From assembly GCA_025057295.1 (NCBI GenBank), contig JANWXO010000001.1, positions 1 to 48,709 on the forward strand: a stretch of 48,709 bases of DNA, in the 5' to 3' direction. The notes under the pieces are model-generated. The model saw nothing but the letters and a program-made list of their open reading frames with translations, had not been told where the DNA came from and made no database searches. Positions 1-48,709 of this stretch are shown piece by piece. Made by a program: the position numbers and the translations under genes. Each line of letters begins with the position of its first letter. The stretch's first letter is position 1. The stretch is from Candidatus Binatia bacterium (lineage in GTDB: Bacteria > Desulfobacterota > Binatia > Bin18).

Positions 1-65
1 TCTCTCTCTTTCTCCTCGGGACAGCCTATTTCCTCCTCTTTACCTCGCTGCGTTAGGTGCAAGGC

Positions 66-2333
66 TCAGGTGCGTACGACAACTTCTACCTCTCCCTCTC
101 GTTTCAGGACTTCGACAGCGGCGTGCCACTGGCCGCGCGTGATGCAGAGATCGACACGCGCGTCGCACACCTGCAACCCCTGCAGGGTGAGCCGGTTCAG
201 CCAGGGAGGTAAGGTTGCCCGCTCGAAGGTGACGCGACGCTCCCAGGCGTCGATACGCAGCCCCAGCGCGGCCTGCAAGAGCAGGAAGACGCTTCCTGCC
301 GCCCATGCTTGCGGCTTACAGGCGACCGGGTACGGGACCGGGGTGGGGTGTTGGTGGCGCGCAAAGCCGCAGAAAAGTTCAGGTAAACGGCGATTTTCTA
401 TACCTAAGCTGGCCTCGAAAAGCGCAGTGAAGAGCTGTTGCACCTGGGTGCTCCCCCCGTAACGAGCGAAGCCAGCGGCGATGATGGCATTATCGTGCGG
501 CCAGACCGATCCATTGTGGTAGCTCATCGGGTTATAGCGGCGCGCCCGTGTGGAGAGGGTGCGAATACCCCAGCCGCAAAACATGTCGTCCCGCATGAGG
601 CGGCTGATGACCTGACGCGCGTTGTCCTCTTCCGCCAGGCCGCCGAACAGACAGTGCCCGGCGTTGGAGCTGACCACGCGGCAGGGGCGGCGCTGGCCAT
701 CGAGGGCCAGCGCGAAGGTCCCTTCATCGGCGAGCCAAAAGTCGCGATGGAACTGCTCGCGTAAGCGTGTAGCCTGCGCATCCCACGTCGCGCTTTGTGC
801 GAAATGGCCGAGGCGGCGGGCCAACCGTGCAAGACCGCGGCGAGCTGCATAGACGTACGCTTGCACTTCCGCGAGAGCGATGGGGGGCTCAGCCAGAGTG
901 CCATCTGCGTGCGAGATGGCGTCGTGAGAGTCTTTCCACCCTTGGTTGACCAACCCCCGCGGCGTACGGCGGGCGTAGGTCACGTAGCCGGCTTCGTCCG
1001 CGACGGTGTCGATCCACCGCATGGCGGCCACAGCGGCTGGCCACAGCTCGTGCACGAGGGCGAGATCTGCCGTGCGCTCGCTGTACTCAGCGAGCAGCAG
1101 GAGGAACAGCGGAGTCGCATCGACGCTGCCGTAATAGCGAGCGAAGGGGATTTCGCCGGTTGCGGCCATCTCTCCGTAGCGCATTTCGTGGAGGATCTTG
1201 CCCGGTTCCTCGTCGCGTTCGTGGTTGACCTGCTGTCCTTGCAGGTGAGCCAAGGTGCGCAGCGTTCCCGCTGCCAGGTCGGGCGAGAAGGCCAGTATTT
1301 CCAGAGCCGTGATCAGACCGTCGCGCCCAAAGATGGTAGCGAACCAGGGGATGCCGGCATAGACATAGGAACCCTGGGGCCCGACAGTTCTGAGGATAGC
1401 GAGGTCTTGCAGCGAGCGGTTGAGCCAGGTGTTGAAATCTTCGTTATCGGAAGACACAGCAGGGAAGTGCTGGCGCCAGCTGTTACGCTCCTGGCACACA
1501 GTGGCGAGGGCTGCGGGAAAGGTGCGGACAGAGGAGGGAGCAGTACCGACGTGACAAACGATCTGGATCTCGAGAGCGGCTTCCTCGCCAGGACCGAGGT
1601 CGAACAGGAAGGAGGCGTTGGTTGCCCCGAGGTGCTGAGGGGCGGGGGAGAAGTGGAGTACGGTCTCGCGCCGCACCCCGTCGAGGCCCTGGTAGGGGAG
1701 ACGCAGGCAGCCAGGTTCGACGATGGGAGCTGCGAGAGAGCCGCGTTGCATCCGCTTGGTCCCGCGCAGCTCGAAGACGTCGGCAAAGTCGGCGGCAAAG
1801 AGTACTTCCAGTTCCAAACGCAGCGGCTGCCTGCCGTAGTTGTGGAAGTGTAACGCTTCGTACAGCGTGTCGTGCAGGAGCGTTTTGCTCCGTTGGATTG
1901 CAACCGTGTCGCGCAGCACGACGACTTGGCCATCGCGCAATTCATCCGCGTTTGAGAGGTAAGTGACGAGTGCACTCCCCTCATGGGTGGGAGAGGTGCT
2001 GAGCAGCATGGGGAATTGGCCGTTCAGCCGCAGCTCGAAGCGATTCAGGAACCGCGTCCCGCGGTGAAACAGTCCGTACGCTTCGTGGCGTGCAATGGGG
2101 ATATCGCCGGCGAGATCAAAAATGGCAAAACTGTCCCCATGATTGAGCAATACCTGGGGATGGCGTGGTGCCAAGGCAGAGGTGAGGAGGTAGTACTCCT
2201 CCTGCACCCGAATGGAGTCCGGTATAGCAGCCACGGAGGCTGCGTTCCATTGGTTTTGCTCGGCCCTCTCGTCTCCCGTCACATTCCACCTCTCTGTGCT
2301 TGCGACCTTGGGAATTGACCTCTCCGTTCGCAT
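66..2333 (-). CDS. Amylo-alpha-1,6-glucosidase / glycogen debranching enzyme family protein
   Basis: 755-aa ORF. GDE_C-type motifs YVYAGIPWFATIFGRDGLITALE and HNGSVWPHDNAIIAAGFARYG. The N-terminal region resembles the bacterial GDE N-terminal domain. Confidence 0.85.
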   Translation of the reverse strand: MRTERSIPKVASTERWNVTGDERAEQNQWNAASVAAIPDSIRVQEEYYLLTSALAPRHPQVLLNHGDSFAIFDLAGDIPIARHEAYGLFHRGTRFLNRFELRLNGQFPMLLSTSPTHEGSALVTYLSNADELRDGQVVVLRDTVAIQRSKTLLHDTLYEALHFHNYGRQPLRLELEVLFAADFADVFELRGTKRMQRGSLAAPIVEPGCLRLPYQGLDGVRRETVLHFSPAPQHLGATNASFLFDLGPGEEAALEIQIVCHVGTAPSSVRTFPAALATVCQERNSWRQHFPAVSSDNEDFNTWLNRSLQDLAILRTVGPQGSYVYAGIPWFATIFGRDGLITALEILAFSPDLAAGTLRTLAHLQGQQVNHERDEEPGKILHEMRYGEMAATGEIPFARYYGSVDATPLFLLLLAEYSERTADLALVHELWPAAVAAMRWIDTVADEAGYVTYARRTPRGLVNQGWKDSHDAISHADGTLAEPPIALAEVQAYVYAARRGLARLARRLGHFAQSATWDAQATRLREQFHRDFWLADEGTFALALDGQRRPCRVVSSNAGHCLFGGLAEEDNARQVISRLMRDDMFCGWGIRTLSTRARRYNPMSYHNGSVWPHDNAIIAAGFARYGGSTQVQQLFTALFEASLGIENRRLPELFCGFARHQHPTPVPYPVACKPQAWAAGSVFLLLQAALGLRIDAWERRVTFERATLPPWLNRLTLQGLQVCDARVDLCITRGQWHAAVEVLKREGEVEVVVRT

Positions 2334-2480
2334 GCATCATACATCGAGAACGGAAAGGATGTACATGGCCAAACGAATGTGTCGCGCGCTGGCCTCGGTG
2401 CCTCTCGTATTGTTGGAAGGAGTAGGGTAATCATCCTGGCCCAGGGGAGGGGAACTCTCTCTCGCTCGCGAGAGAGTCCC

Positions 2481-3299
2481 ATGGCGAAAGGGGAGACAGA
2501 TATGGCGGACTTGCTCGTTGCTGTGAAGAATAAGGTCGGCATTTTCACCCTGAATCGTCCTGACAAGCTCAATGCTCTGACCCCGGCGATGGGGACCGCC
2601 GCGGTTGCTGCGCTGCGCGAGATGGCTGCGGACCCGAACGTCGGTGCGATTGTGCTCACCGGAGCGGGCAGGGGCTTCTGCGCTGGCGGCGATGTCTCTG
2701 CCATGCAGCGCGGTGAGGAGAGCGGGCCGTCGGAGACAACGCTGGAGGAGCGGATCGATGCCTTGCGCCAGCGCCACGAGTGGCCCTGGCTGCTGTATAC
2801 CATACCCAAGGTGACTATCGCGGTGGTAAACGGACCGGTAGCAGGTGCAGGGTTGGGGTTGGCACTCTGCTGCGATCTGCGTCTGGCTTCTGATCAGGCC
2901 ACCTTCGGCACTGCCTACGCGCGCGTCGGCTATGGCGGCGATTTCGGCGTCACGTGGCAGCTCACCCGCCTGGTCGGGCCGGCGAAAGCGAAAGAGCTCT
3001 TCTTTCTGCCGGATATGATAACGGCTGCCGAGGCCTTGCGCATCGGCTTGGTCAACCGGGTGATCCCGCACGAGCGATTGTGGGAAGAAGCGATGGCGCT
3101 TGCCGAACGCATCGCGGCTGGTCCGCTGGTCAGCTACCGTTACATGAAGGCGAATGTGAACATGGCGACGACGGTCGATTTCCGGACCATGCTCGATCGC
3201 GAAGCCGAGACCCATGTGCGGTGTGGGCAGACTGCCGATCACCAAGAAGGGGTGCGGGCTTTCTTGGAAAAGCGCCCACCGCGGTTCCGTGGGCGATAA
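2481..3299 (+). CDS. Enoyl-CoA hydratase/isomerase (crotonase) family protein
   Basis: GIFTLNRPDKLNAL and LTGAGRGFCAGGDV oxyanion-hole motifs. Start trimmed from the track ORF (2379) to ATG 2481. The exact start is uncertain (ATG 2502 is also possible). Confidence 0.85.
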   Translation: MAKGETDMADLLVAVKNKVGIFTLNRPDKLNALTPAMGTAAVAALREMAADPNVGAIVLTGAGRGFCAGGDVSAMQRGEESGPSETTLEERIDALRQRHEWPWLLYTIPKVTIAVVNGPVAGAGLGLALCCDLRLASDQATFGTAYARVGYGGDFGVTWQLTRLVGPAKAKELFFLPDMITAAEALRIGLVNRVIPHERLWEEAMALAERIAAGPLVSYRYMKANVNMATTVDFRTMLDREAETHVRCGQTADHQEGVRAFLEKRPPRFRGR

Positions 3300-3331
3300 A
3301 GCAACTCTATGCGTCCAACAGGAGGATGTGT

Positions 3332-3946
3332 ATGATTTACGAAGTCCGCACCTATCGCCTCAAGCCCGGTACGGTCGCCGAGTGTGAGCAGCGCTTTGCC
3401 GAGGCTCTGCCATACCGCGAGCAATACTCTCCGTTAGGAGCGTTTTGGCATACGGAGATCGGTCCCTTGAATCAAATCATTCATGTGTGGCCGTACGAGG
3501 ATTTGCAGCAGCGCGCCACGATCCGCGCTCGGGCGGCACAGGACCCACACTGGCCGCCGAAGATCTTGCACCTCGTGGAGACGATGGAAACGGAAATTTT
3601 TCTTCCGGCCCCGTTCATGCCGCCGCTGAGCAAACGACAGCTGGGAGGGATCTACGAGATGCGAACCTACCTCTACCAGCCTGGCACCATACCTGAAGTG
3701 GTAGCGCGTTGGGCCGAGGCGCTCCCAGCGCGGGTGCAGCTGTCCCCTTTGGCGGCATGCTGGTACAGCGAGATCGGAGAGCTCAACACCTTCGTGCACA
3801 TCTGGCCCTACCGTGATCTGGCCGAGCGCGACCGCATCCGGGCTGAAGCCCAACGCTTGCCCTCCTGGCCGCCCAAAACGCGTGAATTCCTGCTGCGGCA
3901 GAGCACCAAGATACTGATTCCCGCCGCCTTTTCGCCGCTGCAGTAG
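3332..3946 (+). CDS. NIPSNAP family protein (two tandem NIPSNAP domains)
   Basis: Two internal repeats, IYEVRTYRLKPGT...FWHTEIGPLNQIIHVWPYEDL and IYEMRTYLYQPGT...CWYSEIGELNTFVHIWPYRDL. AGGAGGA RBS lies 5-6 nt upstream of ATG 3332. Confidence 0.8.
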   Translation: MIYEVRTYRLKPGTVAECEQRFAEALPYREQYSPLGAFWHTEIGPLNQIIHVWPYEDLQQRATIRARAAQDPHWPPKILHLVETMETEIFLPAPFMPPLSKRQLGGIYEMRTYLYQPGTIPEVVARWAEALPARVQLSPLAACWYSEIGELNTFVHIWPYRDLAERDRIRAEAQRLPSWPPKTREFLLRQSTKILIPAAFSPLQ

Positions 3947-4036
3947 CAACGATGGCCGAGTGGAGTGCAGAAAACGGCGTGCCAACAGGTACGGGGGGTG
4001 ACGACACACCGATGACCCAAAAGAGAGGAGGGTAGG

Positions 4037-4696
4037 ATGGCGACGATCGAACTCTACGAAGCGATGCGCACCTTACGGGCGGTGCGACGGCTCCGGCCCG
4101 ATCCCATTCCCGACGACGTGCTCCGTCGCATCCTCGAAGCCGCCACGTGGGCACCGAGCGGTGGCAATCGTCAACCCTGGCGTGTCATCGTGGTCAAAGA
4201 TCCGGTGCGCAAACAACGCCTGGGAGAGTTGTACCGGAAGGTTGCCGTACCGTTTCTGCACTCCTACGCCGAGCAGTTGGTGGCTCTTCCCGAGGGCGAG
4301 CGGATCAAGAGGGAAAAAATGCTGCGTTCCGGCCTCTATTTGGCCGAGCATTTGGGCGAGGCGCCGGTTTTATGTGTCTTTTGTTTTCATCCGGACGGGC
4401 TGGCGGTGACCGATGCCAAGCTCGATCGCGTTTCTGTCGTTGGCGGAGGGTCGATTTATCCGGCGGTGCAGAATCTGTTGCTTGCCTGTCGTGCGGAAGG
4501 GCTGGGGTGCGTGCTGACGACTCTCCTCTGTATGGTCGAGCCTGAGGTGCGCGAGGTGTTGGCAATCCCCCAGCCATGGGGGACCGCAGCGGTCGTCCCG
4601 ATCGGGTACCCTCAGCTCCGTGGGCACGGCCCGATCTCGCGTCGCCCAGTCGAAGAAATGGCGTTTGTCGACTCGTGGGGACAGCCGTTTGCGTGA
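4037..4696 (+). CDS. Nitroreductase family protein
   Basis: 219 aa. N-terminal RAVRRLRPDPIPDDVLRRILEAATWAPSGGNRQPWRVIVV is typical of the FMN nitroreductase fold. GGAGG RBS upstream. Confidence 0.8.
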   Translation: MATIELYEAMRTLRAVRRLRPDPIPDDVLRRILEAATWAPSGGNRQPWRVIVVKDPVRKQRLGELYRKVAVPFLHSYAEQLVALPEGERIKREKMLRSGLYLAEHLGEAPVLCVFCFHPDGLAVTDAKLDRVSVVGGGSIYPAVQNLLLACRAEGLGCVLTTLLCMVEPEVREVLAIPQPWGTAAVVPIGYPQLRGHGPISRRPVEEMAFVDSWGQPFA

Positions 4697-4759
4697 ACGA
4701 AGGAAGACGGCGCTTCACGGGAAAAGAAGCACCTGGTGTGCTGCCCGAAAGGGCAGGGT

Positions 4760-5328
4760 ATGTTGCAGCGTTCCCAGCGCCATTACACTGAAGACGATTA
4801 CTTTGCGGTAGAGGCGAGTTCTCATAGTAAACATGAATTCTACCAAGGCGAGATCTTCGCCATGGCCGGGGCTTCCCTGGCGCATAACCACCTCATTGCT
4901 AACGTGTCGAGTCTATTGCGTGGGGCTGTGCGTCCGAGGGGGTGTAGCGCGTTCGGTTCAGACTTGCGCATACGAACCCCTGGTGGGTTATACACCTACC
5001 CCGACATCATGGTGATCTGTGGCCCTGTTGCCCTCACTCCTGACCGTCCTGATACGGTCACCAATCCTTGTGTCATCATCGAGGCCTTTCTGATGCCACT
5101 CGCGATTCCGATCGGGGGGAGAAGGTTGCTCTCTACCAGGCTATCCCTACGCTTCAGGAGTATCTTCTTGTCGAGCAAGACTATGTCTGCGTCGAACACT
5201 GGCAACGTCAGCCCACAGGAGCGTGGACGGCGCACACCTATACGACCCTTGAAGCTGTCGTCGCCTTCCCCACTCTTGCAGTGACCTTGCCGCTCAGAGA
5301 GGTCTATCGTGACGTGTTCGACTCCTGA
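4760..5328 (+). pseudogene. Uma2 (DUF820) family endonuclease, disrupted by a frameshift near 5084-5086
   Basis: The N-terminal half (YTEDDYFAVEASSHSKHEFYQGEIFAMAGASLAHNHL...PDIMVICG...NPCVIIE) is in the frame of ORF 4736..5284. The C-terminal half (LSDATRDSDRGEKVALYQAIPTLQEYLLVEQD...VEHWQRQ) continues in the frame of ORF 5068..5328. Together they form one typical Uma2 protein. Confidence 0.65.
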
Positions 5329-5583
5329 GGGCATTGCATAAAGCGCCTGTGGGCGGCTTCTTCCCTGCTCCCTGGTCTTCTCCTGCGAGGGAATGTTGTG
5401 CGGCGTGCGAGAGGTGAGTTTTGCCGTCACCGTGGGTCATCCGCTCTCAGCCTGTATACCCGACGACGGAGCTGCTGCGCCGAAGCAGGTGGGGGAAGAG
5501 CACGCGTTGACAGCACGGAGACGCTGGGAGTATGGAGGGGTGCACAGGAGACGCACGCGTGAGTTCTGAAAGGAGGGACATCG

Positions 5584-7080
5584 ATGACACAGATGCAAGA
5601 GTATCTGGTGAGCTGTGGAACCGGGAAAATCCCCGCCCGCCTCCCGGTTGAACGCACCCGTATCCCGCCTGGACCGCCACCGTCGGCCGCTCCTTTACCG
5701 GATTTCGCTGCTGCTTTCCGACGCGCGCTGGCTCACCCGGTCGGCATGCCGCCACTGGAAAAGCTGGTCGGGAAGGGGGCGAAAGTGACGATCGGCATTC
5801 AGGACGGGCGCTCGACGCACTACCATCCTGAGGACCACGATTTATGCATCCACGGGTTGCCCATTCTCCTCCACCTGCTCGAGGAGTACGGTGTACGGCC
5901 CGAAGATATCCAGGTCAAGGTTGCCAATGCCCTCCACCGTATGTGGACGCGCAAAGAAATGACCCACATCCTCGGACCGAAGTTACCCTACACTCTAGGC
6001 GGCAGACTCTCCTGCATCGATGCCACCGATGATGCACAGTTTGTCCACCTCGGCATGACCAGACGCGGCATGGAGGTCATGGTTCACCGCTCAGTGGTGG
6101 AGTCGGATCTGTTCATCTTCATGTCTACTCCGCAGGGGTTCTTCCAGGGAGGATGGAAGTCGATCCTCGTGGGGATGAGCAATTGGCGGTCGATCCGCTA
6201 TCATCACCGCCCCTGGCCCTTTGCCTCCGGACACTCGGTGCAAGATCCCAAGAAGAGCTCGTTTCACAAGTTGTTGAACGAGATGGGAGAGCTCGTCGAT
6301 GCGGAGTTGGCACGGCGGGGGCACCCGCCGATTATGAAGATCGAAGGAGTACTGACCACGACAAAGCCCCAGCGGTTCGCAGCGATCGATGCGGGGCTCA
6401 TTACGCCCGTGCGGGAGATGCATCTCGACCTGCTGCTCTCTGAGCTCGTGACCGACGTCACGGGGCAAACCGACGTGTTGTTGGTAGGGATGACTGATGG
6501 TGATGGGTATTCACGGCTGTCGATCTTCAATCCCATCCACTGTCGGAACAAAGCGCTCTCGGGGCTGTTCAACGCCTATCACGAGAACCCGCTCGTGCGC
6601 AAAGGAGGGATTTTTATCGTGGCGAATCCCTTCGAGCCGAAGTTCAGCCTCCTGAACCACCCTTCGTACTACGCCCTGTATCATGAGGTGCTGCCGACGG
6701 TGGCCGATCCGGTAGAGGTGTGGGACACGTACGCAGAGGAATATGCCCACCGGCCCGAATTTGTCCATAAGTACCGGCATGGCTTTGCTTTCCATGGAGC
6801 ACACCCGTGCATTCTGTACGGCCAGGGGTTATACGCGCTCAATCATCTCAGCGCGGTCTTCGCTGCCGGCGTGCCCAAGGAGAACGAGGAAGTGGCGAGA
6901 CGAATGGGGTTCGAGCCGTTCCCTACGATCGAAGCTGCGTTGCAGGAGGCAGAGGCCCGCTTGGGGAAGGACTGTACGATCACCTACCATCCCCATTTAG
7001 AAGAGCAGGCGTATTTCACGCGGGTACGTGTCGATGAGCCGGCTGAGGGAGGGACGGGGGTCACCGGTGAGCGTGGGTAA
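5584..7080 (+). CDS. LarA-like / DUF2088 (lactate racemase N-terminal domain) family protein
   Basis: 498 aa. The layout GKGAKVTIGIQDGRS...VKVANALHRMWTRKEM...DLFIFMSTPQGFFQGGWKSILVGMSN parallels the LarA blocks (DxTR / GxHR / GGxKS). Assigned by eye only. GGAGGGA RBS upstream. Confidence 0.5.
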   Translation: MTQMQEYLVSCGTGKIPARLPVERTRIPPGPPPSAAPLPDFAAAFRRALAHPVGMPPLEKLVGKGAKVTIGIQDGRSTHYHPEDHDLCIHGLPILLHLLEEYGVRPEDIQVKVANALHRMWTRKEMTHILGPKLPYTLGGRLSCIDATDDAQFVHLGMTRRGMEVMVHRSVVESDLFIFMSTPQGFFQGGWKSILVGMSNWRSIRYHHRPWPFASGHSVQDPKKSSFHKLLNEMGELVDAELARRGHPPIMKIEGVLTTTKPQRFAAIDAGLITPVREMHLDLLLSELVTDVTGQTDVLLVGMTDGDGYSRLSIFNPIHCRNKALSGLFNAYHENPLVRKGGIFIVANPFEPKFSLLNHPSYYALYHEVLPTVADPVEVWDTYAEEYAHRPEFVHKYRHGFAFHGAHPCILYGQGLYALNHLSAVFAAGVPKENEEVARRMGFEPFPTIEAALQEAEARLGKDCTITYHPHLEEQAYFTRVRVDEPAEGGTGVTGERG

Positions 7081-7737
7081 GGTGCTGAGCCCCTCAGGCA
7101 GTTGAGAGCGCTGCGGGGGCTCGCGCGGAGCGAGGGGGGCGATCGCTGCGGCCAGGTCGGCGATCAACTGGCGCAAGATCGTTTCGAGGTTGCGGCTCAT
7201 CGCTTCGGCGATAGCAGCAGGGTTGCGTTTAGCGGCTTGCTGGGTGGCCGCGTAGGAGCGAAACCACAGGGGGGTGCGTTGGTCACCACGGGTGAGCCAA
7301 AAGTCGATGCTCAGCGCCGCCTCCCACGTGTGTTGGTGGTCGATCTCTTCGAACTGCCGGATGATCCCGCTTAAGGCGAGATCGGCAGTTGCGTCTGGGG
7401 TAGGAAAAACCTTGGCGAATACCCCAGACTGGCCGAGGTAGCGTCGGGTCCACTCGGTGACCTGTTGGGCTGGTGTGGCGGCCCACCGGTGGTACTGGTA
7501 GAAATCGAGCTGGTAGGGAGACTGCCGGTACACCATGGAATTGCGGTCGTATGGATCGCGCGCTGTAAACGGACGGACGACGAGTGACAATGTCCCCGCT
7601 CCAGGAGCCGGCTCGGGAAGGGCTATCGACAGAGAGTAGTAGCGGACCGCAGGGCGCGCGCGCGTCAGGCTACACCCCTGTGTGATCACGCCGCACAGCA
7701 CCACCACGCTCCACACCAACCGCGTGCTTCTCCTCAT
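6997..7737 (-). CDS. ABC-type transport auxiliary lipoprotein (DUF330; PqiC/YmbA-like)
   Basis: Lipobox LCGVITQGC. YYSL...RPFTARDPYDRNSMVYRQSPYQLDFYQYHRWA is typical of DUF330. ATGA overlap with the upstream MlaD gene at 7734-7737. Confidence 0.7.
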   Translation of the reverse strand: MRRSTRLVWSVVVLCGVITQGCSLTRARPAVRYYSLSIALPEPAPGAGTLSLVVRPFTARDPYDRNSMVYRQSPYQLDFYQYHRWAATPAQQVTEWTRRYLGQSGVFAKVFPTPDATADLALSGIIRQFEEIDHQHTWEAALSIDFWLTRGDQRTPLWFRSYAATQQAAKRNPAAIAEAMSRNLETILRQLIADLAAAIAPLAPREPPQRSQLPEGLSTLPTLTGDPRPSLSRLIDTYPREIRLLF

Positions 7738-8666
7738 CGATCAGGAATCTCTCTCTCTGGGAGGTTTGGACCCCAGATCAGCTCTGACGGGTTATCCCGT
7801 ACCGTTGCCGCCGTCTCCTGTAAAGAACGCGAGGCATCGGCCAGACTGGTTAAGAGCCGATGCAACTCGCCCTGGTTCTCGACGATCACTTGGTCGAGAT
7901 GGGCGGTCAGCTGCCGTAGGTCCTTTGCCAAATTGGCAGTCACGGCTGCTGTCTGGCGCAATTGGATCAGCAGGGCTTTGAAATCTTTGAATGTCTCCTC
8001 GCGGATTTCGTTGATGGCATCCGTAGCGCTTTTGATCCCAGCCGCTGCCTGGGCGAGGTTATCGACCATCGCTTTGAGCGCAGTGCGTGTCTCGGGGGTG
8101 GAGATTTCATCGAGCGACACCCGCAGGTTTTCGGCCAGGACCGCAATATTCTGCAGAAACGACGACACGGCCATTTGGTTTTGCTCGTTGAGCAACCCTT
8201 CGATGCGGGTGAGCACGGCGAGCAGATGCTCACCAATTTCGCTGGCGCGGTCACGGAACTCTTCCAATCCCCCTTCTTTGACCGGAATGATGCCTCCCGG
8301 CTCCAAGGGCGGGGCGGAGCTCGACCCACCTGCCAGCTCGATGAAGCGGATACCGGTGACGAACGACCCGATCAGGTGCGCCGTGGTATCCTGACGAATG
8401 GGGGTCCCCGGCGCCACCGCGATGGTCACCTCTGCGCGCGGGGGAACCTCTTCTGTCAAGCGCAAGGATTCGACTTTTCCCACCGTCACTCCTTGATACT
8501 CGACCGCTGCACCGGGGAGCAATCCGCTCACCGATTTCTCGAAGATGATGCGGTAGGTATCCACCGGTTGGAAAAACCGCGAGCCTGCGAGCCATAAGAT
8601 GCCACCGGCTAACAAGAGGAAACTGAGCGTGACGAAGAGAACGACCTTCAGGCGGGTTTTCTCCAT
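7734..8666 (-). CDS. MlaD/Mce-domain substrate-binding protein
   Basis: N-terminal TM helix followed by the MCE domain (SGLLPGAAVEYQGVTVGKVESLRL) and a long helical C-terminus. ATG 8666 lies 1 nt after the ATPase stop codon (8668-8670). Confidence 0.85.
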   Translation of the reverse strand: MEKTRLKVVLFVTLSFLLLAGGILWLAGSRFFQPVDTYRIIFEKSVSGLLPGAAVEYQGVTVGKVESLRLTEEVPPRAEVTIAVAPGTPIRQDTTAHLIGSFVTGIRFIELAGGSSSAPPLEPGGIIPVKEGGLEEFRDRASEIGEHLLAVLTRIEGLLNEQNQMAVSSFLQNIAVLAENLRVSLDEISTPETRTALKAMVDNLAQAAAGIKSATDAINEIREETFKDFKALLIQLRQTAAVTANLAKDLRQLTAHLDQVIVENQGELHRLLTSLADASRSLQETAATVRDNPSELIWGPNLPEREIPDR

Positions 8667-8667
8667 A

Positions 8668-9471
8668 CTAGGCTCCGTCGATAAAGAGAGTATCGAGCAA
8701 GCCGTGCTGCGGCGCAACTGGCCTCGGCCTGCGGTCGAAGAAGGCGCGAATCTGCGGGTGATCGGTGTTTTGCACTTCTGCGAGAGTCCCAGCGGCGAGC
8801 ACTCTGCCGGCGTCTAGCATCACTGCTCGGTCAGCGATCATCTGGATGCTGCTCAGTTCGTGCGTCACGACGAGGATCGTGACGTCGAACTGGTCCCGGA
8901 GACTCAAGACGAGTTCATCGAGCCCACGAGCGGTAATCGGGTCGAGCCCTGCGGACAGCTCGTCGAAGAGGAGCAGGGCGGGATCGAGGGCGAGGGCACG
9001 GGCGACAGCAGCCCGCTTTTTCATCCCGCCGCTAATTTCGGAGGGGAGCAAGTGCGCCGCCCGCTCCAGTCCGACCAGTGCGAGCTTCATGCGTGCCAGC
9101 AGACGTGCCGTCTCAGGGTCAGCTTTGGCGTGCTCGATCAAGGGGAGAGCGACATTCTCCTCTAAGGTCATCGAGTTGAACAGCGCTCCGCCCTGGAACG
9201 ACATACCGATGTTCCGCAGTATCGCTTCCTGCTCTTCCTCCGATGCCCGGTGGATGTCACGGCCATCGATCAGGACACGGCCGGAGACCGGTGTCAGCAA
9301 CCCGACGATGTGGCGCAACAAGGTCGTTTTCCCGCACCCGCTGCTGCCGAGAATGACGGTGATTTCACCGGGGTACGCCTCGAGCGACACCCCATCCAGC
9401 ACGGTACGGTCACCGTAGCGAGCCACGAGGGATTCGACTTGGACGTACGGAGTGGCGTCTCGCGTTCTCAT
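8668..9471 (-). CDS. ABC transporter ATP-binding protein (MlaF-like)
   Basis: Walker A GSSGCGKTT, signature SGGMKKR, Walker B LLLFDE. Confidence 0.9.
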   Translation of the reverse strand: MRTRDATPYVQVESLVARYGDRTVLDGVSLEAYPGEITVILGSSGCGKTTLLRHIVGLLTPVSGRVLIDGRDIHRASEEEQEAILRNIGMSFQGGALFNSMTLEENVALPLIEHAKADPETARLLARMKLALVGLERAAHLLPSEISGGMKKRAAVARALALDPALLLFDELSAGLDPITARGLDELVLSLRDQFDVTILVVTHELSSIQMIADRAVMLDAGRVLAAGTLAEVQNTDHPQIRAFFDRRPRPVAPQHGLLDTLFIDGA

Positions 9472-9477
9472 GCCGTT

Positions 9478-10557
9478 CTATGCAAGGTAGAAGAAGATGG
9501 TAGTAAACACTGCGTCGGCTAAAATGCACAACACAATCGAAGTCACGACCGATGCGGTGGTGTTAATCCCCACTCCTTCCGCTCCTCCACGGACGTAAAA
9601 CCCACGGTAACAGGCGACGAGTCCAATAAGCAGGGCAAACACGCCGCTTTTGACCATCCCGGTGACGAGATCGCTGATCAACAGCGCCTGGGCTGTCTGT
9701 TGCAGGTAGTTCCGGCTCCCCAGACCTAAGATGATCACGCCGATCCAGTATCCCCCGATTATCCCCGCCAGATTGGACAGCACCGTCAGGCACGGGACCG
9801 CGCAGAGCAACGCGAGCACGCGAGGGACGAGGAGAAACCGACCCGGACTCAGCGCCATTGTCCGCATGGCGTCGATCTCTTCTGACACCACCATGGTGCC
9901 CAATTCAGCCGTGATAGCGGCACCGCTGCGGCCAGCGACGATGACCGCGGTAATGAGAGGGGCCATTTCCCGCGTCATCGACACGCCGACGAGGTTGGCG
10001 ATGTAGATGGCCGCGCCGAATTGGCGTAGCTGACTGGCAGCGTTGAGCGCCAGAACCGCGCCGATGAGGAACGAGAGAAAGGTGACGATGGGAACGCCGT
10101 CGACCCCGATCTTGGCTATTTGCTCGAAAGTCCGGTCCCACTTGATGCCCTTGCCGCGCCAGGGCGCGATGAGCGTCCAGTAGGCCAGCTCGCCGATCAG
10201 CTCCAGTAAACGGCGCCCTGCCGCGGCGAATTCGAGGGTCCGCTCGCCCACGCCTTCGAGCGGCGGCAGACGCTCGGCGACGGTGTCGGTGTCCTCGAGG
10301 ACACTAGGAGTGAGGCCAGCAAAGGCACGGCGCGCCTCGGCCGAGAGCCCGGCGAAGCGCACTTCAACCCCTCTGTGCTTCCCTTGTACGACGAGACGTA
10401 ACAGCGCTGCTGCGTCTAAGCTCCGCAGGGTGGAGACCCCGCTGAGATCGACGACCAGGCGCGAACCTGGTTCAGCGCGCTGGACGATCTCTTCGCGGAG
10501 ACGCTCAAGGGCCAACACGCCCGCAGACTGACCTACCAGACGTTCTTCACGTGCCAT
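9478..10557 (-). CDS. MlaE-family ABC permease with an N-terminal STAS (MlaB-like) domain
   Basis: The first ~95 aa look like an anti-sigma-antagonist/STAS fold (LVVDLSGVSTLRSLDAAALLRLV...VRFAGLS). The rest is an MlaE/YrbE permease (GVPIVTFLSFLIGAVLAL...REMAPLITAVIVAGRSGAAITAELGTM). Confidence 0.85.
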   Translation of the reverse strand: MAREERLVGQSAGVLALERLREEIVQRAEPGSRLVVDLSGVSTLRSLDAAALLRLVVQGKHRGVEVRFAGLSAEARRAFAGLTPSVLEDTDTVAERLPPLEGVGERTLEFAAAGRRLLELIGELAYWTLIAPWRGKGIKWDRTFEQIAKIGVDGVPIVTFLSFLIGAVLALNAASQLRQFGAAIYIANLVGVSMTREMAPLITAVIVAGRSGAAITAELGTMVVSEEIDAMRTMALSPGRFLLVPRVLALLCAVPCLTVLSNLAGIIGGYWIGVIILGLGSRNYLQQTAQALLISDLVTGMVKSGVFALLIGLVACYRGFYVRGGAEGVGINTTASVVTSIVLCILADAVFTTIFFYLA

Positions 10558-10750
10558 TCTTCACGCTGCGACAAATCCCGTAGCGCCACATCTGCTTCTA
10601 CATAAAGGGTCTCTCAGCTACTGTAAAGTAACGTGCAGACTGGCTTTTCTGCGCCTGGAGGGATAACCCAGAGACGGTCACCCGATCGGACATTTGCGTC
10701 TTTTGGGCTTTTCTGGTGTTTTTAGCAGAGATTCTGGCTAAGGAGGCTGT

Positions 10751-11785
10751 ATGACTCGCTGGGGGTTGGCCCGTTATAGGAGGAGGGGAGGTCTCCTGGG
10801 ATGCTGTCTCTTGTTTGCTGCCTGCGGAGGCACGCCACCGGATCCGGTCGTACCCCAAACGGAAGAACGTGCGGCTGCTCCGGTTGCGCCTGCGGAAAGC
10901 GCAGATGAAAGCCAGCACGCCCAGCTCCCCGCTTCTCCCTCTGAACCCTCTCTTTCCACTTTCACACAGCCAGGTGCGGTCCTCGCCGGGAGGGAGCTCG
11001 GGATGGTGATCACCGGTGTGGAGACTGGTGGCCCCACTCGCTCGCTGGAAGTCCTCGAAGAGCAGATTCTGGCCTTTCTCCCCCAATTACAGGAGGTGTA
11101 CGAGCAGGAACGCCTGCAGGACGCTGGATTGATGGGCAGTATAGACGTGAGCATGACGATCACCCCGGAGGGCCGGGTTTCTGATCTGCGCTTTCCCCGC
11201 ACCCGGGTGTCGAGCGACAAGCTGGTTGCTGCCGTGTTCGACCGCATGCGCACCTGGACCTTTCCGCCGGCGGAGGGGCGCGTACAACTGCGCTATACCC
11301 TCTTATTCGTGCCGCCAGGAGTGGATCGGGCATCGATTTTTATGTGGGAGAAGCATCTCGGCAGCCGGCTGGTAGTGGATCGCGGTGGAGAGGGGGCTGT
11401 GCCGGTTACGGTAGCGTCGCTCCCCGAACCGGGACAACCTCCGGCTGCGAAGAAGGAGGCGGCAACACCGGGAAAGCCAGCCAAACGACCGCCTCCCCCT
11501 GTGCCATCCCGCTCCCGCGTGGAGAGCGCACAGCGGTGGGAAAGCCCAACGGTATTGGGGTGGTATCGTGTGATCCGCCCGTCGGCACTCTACGCCGCCC
11601 CGCGAGACGCGGCGGATATTATTACACAGTTACGGCCGGGAACGCGGGTGCAGGTGGTCAAGGTGGTGAACGGAGAGTGGCTCGAAGTCCGTTCGGTGAG
11701 TAACCGCCCTCCTGGTTTCCTGCGCCGCAGCAACGCTCGGCCGGTGGCTGAGGTCGGCAGACCCGGAGAAGGCAGTCAATTCTGA
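10751..11785 (+). CDS. Lipoprotein with a TonB-C/AgmX-PglI-like domain and a C-terminal SH3b-like domain
   Basis: Lipobox LLFAAC. GSIDVSMTITPEGRVSDLRF...WTFPPAEGRVQLRYTLLF resembles the AgmX/PglI C-terminal (TonB-like) domain. A Pro/Lys-rich linker follows, then WYRVIRPSALYAAPRDAADIITQLRPGTRVQVVKVVNGEWLEV (SH3b-like). AAGGAGG RBS. Confidence 0.55.
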   Translation: MTRWGLARYRRRGGLLGCCLLFAACGGTPPDPVVPQTEERAAAPVAPAESADESQHAQLPASPSEPSLSTFTQPGAVLAGRELGMVITGVETGGPTRSLEVLEEQILAFLPQLQEVYEQERLQDAGLMGSIDVSMTITPEGRVSDLRFPRTRVSSDKLVAAVFDRMRTWTFPPAEGRVQLRYTLLFVPPGVDRASIFMWEKHLGSRLVVDRGGEGAVPVTVASLPEPGQPPAAKKEAATPGKPAKRPPPPVPSRSRVESAQRWESPTVLGWYRVIRPSALYAAPRDAADIITQLRPGTRVQVVKVVNGEWLEVRSVSNRPPGFLRRSNARPVAEVGRPGEGSQF

Positions 11786-12003
11786 CCTGAGTTCGGCTCG
11801 AGGAACAGAAAGGGTGGGAAGACGCCCTGCGGGCGCCTTCTGCAGCGCTTTACTCCCTCAGCGGCAAGCGCACGCACGGCATCCTCGGTCGCTTCGTCAG
11901 CAGGAAAAAGCTGCGCTCCGCGCTCCTCGCTCTCGCAGTACAAATCCCAGATGGTGCTCAAGCTGTGAGTGAACGAACGGGCGTGCTCGCGATCCCCATC
12001 CAT
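11776..12003 (-). CDS. Small hypothetical protein (75 aa)
   Basis: The ORF starts 19 nt downstream of the aminopeptidase stop on the same strand. No recognisable domain. Weak call. Confidence 0.2.
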   Translation of the reverse strand: MDGDREHARSFTHSLSTIWDLYCESEERGAQLFPADEATEDAVRALAAEGVKRCRRRPQGVFPPFLFLEPNSGQN

Positions 12004-12021
12004 GGCCCTCGTTGTGTGTGG

Positions 12022-14616
12022 TCACTCCTTGCTCCCGCGGGCGAGGTAACTCTCTAGATTTGCCGCTTCCCGCTGCTTGCAGGCGACGGCGACCTGGAGT
12101 TTTTCCAGGTGTTGTTCAATCGTCTTTGCCCCCTGTTTCACCGGATGAGTCGCGAAGAACTCCCGTGCATCGGCTTCGAGAGCGGGGGTGACCAGGGCGG
12201 TAATCCCTTCGCACATACGGGGGATGGAGTTGTCCGGGTACTGCCGTAGCATCTCCTGCCAGTGCTCCTTCATGAAGGCCCACGCCCGCTCACGGCCTTC
12301 TGTGTTCATCAGCAGGGCGCGCATCAGGTAGGGGGCGTTCTGGGTGCGGACCTCGCCGTTCAGGGTCATCTGCAAGGTCTGCTCTATCAGCTCAGGTTGG
12401 CGGAAGCTGGCGAGGGCGAATTGGTAGCGTTGTTCCTCTTGGGGGGTACTGGCGGTCTTGCTCGCCGCGCGATACTCTTCGTACTCCTTTGCGCCGCCCG
12501 TGTAGGCGACGATCGAGACCAGCGCTGGCACGATATTGGGGTCAACAGACTCCCGGTTGGCGCGGTACTGGGCGTAACGAGCGCGCGCCTCTGCCTGCGT
12601 CTCCACGTCGTTGCCTATCGTTCCGAGCGCGCCGAGCAGTTCGCCGCGGAGCTGGCTGATCAATTCAGATTCTCCGGGCTGTGGGCTCCACCCCAGGCGT
12701 TTGGTGACGGGGAGGAGGAGGGTGCGGATAAACGTTTGTAACGCCGGTCGCTGGGTCGGATCGAGCATGCGGTAGAGATAGTGGCAGGAGCCCACGATGG
12801 CCGTCCACACGTTATGATCGGTTTCGTCGCGGAACAGGGTCAGCAGGTCGAGATATTCGACCATGGGGGTGAGACCTGCGACTGCTGCGGCCCAGGTATC
12901 GTTGACCAGATTGAACCGTTCAACCGCAGAGAGGATGTTCTGCAGGCGCGTGGTGAGCTGCTGCCGCAACTCTGGTGTGTACCGGACGCGGTAAAAGCCG
13001 TGTCCGCCGGCGTTGACGACGACCCACGTGGGATCGCCTGAGAGCGGCACCCGCATTTCCCGCTCGGTCAACAGGAGGGTGTGATGCTGGATGGTACCGT
13101 TGACCTGCAGGCGGAGAAAAATCGGCACTTGCCAGAGACGGTCGGAGTCGCTGCCGTCTTGGAGGTAGCGAAAGATCTGTTGTGTCAGGCGTAGCTCGCG
13201 GCCTTCTAGCCCGACAGTGATAAGGGGGTAGCCAGCCTGGAACACCCAGGTGTCCATGAGCGCACGGACCGGTTGGCCCGCAGACTCCTCGATGGCATCC
13301 CACAGATCGGTTGTTTCGGCGTTGCTGTATTGGTGTTTGCGCAGGTACAGGTTGATGCCGGCGCGGAAGGTCTCCGGGCCCAGGTACTGTTCTAACATGC
13401 GCAGCACCGAGGCGCCTTTCTCGTAGGTGAGGATGTCGAACATCCCGGCAGCTTCCTCCGGCAGCCGCACGGGAAACTCGATCGAGCGGGTGCTCTTCAA
13501 CCCGTCGACGAGAAGGGCTGCCGCCCGCGAGACGGCAAAGCTGGTCCACCGCTGCCACTCTGGCTTCCAGTGGTCGACCGCCAGCATTTCCATGAACGTG
13601 GCGAAGGCTTCGTTCAGCCACAGGCCGTTCCACCAGCGCATAGTGACGAGGTCGCCGAACCACATATGCGCATTTTCGTGGGCGACGACGTCGGCAACGC
13701 GTTCCAGTTCGCTGCGTGCCGCGGTCTTTTCGTCGACCAGGAGTGCGGTTTCGCGAAACGTGATGGCTCCCAGGTTTTCCATCGCCCCCGAAGCGAAATC
13801 GGGGATGGCGATCAGATCGAGCTTGTCCCCAGGGTAGGGAAGTCCGTAGTATTGCCTGAAGAAGGCGAGCGAGGCGGCGGCGATCTCGAGGCCGAATTTG
13901 CCCAGGTGGCGTTTGCCCGGCACCGACCAGATGCGAATGGGCGTCCCGTCGACGAAAACCGGGTCGGTGCTTTCGAACTCACCGACAATAAACGCTACCA
14001 GGTACGTCGACATCTTGATCGTCTCGGCAAACACCACCTCCTTCTTGCCCGTGCCGGGCAGCGGTGTTTCCCGGACAATGGCAGTGTTGGAGATGGCTGT
14101 TAGCCCTTCGTCGATCACCAGCGTGGTCTGAAAAACCGCTTTCAGTGCGGGCTCATCCCAGCAGGGAAAGGCGCGGCGCGCATCGGTAGACTCGAACTGG
14201 GTCGACGCCAGGATCTTCTCTTGGCCATCTGGCGTCTTATAGGTACTGCGGTAGAAGCCGTGCAGCTTATCGTTGAGGATACCGGAAAACGTCAGGTGCA
14301 GCCGCCACAGGCCAGGGCGGAGGACGCGCGGAAAATGGAGCACGGCGCGTTCGTTCGCTTCATCCAGGGTCACCGTTCCCGGCAGAGTCTCTTCGTCCCG
14401 GTGGGTGGCCGAGACGGTGTGGATCGTCAATTCGCAGGCGTGCAGGACTACCTGTTGTACCGGCTCGTGCACCTGCACAGAGACCGTTTCTTCCCCTGTG
14501 AAGGTACACCGCTGCAGATCCGGTGTCAGACGGATTTCATACCGTTCCGGGGTGACGGTGGTGGGGAGTAAGTAGGATTGATCTAACACGATCGTTCCGT
14601 GGGTCCGTGTGTCCAT
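12022..14616 (-). CDS. M1 family zinc aminopeptidase (aminopeptidase N-like)
   Basis: GAMENLG exopeptidase motif and HENAHMWFGDLVTMRWWNGLWLNEAFA (HExxH-x18-E). Start trimmed to ATG 14616, which has a GGGAG RBS. 864 aa. Confidence 0.9.
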   Translation of the reverse strand: MDTRTHGTIVLDQSYLLPTTVTPERYEIRLTPDLQRCTFTGEETVSVQVHEPVQQVVLHACELTIHTVSATHRDEETLPGTVTLDEANERAVLHFPRVLRPGLWRLHLTFSGILNDKLHGFYRSTYKTPDGQEKILASTQFESTDARRAFPCWDEPALKAVFQTTLVIDEGLTAISNTAIVRETPLPGTGKKEVVFAETIKMSTYLVAFIVGEFESTDPVFVDGTPIRIWSVPGKRHLGKFGLEIAAASLAFFRQYYGLPYPGDKLDLIAIPDFASGAMENLGAITFRETALLVDEKTAARSELERVADVVAHENAHMWFGDLVTMRWWNGLWLNEAFATFMEMLAVDHWKPEWQRWTSFAVSRAAALLVDGLKSTRSIEFPVRLPEEAAGMFDILTYEKGASVLRMLEQYLGPETFRAGINLYLRKHQYSNAETTDLWDAIEESAGQPVRALMDTWVFQAGYPLITVGLEGRELRLTQQIFRYLQDGSDSDRLWQVPIFLRLQVNGTIQHHTLLLTEREMRVPLSGDPTWVVVNAGGHGFYRVRYTPELRQQLTTRLQNILSAVERFNLVNDTWAAAVAGLTPMVEYLDLLTLFRDETDHNVWTAIVGSCHYLYRMLDPTQRPALQTFIRTLLLPVTKRLGWSPQPGESELISQLRGELLGALGTIGNDVETQAEARARYAQYRANRESVDPNIVPALVSIVAYTGGAKEYEEYRAASKTASTPQEEQRYQFALASFRQPELIEQTLQMTLNGEVRTQNAPYLMRALLMNTEGRERAWAFMKEHWQEMLRQYPDNSIPRMCEGITALVTPALEADAREFFATHPVKQGAKTIEQHLEKLQVAVACKQREAANLESYLARGSKE

Positions 14617-14819
14617 AATCGCTCCCTGGGAAGAAAGTATCGCGGTCAGCGGTGGCTGTACCGCTTGGCGCAAGCACCAGGAATAGCAGAAAACAGGGAC
14701 CCTTGGCAAAGCAGCGAGAAGGGCCTCCATGGCCGAGTTCCTGCGCTCTTCAATTGACCCTGCCCGGCGATCGCGGTATGGAAACAAGAGAGTGTTCTAC
14801 AGGGGACAGCGAGGACGCT

Positions 14820-15143
14820 ATGAGCAACCGGCACGAGTACGATACCGATCTTGACCGTGGGGTCGTCACTGAAACCGAGAAAAAGCTCAAAAAACCACCG
14901 CTCTATAAGGTGTTGTTACACAACGACGATTACACCACGATGGAGTTCGTCGTCTATATTCTTCAGTCGGTCTTTCACCACCCGCTCACGAAGGCGACCC
15001 AGATTATGCTGCACGTGCATCGGAAGGGAATTGGTGTGGCTGGGGTGTATACCTACGAAGTGGCGGAGACCAAGGTGAATCAGGTGCACGAACTGGCTCG
15101 CAAGTACGAATTCCCCTTACGCTGCAGTATGGAAGAAGCCTAA
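14820..15143 (+). CDS. clpS: ATP-dependent Clp protease adaptor ClpS
   Basis: 107 aa. PPLYKVLLHNDDYTTMEFVVYILQSVF...ATQIMLHVHRKGIGVAGVYTYEVAETK is canonical ClpS. Lies directly upstream of clpA. Confidence 0.9.
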   Translation: MSNRHEYDTDLDRGVVTETEKKLKKPPLYKVLLHNDDYTTMEFVVYILQSVFHHPLTKATQIMLHVHRKGIGVAGVYTYEVAETKVNQVHELARKYEFPLRCSMEEA

Positions 15144-15173
15144 GCGGAGGATCAGGATAAGGAGAACGACAGC

Positions 15174-17501
15174 ATGCGACTCAGCCGAGAGTTGGAAATC
15201 TCGCTCACGTTGGCGATCAAAGAGGCCAAACGGCGCCGTCACGAGTATCTGTGTCTAGAGCACGTCTTATACGCTCTGCTCTTCGATGAGGATGTGGCGG
15301 ACATCGTGCGCAACTGTGGGGGGGATGTCAAAGCGTTGCGGCGCGATCTGGAGACCTTTTTCCAGGAGCAGTTGGAACAACTGCCAGAGGGGGAGGAGGT
15401 CGAGCCGGTCCAGACCCTTGGCTTTCAGCGTGTCTTGCAGCGAGCGGCAGCACACGTGCAATCGAGCGGCAAAGATGTGATCGAAGGGCGCAATCTGCTG
15501 GTGGCCTTGTTCCGTGAGGAGAATAGTTATGCCCTGTACCTGTTACAGAAACAGGGGATTACCCGGCTGGATGTGCTCAACTACATTTCTCACGGCATCT
15601 CGAAAATCCCCACCGGGGAAGAGGAGGAGCCGGCCTCGCGGGCCGATGGTGGGGTGGGCGAGGACGATGACGAGCCCCGGCCGGTGCGCAATCCGCTCGA
15701 AGCGTTTGCGGCCAACCTGGTGCAGCGTGCCAAAGAGGGCCTTATCGATCCGCTGATCGGACGCGAAACGGAACTCGAACGTACCATCCACGTCTTGTGC
15801 CGGCGGCGGAAAAATAACCCCATTTATGTCGGGGACTCAGGCGTGGGCAAGACAGCGATCGTCGATGGCCTGGCGCTCAAGATTGCCAAAGGCGAGGTGC
15901 CTGACGCACTCAAAAATGCGGTGATCTATTCTCTCGACATGGGAGCGGTGCTGGCCGGGACGAAGTTTCGCGGCCAGTTTGAAGAGCGTCTCAAAGCGGT
16001 CCTCAACGCGCTCAAGAAACAGCCCAACGCGATTCTCTTTATTGACGAGATTCATACCATTGTCGGCGCCGGTGCCACCAGTGGCGGCTCGATGGACGCG
16101 TCCAATATCTTAAAACCCGCCTTGGCGTCCGGCACTTTGCGGTGTATCGGCGCCACCACCTATCACGAGTATCGCAGTTACTTTGAACGCGACCGGGCTC
16201 TGGCCCGTCGCTTTCAGAAGATCGAGGTGCACGAACCGAGCATCGAGGAGACCGTGCAGATCCTGGAAGGGCTCAAGTCCCACTACGAACAGCATCATGG
16301 TGTCGTCTACACCCCTGAGGCGATCCGTGCGGCAGCGGAGCTGTCGGCCAAGTATATCAACGACCGTTTCCTGCCCGATAAAGCGATCGATGTCATCGAC
16401 GAGGTCGGGGCCTCGTTTAAACTCCGGCCGGCGACGGCAGAGAAAGTGGTGCGTGAAACCGACATCGAGGCGGTCGTGGCCAAGATCGCCCGCATCCCGC
16501 CGCGCAGCGTGTCGGTTTCCGACAAAGAACGGTTGCAGAACCTCGAAGGCGATCTCAAACGGGTCGTGTTTGGACAGGATAAGGCGATCGAGACGGTGGT
16601 GACGGCGATCAAAATGGCGCGTGCCGGTCTGGGCTCACCCGATAAGCCGGTGGGCTCGTTCCTCTTTACCGGCCCTACCGGGGTCGGCAAGACCGAAGTC
16701 GCCAAGCAGCTGGCAGCCACGTTGGGACTGCAGTTTTTGCGCTTCGACATGAGCGAGTACATGGAAAAGCACACCGTCTCGCGCCTGATCGGTGCCCCGC
16801 CGGGGTATGTCGGGTTTGACCAGGGTGGACTCTTAACTGAAGCGATCACCCGCAATCCGCATTCTGTCTTGTTGTTGGACGAGATCGAAAAGGCCCACCC
16901 GGATCTCTTTAACATCCTGCTGCAGGTGATGGACCATGCCACGCTGACTGACAATAACGGCAAGAAAGCCGACTTCCGTCACGTCATTCTGATCATGACG
17001 AGCAACGCGGGAGCGCGCGAGATGGCCACGGCGGCGATCGGGTTCGGCGAGCGCTCGAACGCCAGCAAAGGGCAACAGGCGCTGGAGAAACTCTTCACTC
17101 CGGAATTCCGGAACCGTCTGGACGCGATTGTCACGTTCAACCCCCTGACGCCTGCGGCCGTTGAGCGTGTCGTCGATAAGTTCATGAACGAGCTGGCAGG
17201 GCAACTGCGCGAGCGGGGAGTCACCATCACGCTGACCGCGGCCGCCCGCCGTTATCTGGCCGAGAAAGGCTATGATGCCACCTATGGAGCACGGCCAATG
17301 GCGCGGCTGATCCAGCGCGAGGTCAAGCAGGTACTCGCCGATGAGATTTTGTTCGGCAAATTACAGCATGGTGGAAGGGTGACCATCGATCTCGGCGAGG
17401 ATGGGTTGACGTTCACCTATGGGAGCGAGCAGGTCGAGGAAACAGCCGCGCAAGAAGCCGCGGTGACCAAGAGCAGAGAACCTGCCCTTCTGCAGTCGTG
17501 A
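15174..17501 (+). CDS. clpA: ATP-dependent Clp protease ATP-binding subunit ClpA
   Basis: Clp N-domain plus two AAA+ modules (GDSGVGKT and GPTGVGKT Walker A motifs), with no ClpB-type middle domain. 775 aa. Confidence 0.95.
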
Positions 17502-17532
17502 CACATCTTGAGGCGACCGAGGGAAGCGAGGC

Positions 17533-18789
17533 TCATTTGCCGTACAGCATCAGCCCGGCGACGCTGAAACGGTGAGGGTTGAGGGGGTGGTTGGTGAGAG
17601 CCCGGTGGGTCTGGAAGATCGAAGCGCGCTGCCGCTGGTAATCAATCGAGGTCTGCGAAGCGATCTGGGGAGTCCACACGGGGTTCTGCCAGGGGTTGAA
17701 CTGGGGGTGGAAGTAGGTCATCAAAAAGGTGCGTTTATGATTGCCTGCCAGGTCGTAGGCGAACGCGCACAGCGTCGCCCAGGTTTGCAGATCGATATAG
17801 AGCACGCGACGGCTATACATCGGGTGTGACCCCTTGGGCCGTGCTTCGACCACTACCACCCGACGCAGTTCCCACGGATCCACCGGATACCAGTTGCCAC
17901 GCCCTCCCCATCTCGATTCCGGCGCCTGAATCGGGCCGGGGACCAGGAGAACTTGCTCCCCGAGATAGCGCCATTCATAGGCGTGGATATAGCCGGCAAA
18001 GCCGCTCCGATCCTCCATCAACAGCTCGCCTCCCCCACCGGCCTGATAGGGGTTGTCCACCAGCTTGCGTGTCCGTCGGGTCCGCACGTCGTAGAGCCAC
18101 ACAACCTCGGAGAGGGTGTCGTTGGTGAAGCTGTAAGAAAGCGTCTGGTTGCCTTCGACGTCAGATGGGGCGAGCGTGCGCACGTATGTCTTGGAATAGA
18201 CGCCCTCTTGTTCCCACTGCGGCAGATTGCGCTCGGGCTGGGGCCGGTGGGTGCCGAAGAAAAGAGCGATGTAGAGACGATCTGCCCGCTCGACAGTTCC
18301 GTTGCTGGTACGGTGCTCGGTGCTCGGCCAAAACTGCACGGTATCGCCACGGTCCCGATAGCGGTGGTTCCAGGCAGCTTTTTCGCCTGCGCGAGGATCG
18401 TTCGGGTCGAGGAGAGGGAAGGGCAACCCGGCGACATAGTGTTGCAGTTCCCCGTCACCCAGCTCGACGTGGGCAGAGTGTGCCACGGTGGCTTGGATAT
18501 ACTCGTCCCGCAGTGGCATATCCGTCGTGTCTTGTACGGTAATAGCGAAGTCTCCTGCCTGCAGGTGGGTGAGGAGCTCTGCGGGGAGCACGGGTGCGGC
18601 AACATGAGCGTTGGTGGCATCAATGGTCATGCCGGGGACGATTCCCTCCACCCTCACTGGTCCCTGACGGTATGGGTAAAAGACGGCGCGGATCTGCTCG
18701 TCTCGGGAGGGGCGGTGTGTGTCTGCTCCTGCCGGCGACGCGTGTAGGGTGCACACATAGGCCACAAGAAGAAGGATGGTAGAGCGCAT
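17533..18789 (-). CDS. DUF1329 (LolA-like, outer-membrane lipoprotein-sorting-like) domain protein
   Basis: Signal peptide MRSTILLLVAYVCTLHASPAGA. GLPFPLLDPNDPRAGEKAAWNHRYRDRGD and the C-terminal YSRRVLYIDLQTW block resemble DUF1329. Start trimmed to ATG 18789 (GAGGA RBS). Confidence 0.6.
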   Translation of the reverse strand: MRSTILLLVAYVCTLHASPAGADTHRPSRDEQIRAVFYPYRQGPVRVEGIVPGMTIDATNAHVAAPVLPAELLTHLQAGDFAITVQDTTDMPLRDEYIQATVAHSAHVELGDGELQHYVAGLPFPLLDPNDPRAGEKAAWNHRYRDRGDTVQFWPSTEHRTSNGTVERADRLYIALFFGTHRPQPERNLPQWEQEGVYSKTYVRTLAPSDVEGNQTLSYSFTNDTLSEVVWLYDVRTRRTRKLVDNPYQAGGGGELLMEDRSGFAGYIHAYEWRYLGEQVLLVPGPIQAPESRWGGRGNWYPVDPWELRRVVVVEARPKGSHPMYSRRVLYIDLQTWATLCAFAYDLAGNHKRTFLMTYFHPQFNPWQNPVWTPQIASQTSIDYQRQRASIFQTHRALTNHPLNPHRFSVAGLMLYGK

Positions 18790-19080
18790 CACTTGCTTTC
18801 CTCTTCTTAAGATCCATCCGCGCACGATGGCTCACCTGTAGTGTGGGAGTGCACGGCCAACACGGCAACTGTGGCACGTTGCCGGCAGGCTGGCAAGAGC
18901 ACATGTGGGCGGCTCCCGCGGTGACGGTCGCTTCCTCGCGCCGGCCGTCGTTGATCCACAAGGGCTGCTGTGTCAGTGTAGCGTGGCGCCTGGGCGACTC
19001 ATAGCGGTGAGGGTTGGGGAAGTTTGTGGGTGTGCTACAGGCAGGAATTTCTCCTTTTGGTCTAGTCAGGAGGGAGCGCT

Positions 19081-19605
19081 ATGGCAGAATTCGCGTTTGT
19101 GTCTCACGTGCCTATCGCGGAGAACCGCTACCGTGAGCGGTACGGCCTCGACTTTGAAGACTTTGCCGTCGGGCAGATCTTCAAGCACCGCCCGGGGCTG
19201 ACCATCTCGCAGCAGGACAACGTGGAAGCCGCACTCGATACATTAAATCAGGCGATGCTCCATTTCGACGCTCACTATGCCGCACAGACCGAGTGGAAGC
19301 GACCCTTAGTGGTGAGCACCTTGACCTTGCACCGCCTGATCGGCTTGACCTGGAAGACCTTTAACAAGCGACTGCGGATTCTTGGCTGGGCCGATATCAG
19401 TATGACCCATCCAGTATTCGGTGGCGATACGCTCTACGCGGAGAGCGAGATCAAGGCCACGTACGACGACGGCGATCCCCGCTGTGGACGCCTGACAGTG
19501 ATCACCAGAGGCATCAACCAAGATGGCATCGTGGTGTGTTCCATGGAGTACGATATCCTGGTGTACAAACGGGCCGCAGTGCCGTTCGCCCAGGCAAACT
19601 ACTGA
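19081..19605 (+). CDS. MaoC-family (hot-dog fold) acyl dehydratase, paralog 1
   Basis: FEDFAVGQIFKHRPGLTISQQDN...HFDAHYA...GGDTLYAESEI. 174 aa. AGGAGGGAG RBS. Confidence 0.8.
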   Translation: MAEFAFVSHVPIAENRYRERYGLDFEDFAVGQIFKHRPGLTISQQDNVEAALDTLNQAMLHFDAHYAAQTEWKRPLVVSTLTLHRLIGLTWKTFNKRLRILGWADISMTHPVFGGDTLYAESEIKATYDDGDPRCGRLTVITRGINQDGIVVCSMEYDILVYKRAAVPFAQANY

Positions 19606-19635
19606 TGCACGAACGAACAGCAGCAGGGACTCTCT

Positions 19636-20157
19636 ATGAGTGGTTTTTATTCGCATCGCAAGCTGGCGGAGAACGTGTACATCGAAATTGCCGGTGTCGA
19701 GCACGAAGACTTTGCCGTCGGGCAGGTGTTCGAACATCGTCCTGGCCGTACCTTCACTGCCGAGGACAGCCGCCTACACGCACTGCGCGGGGCAGATCTG
19801 TCGCCGCGTGCCGTGGATGCCGTCTACAATGAGAAGGTGTATGGCGGTGAACAGGTCGTGAGCGAAACCCTTGTCCTGGGAGTGGTCACTGCGCTGACGA
19901 CCAAGACCTTCAATAAAGTCGTTGCCAACCTCGGCTGGGGGCAGGTGCGTTTTCCTACGCCCGTGCGCGTCGGCGACACCATCTACGCCGAATCGGAGAT
20001 TGTCGGCAAACGGGAGTCTGCCTCGCGCCCGACCCAAGGCATTCTGCATATCAGGACGCGCGCGGTGAACCAGCGCGGGGAAGAGGTTTGCTCTTTTGAA
20101 CGGCGCCTGCTCGTGTACAAGCGCGGCCTCGGCCCCTACGAGGCGGCAGGGTATTAG
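19636..20157 (+). CDS. MaoC-family (hot-dog fold) acyl dehydratase, paralog 2
   Basis: HEDFAVGQVFEHRPGRTFTAEDS...VGDTIYAESEIVGKRES. 173 aa. Starts 30 nt after paralog 1. Confidence 0.8.
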   Translation: MSGFYSHRKLAENVYIEIAGVEHEDFAVGQVFEHRPGRTFTAEDSRLHALRGADLSPRAVDAVYNEKVYGGEQVVSETLVLGVVTALTTKTFNKVVANLGWGQVRFPTPVRVGDTIYAESEIVGKRESASRPTQGILHIRTRAVNQRGEEVCSFERRLLVYKRGLGPYEAAGY

Positions 20158-20289
20158 GACCCATCCCGCAGCGCTGGTCGAGGAAACCCCACCTCTACAA
20201 CCAGAAGGAGGGGAAAGAGCTCTCTGTCCCGCTGCGGCCCTCCTCTCCTGGCACCGCATGCAGCGGGAGTGGGGACCCGAGCCTGCGTG

Positions 20290-20751
20290 TTATGCCATGC
20301 GCTGGTCGAGCTGAATGATGGTCCCATCGGGATCTTGGAAGAGCGTGGTCATGACCTTCCCGCCCGGCGGCTCGCCGTATGCAACGGTATCGACCACGGT
20401 CGGCGGCAGGATGATGGGCACCCCGGCTGCCTTCACCTTCTCGAAGGTTTCCTGCAGGCCATCGACCCACAGGGCAAAATGGTGAATGCCCACTTGGTTC
20501 AGCTTGAGCGGTGCGCCTGAGGTGGGATGATCTTGCGAGAGCACGATGAAGGTAGCGTCCGGGCCGTCTTCCCACCGCAGATACACGCCGTGCCGCGTGC
20601 GCTGGCCAGAGACGCTGGACAACAGGCCGCCCGGGTTCTCCTGCGGGTCGTCCAAAGTGACGCGCAAGCCTAATAGATCGCGGTAAAAGCGCAGTGCGCG
20701 CTCCATGTCGCTGACGCCAATGGCAATGTGCGACGTGCCTCTGATCTTCAT
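20290..20751 (-). CDS. VOC (glyoxalase/bleomycin-resistance/dioxygenase) family protein
   Basis: MKIRGTSHIAIGVSDMERALRFYRDLLGL...IHHFALWVD. Start trimmed to ATG 20751 (GGAGGGAG RBS). 153 aa. Confidence 0.8.
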   Translation of the reverse strand: MKIRGTSHIAIGVSDMERALRFYRDLLGLRVTLDDPQENPGGLLSSVSGQRTRHGVYLRWEDGPDATFIVLSQDHPTSGAPLKLNQVGIHHFALWVDGLQETFEKVKAAGVPIILPPTVVDTVAYGEPPGGKVMTTLFQDPDGTIIQLDQRMA

Positions 20752-20818
20752 GATCTCCCTCCTTGGTGGCGGTTCCATCTCTGGGTCTCCGTATGAAGCT
20801 GCTCGAGCGGGAATGCCG

Positions 20819-21598
20819 TTATTTTCCCTGCCACTGCGGCGCCCGCTTTTCCAGAAACGCCCGTAACCCTTCTTGCTGGTCTGCAGAGGCAAAGCAAGCG
20901 GTGGCAGCTTCGTTTTCGTAGAGAATGGCGGACTCAATATCGACTTCTCGACTCCGGGCGATGCAGCGCTTCACCCACGCGACGGCCAGGGGACCGCGAC
21001 CGGTGAGTTTGTCCGTCAGCTCCTCCACTTTGCTGGTTAAGGCGGCAGGTTCCACGACAGCGGTGACGAGTCCGATGCGGGCGGCCTCTTCTGCCTCGAG
21101 GAGATCGCCGGTCATGCCGAGTTCTTTGGCTTTGCCTTCGCCTATCAGGCGTGGCAGGAGATAGGTCGAGCCGTTGGTCATAGGTTGGTTGATGCGGACC
21201 TCAGCCGAGCCCAGGCGCGCCGTGGTGGCGGCGATACGAAAGTCACACACCAGGATCAATTCAAATCCAGCACCGACCGCGGCACCGTTGATCGCGGCGA
21301 TGGTCGGTTTGGGGAAAGTGCGGATGAGCGACCATGTCTCTGTCAGCTGTGCCAGGAAATCACGGAAGGTCGCTGAGTCAGCACGGTGTAGCATCTGGAT
21401 ATCGGCGCCCGCGCAGAACCCACGTCCGGCACCGGTGATCACGAGAACTTTGACCTGCTCGTCTGTCTGGGCATCGGTTGCCGCTTGCGTGAGACTGCGG
21501 ATCATCTCCGGCGTGATCGCGTTGAGCGTCTGCGGGCGGTTCAAGGTGATCCAGGCAGCGGGGCCGCGCTTGTCGTACAGCAGGTCGGTGAATACCAT
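20819..21598 (-). CDS. Enoyl-CoA hydratase/isomerase (crotonase) family protein
   Basis: AWITLNRPQTLNAI and ITGAGRGFCAGADI motifs. 259 aa. Confidence 0.85.
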   Translation of the reverse strand: MVFTDLLYDKRGPAAWITLNRPQTLNAITPEMIRSLTQAATDAQTDEQVKVLVITGAGRGFCAGADIQMLHRADSATFRDFLAQLTETWSLIRTFPKPTIAAINGAAVGAGFELILVCDFRIAATTARLGSAEVRINQPMTNGSTYLLPRLIGEGKAKELGMTGDLLEAEEAARIGLVTAVVEPAALTSKVEELTDKLTGRGPLAVAWVKRCIARSREVDIESAILYENEAATACFASADQQEGLRAFLEKRAPQWQGK

Positions 21599-21617
21599 CG
21601 CTCCTCCTTCTTCTCGC

Positions 21618-23093
21618 TCACTCTGGGGCTTTGCGCACCTGCGAGATCAGCTGTCGTTCGTGTTCGTATAGGCTCTCTTCTAACCCGACCCGATATGGTG
21701 CCGGGTCGGGTGATCGCTTGACCTCCGCGGGGAGGCAGGCGAGTTGGTCTTGCGCGCGCTGGCGAATCTGGTGCAGCGGGGGCGAGGTGTAGACCGCCTT
21801 GCCGTTGCGGAAGACAGGAACGAGCAGGTCGGTGTAGGGAGTATCCGGTGGCAGCCGGTGTCGCGCGGTCGGGTGCAGCGGGTCGACCAGGGTCCACCCG
21901 CCTAGCGGTTTCGTCTCCTCGCTGTAGATCACGTCGGCGAGGAACGTGCGGTGCGCTGTGTAGTAGCGTCGTACCTGCAAGATGCCGGGGGTGGAGACCT
22001 TCGCGGGTTCGTCTGACAGTTTGATCTTATCCTGCCAGGGGCCGCCAGGGGCACGAATGGCACCGAGTTTGTACACCCCGCCCAACGCCGGCTGATTGTA
22101 AGCCGTGACCAGTTTGGTCCCGACCCCCCAGGTGGTAATCTTTGCTCCGCGGTTTTTCAACTCTTTGATTGCCTGTTCGTCTAAGTCCCCGCTGCCGATA
22201 ATGATCGCCTGTGGGAAACCCGCTTCATCCAGGATCCGCCGGGCTTCGATGCTGAGCTGCGCCAAATCGCCCGAGTCCAAACGGATGCCGATCAGCTCGC
22301 GTCCCTGTGCTCGCAGCCACTGGCCGACCTGGACGGCTTTCCGTACCCCTTCAAGGGTGTTGTAGGTGTCGACCAGGAAGATGCAGTTGTTCGGCATCGC
22401 CCGCGCGTAGGCCTGAAACGCCTCGAGCTCGTCGTCAAACGACATCACCCAGCTGTGGGCATGGGTGCCCCGTACCGGAATGCCGAAGAGTTTGCCGGCG
22501 AGCACGTTGGATGTAGCGGCACAGCCACCGATATACGCTGCCCGGCTCGCTGCCAGGGCGCCATCGATGCCCTGAGCCCGGCGCAGGCCGAATTCCAGGA
22601 CTGGCTCTCCTGCAGCGGCTAAACAGACATGGGCAGCCTTGGTGGCGATGAGCGTCTGGAAGTTGATCAGATTCAGGAGCACGGTTTCCAGCAACTGACA
22701 CTGAATGATCGGACCTTGGACTCGCACGAGCGGCTCGCGCGGAAAGACCACCGTGCCTTCGGGAATCGCATCCACGTGGCAGGAAAAGTCCATCGTGCGC
22801 AGATAGGCGAGGAAGTCTTGCTCGAACAGCGGATTCCCGTCGCTGCCGCGCAGCTCCGCTAAGTAGGCCAGATCTTCTGTGTCGAAGTGCAAGGTGCTGA
22901 GCAGATCGACGACGTACGCGAGTCCGCAGGCGATGCTAAACCCGGAATGAAAGGGGTTTTCGCGGAAGAAAAGATGAAAGACGGCTTCCTTCGTGTTGAC
23001 CCCGGACTTCCAGTAGCCATACGCCATCGTCAGTTGGTAGAGGTCGGTCAGGAGTGCCAGAGACGGCCGATAGAGTTCGGAGGGAATGCGCAT
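21618..23093 (-). CDS. pncB: Nicotinate phosphoribosyltransferase
   Basis: LLTDLYQLTMAYGYWK...LEFGLRRAQG...GTHAHSWVMSF...LVDTYNT are classic NAPRTase blocks. Start trimmed to ATG 23093, giving a typical 491 aa. Confidence 0.9.
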   Translation of the reverse strand: MRIPSELYRPSLALLTDLYQLTMAYGYWKSGVNTKEAVFHLFFRENPFHSGFSIACGLAYVVDLLSTLHFDTEDLAYLAELRGSDGNPLFEQDFLAYLRTMDFSCHVDAIPEGTVVFPREPLVRVQGPIIQCQLLETVLLNLINFQTLIATKAAHVCLAAAGEPVLEFGLRRAQGIDGALAASRAAYIGGCAATSNVLAGKLFGIPVRGTHAHSWVMSFDDELEAFQAYARAMPNNCIFLVDTYNTLEGVRKAVQVGQWLRAQGRELIGIRLDSGDLAQLSIEARRILDEAGFPQAIIIGSGDLDEQAIKELKNRGAKITTWGVGTKLVTAYNQPALGGVYKLGAIRAPGGPWQDKIKLSDEPAKVSTPGILQVRRYYTAHRTFLADVIYSEETKPLGGWTLVDPLHPTARHRLPPDTPYTDLLVPVFRNGKAVYTSPPLHQIRQRAQDQLACLPAEVKRSPDPAPYRVGLEESLYEHERQLISQVRKAPE

Positions 23094-23286
23094 CGCCACG
23101 GCTCTCGTGTCTGCAGATATGTCCGTTAACTTGCCAAATTTCTTGCGTTCTGACCAGCTTGGCGGCGGTCCCTGTCCTCGCCACCGTTGTCCGACAGAGG
23201 ATGGTGTGGTAGGGGCAGGAGACGGTGCGGCAAGCAGGCCAGGCCGGGTGGCGTGAGAGCGGAGAACAGTGCTGAGGAGGAGAACC

Positions 23287-24366
23287 ATGCAATTCGGTGT
23301 CACCGTGGCAACGAAAATCGACGATTGGCAGTTGATCAAGTATGCCGAGGATTTGGGATACGATCGGGCGTGGGTGCCTGACTCGCAGATGATCTGGTCC
23401 GATTGCTATGCGACCCTTGCCTTGGCTGCGCACAACACCTCGCGCATTCACCTCGGTACCGGGGTTGCGATTCCTGGCACCCGCATCGCCCCCGTCACAG
23501 CACACGCCATTGCCTCTATCAACAAACTGGCTCCTGGACGGACCTTCTTAGGGGTTGGCACTGGCCACACGGCAATGCGGGTAATGGGGATGGAACCGAT
23601 GCGGATTCGCGAGTTCCGGGAATATCTGCGGGTGGTCAAGACTCTGCTCCGCGGTGAAGAGGTCGAGTATACGTTGCACGGCGTGACCCGCACGATCCGT
23701 TTTCTCCATCAGGACCTCGAGTTCCTGAATCTCCGCGATCCCATTCCCTTGTACGTTGCAGCAAACGGACCGCTCGCCTTGAAAGTCGCCGGGGAATACG
23801 GAGAGGGGCTGATCTCGGTCTTCAATGAGCAGTCTGGGGTGCTGACGCAGCATCTGCAGCGCGTGCGCGAGGGAGCAGCACGGGCGGGCCGTTCCGTGGA
23901 CCAGACGTTTCATACCGTCGCTTTGACGACGGCGGTCATGTTGCGGCCGGGGGAGAAACTCACCGCCGATCGGGTCATTGACGAAGCGGGAGCATGGGCT
24001 GCGGCGGTGATTCATTTTGTCTACGAGATCTATCAGCAGACCAAGAACGAGGCGGTGATCCCGCCTGCCTTGCGCGGCATTTGGGAGGAGTACTGTGCCT
24101 ACGTGGACAGTATGGAGACTCCGCGCGAGAAGCGCTACCTGCAGATTCACAATGGTCACTGCACGTTTCTCGTGCCGGAGGAGCGCCGCTTTATCACACC
24201 GGAAGTGATCCGTGGAACGTGCCTCGTCGGTGAGCCACACGAGATTCTCGCCCAGCTCCGCCGCGCCGAGCAGGAGGGGTTGAAAGAGGTGAACCTCTTG
24301 CCCCCGATGGCTCATAGCCGCAAGGTCCTCAAGGATTTTGCGGAGCAGGTGATGAAGCGGTACTGA
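23287..24366 (+). CDS. LLM-class (luciferase-like) flavin/F420-dependent oxidoreductase
   Basis: MQFGVTVATKIDDWQLIKYAEDLGYDRAWVPDSQ...LGTGVAIPGTRIAP...GVGTGHTAMR. GAGGAGGAG RBS before ATG 23287. Confidence 0.8.
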   Translation: MQFGVTVATKIDDWQLIKYAEDLGYDRAWVPDSQMIWSDCYATLALAAHNTSRIHLGTGVAIPGTRIAPVTAHAIASINKLAPGRTFLGVGTGHTAMRVMGMEPMRIREFREYLRVVKTLLRGEEVEYTLHGVTRTIRFLHQDLEFLNLRDPIPLYVAANGPLALKVAGEYGEGLISVFNEQSGVLTQHLQRVREGAARAGRSVDQTFHTVALTTAVMLRPGEKLTADRVIDEAGAWAAAVIHFVYEIYQQTKNEAVIPPALRGIWEEYCAYVDSMETPREKRYLQIHNGHCTFLVPEERRFITPEVIRGTCLVGEPHEILAQLRRAEQEGLKEVNLLPPMAHSRKVLKDFAEQVMKRY

Positions 24367-24385
24367 GCTGCTTCTGGCAGGCGCG

Positions 24386-26152
24386 CTAGAGGAAGGGGGG
24401 CGGCTTCCGCAGCGCCTTCTCGAGCCGCGTATCGTAACCGTAGATGTCGGGACGGAATTGCACGACTCCTTCCTGGTCGACCCAAGCCGTCCAGTAGACG
24501 ATATGGACCGGCAGGGGAGAGGTGAGCCGCACGGTGCGTCTTGTCCCGCGGTCCAGTGCGGCGACGAGCGTGTCCTGCGTCCACTGGGGATTCTCTCGCA
24601 GCACGTAGGTGGCGAGCTCCAGAGGCTCTTCGACGCGGATGCAGCCGTGGCTGAATGTCCGTACCCGGTTCTCGAAGAGGTGACGGGAGTGAGGCGGGGT
24701 GTCGTGCAGGTAGATGTTGAACGGGTTGGGGAGCATAAATTTGATGCGGCCTAGAGAGTTGGTTGGGCCGGGCTCTTGGCGGAGGCGGTAAGGGAAATAC
24801 TCGGCAGAGAGCTGACGCCAATTGACCGTGCGCGGATCGATGACAGTCGACTTGCCGTTGACCCGCTGCAGCACTTGGATACGGTGGGCGGTCAGATAGT
24901 TTGGGTTGCGGCGGATACGCGGGAGCAGCTCTTTGGTCGCGATGCTGTGGGGCAGGTGCCACTCCGGGTTCAGCACCAGGTGGGTCATGGGGGCGCTGAA
25001 CACTGGAGTCGCGGTAGCTTCTTTCCCGACGACGATGCGCGTATTCCACACCGGGCGTCCGTGTTCCCACGCCTCCAGGCTAAAGCCAGCAATGTTGATC
25101 ACCAGGGCGCGTGGTGGCAATTCGCGTGGCAGCCAGCGCAGACGCTCGAGGTTGAGCGCGATTTGTCGCGCGCGGGCTGTTGCCGGGACATTCAGCGCCG
25201 CGCGCGTTGCCGGACCGACGATGGCGTCCGGACTCAAGCCGTACCGGCGTTGAAAGCGCCGCACGGCCCGTGCGAGGGTGTCGTCATACTGGTCGGTGGC
25301 TGCCGCTGCATCCCTGTCCGATGCGAGGAACCCTTCGGCTCGCAGGCGTGCGCGCAGGTGCGGCACGCACGGAGCGCGATCGCCGGGGGACAGGGTAGGA
25401 CAGTCAGGGACGGTTGCCCATCCTCCGGCGGCGGCGATCTCCCGATAGTGGGCCAGCGCCTGACGTAACTGCACATAGAGGGGGTGCGAGGGGGCGGCAG
25501 TGCGCAAGACGCGCACGACCTGATTCGTGGCTAACGCGTGCTCCAGAAGGGAGACGAGATCGATCTTGCGACGGGAGGCCTGCCATTCAGTGCGATCCGT
25601 CTCGGGGTCGATGCGTCCGGCCAGGAGGTGTGCCGTGTACAAGAAGAAAGCGTCGGTGAGCAGAAGGTCGAGGTCGACCACAGCGTCGAGGTCGCGGGAG
25701 GCATGGTGCCTGGCGGGTGCGGAGCGCAGAATACTCAGCAGCCGGCGGATCTGCTTCAGGTGGTAGTCAGCCGGTTGCAGCCCTTCCTGATCGATCGCCT
25801 CGATAGCGGCGAGCAGGGTAGTTCCCTGCGGCAGGAGGACCGCTCCGGCAGTCCAGGCTGGTTGATAAGCTCGTCGCTGGTAAAAATGCAACAGTGCTAA
25901 AGGGGCACGGATGTGCTCGCCGGCGACGACAAGGTATGGCGGGAGTGGGGTGGTTGCGAGCCGCTGGTAGAGCTGCGCCTGAACAGAGTCGGGCGCCAGC
26001 TGGGCAGCAATGCCCTTCCCGCTGAGTCCTAGGCACGACCACGCGAGGACGGTCAACAACAGTACGACCAGCCGCGCACGTCGGGCAGGCAGGGGAAGCA
26101 GCTCGCTCCGCCGCGCACGACCTCCACGCGACGATTTCCTCTGTAGAGTCAT
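24386..26152 (-). CDS. L,D-transpeptidase (YkuD domain) with peptidoglycan-binding domain, YcbB/LdtD-like
   Basis: PG_binding_1 motif VRRFQRRYGLSPDAIVGPATRAALNV. Catalytic block YLHDTPPHSRHLFENRVRTFSHGCIRVEEP. Start trimmed to ATG 26152, followed by a TM/signal segment. Confidence 0.85.
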   Translation of the reverse strand: MTLQRKSSRGGRARRSELLPLPARRARLVVLLLTVLAWSCLGLSGKGIAAQLAPDSVQAQLYQRLATTPLPPYLVVAGEHIRAPLALLHFYQRRAYQPAWTAGAVLLPQGTTLLAAIEAIDQEGLQPADYHLKQIRRLLSILRSAPARHHASRDLDAVVDLDLLLTDAFFLYTAHLLAGRIDPETDRTEWQASRRKIDLVSLLEHALATNQVVRVLRTAAPSHPLYVQLRQALAHYREIAAAGGWATVPDCPTLSPGDRAPCVPHLRARLRAEGFLASDRDAAAATDQYDDTLARAVRRFQRRYGLSPDAIVGPATRAALNVPATARARQIALNLERLRWLPRELPPRALVINIAGFSLEAWEHGRPVWNTRIVVGKEATATPVFSAPMTHLVLNPEWHLPHSIATKELLPRIRRNPNYLTAHRIQVLQRVNGKSTVIDPRTVNWRQLSAEYFPYRLRQEPGPTNSLGRIKFMLPNPFNIYLHDTPPHSRHLFENRVRTFSHGCIRVEEPLELATYVLRENPQWTQDTLVAALDRGTRRTVRLTSPLPVHIVYWTAWVDQEGVVQFRPDIYGYDTRLEKALRKPPPFL

Positions 26153-26198
26153 CTGCTTGGTACTGTGATCGCTCCGTTGGACGGACCAGCGCGCGGTG

Positions 26199-26705
26199 CT
26201 AGCGTTGCCGTCGGTGTTCCACGCGAAACTCACCGTGACAGCCCCGATCAACCCAAATGCCGACGCCACCTCTATCCGCTCCCCACGTTTCGTCTTGGCG
26301 ACACGGGGCAGCGCTCAGTTGTCGGAGCAAGCGGACGCGACCCCGCGCGTTGGTCGGACAATAGCGATAACGGCCACCCTGGGATTCACACTTCAGCGTC
26401 ACCTCCCCGCCGGCGCCCGCGCCCGAGGAGAACCACGGCTCCACGAAAAATATGCCACGACAGCCCTGGTCAACCCATATGCCGCCACCGTCGCGGTCTG
26501 CTCCCCACGTCTCGTATTGTCGGCAAGGCGCATCGCTAAGCTGGCGCTGCAACCTGACGCGGCCCGTCATATGGGTGCGGCAGTATTCATACCTCTCTCC
26601 ACGCGACTCGCACCGCACGCTCCTACCCTCCTGTGCATGGGCGGAATGCTGGGGGACAACCATCAGCGCCAGGAGAGCAGGGACAAACCGGGACAGAAAT
26701 ACCAT
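26199..26705 (-). CDS. DUF3011 domain protein (secreted, two Cys-rich repeats)
   Basis: Signal peptide followed by two copies of C-ES-G-RY-YC...GRVRL-RQLS-APC-(Q)-ETWGADR-G-GIWVD-GC-G-F. Confidence 0.7.
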   Translation of the reverse strand: MVFLSRFVPALLALMVVPQHSAHAQEGRSVRCESRGERYEYCRTHMTGRVRLQRQLSDAPCRQYETWGADRDGGGIWVDQGCRGIFFVEPWFSSGAGAGGEVTLKCESQGGRYRYCPTNARGRVRLLRQLSAAPCRQDETWGADRGGVGIWVDRGCHGEFRVEHRRQR

Positions 26706-26936
26706 AATCCTCCTCCGTCCAATCGGTACGGTCTCACTATATACAACGTGCGCTGTAGGAGGAAGGCACTCGTCGCCTCAGCCACCCTGGGGATCTCGGT
26801 GCCGGGAGGCAGAGACAGCAAACGTTTCGGGATCCGTGAACGAGAGTTCCGCTGGACAAGGGAGCTAGCGTGTCGGAAAGCAGCCCGGATCGTCTCGGGG
26901 CTCAGGGAGATCCCGGTGACCAACTTCTCTCCCAGA

Positions 26937-28502
26937 CTACGCGAGATTGGCTTCGATCAGCATCGGCCCGGGGGTACGGAAGGAGTAGTGGAGCGCATCG
27001 GTGAGCTCTTCCGCCGTGAACACCGCTTTGGCCTCTACACCGAAGCCCTGCGCCAGTTTGACGAAATCAAAGTCCGGCCTGTCTAGACCGGTAAGAGCGA
27101 GGCTGGCTGCACCGGGCGTCATGTGGGCCCGTTCCAGCTCCCAGCGCAGGATGGCGTAAGCACGATTTTTGCAGATGACAGTCGTCACATGCTGACGTTC
27201 ACGCGCCATCGTCCACAGGGCTTGAATCGTGTAGAGCGAGGAGCCGTCTCCTTCCAAGCAGAGCACGCGGCGATCGGGGGCTGCCGCTGCCGCTCCGACA
27301 GCACACGGTAACCCTTGGCCGATCGACCCCCCGGTGAGCGCCATATACGTGAACGGTGGCGCACCGGCGGCAAACCCGTAGTAGGCAAACCCGGCTGTTG
27401 CTCCTTCGTCCATTACGATGACACCTTCAGGCTGTGCCGCGGCGATCGCCTGGCACATGGAGATCGGGGTCAGCGCACCCATCGGCGGTTGAGGACGGGG
27501 CGCTGCAGGAACAGGACGGGGAGCTGGCGCGCCCAATGTGTCGGCAAGAGCAACCAGGGCTTCCACAGGGTCGACCGTGGCGCCGCAAAGCGGGAGAATG
27601 TCGGCGTCCTCAGCGCACAAGCCGCTGCGGCCATTGGGATAACCGAAGAAGGCGACCGGCTCCCCGGCTCCGGCCAACAGCACGGTGCGATAGGGAGCGA
27701 GGAGTTGACGAGCCGGTTCAGGTGGGTAGGGGATTTTGTCCGGTGACAAGAGGCCAGCGCCGCGGTCCATGACTGCAGGAAAGGTCGGAGCCAGTACGCG
27801 GCAGGCTGTCGCTCGTGCGATCCGCTCGGCTGCTTGCAGACCGGGCGTCCGCAGGGCACGACCGCCTAATACGAGGGCGGCAGCACCGGCACGGAGCGCA
27901 CGCGCCGCCCGTTCGATCGTGGCCGGATCCGGTGGGGTCGGCGGTGGAATCTGTGGCGTGAGCGGTGCAGTCGTGACCCGCGCCCACTGCACGTCTGCCG
28001 GGAGAATCAGTGTTGCCGGCCCGCTCGGCAGCGCAGCCGCCCGTGCGATCACCTCGGCCATGTCTGCCGCGACAGACTCGGGTCGAGCGGCGGTGCGCAC
28101 GAAACACGACATCGGCTGCGCGAGCGTCGCAATGTCCGAGGTCAACGGCGCGTTGGCGGCGATATGCCAGGTCGCATGTTCGCCGACGATCGAGATGACC
28201 GGAGAGCCCGCTTTGCGAGCGTTGTGCAGGTTGGCCAGACCATTGGCGAGGCCAGGACCGAGATGGAGCAGGGCCAGGGCTGGCCGACCGCTAATGCGGG
28301 TGTACCCGTCGGCTGCCCCCGTACAGACCCCTTCGAAGACCGCCAGCACCGCCCGCAGTTGCGGGCAGCGGTCGAGGGCGTGCACCAAGGACAGTTCCGT
28401 CGTTCCCGGGTTGGCGAAGCAAATATCGATCCCTGCGGCGACGGCTGTCCGTAAAACCACCTCGGCGCCTGTGTAGGTCGTGCTCTCTTCCGCTGTCGTC
28501 AT
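26937..28502 (-). CDS. Thiamine diphosphate-dependent enzyme (acetolactate synthase large subunit / benzoylformate decarboxylase-like)
   Basis: N-terminal Pyr domain (GIDICFANPGTTELSLVHAL...GAADGYTRISGRPALALLHLGPGLANGLANLHNA) and C-terminal PP domain (GSIGQGLPCAVGAA...CLEGDGSSLYTIQALWT). Confidence 0.85.
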   Translation of the reverse strand: MTTAEESTTYTGAEVVLRTAVAAGIDICFANPGTTELSLVHALDRCPQLRAVLAVFEGVCTGAADGYTRISGRPALALLHLGPGLANGLANLHNARKAGSPVISIVGEHATWHIAANAPLTSDIATLAQPMSCFVRTAARPESVAADMAEVIARAAALPSGPATLILPADVQWARVTTAPLTPQIPPPTPPDPATIERAARALRAGAAALVLGGRALRTPGLQAAERIARATACRVLAPTFPAVMDRGAGLLSPDKIPYPPEPARQLLAPYRTVLLAGAGEPVAFFGYPNGRSGLCAEDADILPLCGATVDPVEALVALADTLGAPAPRPVPAAPRPQPPMGALTPISMCQAIAAAQPEGVIVMDEGATAGFAYYGFAAGAPPFTYMALTGGSIGQGLPCAVGAAAAAPDRRVLCLEGDGSSLYTIQALWTMARERQHVTTVICKNRAYAILRWELERAHMTPGAASLALTGLDRPDFDFVKLAQGFGVEAKAVFTAEELTDALHYSFRTPGPMLIEANLA

Positions 28503-28680
28503 GCCGTGTCCCTTTGCCAGAACCGGAAAAACAACCTGTGATAACCTCCGCCGCTATGCACCACCCGTGCATCCACAGGAATACCATTCCCTGCAGTTTT
28601 CATGCAACCGGAGGACACCTGCTTCCGACCGAGAACCGGCGTGGCTGAAGAAGCAGGAACCGTGGCAACAGCACCCGCGG

Positions 28681-29151
28681 TCAAAGAGGGGTGTAGTGGG
28701 GCTGGATTCTACCAGGCTCGCCGAGCAGGGTTCCCGACAGCTGCTGCCCACGGCGGGGTGTCTTCTCTTCGACGGTAATATCGTCGAGGTAGAAGCGCAC
28801 GGACGCAAAGGGACCGGTGAGGGAAAAGAACAGTTCCGCCTGCCGATGGCAGTGCTTCTCGACGACGACTCTGCTCAGCATGGGATCGACTGTCAGTTGA
28901 CGCTGCACGAGCACTTCGCCGACAGCGTCAGACACCCCACAGGCGATCGTCTCCCGCCAGGGGTCGAGCAGGCGGAGACGGAGGAACACGCGTACCTCGA
29001 GCTCCCACACGCAGGACGGTAAAGGGAGATACAGCCGTGCCACCTCCTTCATCCGTTGAGCCTGGAGACGAATGATGAGTCCAGTGCCTGACGGCTGTGC
29101 CGTTGCAGTGCCTACCGCCCGCCACGTTGCCGGTACTCCTAACTGTCGCAT
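28681..29151 (-). CDS. Hypothetical protein (156 aa)
   Basis: Good AGGAG RBS 9 nt before ATG 29151. No recognisable domain. C-terminal segment VRFYLDDITVEE. Confidence 0.4.
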   Translation of the reverse strand: MRQLGVPATWRAVGTATAQPSGTGLIIRLQAQRMKEVARLYLPLPSCVWELEVRVFLRLRLLDPWRETIACGVSDAVGEVLVQRQLTVDPMLSRVVVEKHCHRQAELFFSLTGPFASVRFYLDDITVEEKTPRRGQQLSGTLLGEPGRIQPHYTPL

Positions 29152-29277
29152 CCCAAAACACTCCTGAATGACAGGTTTCTCTCAATGCCTGCTCGGGTTA
29201 TGTGGGAAGGCAGCAGAGCAAGAACCGGACCAGGAGCTGAAGGGCAGAAAGTGAGCGGTTTCGCTGTCTCCCCGTGA

Positions 29278-29307
29278 GGCACGGCGACCCGATCAGGTCG
29301 CCGTGCC
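29278..29307 (-). terminator. Perfect 12-bp stem / 6-nt loop GC-rich hairpin downstream of the minus-strand lipid operon (no U-tract)
   Basis: GGCACGGCGACC-cgatca-GGTCGCCGTGCC read directly. A second imperfect palindrome, GTGCACCCGCAG/CTGCGGTGCAC, lies about 20 nt away. Confidence 0.35.
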
Positions 29308-29450
29308 AAAGCAAAGGAACCGTGTGTGTGCACCCGCAGCTGCGGTGCACGCGCGGTGGAGAAACCCTGCTCCCATTTTATGGGACAACGGACACGGTCA
29401 CCGCGGGTATATCATGACCGTGCTCTTTCCCTCCCGCCGTAGGCAGAGGG

Positions 29451-29912
29451 TTATGGTGATTGCACGAACTGAATCCGTAGCAGAGTGGTCGGTGCAGCGG
29501 AGGTCACCTCTGCAGGGCCCCTGAGTTCCCCCAGCCGTGCCAACGCCTGCCGCAGGGGAGTCAGTGCACTCGTGGGCAGCGACGTCACGAGGTGGTCTGC
29601 AGAGTCTCGGATGATGACCGCCTCTGCCGTCTGTCGTATGAGAGCGATGACCTGGCTGCGCAACATAGCCGGGTCTTGCCCAGCAAGACGCCAGGTGAGG
29701 GACTCGATGACGCTGCCACTCCCTTCCGGCAAGGCATGATCGTCCTCCAGGTTTCGCGCGGCGTGAAGCGGCACTGCCTCGACCGCGGTGCTCCTCTCCA
29801 CAGCGAGGCTGGGTGGAACACGGAGGGTGGAGAGGAGAACGGAGACACCCGTGCCGGAGAGGAGCACTACGGTCATCTGTCGTCGCATCCAGGAACGGCA
29901 CCGTACGTCCAT
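29451..29912 (-). CDS. Hypothetical protein, possibly secreted (about 140-153 aa)
   Basis: The ORF starts 46 nt after the DUF2878::CHI-like stop on the same strand. Hydrophobic N-terminus (MTVVLLSGTGVSVLLS). No convincing RBS for any of the three candidate ATGs. No recognised domain. Confidence 0.3.
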   Translation of the reverse strand: MDVRCRSWMRRQMTVVLLSGTGVSVLLSTLRVPPSLAVERSTAVEAVPLHAARNLEDDHALPEGSGSVIESLTWRLAGQDPAMLRSQVIALIRQTAEAVIIRDSADHLVTSLPTSALTPLRQALARLGELRGPAEVTSAAPTTLLRIQFVQSP

Positions 29913-29957
29913 CGCCAGGAGAGAGTATCGCTTGTGCTTTCTGCAGTCAAAGCACCG

Positions 29958-31043
29958 TCAGCGGACTCCCAAGAGCTGAGCTTTGAGCGAGGCGCTCAGC
30001 GGTTGGGGGCCGAGCCAAATGGCGAAATAGGCAGCGGCGAAATCCGCGCCCTCGATCGTGCCTTTGATCTGCCCGTTCAGAGCTAGTTCGGTGCCGATCC
30101 CGGGGATGTAGGTGAGGGAGTAGCGATCCCCAGGTTTCACGTCCTCGTACAAGGCGTGGAGACGGGCGATGCGTGGCTGCAGATGCGCCAGGGTCTCCGG
30201 GGAGACATTGTACGGGAGCAGCGCATCTGCCGCCTTCCCGAAGTCCGGACCAGCGATGGGCCAAAAATAGGCCAGTTCCAGCCGCTTTGGGACGTCGGCG
30301 AGGACCTGGGACGGGTGCACGCCGACACCGAGATAGAGGGCAGCGACGTACCCTTTGAACACGAGGCGGTAGCGCAGCAGGCCGACGCCGTGGAGCAGCA
30401 ATGGCGTTCCGTGGATTTCGTAACGCTCGGGGAAGTGGACGCCTTCGATTTCTGCTGCCCAGCTGGGGAAGGGAGCGAGCGAGAGGGAGCAGAGGAGCAA
30501 CAGCAGACCGCGCGCTTGGCGGACGCGCAAGCCGGAGGCTGGGAGAGCTCTGGCGACCCACACCAGCCCTGGGAGCACGAGTCCCCACGCACCGGCGAGG
30601 ATCAACAGGCTTGGCCACAAGTCCGGGGGAAAGATCACCGCACCCAGGCGCGCACCAGCGTAGTAGCTCAGCGGTCCTCCCAGGGCGCCGAAACAGGCGG
30701 CCAACAGATAGCGGTCCAGCAGCCATCCGAGGGAACCGTGCAGGGTGGTGGCGAAGAGCAGCCACAGGGCAGTGATCCAGGGGGGGCACACCCAGCTCGA
30801 GACCGAGCCGACGAACGTGTAGACTCCACCCCACAGCATGCAGGTATCCAGGAGTGAGCCGGCGATGCCGGCGATCAGCAGCAGCTGTCCCTCGCGCAAC
30901 GCGTTGGCAACCAGCAACAGGTGAAACGTGAGCAAAATGACGACGACGAGCGGGCCGAAGAGGGGGTACCCGCGCGCCGCGCCCAGCACGCAGGCGAACC
31001 AGCCGAGGTAGAAGGCGAGTGCATTCCAGAGAGTCTGGGTCAT
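29958..31043 (-). CDS. Fusion protein: DUF2878 membrane domain plus chalcone-isomerase-like (fatty-acid-binding fold) domain
   Basis: The N-terminal ~170 aa have four hydrophobic helices (WNALAFYLGWFACVLGAARG...LGGPLSYYAGARLGA), typical of DUF2878. The C-terminal ~180 aa (VHFPERYEIHGTPLLLHGVGLLRYRLVFKGYVAALYL...ADFAAAYFAIWLG) resemble a chalcone isomerase-like domain. ATG 31043 overlaps the upstream stop (ATGA). Confidence 0.7.
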   Translation of the reverse strand: MTQTLWNALAFYLGWFACVLGAARGYPLFGPLVVVILLTFHLLLVANALREGQLLLIAGIAGSLLDTCMLWGGVYTFVGSVSSWVCPPWITALWLLFATTLHGSLGWLLDRYLLAACFGALGGPLSYYAGARLGAVIFPPDLWPSLLILAGAWGLVLPGLVWVARALPASGLRVRQARGLLLLLCSLSLAPFPSWAAEIEGVHFPERYEIHGTPLLLHGVGLLRYRLVFKGYVAALYLGVGVHPSQVLADVPKRLELAYFWPIAGPDFGKAADALLPYNVSPETLAHLQPRIARLHALYEDVKPGDRYSLTYIPGIGTELALNGQIKGTIEGADFAAAYFAIWLGPQPLSASLKAQLLGVR

Positions 31044-32317
31044 AGCGGTGGCAGGAGCGGTGCGCGACGGCACTGTGGCTTGGTCAAGAGCATCTGCACG
31101 TCGCCGATGGCGCGTTCATGGAACCCTCCCTCGCAATAACACAGGTAGAACTCCCACATGCGGATGAAGGCCTCTGGGTACCCGAGCGCCCGTACCCTGT
31201 CGGCATGGGCGAGAAAACGTTCGCGCCAGTGGCGGAGCGTGGTGGCGTAGTGGGGCGTCAGATCTTCCAGGTGAAACAGGCGCAAGTCTGTGGCGCGGGT
31301 GAGGGAGTTGCAGATGGCGGTGATCGAGGGAATGCAACTGCCGGGGAAGATATAGCGCTGGATGAAATCGACCGACCGCTTGGCCTGCTCGTATCGCTGG
31401 TCGGCGATCGTGATCGCCTGCAGGAGCATCATCCCGTCGGGTTTGAGCAGGTGACTGCAGCAGCGGAAGTAGGTGTCGTAGTAAGCGTGTCCCACTGCCT
31501 CGATCATTTCGATCGAGACCAGCTTGTCGTACTGACCGGTGAGCGCGCGATAGTCGTCGCAGAGAACGGTGACGCGATCGGCTACCCCGGCAGCGGCAAC
31601 GCGTTGGCGGGCGAGCTCGTACTGCCGCTGGGAGATGGTAGTGGTCGTCACCCGGCAGCCGTAGTGCTGGGCGGCGTAGATGGCAAAACTGCCCCAGCCG
31701 GTGCCGATTTCGACCACGTGGTCCGCCGGCGACAGCTGGAGCTTGCGACAGATGCGGTCGAGCTTGGTGAGCGAGGCCTCCTGCAGCGTGCTCTCGGGGT
31801 GGGTGAAGATCCCGCACGAGTAGGTCATGGTCTCGTCGAGGAACAGCGCGAAGAAGTCGTTCCCCAAATCGTAGTGGGCGGCGATGTTGCGCCGACTCCC
31901 CCTGACCGTATTGCGGTGCAGCGCGTGGTACAGCGTGCGCAGCGGCCCGGTCAGGCGGGCGAGACCGCTCGCCATACCATCCAGCACGGCCCGGTTGCGC
32001 AGCAAGATGCGCACGAGAGCAGTGAGGTCGTCGCACGACCAGAAACCGTCGATGTAGGCTGCGCCGGCACCGATGTCGCCTGCGCGTACGATCGCGTTGT
32101 AGAAGCGGGGATCGTGGACAGAGACGGTGGCGGAGAGCTGACAGTCCGAGGATAGACGTCCGAAGGTCTGTCGGATGTCACCATCAGTGATGGTGATGCA
32201 TCCCTGCTGGAGCTGCTGCAGTTGGGCCAGCACCAGGTGTCGGGCTAGCCGAGTCCAGAGCGGGAGGCGCAAAGCATGGGTTGTCGGCGTTGCCGTTGGA
32301 GTCAGAGCGTCTTTCAT
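31040..32317 (-). CDS. Cyclopropane-fatty-acyl-phospholipid synthase family SAM-dependent methyltransferase (long form, 425 aa)
   Basis: NIAAHYDLGNDFFALFLDETMTYSCGIF, the SAM motif VVEIGTGWGSFAIYAA, and the C-terminal RMWEFYLCYCEGGF, all hallmarks of the CMAS family. Confidence 0.85.
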   Translation of the reverse strand: MKDALTPTATPTTHALRLPLWTRLARHLVLAQLQQLQQGCITITDGDIRQTFGRLSSDCQLSATVSVHDPRFYNAIVRAGDIGAGAAYIDGFWSCDDLTALVRILLRNRAVLDGMASGLARLTGPLRTLYHALHRNTVRGSRRNIAAHYDLGNDFFALFLDETMTYSCGIFTHPESTLQEASLTKLDRICRKLQLSPADHVVEIGTGWGSFAIYAAQHYGCRVTTTTISQRQYELARQRVAAAGVADRVTVLCDDYRALTGQYDKLVSIEMIEAVGHAYYDTYFRCCSHLLKPDGMMLLQAITIADQRYEQAKRSVDFIQRYIFPGSCIPSITAICNSLTRATDLRLFHLEDLTPHYATTLRHWRERFLAHADRVRALGYPEAFIRMWEFYLCYCEGGFHERAIGDVQMLLTKPQCRRAPLLPPL

Positions 32318-33099
32318 AGGTCACGCGGCTCGAACCCGCCGGCCTTGATGGTTGCCGGGTGGGGGTAAAAAGGGGTACGTTTCAGCCACAAGCGCCCGGC
32401 CTGCAGGTAGATGGCAGCGATGACTCTTCCGGTCATGAAGGGGTAGCGGACCAGGCACCAGGTCAGGGCCGGGCCGCTGATCTCTCGACGGGTGAGCACC
32501 ATGGTCGCGTCGAAGAACTTGCTCCCTCCTTGGTGGTTCTCCATGTGAATCACCAGGCGTTGTCCTGGGGTGCTGAACCGCCAGTCGTACTCTACGTCCA
32601 TCCCCATGAAGGGAGAGACATGAAACGCCTTGCCGAAGCGGTAGCGCTTTTTGTGGCCGCCGGCCTCGTTGCGCGCCTCGGGGAGGACGTAACAGTAGCG
32701 CTCGCCCCAGGGGGTGTTGGTCACTTCGGCGACGATCGTCTCGACCCGGCTGTCGCTTGCATCGTAGCAGAAGTAGAAACTGACCGGATTGAAGCAGTAG
32801 CCGAAGTACCGCAGATGGGTGAGGAGACGGATCGGGCCTGCAGGCCGGCATCCGGTGTGATGGGCCACCAACGCACGCACCGCGTCAGCCAAGGGAATCC
32901 GAGGGTCGCCGAAATGGTCGCGGCGACGGAACTGTGCCAGCGTCCGACCTTCGGTGGACCAGAGCCAGCGACCGTGAAAGAGTGTAGGTAACTCATCGAG
33001 ATCGAGGTACATGAGGAAGAGCGAATAGGTGAAGGTGTGGGACACCGGCGCAAAGCGGCGATGACGCACGTAGCCACGGTAGATACAGCTCTGCCTCAT
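32314..33099 (-). CDS. DUF1365 family protein
   Basis: MRQSCIYRGYVRHRRFAPVSHTFTYSLFLMYLDLDEL...RRDHFGDP...FGYCFNPVSFYFCYD are characteristic DUF1365 blocks. ATGA overlaps at both ends. Confidence 0.8.
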   Translation of the reverse strand: MRQSCIYRGYVRHRRFAPVSHTFTYSLFLMYLDLDELPTLFHGRWLWSTEGRTLAQFRRRDHFGDPRIPLADAVRALVAHHTGCRPAGPIRLLTHLRYFGYCFNPVSFYFCYDASDSRVETIVAEVTNTPWGERYCYVLPEARNEAGGHKKRYRFGKAFHVSPFMGMDVEYDWRFSTPGQRLVIHMENHQGGSKFFDATMVLTRREISGPALTWCLVRYPFMTGRVIAAIYLQAGRLWLKRTPFYPHPATIKAGGFEPRDL

Positions 33100-34346
33100 G
33101 ACAGCTTCTTGCCAAAGGTGTGACACACGGTCAAGGCGCTGTTCACCCCGTCTTCGTGAAAGCCGTAGCCCCAGTATGCCCCGCAAAAAGAGGTGCGATG
33201 GTGGAGGCCGCTGAGCTCCCGATGGCGGGCTTGCGCGGCAACGGCCCGCGCGGTGTAAACCGGGTGGTGGTAGATCATGCGCTGGATGATCCGCGTCGGG
33301 TCGATCGCCTCGCTGCGGTTCAGAGTGACGCAGAACGGCTGCGGGGCTGACAGGCTTTGCAAGATATTCATGTTGTAGGTGATCGTTACCCGACCCCGCG
33401 CCTCGCGGGGGATGTGGTAGTTCCAGCTTGCCCATGCACGGCGCCGCCGTGGGAGCAGGCGAGCGTCGGTATGGAGGATCGCCTCGTTTGCCTGGTACGC
33501 AAAGGCTCCCAGGATCTCGCGTTCCGCATCCGTCGGGTCGGCGAGCAGCGCGAGCGCCTGATCGCTGTGAGTGGCGATCACCACGTGCTCGAACCGCTCA
33601 CGCTCCCCAGAGGAGAGGGTGACTACGACCTCCTGGGGAGAGCGGGCAACGGAGCGCACCGGGCACCGGAGGCGAATACGCTCACGGTACGGCCGCGTCA
33701 GCGCTTCGACGTACCGGGCGGCTCCGCCGCGGATCACGTACCATTGAGGCCGTTTGTATACCTGCAGCATACCGTGGTTGTGAAAAAACTGTACGAAATA
33801 CCGGGCAGGGAAATGGAACATCTGTTGGGGATCGGCCGACCAGATCGCCGCTCCCATGGGGATGATGTAGTGGTCGATGAATTCGCGAGAATAGCGGTGG
33901 TCGGTCAGGTAGTCTGCCAGGGTGTCCAGCCCAGTATCGTGCTGCAGAAGAGCCGGAGCAGCTGCGTGGAAGCGCAGAATATCGCGCAGCATGCGATAGA
34001 AGGAGGGGCGAACGAGATTCCGACGTTGGGCAAACAGGGTGTTGAGCGAGGTGCCGTTGTATTCCAGGCCAGTGCGCTCACAGGTGACACTGAAACTCAT
34101 CCTGCTCGGTTGCCAGGCCACCCCTAGCTGTTGCAGGAGCCGCACGAAGTTGGGGTAGGTCTGGTGGTTGAACACAATAAACCCAGTGTCCACCGCGTAG
34201 GTTTTTCCTTCTTGTTCGGCAACTACCGTATGTGTATGTCCCCCGATATAGTCGTTGGCCTCGAAGACGGTGATCTCGTGCTCCTGACCAAGGAGGTAGG
34301 CGGCGACCATACCTGAGATACCGGTCCCGATGATCGCAATTTTCAT
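33096..34346 (-). CDS. NAD(P)/FAD-dependent oxidoreductase (amine-oxidase / phytoene-desaturase-like)
   Basis: MKIAIIGTGISGMVAAYLL...VFEANDYIGGHTHT dinucleotide-binding motif. Conserved position upstream of DUF1365 plus a CFA-synthase-like gene. ATG 34346 overlaps the desaturase stop. Confidence 0.8.
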   Translation of the reverse strand: MKIAIIGTGISGMVAAYLLGQEHEITVFEANDYIGGHTHTVVAEQEGKTYAVDTGFIVFNHQTYPNFVRLLQQLGVAWQPSRMSFSVTCERTGLEYNGTSLNTLFAQRRNLVRPSFYRMLRDILRFHAAAPALLQHDTGLDTLADYLTDHRYSREFIDHYIIPMGAAIWSADPQQMFHFPARYFVQFFHNHGMLQVYKRPQWYVIRGGAARYVEALTRPYRERIRLRCPVRSVARSPQEVVVTLSSGERERFEHVVIATHSDQALALLADPTDAEREILGAFAYQANEAILHTDARLLPRRRRAWASWNYHIPREARGRVTITYNMNILQSLSAPQPFCVTLNRSEAIDPTRIIQRMIYHHPVYTARAVAAQARHRELSGLHHRTSFCGAYWGYGFHEDGVNSALTVCHTFGKKLS

Positions 34347-35356
34347 GGGGCAGGAGCGTGCCGAGAGTACGCTGGGACCACGAGATCGAGCCGCTTCGCT
34401 TCGCGCAGGTGGGGGGGAAGAGGTTTGAGGTCCCAAATGATGCCCAGCCAGGCGAGGACGACGAGGAGATAGTAGGTCAGGTCGATCTCCCACCAGTAAA
34501 ACCCCTGACGAGCGGCGGCTGGATAGTGATGGTGGTTGTTATGCCACCCTTCGCCGAAGGTGATGAGCGCCAAGAACAGGTTGTTGCGGCTCTGGTCGTT
34601 GGTCGCGTAGCGTTGGCGCCCGAACTGATGGGCGAGGGAATTCACGGTGTAGGTACAGTGGTAGAGCACGACGGTGGAGAGGAAAAAGCCCCACACCAGG
34701 AGTTGCAGTCCATTGGTCTCCAGTGCCGGAGCCCAGGCTTCCAGGCCGGCGCCCAATCCGTAAAGGAACCCTGCGAGGGAGAGGGCAACGAGGATGTCGA
34801 AACGATCGAGAAAACAAAGCTCGGGAAATTTGGCCAGGTCCGGCACGGCATGCACCTTCGTGCCGAACGCGGCGGGAGTCAGGAACCAGCCGACATGGCT
34901 CCACCAGAACCCCTGGTGATGGGGGGAGTGGACATCGAGGGCTTGGTCAGAATGTGCGTGGTGGTGGCGGTGATGAGCAGCCCACCACAGAGGACCACGC
35001 TGAACCGCACTGGCCCCCAGTACGGCAAAAACGAACTGCCACCAGCGGGACGTTTTAAACGCGCGGTGGGAGAAGTAGCGGTGGTAGAACGCGGTAATGG
35101 CAAACATGCGAACCGCGTACAACAGCGCCGCCGTAACGACCGCGGTCCAACTCCACCCCACCCAAAAGACCAGACCGCACAGCAGGTGCATGGCGAGAAA
35201 TGGCACGACGCGGAGCCAGTCCACCTGCTGCGCGGACGGGGGTTGCCGCTCCTCGCTCCCCGCCCAAGCGTCAAACCAACGGAGAACGGAGGGAACAAGA
35301 GAGGACAGCCTGGCTGTCAGTGAATGCCTGCGTCTCGACGGGTGGAAAGATGCCAT
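34343..35356 (-). CDS. Membrane acyl-CoA/acyl-lipid desaturase (delta-9 type, three histidine boxes)
   Basis: His boxes HRYFSH, HHRHHHAHSD and WHNNHHHYP, with TM segments between them. 337 aa. Confidence 0.9.
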   Translation of the reverse strand: MASFHPSRRRHSLTARLSSLVPSVLRWFDAWAGSEERQPPSAQQVDWLRVVPFLAMHLLCGLVFWVGWSWTAVVTAALLYAVRMFAITAFYHRYFSHRAFKTSRWWQFVFAVLGASAVQRGPLWWAAHHRHHHAHSDQALDVHSPHHQGFWWSHVGWFLTPAAFGTKVHAVPDLAKFPELCFLDRFDILVALSLAGFLYGLGAGLEAWAPALETNGLQLLVWGFFLSTVVLYHCTYTVNSLAHQFGRQRYATNDQSRNNLFLALITFGEGWHNNHHHYPAAARQGFYWWEIDLTYYLLVVLAWLGIIWDLKPLPPHLREAKRLDLVVPAYSRHAPAP

Positions 35357-35527
35357 ACATCAACCTCTCTCCTGCTTAACCAAAAAAGCGTGGTTCGTCG
35401 AACCCCCCTCTGAAGACGGGTTGCTGCACTCCCTTCGTATGCCCTACGGCTGAGATGCGCCTTTAGATTTTTGTCTGCCCATCGTCTAAGAGGAACGATA
35501 CCACCGACAGGGAGAACAGCGGTGAGC

Positions 35528-36601
35528 ATGCGCGTCGCACTGGAATTGATGGAGAGAGGTCTGGTCCCCGATCCCCTGATCCGCTGGGGGATTCGCCGTT
35601 TGCTGGCGCGGCGGTTACGCCAACAGCAGGCGGCAGACGCAGGGGAAACGGCGCCTGGGGAAGGGGACGGCGATGGCCCCCGCAGCGCCTTGCAGCAGTT
35701 GCTCGTCCAGCTCCGCCAGAGTCCTATCGCGCTGTCTCCCGAGAAGGCGAACGAGCAACACTACGAGTTACCGCCGGCTTTTTTCCAATGCGTCTTGGGC
35801 AAGCGGCTCAAGTACAGCAGTTGTTACTGGCCTGCTGGCGTCACCACGCTCGACGCGGCTGAAGAGGCCATGCTGGAGCTGACCTGCCAACGGGCGCAGG
35901 TGGAGGACGGCATGGAGGTGTTGGAGTTGGGCTGTGGCTGGGGGGCGCTCGCGCTGTGGCTGGCCGAGCACTACCCCCACAGCCGCATCGTTGCGGTGTC
36001 CAATGCGCACGCGCAGGGAGAGTTTATCAGACGCGCATGCGCCCATCGGCAGCTGACCAACCTGGAAGTTGTCACGGCAGACATGAACGAGTTTCACAGC
36101 CCCCGCCAGGTCGATCGGGTTCTCTCGATCGAGATGTTCGAGCACATGCGGAACTACGAGGCATTGTTGACACGCATCGCCTCCTGGCTCAAGCCGCGGG
36201 GGAAACTCTTCGTGCATCTCTTTTGCCATCGTGCGTACGCCTATCCCTTTGAGAGCGAGGGGGAGGATAACTGGCTGGGACGCTATTTTTTCACTGGCGG
36301 CCTGATGCCGTCGGACGACTTGTTGCTCTATTTTCAGCGCGATCTGGTGGTCCAGGAGCACTGGCGCGTGAACGGCTTGCATTACGCGCGCACGGCAGAG
36401 GCGTGGCTGGCGAACCTCGACGCGAGACGTCACCGGGTCCTGCCGCTTCTGGCGGAGGTCTACGGTCCGACGCAGGCGGAACGGTGGTTGCGGCGGTGGC
36501 GCATCTTTTTCCTCGCCTGTGCCGAACTGTTCGCCTACCGTCGCGGGCAGGAGTGGTGGGTCTCTCACTACCTGTTCCAGCGTCGGGACGGAGAGCGCTG
36601 A
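35528..36601 (+). CDS. Cyclopropane-fatty-acyl-phospholipid synthase family SAM-dependent methyltransferase (short form, 357 aa)
   Basis: [28 protein letters not shown], the SAM motif [16 protein letters not shown], and [14 protein letters not shown]. Start trimmed to ATG 35528 (GTG 35522 is also possible). Confidence 0.85.
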
Positions 36602-36731
36602 GTTAGCTGATCGGGCTGCAGGTTACTTCCCCGTGCGGTAGAGCCTTCTCACCACTGCCAGGCGCTTCTCTCGGGACGGCCAGAAGACCAGTGCTCCCCG
36701 GGCACGCGGGGGACGAGCGGCCCCTATTTTC

Positions 36732-36786
36732 TGTGCAAAATATGTTCAATATATTGACAATAAATGTTCATAATGTATGCTCGAGC
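36732..36786 (+). promoter_or_regulatory. AT-rich promoter/operator: 11-bp-phased direct repeats spanning a TTGACA -35 box and a TATGCT -10 candidate (CarH-type operator candidate)
   Basis: Hexamers TGTGCA (36732), TGTTCA (36743), TTGACA (36754), TGTTCA (36765) and TATGCT (36776) start exactly 11 bp apart. The -35/-10 spacing is 16 bp. The RBS GGAGAAAGGAG and GTG 36811 follow. Confidence 0.5.
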
Positions 36787-36810
36787 GAGCAACGGAGAAA
36801 GGAGCCCCCT

Positions 36811-38391
36811 GTGGACTCTGCCCCCCGAGAGGCGCTGGCCGCTGATGCCTTCGATGTCGCTCCGGTGGACGATACCGAGACGCCCCTCCCCCCATGGGCC
36901 GAGGAAGCGTTGACCCCGGAGCAGTTCTTCTCGCTGGCGACCGAGAGTCGACGACACTGGACGGGCGAACGGCGGTTGCTCCTCGCTGTCTTACAGAACG
37001 CCGTCGATGAATTGCTCCGCTATCGCGACGCGCGGACGACGCGGGGCAGGCGGCTCTTCCGCGAAACGCGGGACTGGTTTTGGTCGCGCGAACACACCTA
37101 TCTCTGCGCCTTTGAAACTATCTGTGCCTATCTCCACCTCGATGCCGACTACGTCCGTCAGGGGCTGGAGCGGCTGCTCGACTCGCGGGCTCCGTCTGCG
37201 TTGCCCGCTGCGGCTCGACCGGAGCGTCCGCTCTCCCCTCCCCCCTCTCTCAGCCCTCAGCCTGCTCCCCAGCGAGAGCAAACGCAGGATCATAGATCGC
37301 GCCAATCAAGGAATACGTACTCACAACCTTCTGCTCCGCAGCGAGAGCAAACGCAGGATCGGCAGAAAGAACGGCGTCAGAATCTGAGTCGTACCGGGGT
37401 TGTCTGCACGCGCGCGGTGGCTCATGTAGAAAGGAAGGGGAATACTGTCGTGGGACAACGAGGGGGGCAGGTGGGGGGGAAACTGTCGATCGGCGCTTTG
37501 TCGCGGGCGACCGGTATTCCGGTCGAGACCTTGCGCACCTGGGAACGACGCTACGGGTTTCCGACGCCCGAACGCAAACCCTCTGGTCATCGCGTCTATT
37601 CCCTTTCCAGTGTGCCCCGCCTGCGGCGGATTGCCGAGGCGCTCGCCCAGGGCCATCGCGCCGGTGAGGCGGTGACCGCCTCGGAGGCGGATTTGGAAGC
37701 ACTCCTGGCAATACCGCCTGCGGTTGCAACTTCTGCACCCACTGCGCTGCCCCGGAGGGATACAGAGGAGGTCGCCGACCTGTTCTCGCTCGTCGAAGCA
37801 TTCGACGCGCCTCGCTTGACCCGTGTGTTGGCTGATGAGTGGCGGCGCCTCGGCCCGCTCGAGTGTCTCTGCTCTCGTATCGTTCCCCTCGTGCGTGCGG
37901 TGGGAGAGGCGTGGGAGACAGCGCGACTGGAGATTCGGCACGAGCATTTTCTCTCCGAGCGCCTGAGCGACTTCCTGCGTGCCCGCCGGCTCGCATTCGA
38001 ACGGCGCGCGCATGGGCCGCTCGTCGTATGCGTGACTTTGCCAGGCGAGGCCCACAGCCTGGGGTTACAGATGGTGGCGCTCTTGCTCGCTCAGGCGGGG
38101 TGTCGGGTGCTCTATCTGGGCACCGAGGTCCCGGTGGGACAGATTGCCGGGGTCGCCAGAGATTTTCGCGCCCGTGCGGTTGCGGTCAGTATTTCCTCTG
38201 CCAACCAGGGAGGGGCGATGGTGGTGCAGGTCGAGCGGTTACGCGCACTCTTGCCGCGACGTGTCACCCTCTTGCTCGGGGGGGATGGCGCACCGGCACC
38301 ACGACCAGGGATGAAAGTCATACAGGATTTGCCTACACTTGCAGCGTGGGGGCGACAGCTCGTCGCCGCAACCAGCCAGGAGGAAACATGA
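36811..38391 (+). CDS. CarH/LitR-type MerR-family regulator with an AdoB12-binding light-sensor domain, read as a 526-aa protein with an uncharacterised ~210-aa N-terminal extension (alternative canonical-size start at GTG 37450)
   Basis: MerR HTH LSIGALSRATGIPVETLRTWERRYGFPTPERKPSGHRVYS. Wx9EH motif W-ETARLEIRH-EH at 37912..37947. ExHxxG motif EAHSLG at 38047..38064 inside a Rossmann-like B12 domain (VVCVTLPGEAHSLGLQMVALLLAQAGCRVLYLG). No in-frame stop between 36811 and 38391. The internal GTG 37450 has RBS AAGGAAGGGG 9 nt upstream. Confidence 0.8.
   Translation: MDSAPREALAADAFDVAPVDDTETPLPPWAEEALTPEQFFSLATESRRHWTGERRLLLAVLQNAVDELLRYRDARTTRGRRLFRETRDWFWSREHTYLCAFETICAYLHLDADYVRQGLERLLDSRAPSALPAAARPERPLSPPPSLSPQPAPQREQTQDHRSRQSRNTYSQPSAPQREQTQDRQKERRQNLSRTGVVCTRAVAHVERKGNTVVGQRGGQVGGKLSIGALSRATGIPVETLRTWERRYGFPTPERKPSGHRVYSLSSVPRLRRIAEALAQGHRAGEAVTASEADLEALLAIPPAVATSAPTALPRRDTEEVADLFSLVEAFDAPRLTRVLADEWRRLGPLECLCSRIVPLVRAVGEAWETARLEIRHEHFLSERLSDFLRARRLAFERRAHGPLVVCVTLPGEAHSLGLQMVALLLAQAGCRVLYLGTEVPVGQIAGVARDFRARAVAVSISSANQGGAMVVQVERLRALLPRRVTLLLGGDGAPAPRPGMKVIQDLPTLAAWGRQLVAATSQEET
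37262..37360 (+). repeat. Two copies of a 30-bp direct repeat (29/30 identical), 69 bp start-to-start, inside the regulator linker
   Basis: 37262..37291 ctgctccCcagcgagagcaaacgcaggatc and 37331..37360 ctgctccGcagcgagagcaaacgcaggatc. In frame, each encodes APQREQTQD. Confidence 0.85.
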
Positions 38392-38870
38392 AACGTCAGC
38401 GCTGGTATCTGTTGTTGTGCTGTGTGTTGTTCGGTTGTGCTCCTCCTCCTCAGACGCCGCAGGAGCAACTCGCTGCGCGCCATATTCCCTTTACGCCTGC
38501 CGCGTTCCTGAGAAGCGCGGAGACCGGGGATCTCATCGCGGTGAACCTGTTTCTTGCAGCCGGCATGGATCCCAACGTGCGGGATCGCTCCGGTGGCACC
38601 CCGCTGCGCTACGCCGCCGCCAAAGGACATCTCGACGTCGTTCGCGTCTTGCTCGACAAGGGGGCCGACGTCAACGCGCAGGACATCGATGGCTTTACTC
38701 CGCTGCGGTACGCTACCTACTATGGGCACACGGAAGTCGTCCGTGTCCTGCTCGACAAAGGGGCCGATCCCAACATCACGGATAAGTGGGGGTGGACGCC
38801 GGTGATGATCGCTCCCCACGGCAACCTCGATATCGTGCAGTTATTGCAAACCGCTGGCGCGCGGCGGTGA
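38388..38870 (+). CDS. Ankyrin-repeat lipoprotein
   Basis: Lipobox LFGC. Three to four ANK repeats (GGTPLRYAAAKGHLDVVRVLLDKGADVNAQD / GFTPLRYATYYGHTEVVRVLLDKGADPNITD). ATG 38388 overlaps the regulator stop (ATGA). Confidence 0.85.
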   Translation: MKRQRWYLLLCCVLFGCAPPPQTPQEQLAARHIPFTPAAFLRSAETGDLIAVNLFLAAGMDPNVRDRSGGTPLRYAAAKGHLDVVRVLLDKGADVNAQDIDGFTPLRYATYYGHTEVVRVLLDKGADPNITDKWGWTPVMIAPHGNLDIVQLLQTAGARR

Positions 38871-38975
38871 GCAGCGACGGCGATCCCTCTCGGAGCCGTA
38901 CTCGGTGGGGTGCTCTCCTGCGCGAGACAGGCCTCTCGAGGCGAGCCGCACCGCTCACTGCGCTAACCTCCTTGC

Positions 38976-40001
38976 TTACGGGAGCCGCTCGATGACCGCG
39001 TCGGCGAACGCCTCGGTACTCAAGTCTCCGCCGAGGTCGCGGGTTCTCTTGCCCTCTTGCAATGCGCGATTATAGGCTGCCTTGATGCGTTCGGCCGTCG
39101 CCCGACAGGCGGCGTCCTCGCGCGTATCGGCCAGATGGTTGAGCATCATGACGGCGGACATGAGCAGAGCGAGGGGGTTGGCGATGCCTTTGCCTGCCAG
39201 ATCAGGTGCAGACCCGTGCACCGCCTCGAAGACCGCCTGCTGATCCCCGAAGTTCGCACCGGGGACCACGCCGAGGCCGCCGACAAGACCGGCACAGAGA
39301 TCGCTCACGACATCCCCGTAGAGATTTTCCAATAACAGCACGTCGAACTGGGTTGGGTCCTGCACCAGTCTCATGCAGCCGGTGTCGATGATCATTTCCT
39401 GGTACTCGATGTTGGGATACTCGTGTTGGTGGATCTGCCTGGCGCAGCGCAGGAACAATCCGTCGGTCATCTTCATGATATTGGCCTTGTGGAAGACGGT
39501 GATCTTCCGCCTTTGCCGCCGGGTGGCGAAACGAAACGCCCAACGGGCGATGCGCAGACAGGCGCTTTTCGTCGCTACCTTCATGCTCATCACCACATCA
39601 TCGGTGACTTGATTCTCGACCCCGCTATACAGCCCTTCGGTGTTCTCGCGGACGATAATCAGGTCGACGTCGCTGAAGCGGCTGGGGACCCCTTCGAGAG
39701 TGCGCACGGGCCGAACCGCGGCATACAGATTGAGCCGCTTGCGTAGCTGCACGTTGACGGAGGTAAACCCTTCGCCGACAGGGGTGGTACACGGACCTTT
39801 CAACGCTACCTGATACCGTTCGATCGCTTCCAGCGTTTGCGGCGGCAGGACCTCGTCTCCGGCTGCTAAGGCCGCCAGTCCGGCTTGCTGCTCGATCCAC
39901 TCGACCGGCGCGTGCGCAGCCGCAAGGACGCGTCGGACCGCAGCGGTGACCTCGGGGCCGATCCCGTCGCCTGGAATGAGGACGATTTTATGCGTTGTCA
40001 T
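38976..40001 (-). CDS. NAD-dependent isocitrate dehydrogenase-type (isocitrate/isopropylmalate dehydrogenase family) protein
   Basis: KIVLIPGDGIGPEV, LKGPCTTPVGEGFTSVNVQLRKRLNLYAAVRP, IVRENTEGLYSG, NLYGDVVSDLCAGLVGGLG. Start trimmed to ATG 40001. 341 aa. Confidence 0.85.
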   Translation of the reverse strand: MTTHKIVLIPGDGIGPEVTAAVRRVLAAAHAPVEWIEQQAGLAALAAGDEVLPPQTLEAIERYQVALKGPCTTPVGEGFTSVNVQLRKRLNLYAAVRPVRTLEGVPSRFSDVDLIIVRENTEGLYSGVENQVTDDVVMSMKVATKSACLRIARWAFRFATRRQRRKITVFHKANIMKMTDGLFLRCARQIHQHEYPNIEYQEMIIDTGCMRLVQDPTQFDVLLLENLYGDVVSDLCAGLVGGLGVVPGANFGDQQAVFEAVHGSAPDLAGKGIANPLALLMSAVMMLNHLADTREDAACRATAERIKAAYNRALQEGKRTRDLGGDLSTEAFADAVIERLP

Positions 40002-40136
40002 ACCCTCGACACTTTCATGCAAAGTTCCCGTTTCTTTATTGTACTACCGATCCTCGCCGCATACAGCGAAAAGGCTGCTGGGGAGAGGAGCGCTGAGCCG
40101 ACGGTGGCTCGCGGGCAGTTGTGGCCACAGCAGAAG

Positions 40137-40931
40137 CTAGCGACCCCGACGAACGCGCGGGAACCAGGGCAAAAAGGCGTTGGTCGTGTCGATGTATTCG
40201 CGGTATTCTGGCCGGCGCTCTGTAATGGTCTGTTCCAACAGGGCCACGCCTGACACTTTCAATAACAGTGTGGTCATGAGCAGCGGACTGACAATAGTCC
40301 ATGCTCCGCCGGGGATGGAGAGGGCCAAGAAGAAGTATCCCCACCAGACCATGGCGTCGCCGAAGTAGTTCGGATGGCGGGTGTACGCCCACAATCCCCT
40401 GCACATGACCCGGCCACGATTGGCTGGGTCGGCCTGAAAACGTGCGAGCTGCCAGTCACCTACGCTCTCGAAGAAAAAGCCGATCCCCCAGCAGAGGAGG
40501 CCGATCCCGTCTGTCCACGTCCAGGCGCGTGGACCGACACTCATCTGCACGACAAAGAGGGGGGTAGCGATCAGCCAGATGAGCACCCCTTGTAACAGGA
40601 AGATGGTAAAGAGGCTCATCCACCAGAAACGCTCCCCGCGGTATGCCCGCATGGCCTGGTAACGTCGGTCTTCCCCTTGTCCCCAGTTGCGCCACAGCAG
40701 GTATGCCGCCAGTCGCACGCCCCAGAGCGTGACCAGGGTCAGGGACAAGAGATGACGGGGAGTGGTCTGCGGGCCCAGTGCGCGGTACAACCAGGCCAGG
40801 CCGACGAACCCGAGGCCCCAGAAGATGTCCACGATGCTGGCATCCCGTTTCAGCACGCTGATCAGCCATAGAACGCTCATGGCTCCCAAGATGACTGCCA
40901 AACCTACCCCGAGAGCGCCGATCATGTTCAT
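40137..40931 (-). CDS. DUF1295 family membrane protein (steroid 5-alpha-reductase / ICMT-like fold)
   Basis: RDASIVDIFWGLGF...WRNWGQGEDRRY...GLWAYTRHPNYFGDAMVWWG...LLLKVSGVALLE is typical of DUF1295. Start trimmed to ATG 40931. 264 aa. Confidence 0.8.
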   Translation of the reverse strand: MNMIGALGVGLAVILGAMSVLWLISVLKRDASIVDIFWGLGFVGLAWLYRALGPQTTPRHLLSLTLVTLWGVRLAAYLLWRNWGQGEDRRYQAMRAYRGERFWWMSLFTIFLLQGVLIWLIATPLFVVQMSVGPRAWTWTDGIGLLCWGIGFFFESVGDWQLARFQADPANRGRVMCRGLWAYTRHPNYFGDAMVWWGYFFLALSIPGGAWTIVSPLLMTTLLLKVSGVALLEQTITERRPEYREYIDTTNAFLPWFPRVRRGR

Positions 40932-41069
40932 TGCCCGCACACAAGCATAGCGGTGCTGTCGTGTCAATGTGCGCGAGAACAGCAGCGACGCGACGTGAGC
41001 CACCCTAGTAGCGGAGCAAGACAGGCGTGATAAGTATGCTCTTCCTGCGCGCGGGCAGGAGCAAGAGTA

Positions 41070-42464
41070 GTGAGCGGCATGAAGACGGAACGGTTTGTCT
41101 ATCGCACCCATATCCCTGCGCCCGCGCCCGAAGTCTTTGCATGGCATGTGCGTCCTGGTGCGTTTGAACGCTTAGCTCCCCCGTGGGCGCCGGTGGAGGT
41201 CGTCGAGCGCACCGGTGGGATCGAGCACGGCGCACGGGTCGTGTTACGGATCTCCCTCGGTCCGGTGTCGCGTCTTTGGGTTGCCGAACACCGCGATGTC
41301 GAGGCGGGACGTCAGTTCCGCGACGTACAACTCCAGGGACCGTTCGCGTATTGGGAGCACACCCACCGCGTCGAGCCCGACGGGCCGACTGCATGTTATC
41401 TGGAGGACGAGATTACCTATGCGCTCCCCTGTGGGATGGTGGGCCGTCTGATCGGCACAACCTTCGTGCACCGCCAACTCCAGCGGCTCTTTGCCTATCG
41501 ACACCAGGTGATCGCACACGATATCGTACAACACCGCACGCGTAGCGCGGAGGGTGCGATGCGGATCGTCGTGACAGGAGCGAGTGGGTTGATCGGCTCG
41601 GCCCTGGTGCCTTTTCTCACCACCGGGGGACACCAGGTGACACGCCTGGTGCGCTCGCAGCCCAGACCGGGTGCGGCGGAGGTGCAGTGGGATCCCCTGG
41701 CGGGCAGGCTGGAGGCCACCGCACTCGAAGGGGTCGATGCGGTCGTACACCTGGCGGGGGAGAATGTCGCGGCAGGCCGCTGGACGGCGGCACGCAAAGC
41801 TGCCATCCGTGACAGCCGCGTGCGCGGGACACAGGTGCTCTGTGACGCGCTGGCACGACTGTCGCGGCCACCGCGGGTGGTAGTCAGTGCCAGCGCCATC
41901 GGCTACTATGGGGACCGCGGTGACGAGCTCCTGCGCGAGGACAGCGCGCCGGGCGCAGGCTTTTTGGCTGAGGTGTGCCGTGCCTGGGAGGCAGCAACCC
42001 AACCCGCGGTACAGAAGGGCATTCGTGTCGTGCTCCTCCGCTTTGGTGTGGTGTTGAGTCCGGCAGGGGGAGCGTTAGCGAAAATGCTGCTCCCGTTCAA
42101 AATCGGCCTCGGCGGAGTGGTCGGCAGCGGAAAGCAGTACATGAGTTGGATTGGGATCGATGATGCCGTCGGGGCGATTCACCATGTCTTACACACCGAA
42201 GCGCTCCAGGGTCCGGTGAATGTCGTTGCGCCACATCCGGTGACCAACGCCGAATTTACCGCTACGTTGGCACGTGTGTTGCGGCGGCCCGCGCTCGTGC
42301 CGCTGCCGGCCGTGGCTGCTCGCCTGGTTTTTGGTGAGATGGCCGATGCCCTGCTGCTGGCGAGTGCGCGCGTCGAGCCCACACGGCTCCTCGCTACTGC
42401 CTACTCCTTCCGTCACGCGACCCTCGAAGATGCCCTGCGCCATGTGTTGGGGATGCCGTCCTAG
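41070..42464 (+). CDS. Fusion protein: SRPBCC (START/polyketide-cyclase-like) domain plus TIGR01777/SDR39U1-type NAD(P)-binding epimerase family domain
   Basis: The N-terminal ~150 aa (FVYRTHIPAPAPEVFAWHVRPGAFERLAPPW...GPFAYWEHTHR) are SRPBCC-like. Then IVVTGASGLIGSALVPFL...HLAGENVAAGRWT...YGDRGDE...LRFGVVL (YfcH-like with a DUF1731-type C-terminus). AGGAG RBS 8 nt before GTG 41070. Confidence 0.75.
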   Translation: MSGMKTERFVYRTHIPAPAPEVFAWHVRPGAFERLAPPWAPVEVVERTGGIEHGARVVLRISLGPVSRLWVAEHRDVEAGRQFRDVQLQGPFAYWEHTHRVEPDGPTACYLEDEITYALPCGMVGRLIGTTFVHRQLQRLFAYRHQVIAHDIVQHRTRSAEGAMRIVVTGASGLIGSALVPFLTTGGHQVTRLVRSQPRPGAAEVQWDPLAGRLEATALEGVDAVVHLAGENVAAGRWTAARKAAIRDSRVRGTQVLCDALARLSRPPRVVVSASAIGYYGDRGDELLREDSAPGAGFLAEVCRAWEAATQPAVQKGIRVVLLRFGVVLSPAGGALAKMLLPFKIGLGGVVGSGKQYMSWIGIDDAVGAIHHVLHTEALQGPVNVVAPHPVTNAEFTATLARVLRRPALVPLPAVAARLVFGEMADALLLASARVEPTRLLATAYSFRHATLEDALRHVLGMPS

Positions 42465-42600
42465 ACGGCTTGGCCACAGCGTGCTTGCCGGGAGAGGGGT
42501 AAACAGGGGTGGGGAGGAACGCCGATAACCGCCAATTGGGTGCGGGGGTGACACCCTGAGGAGCAGAGGGACGAACAGAGGAACAGGTCGCGGTTGCTGT

Positions 42601-43104
42601 ATGGGTACACGTTGGCTCAACTCTTTTTTCTTCTTTCTCGAGAATCTCAGCGTTGGGGTGTGGATCGGTGCGCTCGTCACCTTCGGCTTTGCCGTAGCGC
42701 GCCCGATCTTTCGTTCCTTGCCCAGTGTGACGACTGCAGGAGGGATCACGGCCGAGATTTTGCACCGCATCCAGATACTGGAGACCGCCGCGGCTGTGAT
42801 CCTTGCGGTCTCAGCCGCGGTGTTTCTCCTGCAGTCGGCACAGCGCACCCCGGTACGCTTGGCGAAAACGGCTCTGGCCGTTCTCATGATTCTCGTCTTT
42901 TATTACTATGGGGTGGTGTTGATGGAGCGGCTCGAGCATCTCCGCCTCGTCGAAATTCGTGACTTTGACCGTTTCGATGCTGCAACCGCAGCATTCCGTG
43001 ACGAGTTTGACCGCTTGCATCGGCTGTATACCCGCCTGGCGCAGGCCAACCTCTGGATGGGACTGGGCTTCCTCTTTCTCTCGGCATGGGAGCGCAAAGC
43101 CTGA
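42601..43104 (+). CDS. DUF4149 (TMEM205-like) membrane protein
   Basis: 167 aa, four predicted TM helices. N-terminal LENLSVGVWIGALVTFGFAVARPIF resembles DUF4149. Assigned by eye. Confidence 0.55.
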   Translation: MGTRWLNSFFFFLENLSVGVWIGALVTFGFAVARPIFRSLPSVTTAGGITAEILHRIQILETAAAVILAVSAAVFLLQSAQRTPVRLAKTALAVLMILVFYYYGVVLMERLEHLRLVEIRDFDRFDAATAAFRDEFDRLHRLYTRLAQANLWMGLGFLFLSAWERKA

Positions 43105-43122
43105 GAGAGAGGGAACACGGCG

Positions 43123-44370
43123 ATGGGCAACGCTCCTGACGTACTGATTGTCGGTGCAGGGCTGGCCGGGTTGTGCTGTGCCCGCAGGTTACAGGAGAGC
43201 GGGGTGTCTTTTCAGATCCTCGAAGCCTCTGAGACCATCGGTGGTCGCGTGCGGACAGATCATGTCGAGGGCTTCTTGCTCGATCAGGGGTTCCAGGTGT
43301 TGCTGACCGCCTACCCGGAGGCGCAGCGGGTGCTCGACTACGCCGCCCTTGCGCTGCGGCCCTTCTACCCGGGAGCGTTGGTGCGCTATGGCGGGGCTTT
43401 TCACCGCATTGCCGATCCCTGGCGTCGCCCGCGAGAGATGTTGCGGACTGCCTGCTCGCCCATCGGTACCCTGGGCGATAAGATCAAGGTTGCCCGTCTG
43501 CGACGGCGGTTGCTGGCGGGGACGCTCGCGGATCTGTTCCAGAGGCCGGAGACCTCGACTCTGGAGGCGCTCCAGGGTGCCGGGTTTTCTGCGGCCATCA
43601 TCGACCGCTTCTTTCGTCCCTTCTTTGGCGGCATTTTCCTCGAACGGGACTTGCGCACCTCGAGCCGCATGTTCGACTTCGTGTTCCGCATGCTGGCGTT
43701 GGGAGATACGGCGCTGCCAGCAGCAGGGATGCAGGCGATTGCTGCCCAGTTAGCAGCCTCGCTGCCGACCACGGCGATCCGCCGGCAGGCGCGGGTGAGC
43801 GCCGTGCGCGCACAGCGCGTCACGCTGGCGTCAGGAGAGGAGCTGCACGCGCGTGCGATCGTCGTGGCGACGGAGGGACCGGAGGCCGCACGGCTGCTGC
43901 CCGGAGTACCCACCCCGGGTTCGCGCAGTGTCACGTGTTTGTACTTCGCCGCCGCACAGCCACCGATCTCCGAGCCCATCTTGGTCCTCAACGGCGAGCC
44001 TACGGGGATCATAAACAATATGTGTGTCCCGAGCCTCGTTGCCCCTTCGTATGCTCCTCCTGGGGCCGCGCTGGTGTCGGTGACCGTCCTGGGGAATCCC
44101 TATCAAGACGACAGGACCCTGGAGCAGATCGTGCGCGCCCAGTTGGCGGAATGGTTTGGGGCTGCGGTCCACCAGTGGCGCCACCTGCGTACCTACCGTA
44201 TCCTGCATGCGCTGCCCGAACAGTCCCCGCCAGCGCTGACGCTGCGGGAACCCCAGCTTGACCCTGGACTCTTCCTCTGCGGTGATCACCGCGATACCGC
44301 TTCGATCAACGGCGCCATGGCCTCGGGGCGCCGTGCCGCGGAAGCAGTGCTGGCAGCACTCGGGCGGTAA
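43123..44370 (+). CDS. NAD(P)/FAD-dependent oxidoreductase (amine-oxidase-like), second copy in the island
   Basis: DVLIVGAGLAGLCCARRL...ILEASETIGGRVRT dinucleotide motif. C-terminal LFLCGDHRDTASINGAMASGRRAA FAD-binding motif. Starts 18 nt after the DUF4149 stop. Confidence 0.75.
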   Translation: MGNAPDVLIVGAGLAGLCCARRLQESGVSFQILEASETIGGRVRTDHVEGFLLDQGFQVLLTAYPEAQRVLDYAALALRPFYPGALVRYGGAFHRIADPWRRPREMLRTACSPIGTLGDKIKVARLRRRLLAGTLADLFQRPETSTLEALQGAGFSAAIIDRFFRPFFGGIFLERDLRTSSRMFDFVFRMLALGDTALPAAGMQAIAAQLAASLPTTAIRRQARVSAVRAQRVTLASGEELHARAIVVATEGPEAARLLPGVPTPGSRSVTCLYFAAAQPPISEPILVLNGEPTGIINNMCVPSLVAPSYAPPGAALVSVTVLGNPYQDDRTLEQIVRAQLAEWFGAAVHQWRHLRTYRILHALPEQSPPALTLREPQLDPGLFLCGDHRDTASINGAMASGRRAAEAVLAALGR

Positions 44371-44471
44371 GGCGCCGGACGAGCAAGGTGAAAGCTCGGT
44401 GCCAAGGGGTTGCTGTCTCCTGTCTACTGGTGAGGGATGAGATCCTCTGCAGGGGAGAGAGGCCCGCAGGA

Positions 44472-45926
44472 TTACGATGGCTCATAGGCCGCACGGAGAC
44501 GGTCGAGCGCGGTAAAGACAGCCCGGCGCAGCTCGCAGGGTCGGAACAGACTCACCCCTCGTTTGATCCCTTCGTTGAGCAATTGAGTGAGCTGGGCGAC
44601 GGTGTAGAACTGTTCGTACGCCTCCCGGGTGCGGGCGAGCGGGATGATGGTGTTGTTCGTCAGAAGCGGGTCGGCGTCGGCAGGAAAGTACCCATCGGCA
44701 ACGGCACGCGCGTAATCGGGAGTGCCGGGAATAGGGGAGAAGGAGGAGAGGCGGATCTGGATGCCTAAACTGTTGGCGTAGAGAATCGTTTCGATCACTT
44801 CTGTGAGCGGCTGGTGCGGGAGTCCCATGATGATGTACGTTTCTATCTCCCGCGCCTGGTAGCCGGCCTTGGTCAGGTTGTGGACCGCACGGGTCATCTC
44901 TCCGGGCGTGATCTTGTTGTGGATATCGCGCAGTCGCTCTTTGGCGACGGATTCTAAGCTCAAACGGATCGTTTTGAAGTTGCACCGGTACATCAATTCG
45001 GCCAGTTCCTCGTCGATGTAGCGCGCGTGCAAGCCGTTCGGCGTGTGAAAACGGAGGGGGCGCTTGCTGGCGAGCAGAGCTCGCAGGATGGGCTTGATCC
45101 GGAGGGTGGGTTGCATGAGCAGGGCGTCGTCGTAAAAAGCGACATCTCGGACGCGCAGCCGGCGCGTTTGCGAGAGGATTTCCGCCACCACACTCTCCGG
45201 CTGTCGCTGGGTAAAGGCGCTATCGATCGTGTAGGTGGCGCAGAAAGTACAGCGGAAGGGGCAGCCGCGTGAGGTCATGACGATCAGGTAGTCGTTCTTG
45301 CGCAGCAGATCGAAGGCTGGATAGGGAAAGTCGTCGAGGCGAGCGGGAAAATCGTCCAACAGGTCTGGCCTGTTGCAGAGTTGCGCCAGCAGTGCGGCCA
45401 CTTTGTATTCCCCGGGTCCGGTGATGAGATAGTCGGGTTTGACCACCTGGCGGGCATGGTCTGGCAGGAGCGAGGCGTAAATACCGCCTAGAATGATGGG
45501 GACTCCTGGGAAGACCGCCCGGCAGATTTCTACTACCCGTTGTGGTCCCATGTACCAGTAGGTCATGAAAGAGGTGACGAGGATGGCGTCTGGGCGGGGA
45601 CGACGTTGGAGTTCGGCGGAGAAGACGTCTTCCGGGAGGCCGTAGCGGGCGAAGTGGCGCGGGATGAAGTTCACACACGCGGGCGTGGGCACGATCTCCC
45701 GATAAAAAGGACCGATCCCGTAGCGGCGCAGTTTGGGGGCAGTCCGCTGTTGGCGACGCAGCACCTCTGGATGCCACTTGTCGAGACAGTCCAGGACCTC
45801 CACGGCAAAGCCGCGCGCGCGCAGAAAGGAGGCGAGGTAGAGCAGGCCGAGCGGTTTACTCCAGTGATCATAAGCTGCGAAATCGTAGATCCAGGGGTTG
45901 ATACAGAGAACTGTGGGTGTGCTCAT
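44472..45926 (-). CDS. B12-binding-domain radical SAM protein
   Basis: N-terminal Rossmann-like B12 domain (LCINPWIYDFAAYDHWSKPLGLLYLASFLRARGFAV). Radical SAM cluster motif CPFRCTFC (CxxxCxxC). Start trimmed to ATG 45926, which overlaps the upstream stop (ATGA). 484 aa. Confidence 0.85.
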   Translation of the reverse strand: MSTPTVLCINPWIYDFAAYDHWSKPLGLLYLASFLRARGFAVEVLDCLDKWHPEVLRRQQRTAPKLRRYGIGPFYREIVPTPACVNFIPRHFARYGLPEDVFSAELQRRPRPDAILVTSFMTYWYMGPQRVVEICRAVFPGVPIILGGIYASLLPDHARQVVKPDYLITGPGEYKVAALLAQLCNRPDLLDDFPARLDDFPYPAFDLLRKNDYLIVMTSRGCPFRCTFCATYTIDSAFTQRQPESVVAEILSQTRRLRVRDVAFYDDALLMQPTLRIKPILRALLASKRPLRFHTPNGLHARYIDEELAELMYRCNFKTIRLSLESVAKERLRDIHNKITPGEMTRAVHNLTKAGYQAREIETYIIMGLPHQPLTEVIETILYANSLGIQIRLSSFSPIPGTPDYARAVADGYFPADADPLLTNNTIIPLARTREAYEQFYTVAQLTQLLNEGIKRGVSLFRPCELRRAVFTALDRLRAAYEPS

Positions 45927-46648
45927 CGTTCCTCTGCTGCAGTGGGAGCTTTGGCCCACTCCACCGTGCCCTGACGAATCAGCTCCGGCCACACCGCTTC
46001 GGGAGGTGTGTCGAAGATGAGGGCGGCCGTAGCCGGAAGGATATGCCAGTCGCCGCGGGTGACTTCCTGATCGAGTTGCCCCGGTGCCCACCCGGCGTAT
46101 CCGATGTAGGCACGGAATCGCTCTCCCGGGGTTGTCTCGGCGGCCAGCTGCTGCAAGAGCGCACGGCTCCCACTGGCATAGACGTCGCCAAAAATCTTGT
46201 GTGCACCCTCGTGGTGATGGGGCGATTGGACGAGGAGCAGCAGCTGGGTCCGCCCGACCGGACCACCGATGTACACCCGCTCGGAGCGCCGTTGCAGCGC
46301 TTTGCTGTCGGGGAACAGCTCGGACAGGGCAACAGTCGTCGGACGGTTGATAATCACCCCCATGGCACCGTCTGCCGTATAGTCGATCAGGAGGACGACG
46401 GTCTCGGCAAAATTGGGGTCGAGCAGATTGCGATCCGCGACCAGCAATTTCCCTTTTGCCAGCTCGCTGGTCCGCTGGGAAATGGGCTGCTGAGGAAGTT
46501 GAGGCTGAGACGGAAACCTCGGGGTCCACTCTGTGAATCCCGCCGCCTGCCCGGCAAGAAGAAGAGCGAACAGGAGATAGAGGGGGATCGTCCTCCGCTG
46601 TCGTCGTGTCTGAGGATGTGATCCACGATCGTCGGACGAGATCGCCAT
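45923..46648 (-). CDS. YqgE/AlgH (UPF0301) family protein with an N-terminal signal/anchor-like extension
   Basis: LLVADRNLLDPNFAETVVLLIDYTADGAMGVIINRP...YIGGPV...YAGWAPGQLDQEVTRGDW are canonical YqgE/AlgH blocks, preceded by RRQRRTIPLYLLFALLLAGQAAG. Confidence 0.8.
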   Translation of the reverse strand: MAISSDDRGSHPQTRRQRRTIPLYLLFALLLAGQAAGFTEWTPRFPSQPQLPQQPISQRTSELAKGKLLVADRNLLDPNFAETVVLLIDYTADGAMGVIINRPTTVALSELFPDSKALQRRSERVYIGGPVGRTQLLLLVQSPHHHEGAHKIFGDVYASGSRALLQQLAAETTPGERFRAYIGYAGWAPGQLDQEVTRGDWHILPATAALIFDTPPEAVWPELIRQGTVEWAKAPTAAEER

Positions 46649-46787
46649 TGCTCCAGTGCGCCTGCTCCCGAGTGTAGGCGAATTCTATTGCTGCCGCTCG
46701 GTTTCAGCAAGCGGAGTCGCCTCTCTCCGGCAGAGCGGCGGGGCAGCGCTCGACCCGCTGCCCTGCGCTCGCTAAGATGCCGCGCGT

Positions 46788-48338
46788 ATGCGTCACTCCT
46801 GGTTTGTTCGTGGCGATATCGACGGCTTCTTCGGCCTGTTTGTCGATAACCTGTTACAGCTCATGCTGATCGCGGTCTTGTGCCGCGTGGTGGCGGGATT
46901 GCCGGAGGAGTTTGTCACGGCGCGCATTCTTCCCGGCGCAGCCATCTCGATCCTCGTGGGGAATCTCTTTTACGCTTGGCAGGCGCGTCAACTGATGCGA
47001 AAAACTGGGCGCGACGACGTGACGGCGTTACCCTACGGGATCAATACTCCCAGCCTCTTTGCCTATGTTTTCCTCATCATGGGCCCGATCTATCAGGAGA
47101 CCAAAAACCCGACGCTGGCGTGGCAGGCCGGATTGTTTGCCTGTCTGTTGAGCGGGGTGATGGAAACGGGAGGGGCATTTGTCGGAGACTGGGTGCGACA
47201 GCATACACCACGCGCTGCGTTGCTCGCGGCGCTGGCTGGAGTGGCCATCACTTTTATCTCGATGGGATTTGTCTTTCAGATTTTCGCCTCGCCGGCGATC
47301 GCCCTCGTGCCCATGATGCTGACGTTGGTGGCCTACGCCTCGCAGCACAAGTTCCCCTTCGGGCTGCCGGGTGGGCTGGTTGCTATCCTCACCGGGGTGG
47401 GACTCGCCTGGGGACTGCGGGCTTTCGGATTTCCCTTTTTCGCCCCTGCCGCAGCACCGTACACCCTGGCCCTGTATGCCCCAGTGCCAGTACCCAGAGA
47501 TATCTTCGCGCTGTTTTCCAGTCGCACCGGCTGGCAGTACCTGGCAGTGATCGTGCCGATGGGGCTCTTCAATGTGGTAGGCTCGCTGCAAAACCTGGAA
47601 AGTGCAGAGGCAGCGGGAGACCGCTACGACACTCGTCCCTCTTTACTCGTGAACGGGATCGGCAGCATTGTGGCGGCCTTGTTGGGCAGTGCCTTCCCCA
47701 CGACGATCTACATCGGACACCCGGCGTGGAAGGCGATGGGGGCCCGTGCGGGCTACTCGATCCTCAACGGTGTGGTCGTGACGCTCCTCTGCCTCCTCGG
47801 AGGGATCACGCTCATCCTGCAAATCGTCCCGCTAGAGGCGACGTTGGGGATTTTGCTGTGGATCGGCATCATCATTACAGCGCAGGCGTTTCAAGAGGTC
47901 CCCAAAAGCCATGCCCTCGCCGTTGCCTTTGGACTGATCCCGTCCCTGGCCGCCTGGGCGCTGCTCCTGGTCGAGACGACCGTACGGGCGGCGGGAAAAA
48001 CCCTGTTCGAGGTCGCGCCGGCTTTCGGCAATGACCTCTACATTCACGGCATGATCGCCTTGAGCCAGGGGTTCCTGCTCAGCGCGATGGTGCTGGCGGC
48101 GATTCTCGTGTTCGTCATCGAGCGTGCGTTTCTGCGCGCCGCCGGTTGGACGGCGGTTGCCGCCGTGCTCTCGCTGGTCGGTCTCATCCATGCCTATGAG
48201 CTCACCCCAGCAGGGGTACAGAACAAGTTTGGCGTTGCTGCTGCGCCGGCATTTGCCGTGATGTACGGGCTCAGCGCCCTGTTCCTCGTCTGCTTGCACG
48301 TCATCGGACGGGCTGCGGAGAGGAAAGACAGAGGCTGA
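46788..48338 (+). CDS. Polytopic permease, probably xanthine/uracil (NCS2/AzgA-like) superfamily
   Basis: 516 aa with about 12-14 hydrophobic segments. The N-terminal DIDGFFGLFVDNLLQLMLI and TALPYGINTPSLFAYVF resemble AGZA-type permeases. The family call is tentative. Confidence 0.5.
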   Translation: MRHSWFVRGDIDGFFGLFVDNLLQLMLIAVLCRVVAGLPEEFVTARILPGAAISILVGNLFYAWQARQLMRKTGRDDVTALPYGINTPSLFAYVFLIMGPIYQETKNPTLAWQAGLFACLLSGVMETGGAFVGDWVRQHTPRAALLAALAGVAITFISMGFVFQIFASPAIALVPMMLTLVAYASQHKFPFGLPGGLVAILTGVGLAWGLRAFGFPFFAPAAAPYTLALYAPVPVPRDIFALFSSRTGWQYLAVIVPMGLFNVVGSLQNLESAEAAGDRYDTRPSLLVNGIGSIVAALLGSAFPTTIYIGHPAWKAMGARAGYSILNGVVVTLLCLLGGITLILQIVPLEATLGILLWIGIIITAQAFQEVPKSHALAVAFGLIPSLAAWALLLVETTVRAAGKTLFEVAPAFGNDLYIHGMIALSQGFLLSAMVLAAILVFVIERAFLRAAGWTAVAAVLSLVGLIHAYELTPAGVQNKFGVAAAPAFAVMYGLSALFLVCLHVIGRAAERKDRG

Positions 48339-48709
48339 GTCGCTGCGGTCGAGCGATGGGTGGGTGCGGTCGCCGCTGTTGCCCGCGCTGCCGGAGTGAG
48401 CGCCGCATCTTTCTTGACCAGCTCGATATCGATCGTGATGGCGACTTCCTCACCGATAGCTACCCCTCCGGTTTCCAGAAGGGAGTTATAAGTGATGCCG
48501 AAGTCGGTGCGGTTGATCGTAGTGGTGGCCTGACCCCCGAGGCGCAGATGACCACGCGGATCTTTGATGGGCAGAGGTGAGCCGGTGACGTCGAGCACGA
48601 CTTCCCGCGTGACGCCGTGGAGCGTCAGGTTGCCGATGACTTTGTAGCGGGTGTCGCTCACCTGCTCCACTCGTTTCGAGGTGAAGGTGATCGTCGGGTA
48701 TTTTTCGAC
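48194..48709 (-). CDS. YceI family protein (5' end outside the window), with an unusual ~70-aa Ala/Thr-rich C-terminal tail
   Basis: The reverse strand reads ...EKYPTITFTSKRVEQVSDTRYKVIGNLTLHGVTREVVLDV...TTINRTDFGI...ITIDIELVKK, canonical YceI. The ORF is open to the window edge. The stop comes only at 48194, inside the convergent permease gene. Confidence 0.8.
   Translation of the reverse strand, partial: VEKYPTITFTSKRVEQVSDTRYKVIGNLTLHGVTREVVLDVTGSPLPIKDPRGHLRLGGQATTTINRTDFGITYNSLLETGGVAIGEEVAITIDIELVKKDAALTPAARATAATAPTHRSTAATQPLSFLSAARPMTCKQTRNRALSPYITANAGAAATPNLFCTPAGVSS

Follow-up and report, generated by a model that had tools for sequence, protein, structure and literature searches.

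A candidate methylated furan fatty acid locus in an uncultured Candidatus Binatia bacterium

The locus at positions 29958–36601 of a 48,709-nt stretch of Candidatus Binatia bacterium DNA (GCA_025057295.1, contig JANWXO010000001.1, positions 1 to 48,709 of the forward strand; hereafter the window) probably encodes a self-sufficient version of the bacterial pathway that forms methylated furan fatty acids (FuFA) on phospholipid acyl chains. The organism is uncultured and the contig is derived from a metagenome-assembled genome (MAG). In the characterised systems cis-vaccenate is methylated by UfaM and given a second double bond by UfaD, an FAD desaturase; UfaO, the characterised DUF1365 protein, closes the furan by inserting an O2-derived oxygen, and a further methylation by FufM supplies the second methyl (PMC7380195). 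These steps had been given correctly in a preliminary description of this DNA, the FuFA interpretation of which largely stands, with corrections on three points: the additional genes, the 425-aa methyltransferase and the regulator. FAD-oxidoreductase, DUF1365 and methyltransferase stand here in the order known from the ufaD-ufaO-ufaM operons of R. palustris and Halomonas, which have been proven by experiment.

Organisation of the locus

The five minus-strand genes and the divergent CMAS-family gene were present as first listed, and Pfam returned every domain named earlier (FA_desaturase, Amino_oxidase, DUF1365, CMAS twice, DUF2878 and Chalcone_3). The features are as follows.

34343..35356, minus strand: SCD-type (Delta9) integral-membrane di-iron acyl desaturase, first cistron, 337 aa
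33096..34346, minus strand: UfaD-like FAD-dependent acyl desaturase (Pfam, synteny), amine-oxidase fold, 416 aa
32314..33099, minus strand: UfaO-like DUF1365 protein, 261 aa; proposed O2-dependent furan-ring-forming step
31040..32317, minus strand: UfaM-type SAM methyltransferase (MT425), 425 aa; function proposed
29958..31043, minus strand: fusion protein, 361 aa; DUF2878 polytopic membrane domain (residues 5–158) and chalcone-isomerase (CHI)/FAP-fold domain (residues 196–359, Pfam Chalcone_3)
29934..29955, minus strand: possible weak stem-loop, GTGCTTT-8 nt-AAAGCAC, directly 3' of the last stop of the operon, without a U-run
35357..35527, no strand: divergent regulatory region common to the five-gene operon and the second methyltransferase
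35528..36601, plus strand: FufM-type (CNMT/LIME1-like) SAM methyltransferase (MT357), 357 aa, or 359 aa from GTG 35522

Direct reading of each junction confirmed four minus-strand ATGA stop/start overlaps linking the five ORFs (34346–34343, 33099–33096, 32317–32314 and 31043–31040). A clear Shine-Dalgarno sequence precedes the first cistron only (GGAGAGAGG upstream of ATG 35356), while at the four internal starts it is absent or weak, a pattern consistent with coupled re-initiation. All four 4-nt overlaps recur in a 90%-identical relative (L081), and among 80 related loci such overlaps were found at 15/32 desaturase-UfaD, 22/73 UfaD-DUF1365, 48/70 DUF1365-methyltransferase and 8/18 methyltransferase-DUF2878 junctions. 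The overlaps, their conservation and the single strong Shine-Dalgarno sequence indicate coupling, and in the proposed reading ribosomes enter at one strong binding site and translate all five genes in a coupled manner. The divergent gene is separated from the operon by the 171 bp described previously (165 bp with a start at GTG 35522, like that of the 90% relative), and alignment with L081 reveals conserved blocks in this region, e.g. TACGGCTGAGA..CGCCTTTAGATTT.TGTC.GCCCATCGTCTAA. Within it a promoter scan gave no match to the sigma-70 consensus, and no CarH-type operator was found (best score 8/15). The stem-loop was absent from the terminator-scan output.

The first cistron (Pfam FA_desaturase, 1.4e-20) matches mouse SCD1 (4ymk; 1e-30 over residues 34–313), with which its His boxes HRYFSH, HHRHHHAHSD and HNNHHH align. 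The product of 33096..34346 contains Amino_oxidase (3.4e-28) and NAD_binding_8 domains, and its best solved relative is LkcE (3e-44). The third protein matches the full-length DUF1365 profile (4.6e-85); its AF2 model (pLDDT 91.7) is a beta-barrel with a long C-terminal helix, for which no close solved relative was found. Family membership and conserved synteny suggest that these two proteins are UfaD-like and UfaO-like, respectively. Among validated enzymes of the pathway, direct sequence comparison covered Halomonas UfaM.

The synteny counts cover 39 related loci, from many phyla, whose flanks are complete. A UfaD-like gene lies directly upstream of DUF1365 in 38 of these, the position held by ufaD in R. 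palustris and Halomonas; a UfaM-type gene is adjacent in 37, and a desaturase homolog is present in 22 and adjacent in 18. Four related loci have the order desaturase-UfaD-DUF1365-DUF2878 with no methylase nearby, and a plasmid of the cultured Acinetobacter piscicola carries the same gene set, adjoining a photolyase. Since DUF2878, CHI-like proteins and the desaturase recur across these loci and on the plasmid, they are widespread members of the cluster and not the locus-specific additions that they had been taken for. Only the DUF2878::CHI fusion, found in 27 Binatia-like clusters among the matches listed, is clade-specific (Binatia). On the plasmid the two methyltransferase genes of the operon have a DUF1295 gene between them; the window has one nearby, which probably belongs to the extended lipid cluster as an associated gene.

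40137..41147, minus strand: DUF1295 membrane protein (Pfam DUF1295, 1.6e-72, residues 93–322), its true start probably later than 41147

The neighbouring CarH operon

Regulation by RpoE-ChrR, as in R. sphaeroides, had been brought into the preliminary description. No RpoE-ChrR pair occurs within the window, and the regulator encoded next to the locus is a CarH of the AdoB12 type.

36728..36782, plus strand: predicted CarH-type operator, tandem 11-bp repeats AAATATGTTCA / ATATATTGACA / ATAAATGTTCA
36811..37449, plus strand: conserved hypothetical gene upstream of carH, RBS AAAGGAG and GTG 36811; 166 aa in relatives
37450..38391, plus strand: AdoB12-type CarH/LitR photoreceptor-repressor, 313 aa; MerR HTH and B12-binding domains (Pfam)
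38388..38870, plus strand: ankyrin-repeat protein, 160 aa (Pfam Ank_2, 1e-34)

The CarH protein (NCBIfam TransRegCarH, 4.8e-34; 87% identity to that of L081) contains the motifs Wx9EH (WETARLEIRHEH) and ExHxxG (EAHSLG). The predicted operator overlaps the -35 of the promoter TTGACA-16-TATGCT (promoter scan), and its footprint is near-invariant against L081 and another relative, L082, while the flanks diverge. Scoring 13/15, it is the sole site in the window at 11/15 or above; shuffled windows gave a mean of 0.01 sites at 13 or above. The CarH operon thus has a strong predicted operator at its own promoter and the lipid operon promoter region has none. The hypothetical gene, for which a Pfam search gave no match, shows 78% identity over 138 aa to its L081 homolog and in this contig runs into carH without an in-frame stop. 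An ATGA overlap (junction GGAGGAAACATGA) couples the ankyrin gene, conserved in L081 and in loci L085 and L086, to carH.

The two methyltransferases and alternative readings

That the methyltransferases might prove to be canonical cyclopropane synthases had been set beforehand as evidence against the pathway. For each enzyme the outcome favours the pathway. Both fall below the NCBIfam Cfa equivalog cut-off of 400 (MT425, 299 bits; MT357, 160 bits); MT425 (Pfam CMAS, 1.8e-90) groups with UfaM, and MT357 (Pfam CMAS, 1.3e-39) lies in the coclaurine-N-methyltransferase (CNMT)/LIME1 branch, to which FufM probably also belongs. In R. palustris and Halomonas the in-operon methylase is UfaM; MT425 is therefore the expected UfaM and not an additional Cfa-like protein.

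The best PDB sequence match of MT425 is E. coli Cfa (6e-59), and true cyclopropane synthases occur among plant FAD-oxidase::CMAS fusions. In R. sphaeroides the CMAS gene at the same operon position, RSP1089, is dispensable, UfaM having its gene elsewhere (PMC7380195), so that position alone is no proof of UfaM function. It is nonetheless very unlikely that MT425 makes cyclopropanes, or is a dispensable paralog like RSP1089, with the true UfaM absent or elsewhere and the operon yielding cyclopropane lipids, or others that are oxidised or branched, in place of furans. The identity of MT425 to the validated Halomonas UfaM is 57%, whereas E. coli Cfa reaches 37% and Halomonas Cfa 32%, and the tree places MT425 with Halomonas UfaM and apart from Cfa (bootstrap 196/200); the Halomonas UfaM reference is OCR text with frameshifts, of which about 135 clean columns were used. 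Gln replaces the Cfa bicarbonate-ligand His266 in 19/19 MT425-type proteins and in Halomonas UfaM, all of which share the motif EMIEAVGH. A lack of any functional unit, the genes being merely adjacent through independent transcription or decayed in the MAG assembly, can practically be discounted: no promoter or terminator consensus stands out for the operon genes, the contig is from a MAG and the neighbouring hypothetical/carH pair has lost a stop codon, but all six ORFs are unbroken and match their Pfam profiles at full length, and independent assemblies (90% and 79% identity) have exactly this layout and these overlaps, which are also broadly conserved.

Somewhat less remote, though still unlikely, is a pathway ending at monomethyl FuFA, with MT357 methylating an amine, another lipid or a small molecule and being merely co-regulated with the operon. 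The closest solved relatives of MT357 are N-methyltransferases: it matches CNMT (6gkv) over its full length (4.9e-80, 273 bits), as against 3e-30 and 109 bits for E. coli Cfa, and joins CNMT in 200/200 bootstraps. The R. palustris FufM is unlinked to the ufa operon, and FufM homologs, as Lemke et al. state, occur in only a subset of ufa-containing organisms (PMC7380195). Orthologs of MT357 (50–71% identity) are nevertheless located no more than 10 kb from the ufaD-ufaO core in 26 of the 39 fully flanked loci, in many phyla, and often adjoin DUF2878 or sit inside the operon. FufM is reported to be 37.9% identical to LIME1, a plant CNMT-like protein, and only 26% to UfaM, which matches the 24% identity of MT357 to MT425; for no other characterised bacterial enzyme has a resemblance to LIME1 been reported. 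By this indirect chain, MT357 to CNMT and FufM to LIME1, MT357 would be of FufM type.

Proposed pathway

The analysis shows the gene anatomy, the domain families, the clades of both methylases, the conserved synteny and the CHI fold; from these we infer each chemical step, the substrate chain and position, the topology and the regulation at the Binatia locus. The SCD-type desaturase would use O2 to convert a saturated chain to a cis-monoene, onto which MT425 would transfer methyl from SAM; as MT425 has no Cfa bicarbonate-ligand His, release of a methyl-branched trans-alkene, not a cyclopropane, is proposed. The UfaD-like flavoenzyme would then introduce a second, conjugated double bond, the UfaO-like protein would insert one O atom from O2 and close the furan ring, giving monomethyl FuFA, and MT357 would add the second ring methyl to give dimethyl FuFA.

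The fusion, which unites two uncharacterised helper domains, would be an accessory membrane protein. Its AF2 model (pLDDT 91.5) gave Foldseek matches to CHI, CHIL, FAP1 and FAP3 at probability 1.00. A signal-peptide-like segment (about residues 170–196, RVRQARGLLLLLCSLSLAPFPSWA|AE) lies between the two domains, stand-alone homologs have N-terminal signal-like segments, and the lipid-binding-fold domain is predicted to face the periplasm. By likeness to RSP1088-1087, ring formation can probably proceed without the fusion, which may instead handle FuFA or its oxidation products.

Methylated furan fatty acids are antioxidant lipids. The Binatia locus is no new kind of system; it is a fuller, uncharacterised variant of the known FuFA pathway.

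The lipid operon and its setting

The locus is very probably a known kind of system, that for furan fatty acid (FuFA) synthesis, in a fuller and so far uncharacterised architecture; the chemistry assigned to it is predicted throughout from sequence. FuFAs are membrane lipids which scavenge radicals and singlet oxygen, and to our knowledge their biosynthesis has been worked out in two alphaproteobacteria only. The whole pathway, which acts on phospholipid acyl chains, was established by Lemke et al. 2020: cis-vaccenate is converted to 11Me-12t-18:1 by UfaM, 11Me-10t,12t-18:2 is made by UfaD, an FAD desaturase, 9M5-FuFA is made with O2 by UfaO, a DUF1365 protein, and 9D5-FuFA is the product of FufM, which shows 26% identity to UfaM (PMC7380195). 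The genes of the locus are:

34343-35356, minus strand, histidine-box desaturase
33096-34346, minus strand, UfaD-like protein
32314-33099, minus strand, UfaO-like DUF1365 protein
31040-32317, minus strand, MT425, a 425-aa CMAS-family methyltransferase of putative UfaM type
29958-31043, minus strand, fusion of DUF2878 to a chalcone-isomerase-like (CHI) domain
35528-36601, plus strand, MT357, a divergent 357-aa methyltransferase of putative FufM type

The preliminary description had placed an ATGA stop/start overlap at each of the four minus-strand junctions, and all four were found at those positions, joining the five ORFs. Its domain calls also held in a profile-HMM check, in which Pfam returned FA_desaturase, Amino_oxidase/NAD_binding_8, DUF1365, CMAS, and DUF2878 with Chalcone_3; the divergent gene, as had been proposed, belongs to the CMAS family too, with a weaker match (Pfam 1.3e-39). 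A good Shine-Dalgarno sequence is present at the first cistron only, the internal starts being essentially without one, and this pattern together with the overlaps looks like that of a termination-reinitiation operon; we infer co-transcription of the five genes. Assemblies made independently, at 90% and 79% identity, keep the layout and the 4-nt overlaps, and each of the four junctions often shows such an overlap among the 80 related loci (48 of 70 for DUF1365 to methyltransferase). Scans for sigma-70 promoters and intrinsic terminators gave nothing above shuffled sequences within the lipid operon or its promoter region, and an Rfam scan of the window returned no family at the gathering threshold.

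The GC content is about 62% along the whole window, with composition unbroken at the lipid locus, and the neighbours are ordinary diderm chromosomal genes (MlaD/MlaE, Clp-type ATPase, M1 peptidase, L,D-transpeptidase, TPP enzyme and isocitrate dehydrogenase by Pfam/NCBIfam). Between the operon end and the TPP-enzyme gene are two small minus-strand ORFs (28681-29151 and 29398-29901) with no Pfam matches, annotated as genes of 156 aa in L081, the 90% relative, and not in L085, the 79% relative. On the other side, the region 40137-46529 holds genes typical of photo-oxidative-stress islands:

40137-41147, minus strand, DUF1295 gene
41070-42464, plus strand, gene with SRPBCC, epimerase and DUF1731 domains
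43123-44370, plus strand, second amine oxidase, considered as a UfaD paralogue and rejected at 24% identity to the UfaD-like protein
44472-46529, minus strand, B12-binding radical SAM enzyme

Enzymes of the predicted pathway

The label 'cfa' is routinely given in error to UfaM-type methylases. Canonical cyclopropane fatty acid synthase (Cfa) has in common with the window enzymes the CMAS fold and, as predicted for the latter, a SAM-dependent attack at a cis double bond in the acyl chain of a phospholipid. The earlier proposal that the methyltransferases serve another pathway was upheld to the extent that neither of the two METHYLTRANSFERASES (MT425, MT357) is a canonical Cfa: neither falls in the Cfa clade, and both score under the NCBIfam Cfa equivalog cut-offs (NF008686, cut-off 400 bits, MT425 299 and MT357 160; NF053839 and NF040703, also below cut-off).

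MT425 contains the CMAS fold at residues 141-404 (Pfam 1.8e-90). Its closest experimentally tested relative is UfaM of the gammaproteobacterium Halomonas sp. YLGW01, in which ufaD, ufaO and ufaM are consecutive and whose ufaM yields 11-methyl-octadec-12-enoate in E. coli; a desaturase, a FufM-type gene and a CHI partner are unreported there. The Halomonas ufaM and true cfa DNA printed in the supplement of that paper served as the validated reference. As these carry OCR frameshifts, the intact C-terminal part was used with garbled columns masked, and over the 135 columns left MT425 is closer to Halomonas UfaM (57% identity) than to the Cfa proteins of E. coli (37%) and Halomonas (32%). By neighbour-joining, 19 MT425-type sequences (the window and 18 related loci) and Halomonas UfaM formed one clade in 196 of 200 bootstraps, with the E. 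coli and Halomonas Cfa proteins apart.

The bicarbonate ligands of Cfa, which we take to be C139/E239/H266/I268/Y317 in E. coli numbering, are not all present in MT425, which keeps Glu239 and Tyr317 and has glutamine in place of His266. This glutamine recurs in 19/19 MT425-type proteins and, read in the correct frame (VMLQAITIRD), in Halomonas UfaM; both also have the flanking motif EMIEAVGH, as against GMFEHVG in Cfa. The two features are a candidate signature by which UfaM-type methylases may be told from cyclopropane synthases, an empirical one drawn from the present comparison rather than an established definition. It is plausible that the change of His266 to Gln is the reason why the carbocation would end as a methyl-alkene and not as a cyclopropane, and the proposed product of MT425 is a methyl-branched trans-monoene, for example 11Me-12t-18:1.

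The closest solved relatives of MT357 are the plant coclaurine (CNMT), pavine and tetrahydroprotoberberine N-methyltransferases. Over its full length it matches CNMT (6gkv) at 4.9e-80 (273 bits), whereas E. coli Cfa reaches 3e-30 (109 bits). All of 200 bootstraps place MT357 with CNMT, and its identity to MT425 is 24%. At the Cfa bicarbonate positions E, H and Y are kept, but with I268 changed to F and a two-residue deletion after EMFEHM the set is again incomplete. MT357 thus resembles CNMT, FufM resembles LIME1/AT4G33110 of Arabidopsis (37.9% identity), presumably a CNMT-like protein, and FufM shares only 26% identity with UfaM; this chain, indirect but coherent, points to MT357 being of the FufM type. 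Its role as methylase for a dimethyl product is somewhat less certain. In R. palustris the gene adjoining fufM, RPA0923, was deleted along with fufM by Lemke et al. (PMC7380195), and might encode the DUF2878 partner.

The UfaD-like protein combines an FAD/NAD Rossmann with an amine-oxidase fold (Pfam Amino_oxidase, NAD_binding_8), its nearest solved relative being the amine oxidase LkcE, and its gene is directly upstream of that for DUF1365. The latter, located between the ufaD-like and CMAS genes, specifies a full-length DUF1365 domain (Pfam 4.6e-85, profile 1-234/235). Family membership and conserved gene order support the assignment of 33096-34346 and 32314-33099 as putative UfaD and UfaO, respectively. 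The AlphaFold model of the DUF1365 protein (pLDDT 91.7, pTM 0.89) consists of a beta-barrel and a long C-terminal helix, for which a fold search gave weak calycin-like matches only (FABP-like Ycf58, nitrobindin, lipocalins; E >= 4e-3); PDB sequence matches to designed 'Cake' proteins were discarded as an artefact of short repetitive segments. Three histidines are invariant (H13, H160, H185) and three nearly so (H62, H95, H247) in alignment A4, and, speculatively, the conserved histidines could bind a metal at which O2 is activated.

Alignment of the desaturase to mouse SCD1 (4ymk; 1e-30) brings the histidine boxes of the two proteins into register. The desaturase scores 72.6 bits against the DesA-family equivalog, whose cut-off is 400, and because it falls so far below this it is not considered a DesA; by sequence it is assigned to the stearoyl-CoA-desaturase (Delta9) type.

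The DUF2878::CHI protein and the CarH operon

DUF2878 and the CHI domain are truly fused in the last operon gene. In the model of its product (pLDDT 91.5) a DUF2878 membrane domain of helices is followed by a hydrophobic segment of low confidence and then by a CHI-fold domain, the last recognised by Pfam (Chalcone_3, 6e-37) and by Foldseek, with probability 1.00 to plant CHI, CHIL, FAP1 and FAP3, the fatty-acid-binding proteins FAP3 and FAP1 at 4e-7 and 1.6e-6 (TMt about 0.6). Arg and Tyr residues R224, Y232, Y237 and R254 are invariant in alignment A3. Since the linker, RVRQARG-LLLLLCSLSLAPFPSWA|AE, resembles a signal peptide, and since stand-alone CHI-like homologues of other lineages are separate genes opening with a signal-like segment, an extracytoplasmic position is predicted for the CHI-fold domain. 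Among the matches listed, the fusion occurs in at least 27 protein clusters (46-100% identity), essentially all Binatia-like, and outside Binatia-like sequences DUF2878 and CHI-like proteins are separate; apparent fusions in loci L008 and L009 were rejected as artefacts of a crude test. DUF2878 and the CHI-fold domain are taken to be accessory membrane and periplasmic lipid-binding-fold proteins.

A CHI-like domain is also joined to a GTP-cyclohydrolase-I-like domain in protein P0235, a JGI gene call. In Pseudomonas, folE is a light-induced gene of the LitR regulon, so that light regulons may generally include CHI-like proteins.

Downstream of MT357 is a separate operon made up of a conserved hypothetical gene starting at GTG 36811, carH (37450-38391) and an ankyrin gene. 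The carH product contains a MerR HTH and a B12-binding domain with the motifs Wx9EH and ExHxxG, read by eye, which we take to be marks of AdoB12-type (class I) CarH/LitR; on these features the protein is placed in that class. The operon promoter, TTGACA-16-TATGCT, was the sole sigma-70-like match in 9.6 kb, and overlaps the following feature, scored against the 11-bp repeat nAnnTnnACAn, presumably the operator rule of Thermus CarH:

36728-36782, plus strand, predicted CarH-type operator, tandem 11-bp repeats over the -35 of TTGACA-16-TATGCT, 13/15

This carH site was the only one found by the pattern search. By score it is the single site in the window at 11/15 or better, and shuffled windows gave a mean of 0.01 sites at 13 or better. 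The operator block is nearly invariant in comparison with 90% relatives and its flanks diverge. An operator at its own promoter implies that the hyp-carH-ank operon would be autoregulated in a light- and B12-dependent manner.

Control of the lipid operon by the same protein was looked for, and no CarH-type operator was found in the lipid promoter region, 35357-35527, where the best score on either strand was 8/15. This 171-bp region between the lipid operon and MT357 has conserved blocks of its own, and carH is absent altogether from a 79% relative. Direct CarH control of the lipid genes is thus not supported. Genes for an ECF sigma factor or a ChrR anti-sigma were not found among the profiled ORFs of the 48.7-kb contig. 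Light control of the lipid genes is nevertheless plausible by analogy, and by neighbourhood too.

The hypothetical gene and carH (36811-38391, plus strand) form one open frame in the window, with no stop between them and a duplicated PQREQTQD-rich stretch in the linker, while in L081 a TGA splits hyp (166 aa) from carH (313 aa); a genuine fusion, a variant with read-through or a difference between assemblies could each account for the frame. The ankyrin-repeat protein (38388-38870, plus strand, 160 aa) is ATGA-coupled to carH, and its gene adjoins the cluster even in L085 and L086, both without carH. Ankyrin proteins are unusual in bacteria.

Distribution, related systems and significance

A scan with the DUF1365 protein, using one genome per species, gave 80 loci at 53-70% identity, all in MAGs, and the best 120 matches in each of three homologue searches were all from uncultured organisms. 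The loci belong to Binatia, Nitrospirota, Acidobacteriota, Gammaproteobacteria (Woeseiaceae, Steroidobacteraceae and others), Desulfobacterota, Planctomycetota, Gemmatimonadota, Sumerlaeota and more. Gene neighbourhoods were counted in the 39 loci flanked on both sides by 6 kb or more. A UfaD-like gene is adjacent in 38 of these and an MT425-type gene in 37; 22 carry the desaturase (directly upstream of the UfaD-like gene in 18), 26 an MT357-type gene, 26 a DUF2878 gene, 13 a CarH-like gene and seven a CHI-like gene. The preliminary description had spoken of DUF2878 and the CHI-like fold as partners added by this locus. Such partners recur among the 39 loci, and some of them on an Acinetobacter plasmid, so that they belong as a rule to an extended cluster which is widespread.

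The MT357-type gene may be divergent upstream, as in the window, convergent downstream, or part of a CarH-MT357-DUF2878 module. In gammaproteobacterial loci such as L032, L041, L049, L064 and L079, the recurrent order CarH-like, MT357-type, DUF2878 stands upstream of Des-UfaD-DUF1365-MT425 (Des, desaturase). Three acidobacteriotal loci (L018, L019, L028) and one from Sumerlaeota (L039) have Des-UfaD-like-DUF1365-DUF2878, the UfaD-like gene being absent in L039, and no CMAS-family methyltransferase was found within their flanks; either UfaM is encoded elsewhere in these organisms or the product is non-methylated.

Judged by gene order and description, one of the nearest characterised arrangements is that of R. 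palustris CGA009, where the three genes RPA2571-2570-2569 (ufaD-ufaO-ufaM) are both required and sufficient, with fufM (RPA0924) at another locus (PMC7380195). The core order, FAD desaturase, DUF1365, CMAS methylase, is the same, and R. palustris likewise has a second CMAS-family methylase, about 25% identical, for dimethyl-FuFA. The window, from Binatota rather than Alphaproteobacteria, differs in having a histidine-box desaturase as first cistron, the DUF2878::CHI fusion as last, and the FufM-type gene divergent and adjacent instead of at a remote locus. In R. sphaeroides (Cereibacter) the operon RSP1091(ufaD)-1090(ufaO)-1089-1088-1087 ends in three dispensable genes and ufaM is unlinked (PMC7380195). 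This five-gene operon, in which ufaD-ufaO are followed by a CMAS-family gene (RSP1089, itself dispensable; UfaM is RSP2144) and small accessory genes, is induced by photo-oxidative stress through an ECF sigma/anti-sigma pair (RpoE-ChrR), whereas the window has a B12-photoreceptor as neighbour.

The DUF2878-containing clusters of Pseudomonas, Vibrio and Aeromonas (SDR, FAD oxidoreductase, DUF1365, ufaM/cfa, DUF2878) resemble the window in the core plus DUF2878 and in a MerR-family regulator nearby. They are light- or blue-light-induced under class II LitR/PhrR (LOV partners) and/or ChrR-sigmaE, whereas the regulator in the window is of class I, an AdoB12-type CarH with an operator of its own, and the lipid operon lacks an SDR gene. 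CarH of Thermus and Myxococcus is like the window protein in its MerR HTH, B12-binding domain, Wx9EH and ExHxxG motifs and 11-bp-repeat operator over the -35 of its own promoter; the known targets are carotenoid genes, whereas the window carH adjoins a lipid-modification locus with no operator in the lipid promoter region.

A cultured host of the extended gene set is Acinetobacter piscicola, whose plasmid pYH12207-1 carries an annotated but uncharacterised cluster of acyl-CoA desaturase, FAD oxidoreductase, DUF1365, CFA-synthase family, DUF1295 and MT357-type genes in that order, with a photolyase and a chalcone-isomerase-family gene nearby and 34-55% identity to the window proteins. Unlike the window, it has DUF1295 inside the operon, a co-directional second methylase and an unfused CHI-like gene, and DUF2878 and CarH are absent. 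The same four enzyme families recur in Arabidopsis UFAMD1 (AT3G23510), UFAO1 (AT1G30130) and LIME1/FUFM1 (AT4G33110), proposed for plant FuFA synthesis, the last sharing the LIME1/CNMT type with MT357; these are eukaryotic lipid-droplet proteins of predicted function, with UfaD and UfaM fused.

One joint reading of the locus, which we regard as improbable, goes beyond the four-step pathway, which the combination of desaturase, UfaM/D/O, FufM-type, DUF2878/CHI and DUF1295 proteins exceeds. The Delta9-type desaturase would shift the chemistry to a FuFA positional isomer unknown from bacteria, and the periplasm-facing CHI fold on DUF2878 would be a module for binding or transfer of FuFA/dioxoene lipids, or for O-heterocycle processing, moving or repairing sacrificial antioxidant lipids across the envelope. 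If true, it would give DUF2878 and the bacterial CHI-like proteins their first functions.

The FuFA pathway is not known to have been described before in the Binatota. The predicted pathway would reach well beyond the Proteobacteria, to Binatia, Nitrospirota, Acidobacteriota, Planctomycetota and others, often as a self-contained package with its own desaturase and dimethyl-FuFA methylase. EMIEAVGH with Gln for Cfa-His266 may serve as a practical sequence signature against cyclopropane synthases, and three conserved unknowns, DUF2878, the bacterial CHI-fold proteins and DUF1295, are nominated, the extended gene set occurring in a cultured Acinetobacter. This is an incremental but usable extension, which leaves current understanding standing.

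Follow-up and report, generated by a model that had tools for sequence, protein, structure and literature searches.

The promoter of an operon that includes a putative B12-dependent photoreceptor gene in an uncultured bacterium is crossed by a run of short repeats, and the question it raises is whether this run is an operator to which the photoreceptor itself would bind. The DNA analysed (hereafter the window) is the forward strand of positions 1-48,709 of contig JANWXO010000001.1 in assembly GCA_025057295.1, from Candidatus Binatia bacterium (GTDB lineage Bacteria; Desulfobacterota; Binatia; Bin18). In described systems, AdoCbl-CarH tetramers bind tandem 11-bp direct repeats that overlap the -35 or -10 element (PMC9304148, PMC8156234).

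The preliminary description of this DNA had reported five hexamers placed exactly 11 bp apart, and their coordinates were confirmed: they start at 36732 (TGTGCA), 36743 (TGTTCA), 36754 (TTGACA), 36765 (TGTTCA) and 36776 (TATGCT), each step being 11 bp. Over 36726-36786 the fraction of self-matching bases was highest at lag 11 (0.52) and lag 22 (0.51), other lags mostly giving 0.15-0.44. When the 61 bases of this segment were shuffled locally, the lag-11 value was reached in 0.055% of the shuffles, and the observed value was reached at any lag from 5 to 22 in 0.6%. The segment had also been called the only strongly AT-rich patch, which is borne out over the whole 48.7 kb, since the 50-nt interval with the lowest GC content is 36725-36774 at 0.20, against 0.38 for the runner-up and 0.62 overall. 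A promoter scan of 35200-39200 found a sole sigma70-like site, TTGACA-16-TATGCT with 10/12 matches, in agreement with the perfect -35, 16-bp spacing and plausible -10 noted earlier. The array overlaps this promoter, with the third unit holding the -35, the fourth filling the spacer and the -10 following directly. Its parts are listed below, where counts over 21 refer to the distinct sites of the comparison described further on.

36732..36742, + strand: R1 (TGTGCAAAATA), the upstream-most 11-bp unit, with CA at unit positions 5-6 in 20/21 sites.
36743..36753, + strand: R2 (TGTTCAATATA), TnTTCA, the best-conserved non-promoter unit, with T-N3-CA in 19/21 sites.
36754..36764, + strand: R3 (TTGACAATAAA), in which 36754-36759 is the perfect -35 hexamer (promoter scan).
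36765..36775, + strand: R4 (TGTTCATAATG), within the -35/-10 spacer and clade-specific.
36776..36781, + strand: -10 hexamer TATGCT, 16 bp past the -35 (promoter scan); transcription would be expected to begin about 7 nt beyond 36781.
36797..36804, + strand: ribosome-binding site GAAAGGAG, invariant in the window and its close relatives L001 and L005, and present in L089, L091 and L094.

The gene immediately downstream had been taken for the photoreceptor gene, with a ribosome-binding site and a GTG start at 36811. Both signals are present and conserved in relatives, but this GTG opens a different gene, here called u166, because carH has its own ribosome-binding site and a GTG start at 37450. 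The open reading frame from 36811 runs for 526 aa to 38391 and is named MerR regulator of a Candidatus Binatia MAG at NCBI. The other 119 homologues among the matches listed are about 300-385 aa long and cover only the C-terminal 56-61% of it. Relatives have a separate gene of 158-166 aa at the u166 position, with ATG where the window has GTG 36811, and the first 130 residues of the window's reading frame align with their u166 products at 64-77% identity. On syntenic contigs three genes follow one another: u166, in which no Pfam domain was found, a MerR-B12 regulator of 313-316 aa, and an ankyrin gene of about 160 aa that overlaps the regulator's stop. The CarH proteins of these contigs are 86%, 78%, 70% and 68% identical to that of the window, and GTG 37450 aligns with the ATG of L001 and L005 at the DNA level. 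On this comparison, the promoter is predicted to drive a three-gene operon of u166, carH and an ankyrin-repeat lipoprotein gene, with the following features.

36811..37387, + strand: u166, conserved hypothetical, first gene of the operon, starting at GTG 36811; its ancestral stop TGA at 37385-37387 is now out of frame.
37253..37328, + strand: about 76 nt inserted into the proline-rich u166 tail in the window alone, from a three-way DNA alignment with L001 and L005.
37450..38391, + strand: carH, encoding a predicted photoreceptor (313 aa) with a MerR HTH and a B12-binding domain; it starts at a GTG behind a separate ribosome-binding site, GAAAGGAAGGGG.
38388..38870, + strand: ankyrin-repeat lipoprotein gene (Pfam Ank), last gene of the operon, its start overlapping the carH stop.

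The insertion, to which a direct repeat of 22 identical nt belongs (37270-37291 and 37339-37360), shifts the frame and puts the u166 stop out of frame, and translation therefore continues into carH. The resulting 526-aa u166-carH fusion is specific to this assembly and is either an artefact or a recent frameshift; the deposited 526-aa 'MerR regulator' is unsuitable as an example of natural domain architecture. The ankyrin gene encodes a signal/lipobox (MKRQRWYLLLCCVLFGC) and adjoins carH only in loci of the clade whose CarH proteins are 68% or more identical. When GTDB genomes were scanned for u166, a single distant locus emerged, and neither carH nor the repeats were found in it. In the window the operon is flanked by genes for CFA-synthase-type methyltransferases, DUF1365, FAD amine oxidases, a fatty-acid desaturase and DUF1295, and further by SRPBCC-epimerase-DUF1731, DUF4149 and DUF2878-chalcone-isomerase-like genes. 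Such a gene set is typical of light- or singlet-oxygen-induced regulons.

The regulator encoded by the second gene carries MerR_1 (2.1e-11) and MerR (3.5e-10) matches in Pfam together with a B12-binding domain. Its N-terminal part aligns with the DNA-binding domain of Thermus thermophilus CarH (TtCarH) as a MerR-type winged helix, and the recognition segment of 24 residues is near-identical in the two proteins. The closest solved relatives are T. thermophilus LitR/CarH structures (3WHP and 5C8D/E/F), matched at full length with E ~6e-26. A pattern search located Wx9EH as WETARLEIRHEH, and 12 homologues all share its W, E and H. The strict lower-ligand pattern D/ExHx2G/P-x41-SxT/V-x22-27-GG gave no match, while by eye the protein reads E-A-H-S-L-G, x41, S-I-S, x27, GG, which keeps the canonical spacing but has Ser at the Thr/Val position, as in all close homologues (SVS/SIS). 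GxxW, EH, GxxH and GxxxP form the signature of light-responsive B12 domains (PMC11796333), and the translation contains all of them, as GEAW, EH, GEAH and GTEVP. The best NCBIfam family was NF052513 (E 4.4e-35), at 121 bits, below the cut-off of 400, so the protein is a family relative and not a curated CarH equivalog. Judged by its domains and motifs, the downstream regulator is a bona fide CarH-like protein.

If the repeats serve this regulator, their phasing should be kept upstream of its orthologues, and this had been set beforehand as the refutation test. The outcome favours the proposal: close and intermediate relatives keep the phasing, and so do relatives whose CarH is only 56-65% identical. 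The sample for the last group was 80 metagenomic loci with CarH in that range of identity to the window's. Altogether a module of repeats and promoter recurs in about 20 independent metagenomic loci whose CarH proteins are 56-86% identical to the window's, with the consensus nnnTCAAnAnC for R1, TnTTCAnAAnn for R2 and TTGACA(AAA) for R3, then TAnnnT 16-17 bp on. In the window, L001 and L005 a core CAAAATAT[G/A]TTCAATATATTGACAA is invariant, R2 varying only by G/A at position 2, and further upstream the sequences can no longer be aligned. Among intermediate relatives, L089 and L091 retain TATTCAATATA TTGACAATAAC nnTTCr. R3 reads TTGACA in 19/21 sites, the exceptions being L046 (TTGACC) and L066 (TCGACA), and conforms to T-N3-CA/TnnACA in 20/21. 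The -10 of relatives is TATACT or TATGGT at identical spacing, and in more distant loci it is TAnnnT, with a spacing of 17 bp. Conservation of R4, as nnTTCr or nnCTCA, is confined to the u166-carH-ankyrin clade (window, L001, L005, L089 and L091) and does not extend to the aligned sites of other loci. Four units thus stand at 11-bp phasing in the window, and three tandem units are conserved over the 21 sites. Since R4 is limited to one clade and the fifth hexamer is the -10, the array comprises three family-wide units and one clade-specific unit, fewer than the 'four to five' repeats originally counted.

The module was found in several gene contexts. It lies 5' of u166 in L011 and L026, where the L011 operon reads u166-folE-x-carH, and immediately 5' of carH in L009. 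Between divergent u166 and carH genes it occurs with its -35 boxes back to back (L039, L044, L046, L074, L078, L084 and L088). Other targets under the module adjoin carH and encode an SRPBCC protein (L055) or fasciclin proteins (L060, L065 and L076). The module is conserved, then, both beside carH and beside genes of kinds that have been reported to be light-induced. No case was seen of the module directly before carH without either an adjacent u166 or the end of the contig. In at least nine loci (L035, L055, L060, L065, L066, L076, L080, L081 and L087) the module lies near carH with no u166 in the fetched 2-7 kb. The co-occurrence of module and carH is partly built in, because all comparison loci but one were ascertained through carH; the exception, L094, was located via u166 and has CATTCAATATC TGTTCAATATA TTGACAAAAAA before u166-x-carH. 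Three R-type carH loci (L010, L024 and L032) showed no module upstream of carH. Covariation between the recognition helix (x in TWExRYGF) and the upstream motif was considered as a sign of CarH binding and not used as evidence: the residue classes follow the clades, and loci with S, N, H or A as this residue have the module as well.

A matrix was built from 12 distant sites, leaving out the window and its close relatives. It scored 28.3 bits at 36732-36764, against 6.8 for the next site in the window and a maximum of 6.4 in 20 block-shuffles, and the earlier statement that the window holds no second copy of the array stands. Over 373 kb of loci it gave 70 matches of at least 9 bits, compared with 0-3 in shuffles; part of the training set had been collected with a regular expression, derived from the window, that constrained R2 and R3, so that these scores are independent only for R1 and the free positions. 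No second array was found in the island at the divergent promoters 35357-35470 and 40926-41075, and pattern searches matched this locus only. A recurring TTTAGATT...CGTCTAA motif was searched for in the island promoters and not found. Elsewhere in the lipid-modification (CFA synthase/desaturase) island the module is absent, and neither photolyase nor CFA synthase genes were found under it in this analysis.

We then asked on which strand the units are to be read. The published operator consensus is nAnnTnnACAn, also given as nnnnTnnACAn, with pseudo-repeats tolerated (PMC9304148, PMC8156234), and the preliminary description, which had given the first form correctly, matched its TnnACA to the bottom strand. 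In the window that motif is present on the antisense strand in R1, R2 and R4 and on the sense strand in R3 only, so that the four units do not share it in one orientation. The antisense matches are idiosyncratic to the window: over the 21 distinct sites, antisense TnnACA occurs in 2/21 (R1), 6/21 (R2) and 0/21 (R3). Sense-strand T-N3-CA occurs in 12/21, 19/21 and 20/21, respectively, and this reading was adopted because the bottom-strand motif is unconserved over the 21 sites. On the sense strand R1 and R2 depart from TnnACA at its A, having T or G instead, and the TGT of the window reads TAT in most relatives. A published search rule asks for three or more 11-bp N4-T-N3-C units, at least one of them with T-N2-RCR (PMC9304148), and on the sense strand all four units of the window conform to it. 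The array is best described, from these alignments, in terms of the sense strand, the -35 being its one canonical TnnACA unit.

Taken together, these results make it probable that the repeats form a CarH/LitR-type operator over a strong sigma70-type promoter, with occlusion by CarH in the dark, release in the light and negative autoregulation. For this promoter we infer CarH binding, repression, and control by AdoCbl and by light. In the dark, AdoCbl-bound oligomers of CarH, a product of the same operon, would span the repeats along a single face of the DNA, covering the -35 and the spacer and so excluding RNA polymerase. Light would photolyse the Co-C bond, the oligomer would disassemble and the operon would be transcribed, the net effect being negative autoregulation combined with light induction. 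The preliminary description had proposed much the same, a CarH-type array over the -35 of an autoregulated, light-inducible operon; the CarH-like regulator and the conserved module sustain that proposal, but its placing of the regulator gene first does not hold. Repression is favoured over MerR-type activation because a perfect -35 is combined with a spacer of 16-17 bp. A canonical MerR-type activator site, with a dyad in a 19-20-bp spacer, was rejected, as the spacer measures 16 bp in the window and 16-17 bp among its relatives. Riboswitch and leader-structure explanations were also dropped, since an Rfam search of 35000-39500 gave no match and the leader folds no better than shuffles.

The alternative that survives best, though we judge it quite unlikely, is that the module is the site of another regulator, foremost the co-transcribed u166 regulating itself, with CarH acting elsewhere or via u166. 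u166 stands directly under the module in the window clade, in L011, L026 and L094 and in all divergent loci, and its last two helices (LCAFETICAYLHLDADYVRQGL) can be read as a helix-turn-helix. Where the module precedes carH, its linkage to u166 is no looser than that to carH. Its AF2 model has a helical core, and the weak, non-significant fold matches of this model include small HTH proteins (C.BclI, XRE). Against a DNA-binding role, the model gave no significant fold match in the PDB, the protein no Pfam or NCBIfam match, and no DNA-binding signature was found. The module also adjoins carH in the nine or more loci whose fetched 2-7 kb lack u166, the distant u166 homologues L008 and L092 are without it, and the tandem 11-bp layout with a T(G/A)TnCA hexamer consists of known hallmarks of CarH/LitR sites.

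In another reading CarH itself would bind here, not as a tetramer on direct repeats but as a dimer of the MerR kind; its target would be the imperfect inverted repeat TATGTTCAATA/TATTGACAATA (36741-36762), and the outer hexamers would be incidental. CarA and some Cystobacter CarH proteins do function as dimers, a repeat search found this 11+11-nt inverted repeat to be 82% complementary with its centre between R2 and R3, and CAATATATTG is perfectly palindromic. The outer TGTCAA...TTGACA of divergent loci makes a palindrome too, because it consists of two back-to-back -35 boxes. The inner palindrome is lost elsewhere, however, for example in TGTTCAAAAGATTGACA and TATTCAGACCCTTGACA, whereas R1, 11 bp further upstream and outside any palindrome, is conserved in nearly all sites. 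What is conserved is the 11-bp start-to-start spacing, which speaks against a dimer on a palindrome, and we consider this reading very unlikely.

A strong promoter alone, in which the AT-rich stretch from about -57 to -36 acts as an UP-element-like enhancer and the phasing reflects a preference for A-tracts or one helical face, appears highly improbable. The patch does sit exactly at the position of an UP element, upstream of a perfect -35, and promoter elements are conserved in themselves. Such an enhancer would not explain the phased bases other than A/T that are conserved while their surroundings vary, namely the C of TCA in R1 and R2 and the R1-final C in most loci, nor the retention of GC-richer versions of R1-R2 such as CCTTCAAAATC TATTCAGACCC (L065). 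The module is moreover limited to promoters of carH, u166 and neighbours (SRPBCC, fasciclin) and absent from the other promoters in the 48.7 kb. Chance phasing in an AT-rich intergenic stretch is barely credible: the units are short and degenerate, and two-unit patterns occur in the window at the chance level (1.75 expected, 2 found), but the local shuffle (p ~5e-4), the conservation over about 20 independent loci and the leave-out matrix score of 28 bits against a shuffle maximum of 6.4 all oppose it, and the comparative data effectively refute it.

Returning to the CarH operator as the preferred reading, u166 remains of interest as a possible partner. It is tied to carH in three different gene arrangements, and we suggest tentatively, as an idea with less chance of being right than wrong by some way, that B12-dependent light signalling may include it as a component not recognised before, for example as a light-induced antirepressor or CarH partner resembling CarS in function, or as an effector that relays the signal to the rest of the lipid-modification island. 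If CarH binds the array, the design of tandem 11-bp repeats over the -35 reaches uncultured Binatia/Methylomirabilota-like lineages, the photoreceptor here governs a small regulatory operon and not carotenoid genes, and the u166 family is flagged as the first thing that light turns on. The family-specific unit TnTTCAA provides a matrix for predicting light regulons from metagenomes, and the regulons predicted so far comprise carH, u166, folE, SRPBCC and fasciclin genes.

Among known systems, the nearest likeness is to PcarH of Thermus thermophilus CarH (LitR; 5C8E), where tandem 11-bp repeats, one of them holding the -35, lie in the promoter that also controls the repressor gene. The proteins share their domain order, Wx9EH and ExHxxG, and have a very similar recognition helix and wing. 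Unlike the Thermus consensus nAnnTnnACAn, only the -35 unit is a sense TnnACA here, R1 and R2 being T-n-T-T/G-C-A. Published operators have three repeats in Thermus, one with the -35, four or three plus a pseudo-repeat in Bacillus, and mixed arrays in myxobacteria (PMC9304148, PMC8156234); unlike the three-repeat Thermus operator, the window has a fourth unit in the spacer. Its operon also differs in opening with u166, ending with an ankyrin lipoprotein gene and having no linkage to carotenoid genes. In Bacillus megaterium the four repeats, or three plus a pseudo-repeat, resemble R1-R4, a likeness drawn from the published layout only, while the organism and the regulon differ.

The class II LitR sites of Pseudomonas PplR1/PmlR2, T(G/A)TACA-N12-TGTA(C/T)A, have in common with the window a T(G/A)TnCA hexamer in which G and A alternate at the second position, and the overlap with a sigma70 -35; their regulator, like CarH in the scheme proposed here, represses genes reported as light-induced, folE among them (PMC9758184). 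The Pseudomonas LitR regulon lists photolyase, furan-fatty-acid synthase and folE, among others (PMC9758184). Their hexamers, unlike the tandem 11-bp array of the window, are inverted and start 18 bp apart (PMC9758184), and class II LitR proteins, unlike the window CarH, lack the B12 Rossmann module and have a LOV partner. A class II LitR site was rejected for the window, where no hexamer pair lies at 18 bp and the starts are 11 bp apart.

The Pcrt operators of myxobacterial CarH/CarA (Perez-Castano et al. 2022, PMC9304148) resemble the window in combining true and pseudo-repeats at 11-bp phasing and in having a sense-strand TTGACA as one repeat, and the window array follows the N4-T-N3-C rule drawn up for such sites. 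Unlike it, they consist of five units over about 55 bp and control carotenoid operons. Insoluble myxobacterial CarH proteins have been handled as chimeras carrying the B12 domain of TtCarH. The myxobacterial system includes the antirepressor CarS, for which u166 is only a speculative analogue here. The operator architecture, as far as it can be read from the DNA, is thus already known, being that of described CarH operators, and what appears to be new is the lineage, a repeat unit in which T or G replaces the A of ACA, a set of targets other than carotenoid genes, and u166 as a partner.

The hypothetical gene u166, which opens the predicted operon, belongs to a family of about 128 proteins annotated as 'hypothetical', with members in the window, in two syntenic relatives (L001 and L005) and at a locus found through u166 itself (L094):

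window, 36811-37387: u166
L001, 5436-5936: u166 member
L005, 5432-5932: u166 member
L094, 5001-5441: u166 member

The u166 protein has no match in Pfam or NCBIfam. Its AF2 model contains a confident helical core at about residues 50-125, and the modelled fold has no match in the PDB. Linkage of u166 to carH, the MerR-B12 photoreceptor gene, occurs in three arrangements: u166 lies upstream on the same strand, lies 2 kb upstream and is separated from carH by folE, or is divergent from carH. The loci of distant u166 homologues, L008 and L092, possess neither carH nor the CarH-type module, the 11-bp-phased repeats over the promoter.

The 526-aa 'MerR regulator' as deposited (window 36811-38391) is u166 and carH joined in frame. 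The source of this fusion is an insertion of ~76 nt at 37253-37328 that is found only in the window and includes a 22-nt exact direct repeat:

37270-37291: first copy
37339-37360: second copy

The ancestral u166 stop, TGA at 37385-37387, now sits in the +1 frame. The fusion could have originated from a recent duplication or from a MAG assembly error. Between u166 and carH, a conserved non-coding block at window 37396-37431, GGGGTTGTCTGCACG...CCATGTA, is common to L001 and L005 and could be an internal promoter or translational element.

The ankyrin-repeat gene (window 38388-38870) overlaps the stop of carH, and its place downstream of carH is confined to the clade of at least 68% CarH identity. 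Because its predicted product starts with a lipoprotein-type signal, MKRQRWYLLLCCVLFGC, at the N-terminus, it probably leaves the cytoplasm by export and does not act there as a partner of CarH.

Outside the operon, the motif TTTAGATT-N13-CGTCTAA was located upstream of the CFA-like methyltransferase gene (window 35462-35489) and is kept in L001 (4092-4117). No other copy was found within the window, therefore the remainder of the lipid-modification island appears to be under some other control. The window (40926-41075) and L001 (9472-9615) share a highly conserved intergenic region between the divergent DUF1295 and SRPBCC-epimerase genes; this region holds CGCACA-N26-TGTGCG and GATAAGTATGCTCT and lacks the CarH-type module. 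At the edge of the island, a gene for a B12-binding radical SAM protein (window 44472-46529, - strand) is conserved, with unchanged position, in L001 and L003.

Between the genes for the desaturase and the CFA-like methyltransferase, relatives have a second MerR-B12 paralogue of 33% identity, with these associated regions:

L005, 3120-3200: AT-rich array belonging to the paralogue, in which TGAATA, TGACAA and TGAATC are spaced at 10 bp and overlie a TTGACA -35
L091, 900-1000: AT-rich stretch with TTGACA, resembling that of L005

The window has neither the paralogue nor its array, and the corresponding position (35357-35470) holds no counterpart.

Other clades of the same CarH family, at metagenomic loci with more distant homologues, have different conserved sequences about 100-200 bp upstream of carH:

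class B, L012-L033: TTGAACAG...TAGACT
class C, L034-L079: GGCGAGGTTTTGACGAG...TAGAAT

These clades follow residue x of the recognition-helix motif TWExRYGF, which is A with TTGAACAG, S with GGCGAGGTTTTGACGAG, and R or Q with the module. A clade effect is the probable reason for this correspondence, though it could also point to a specificity determinant.
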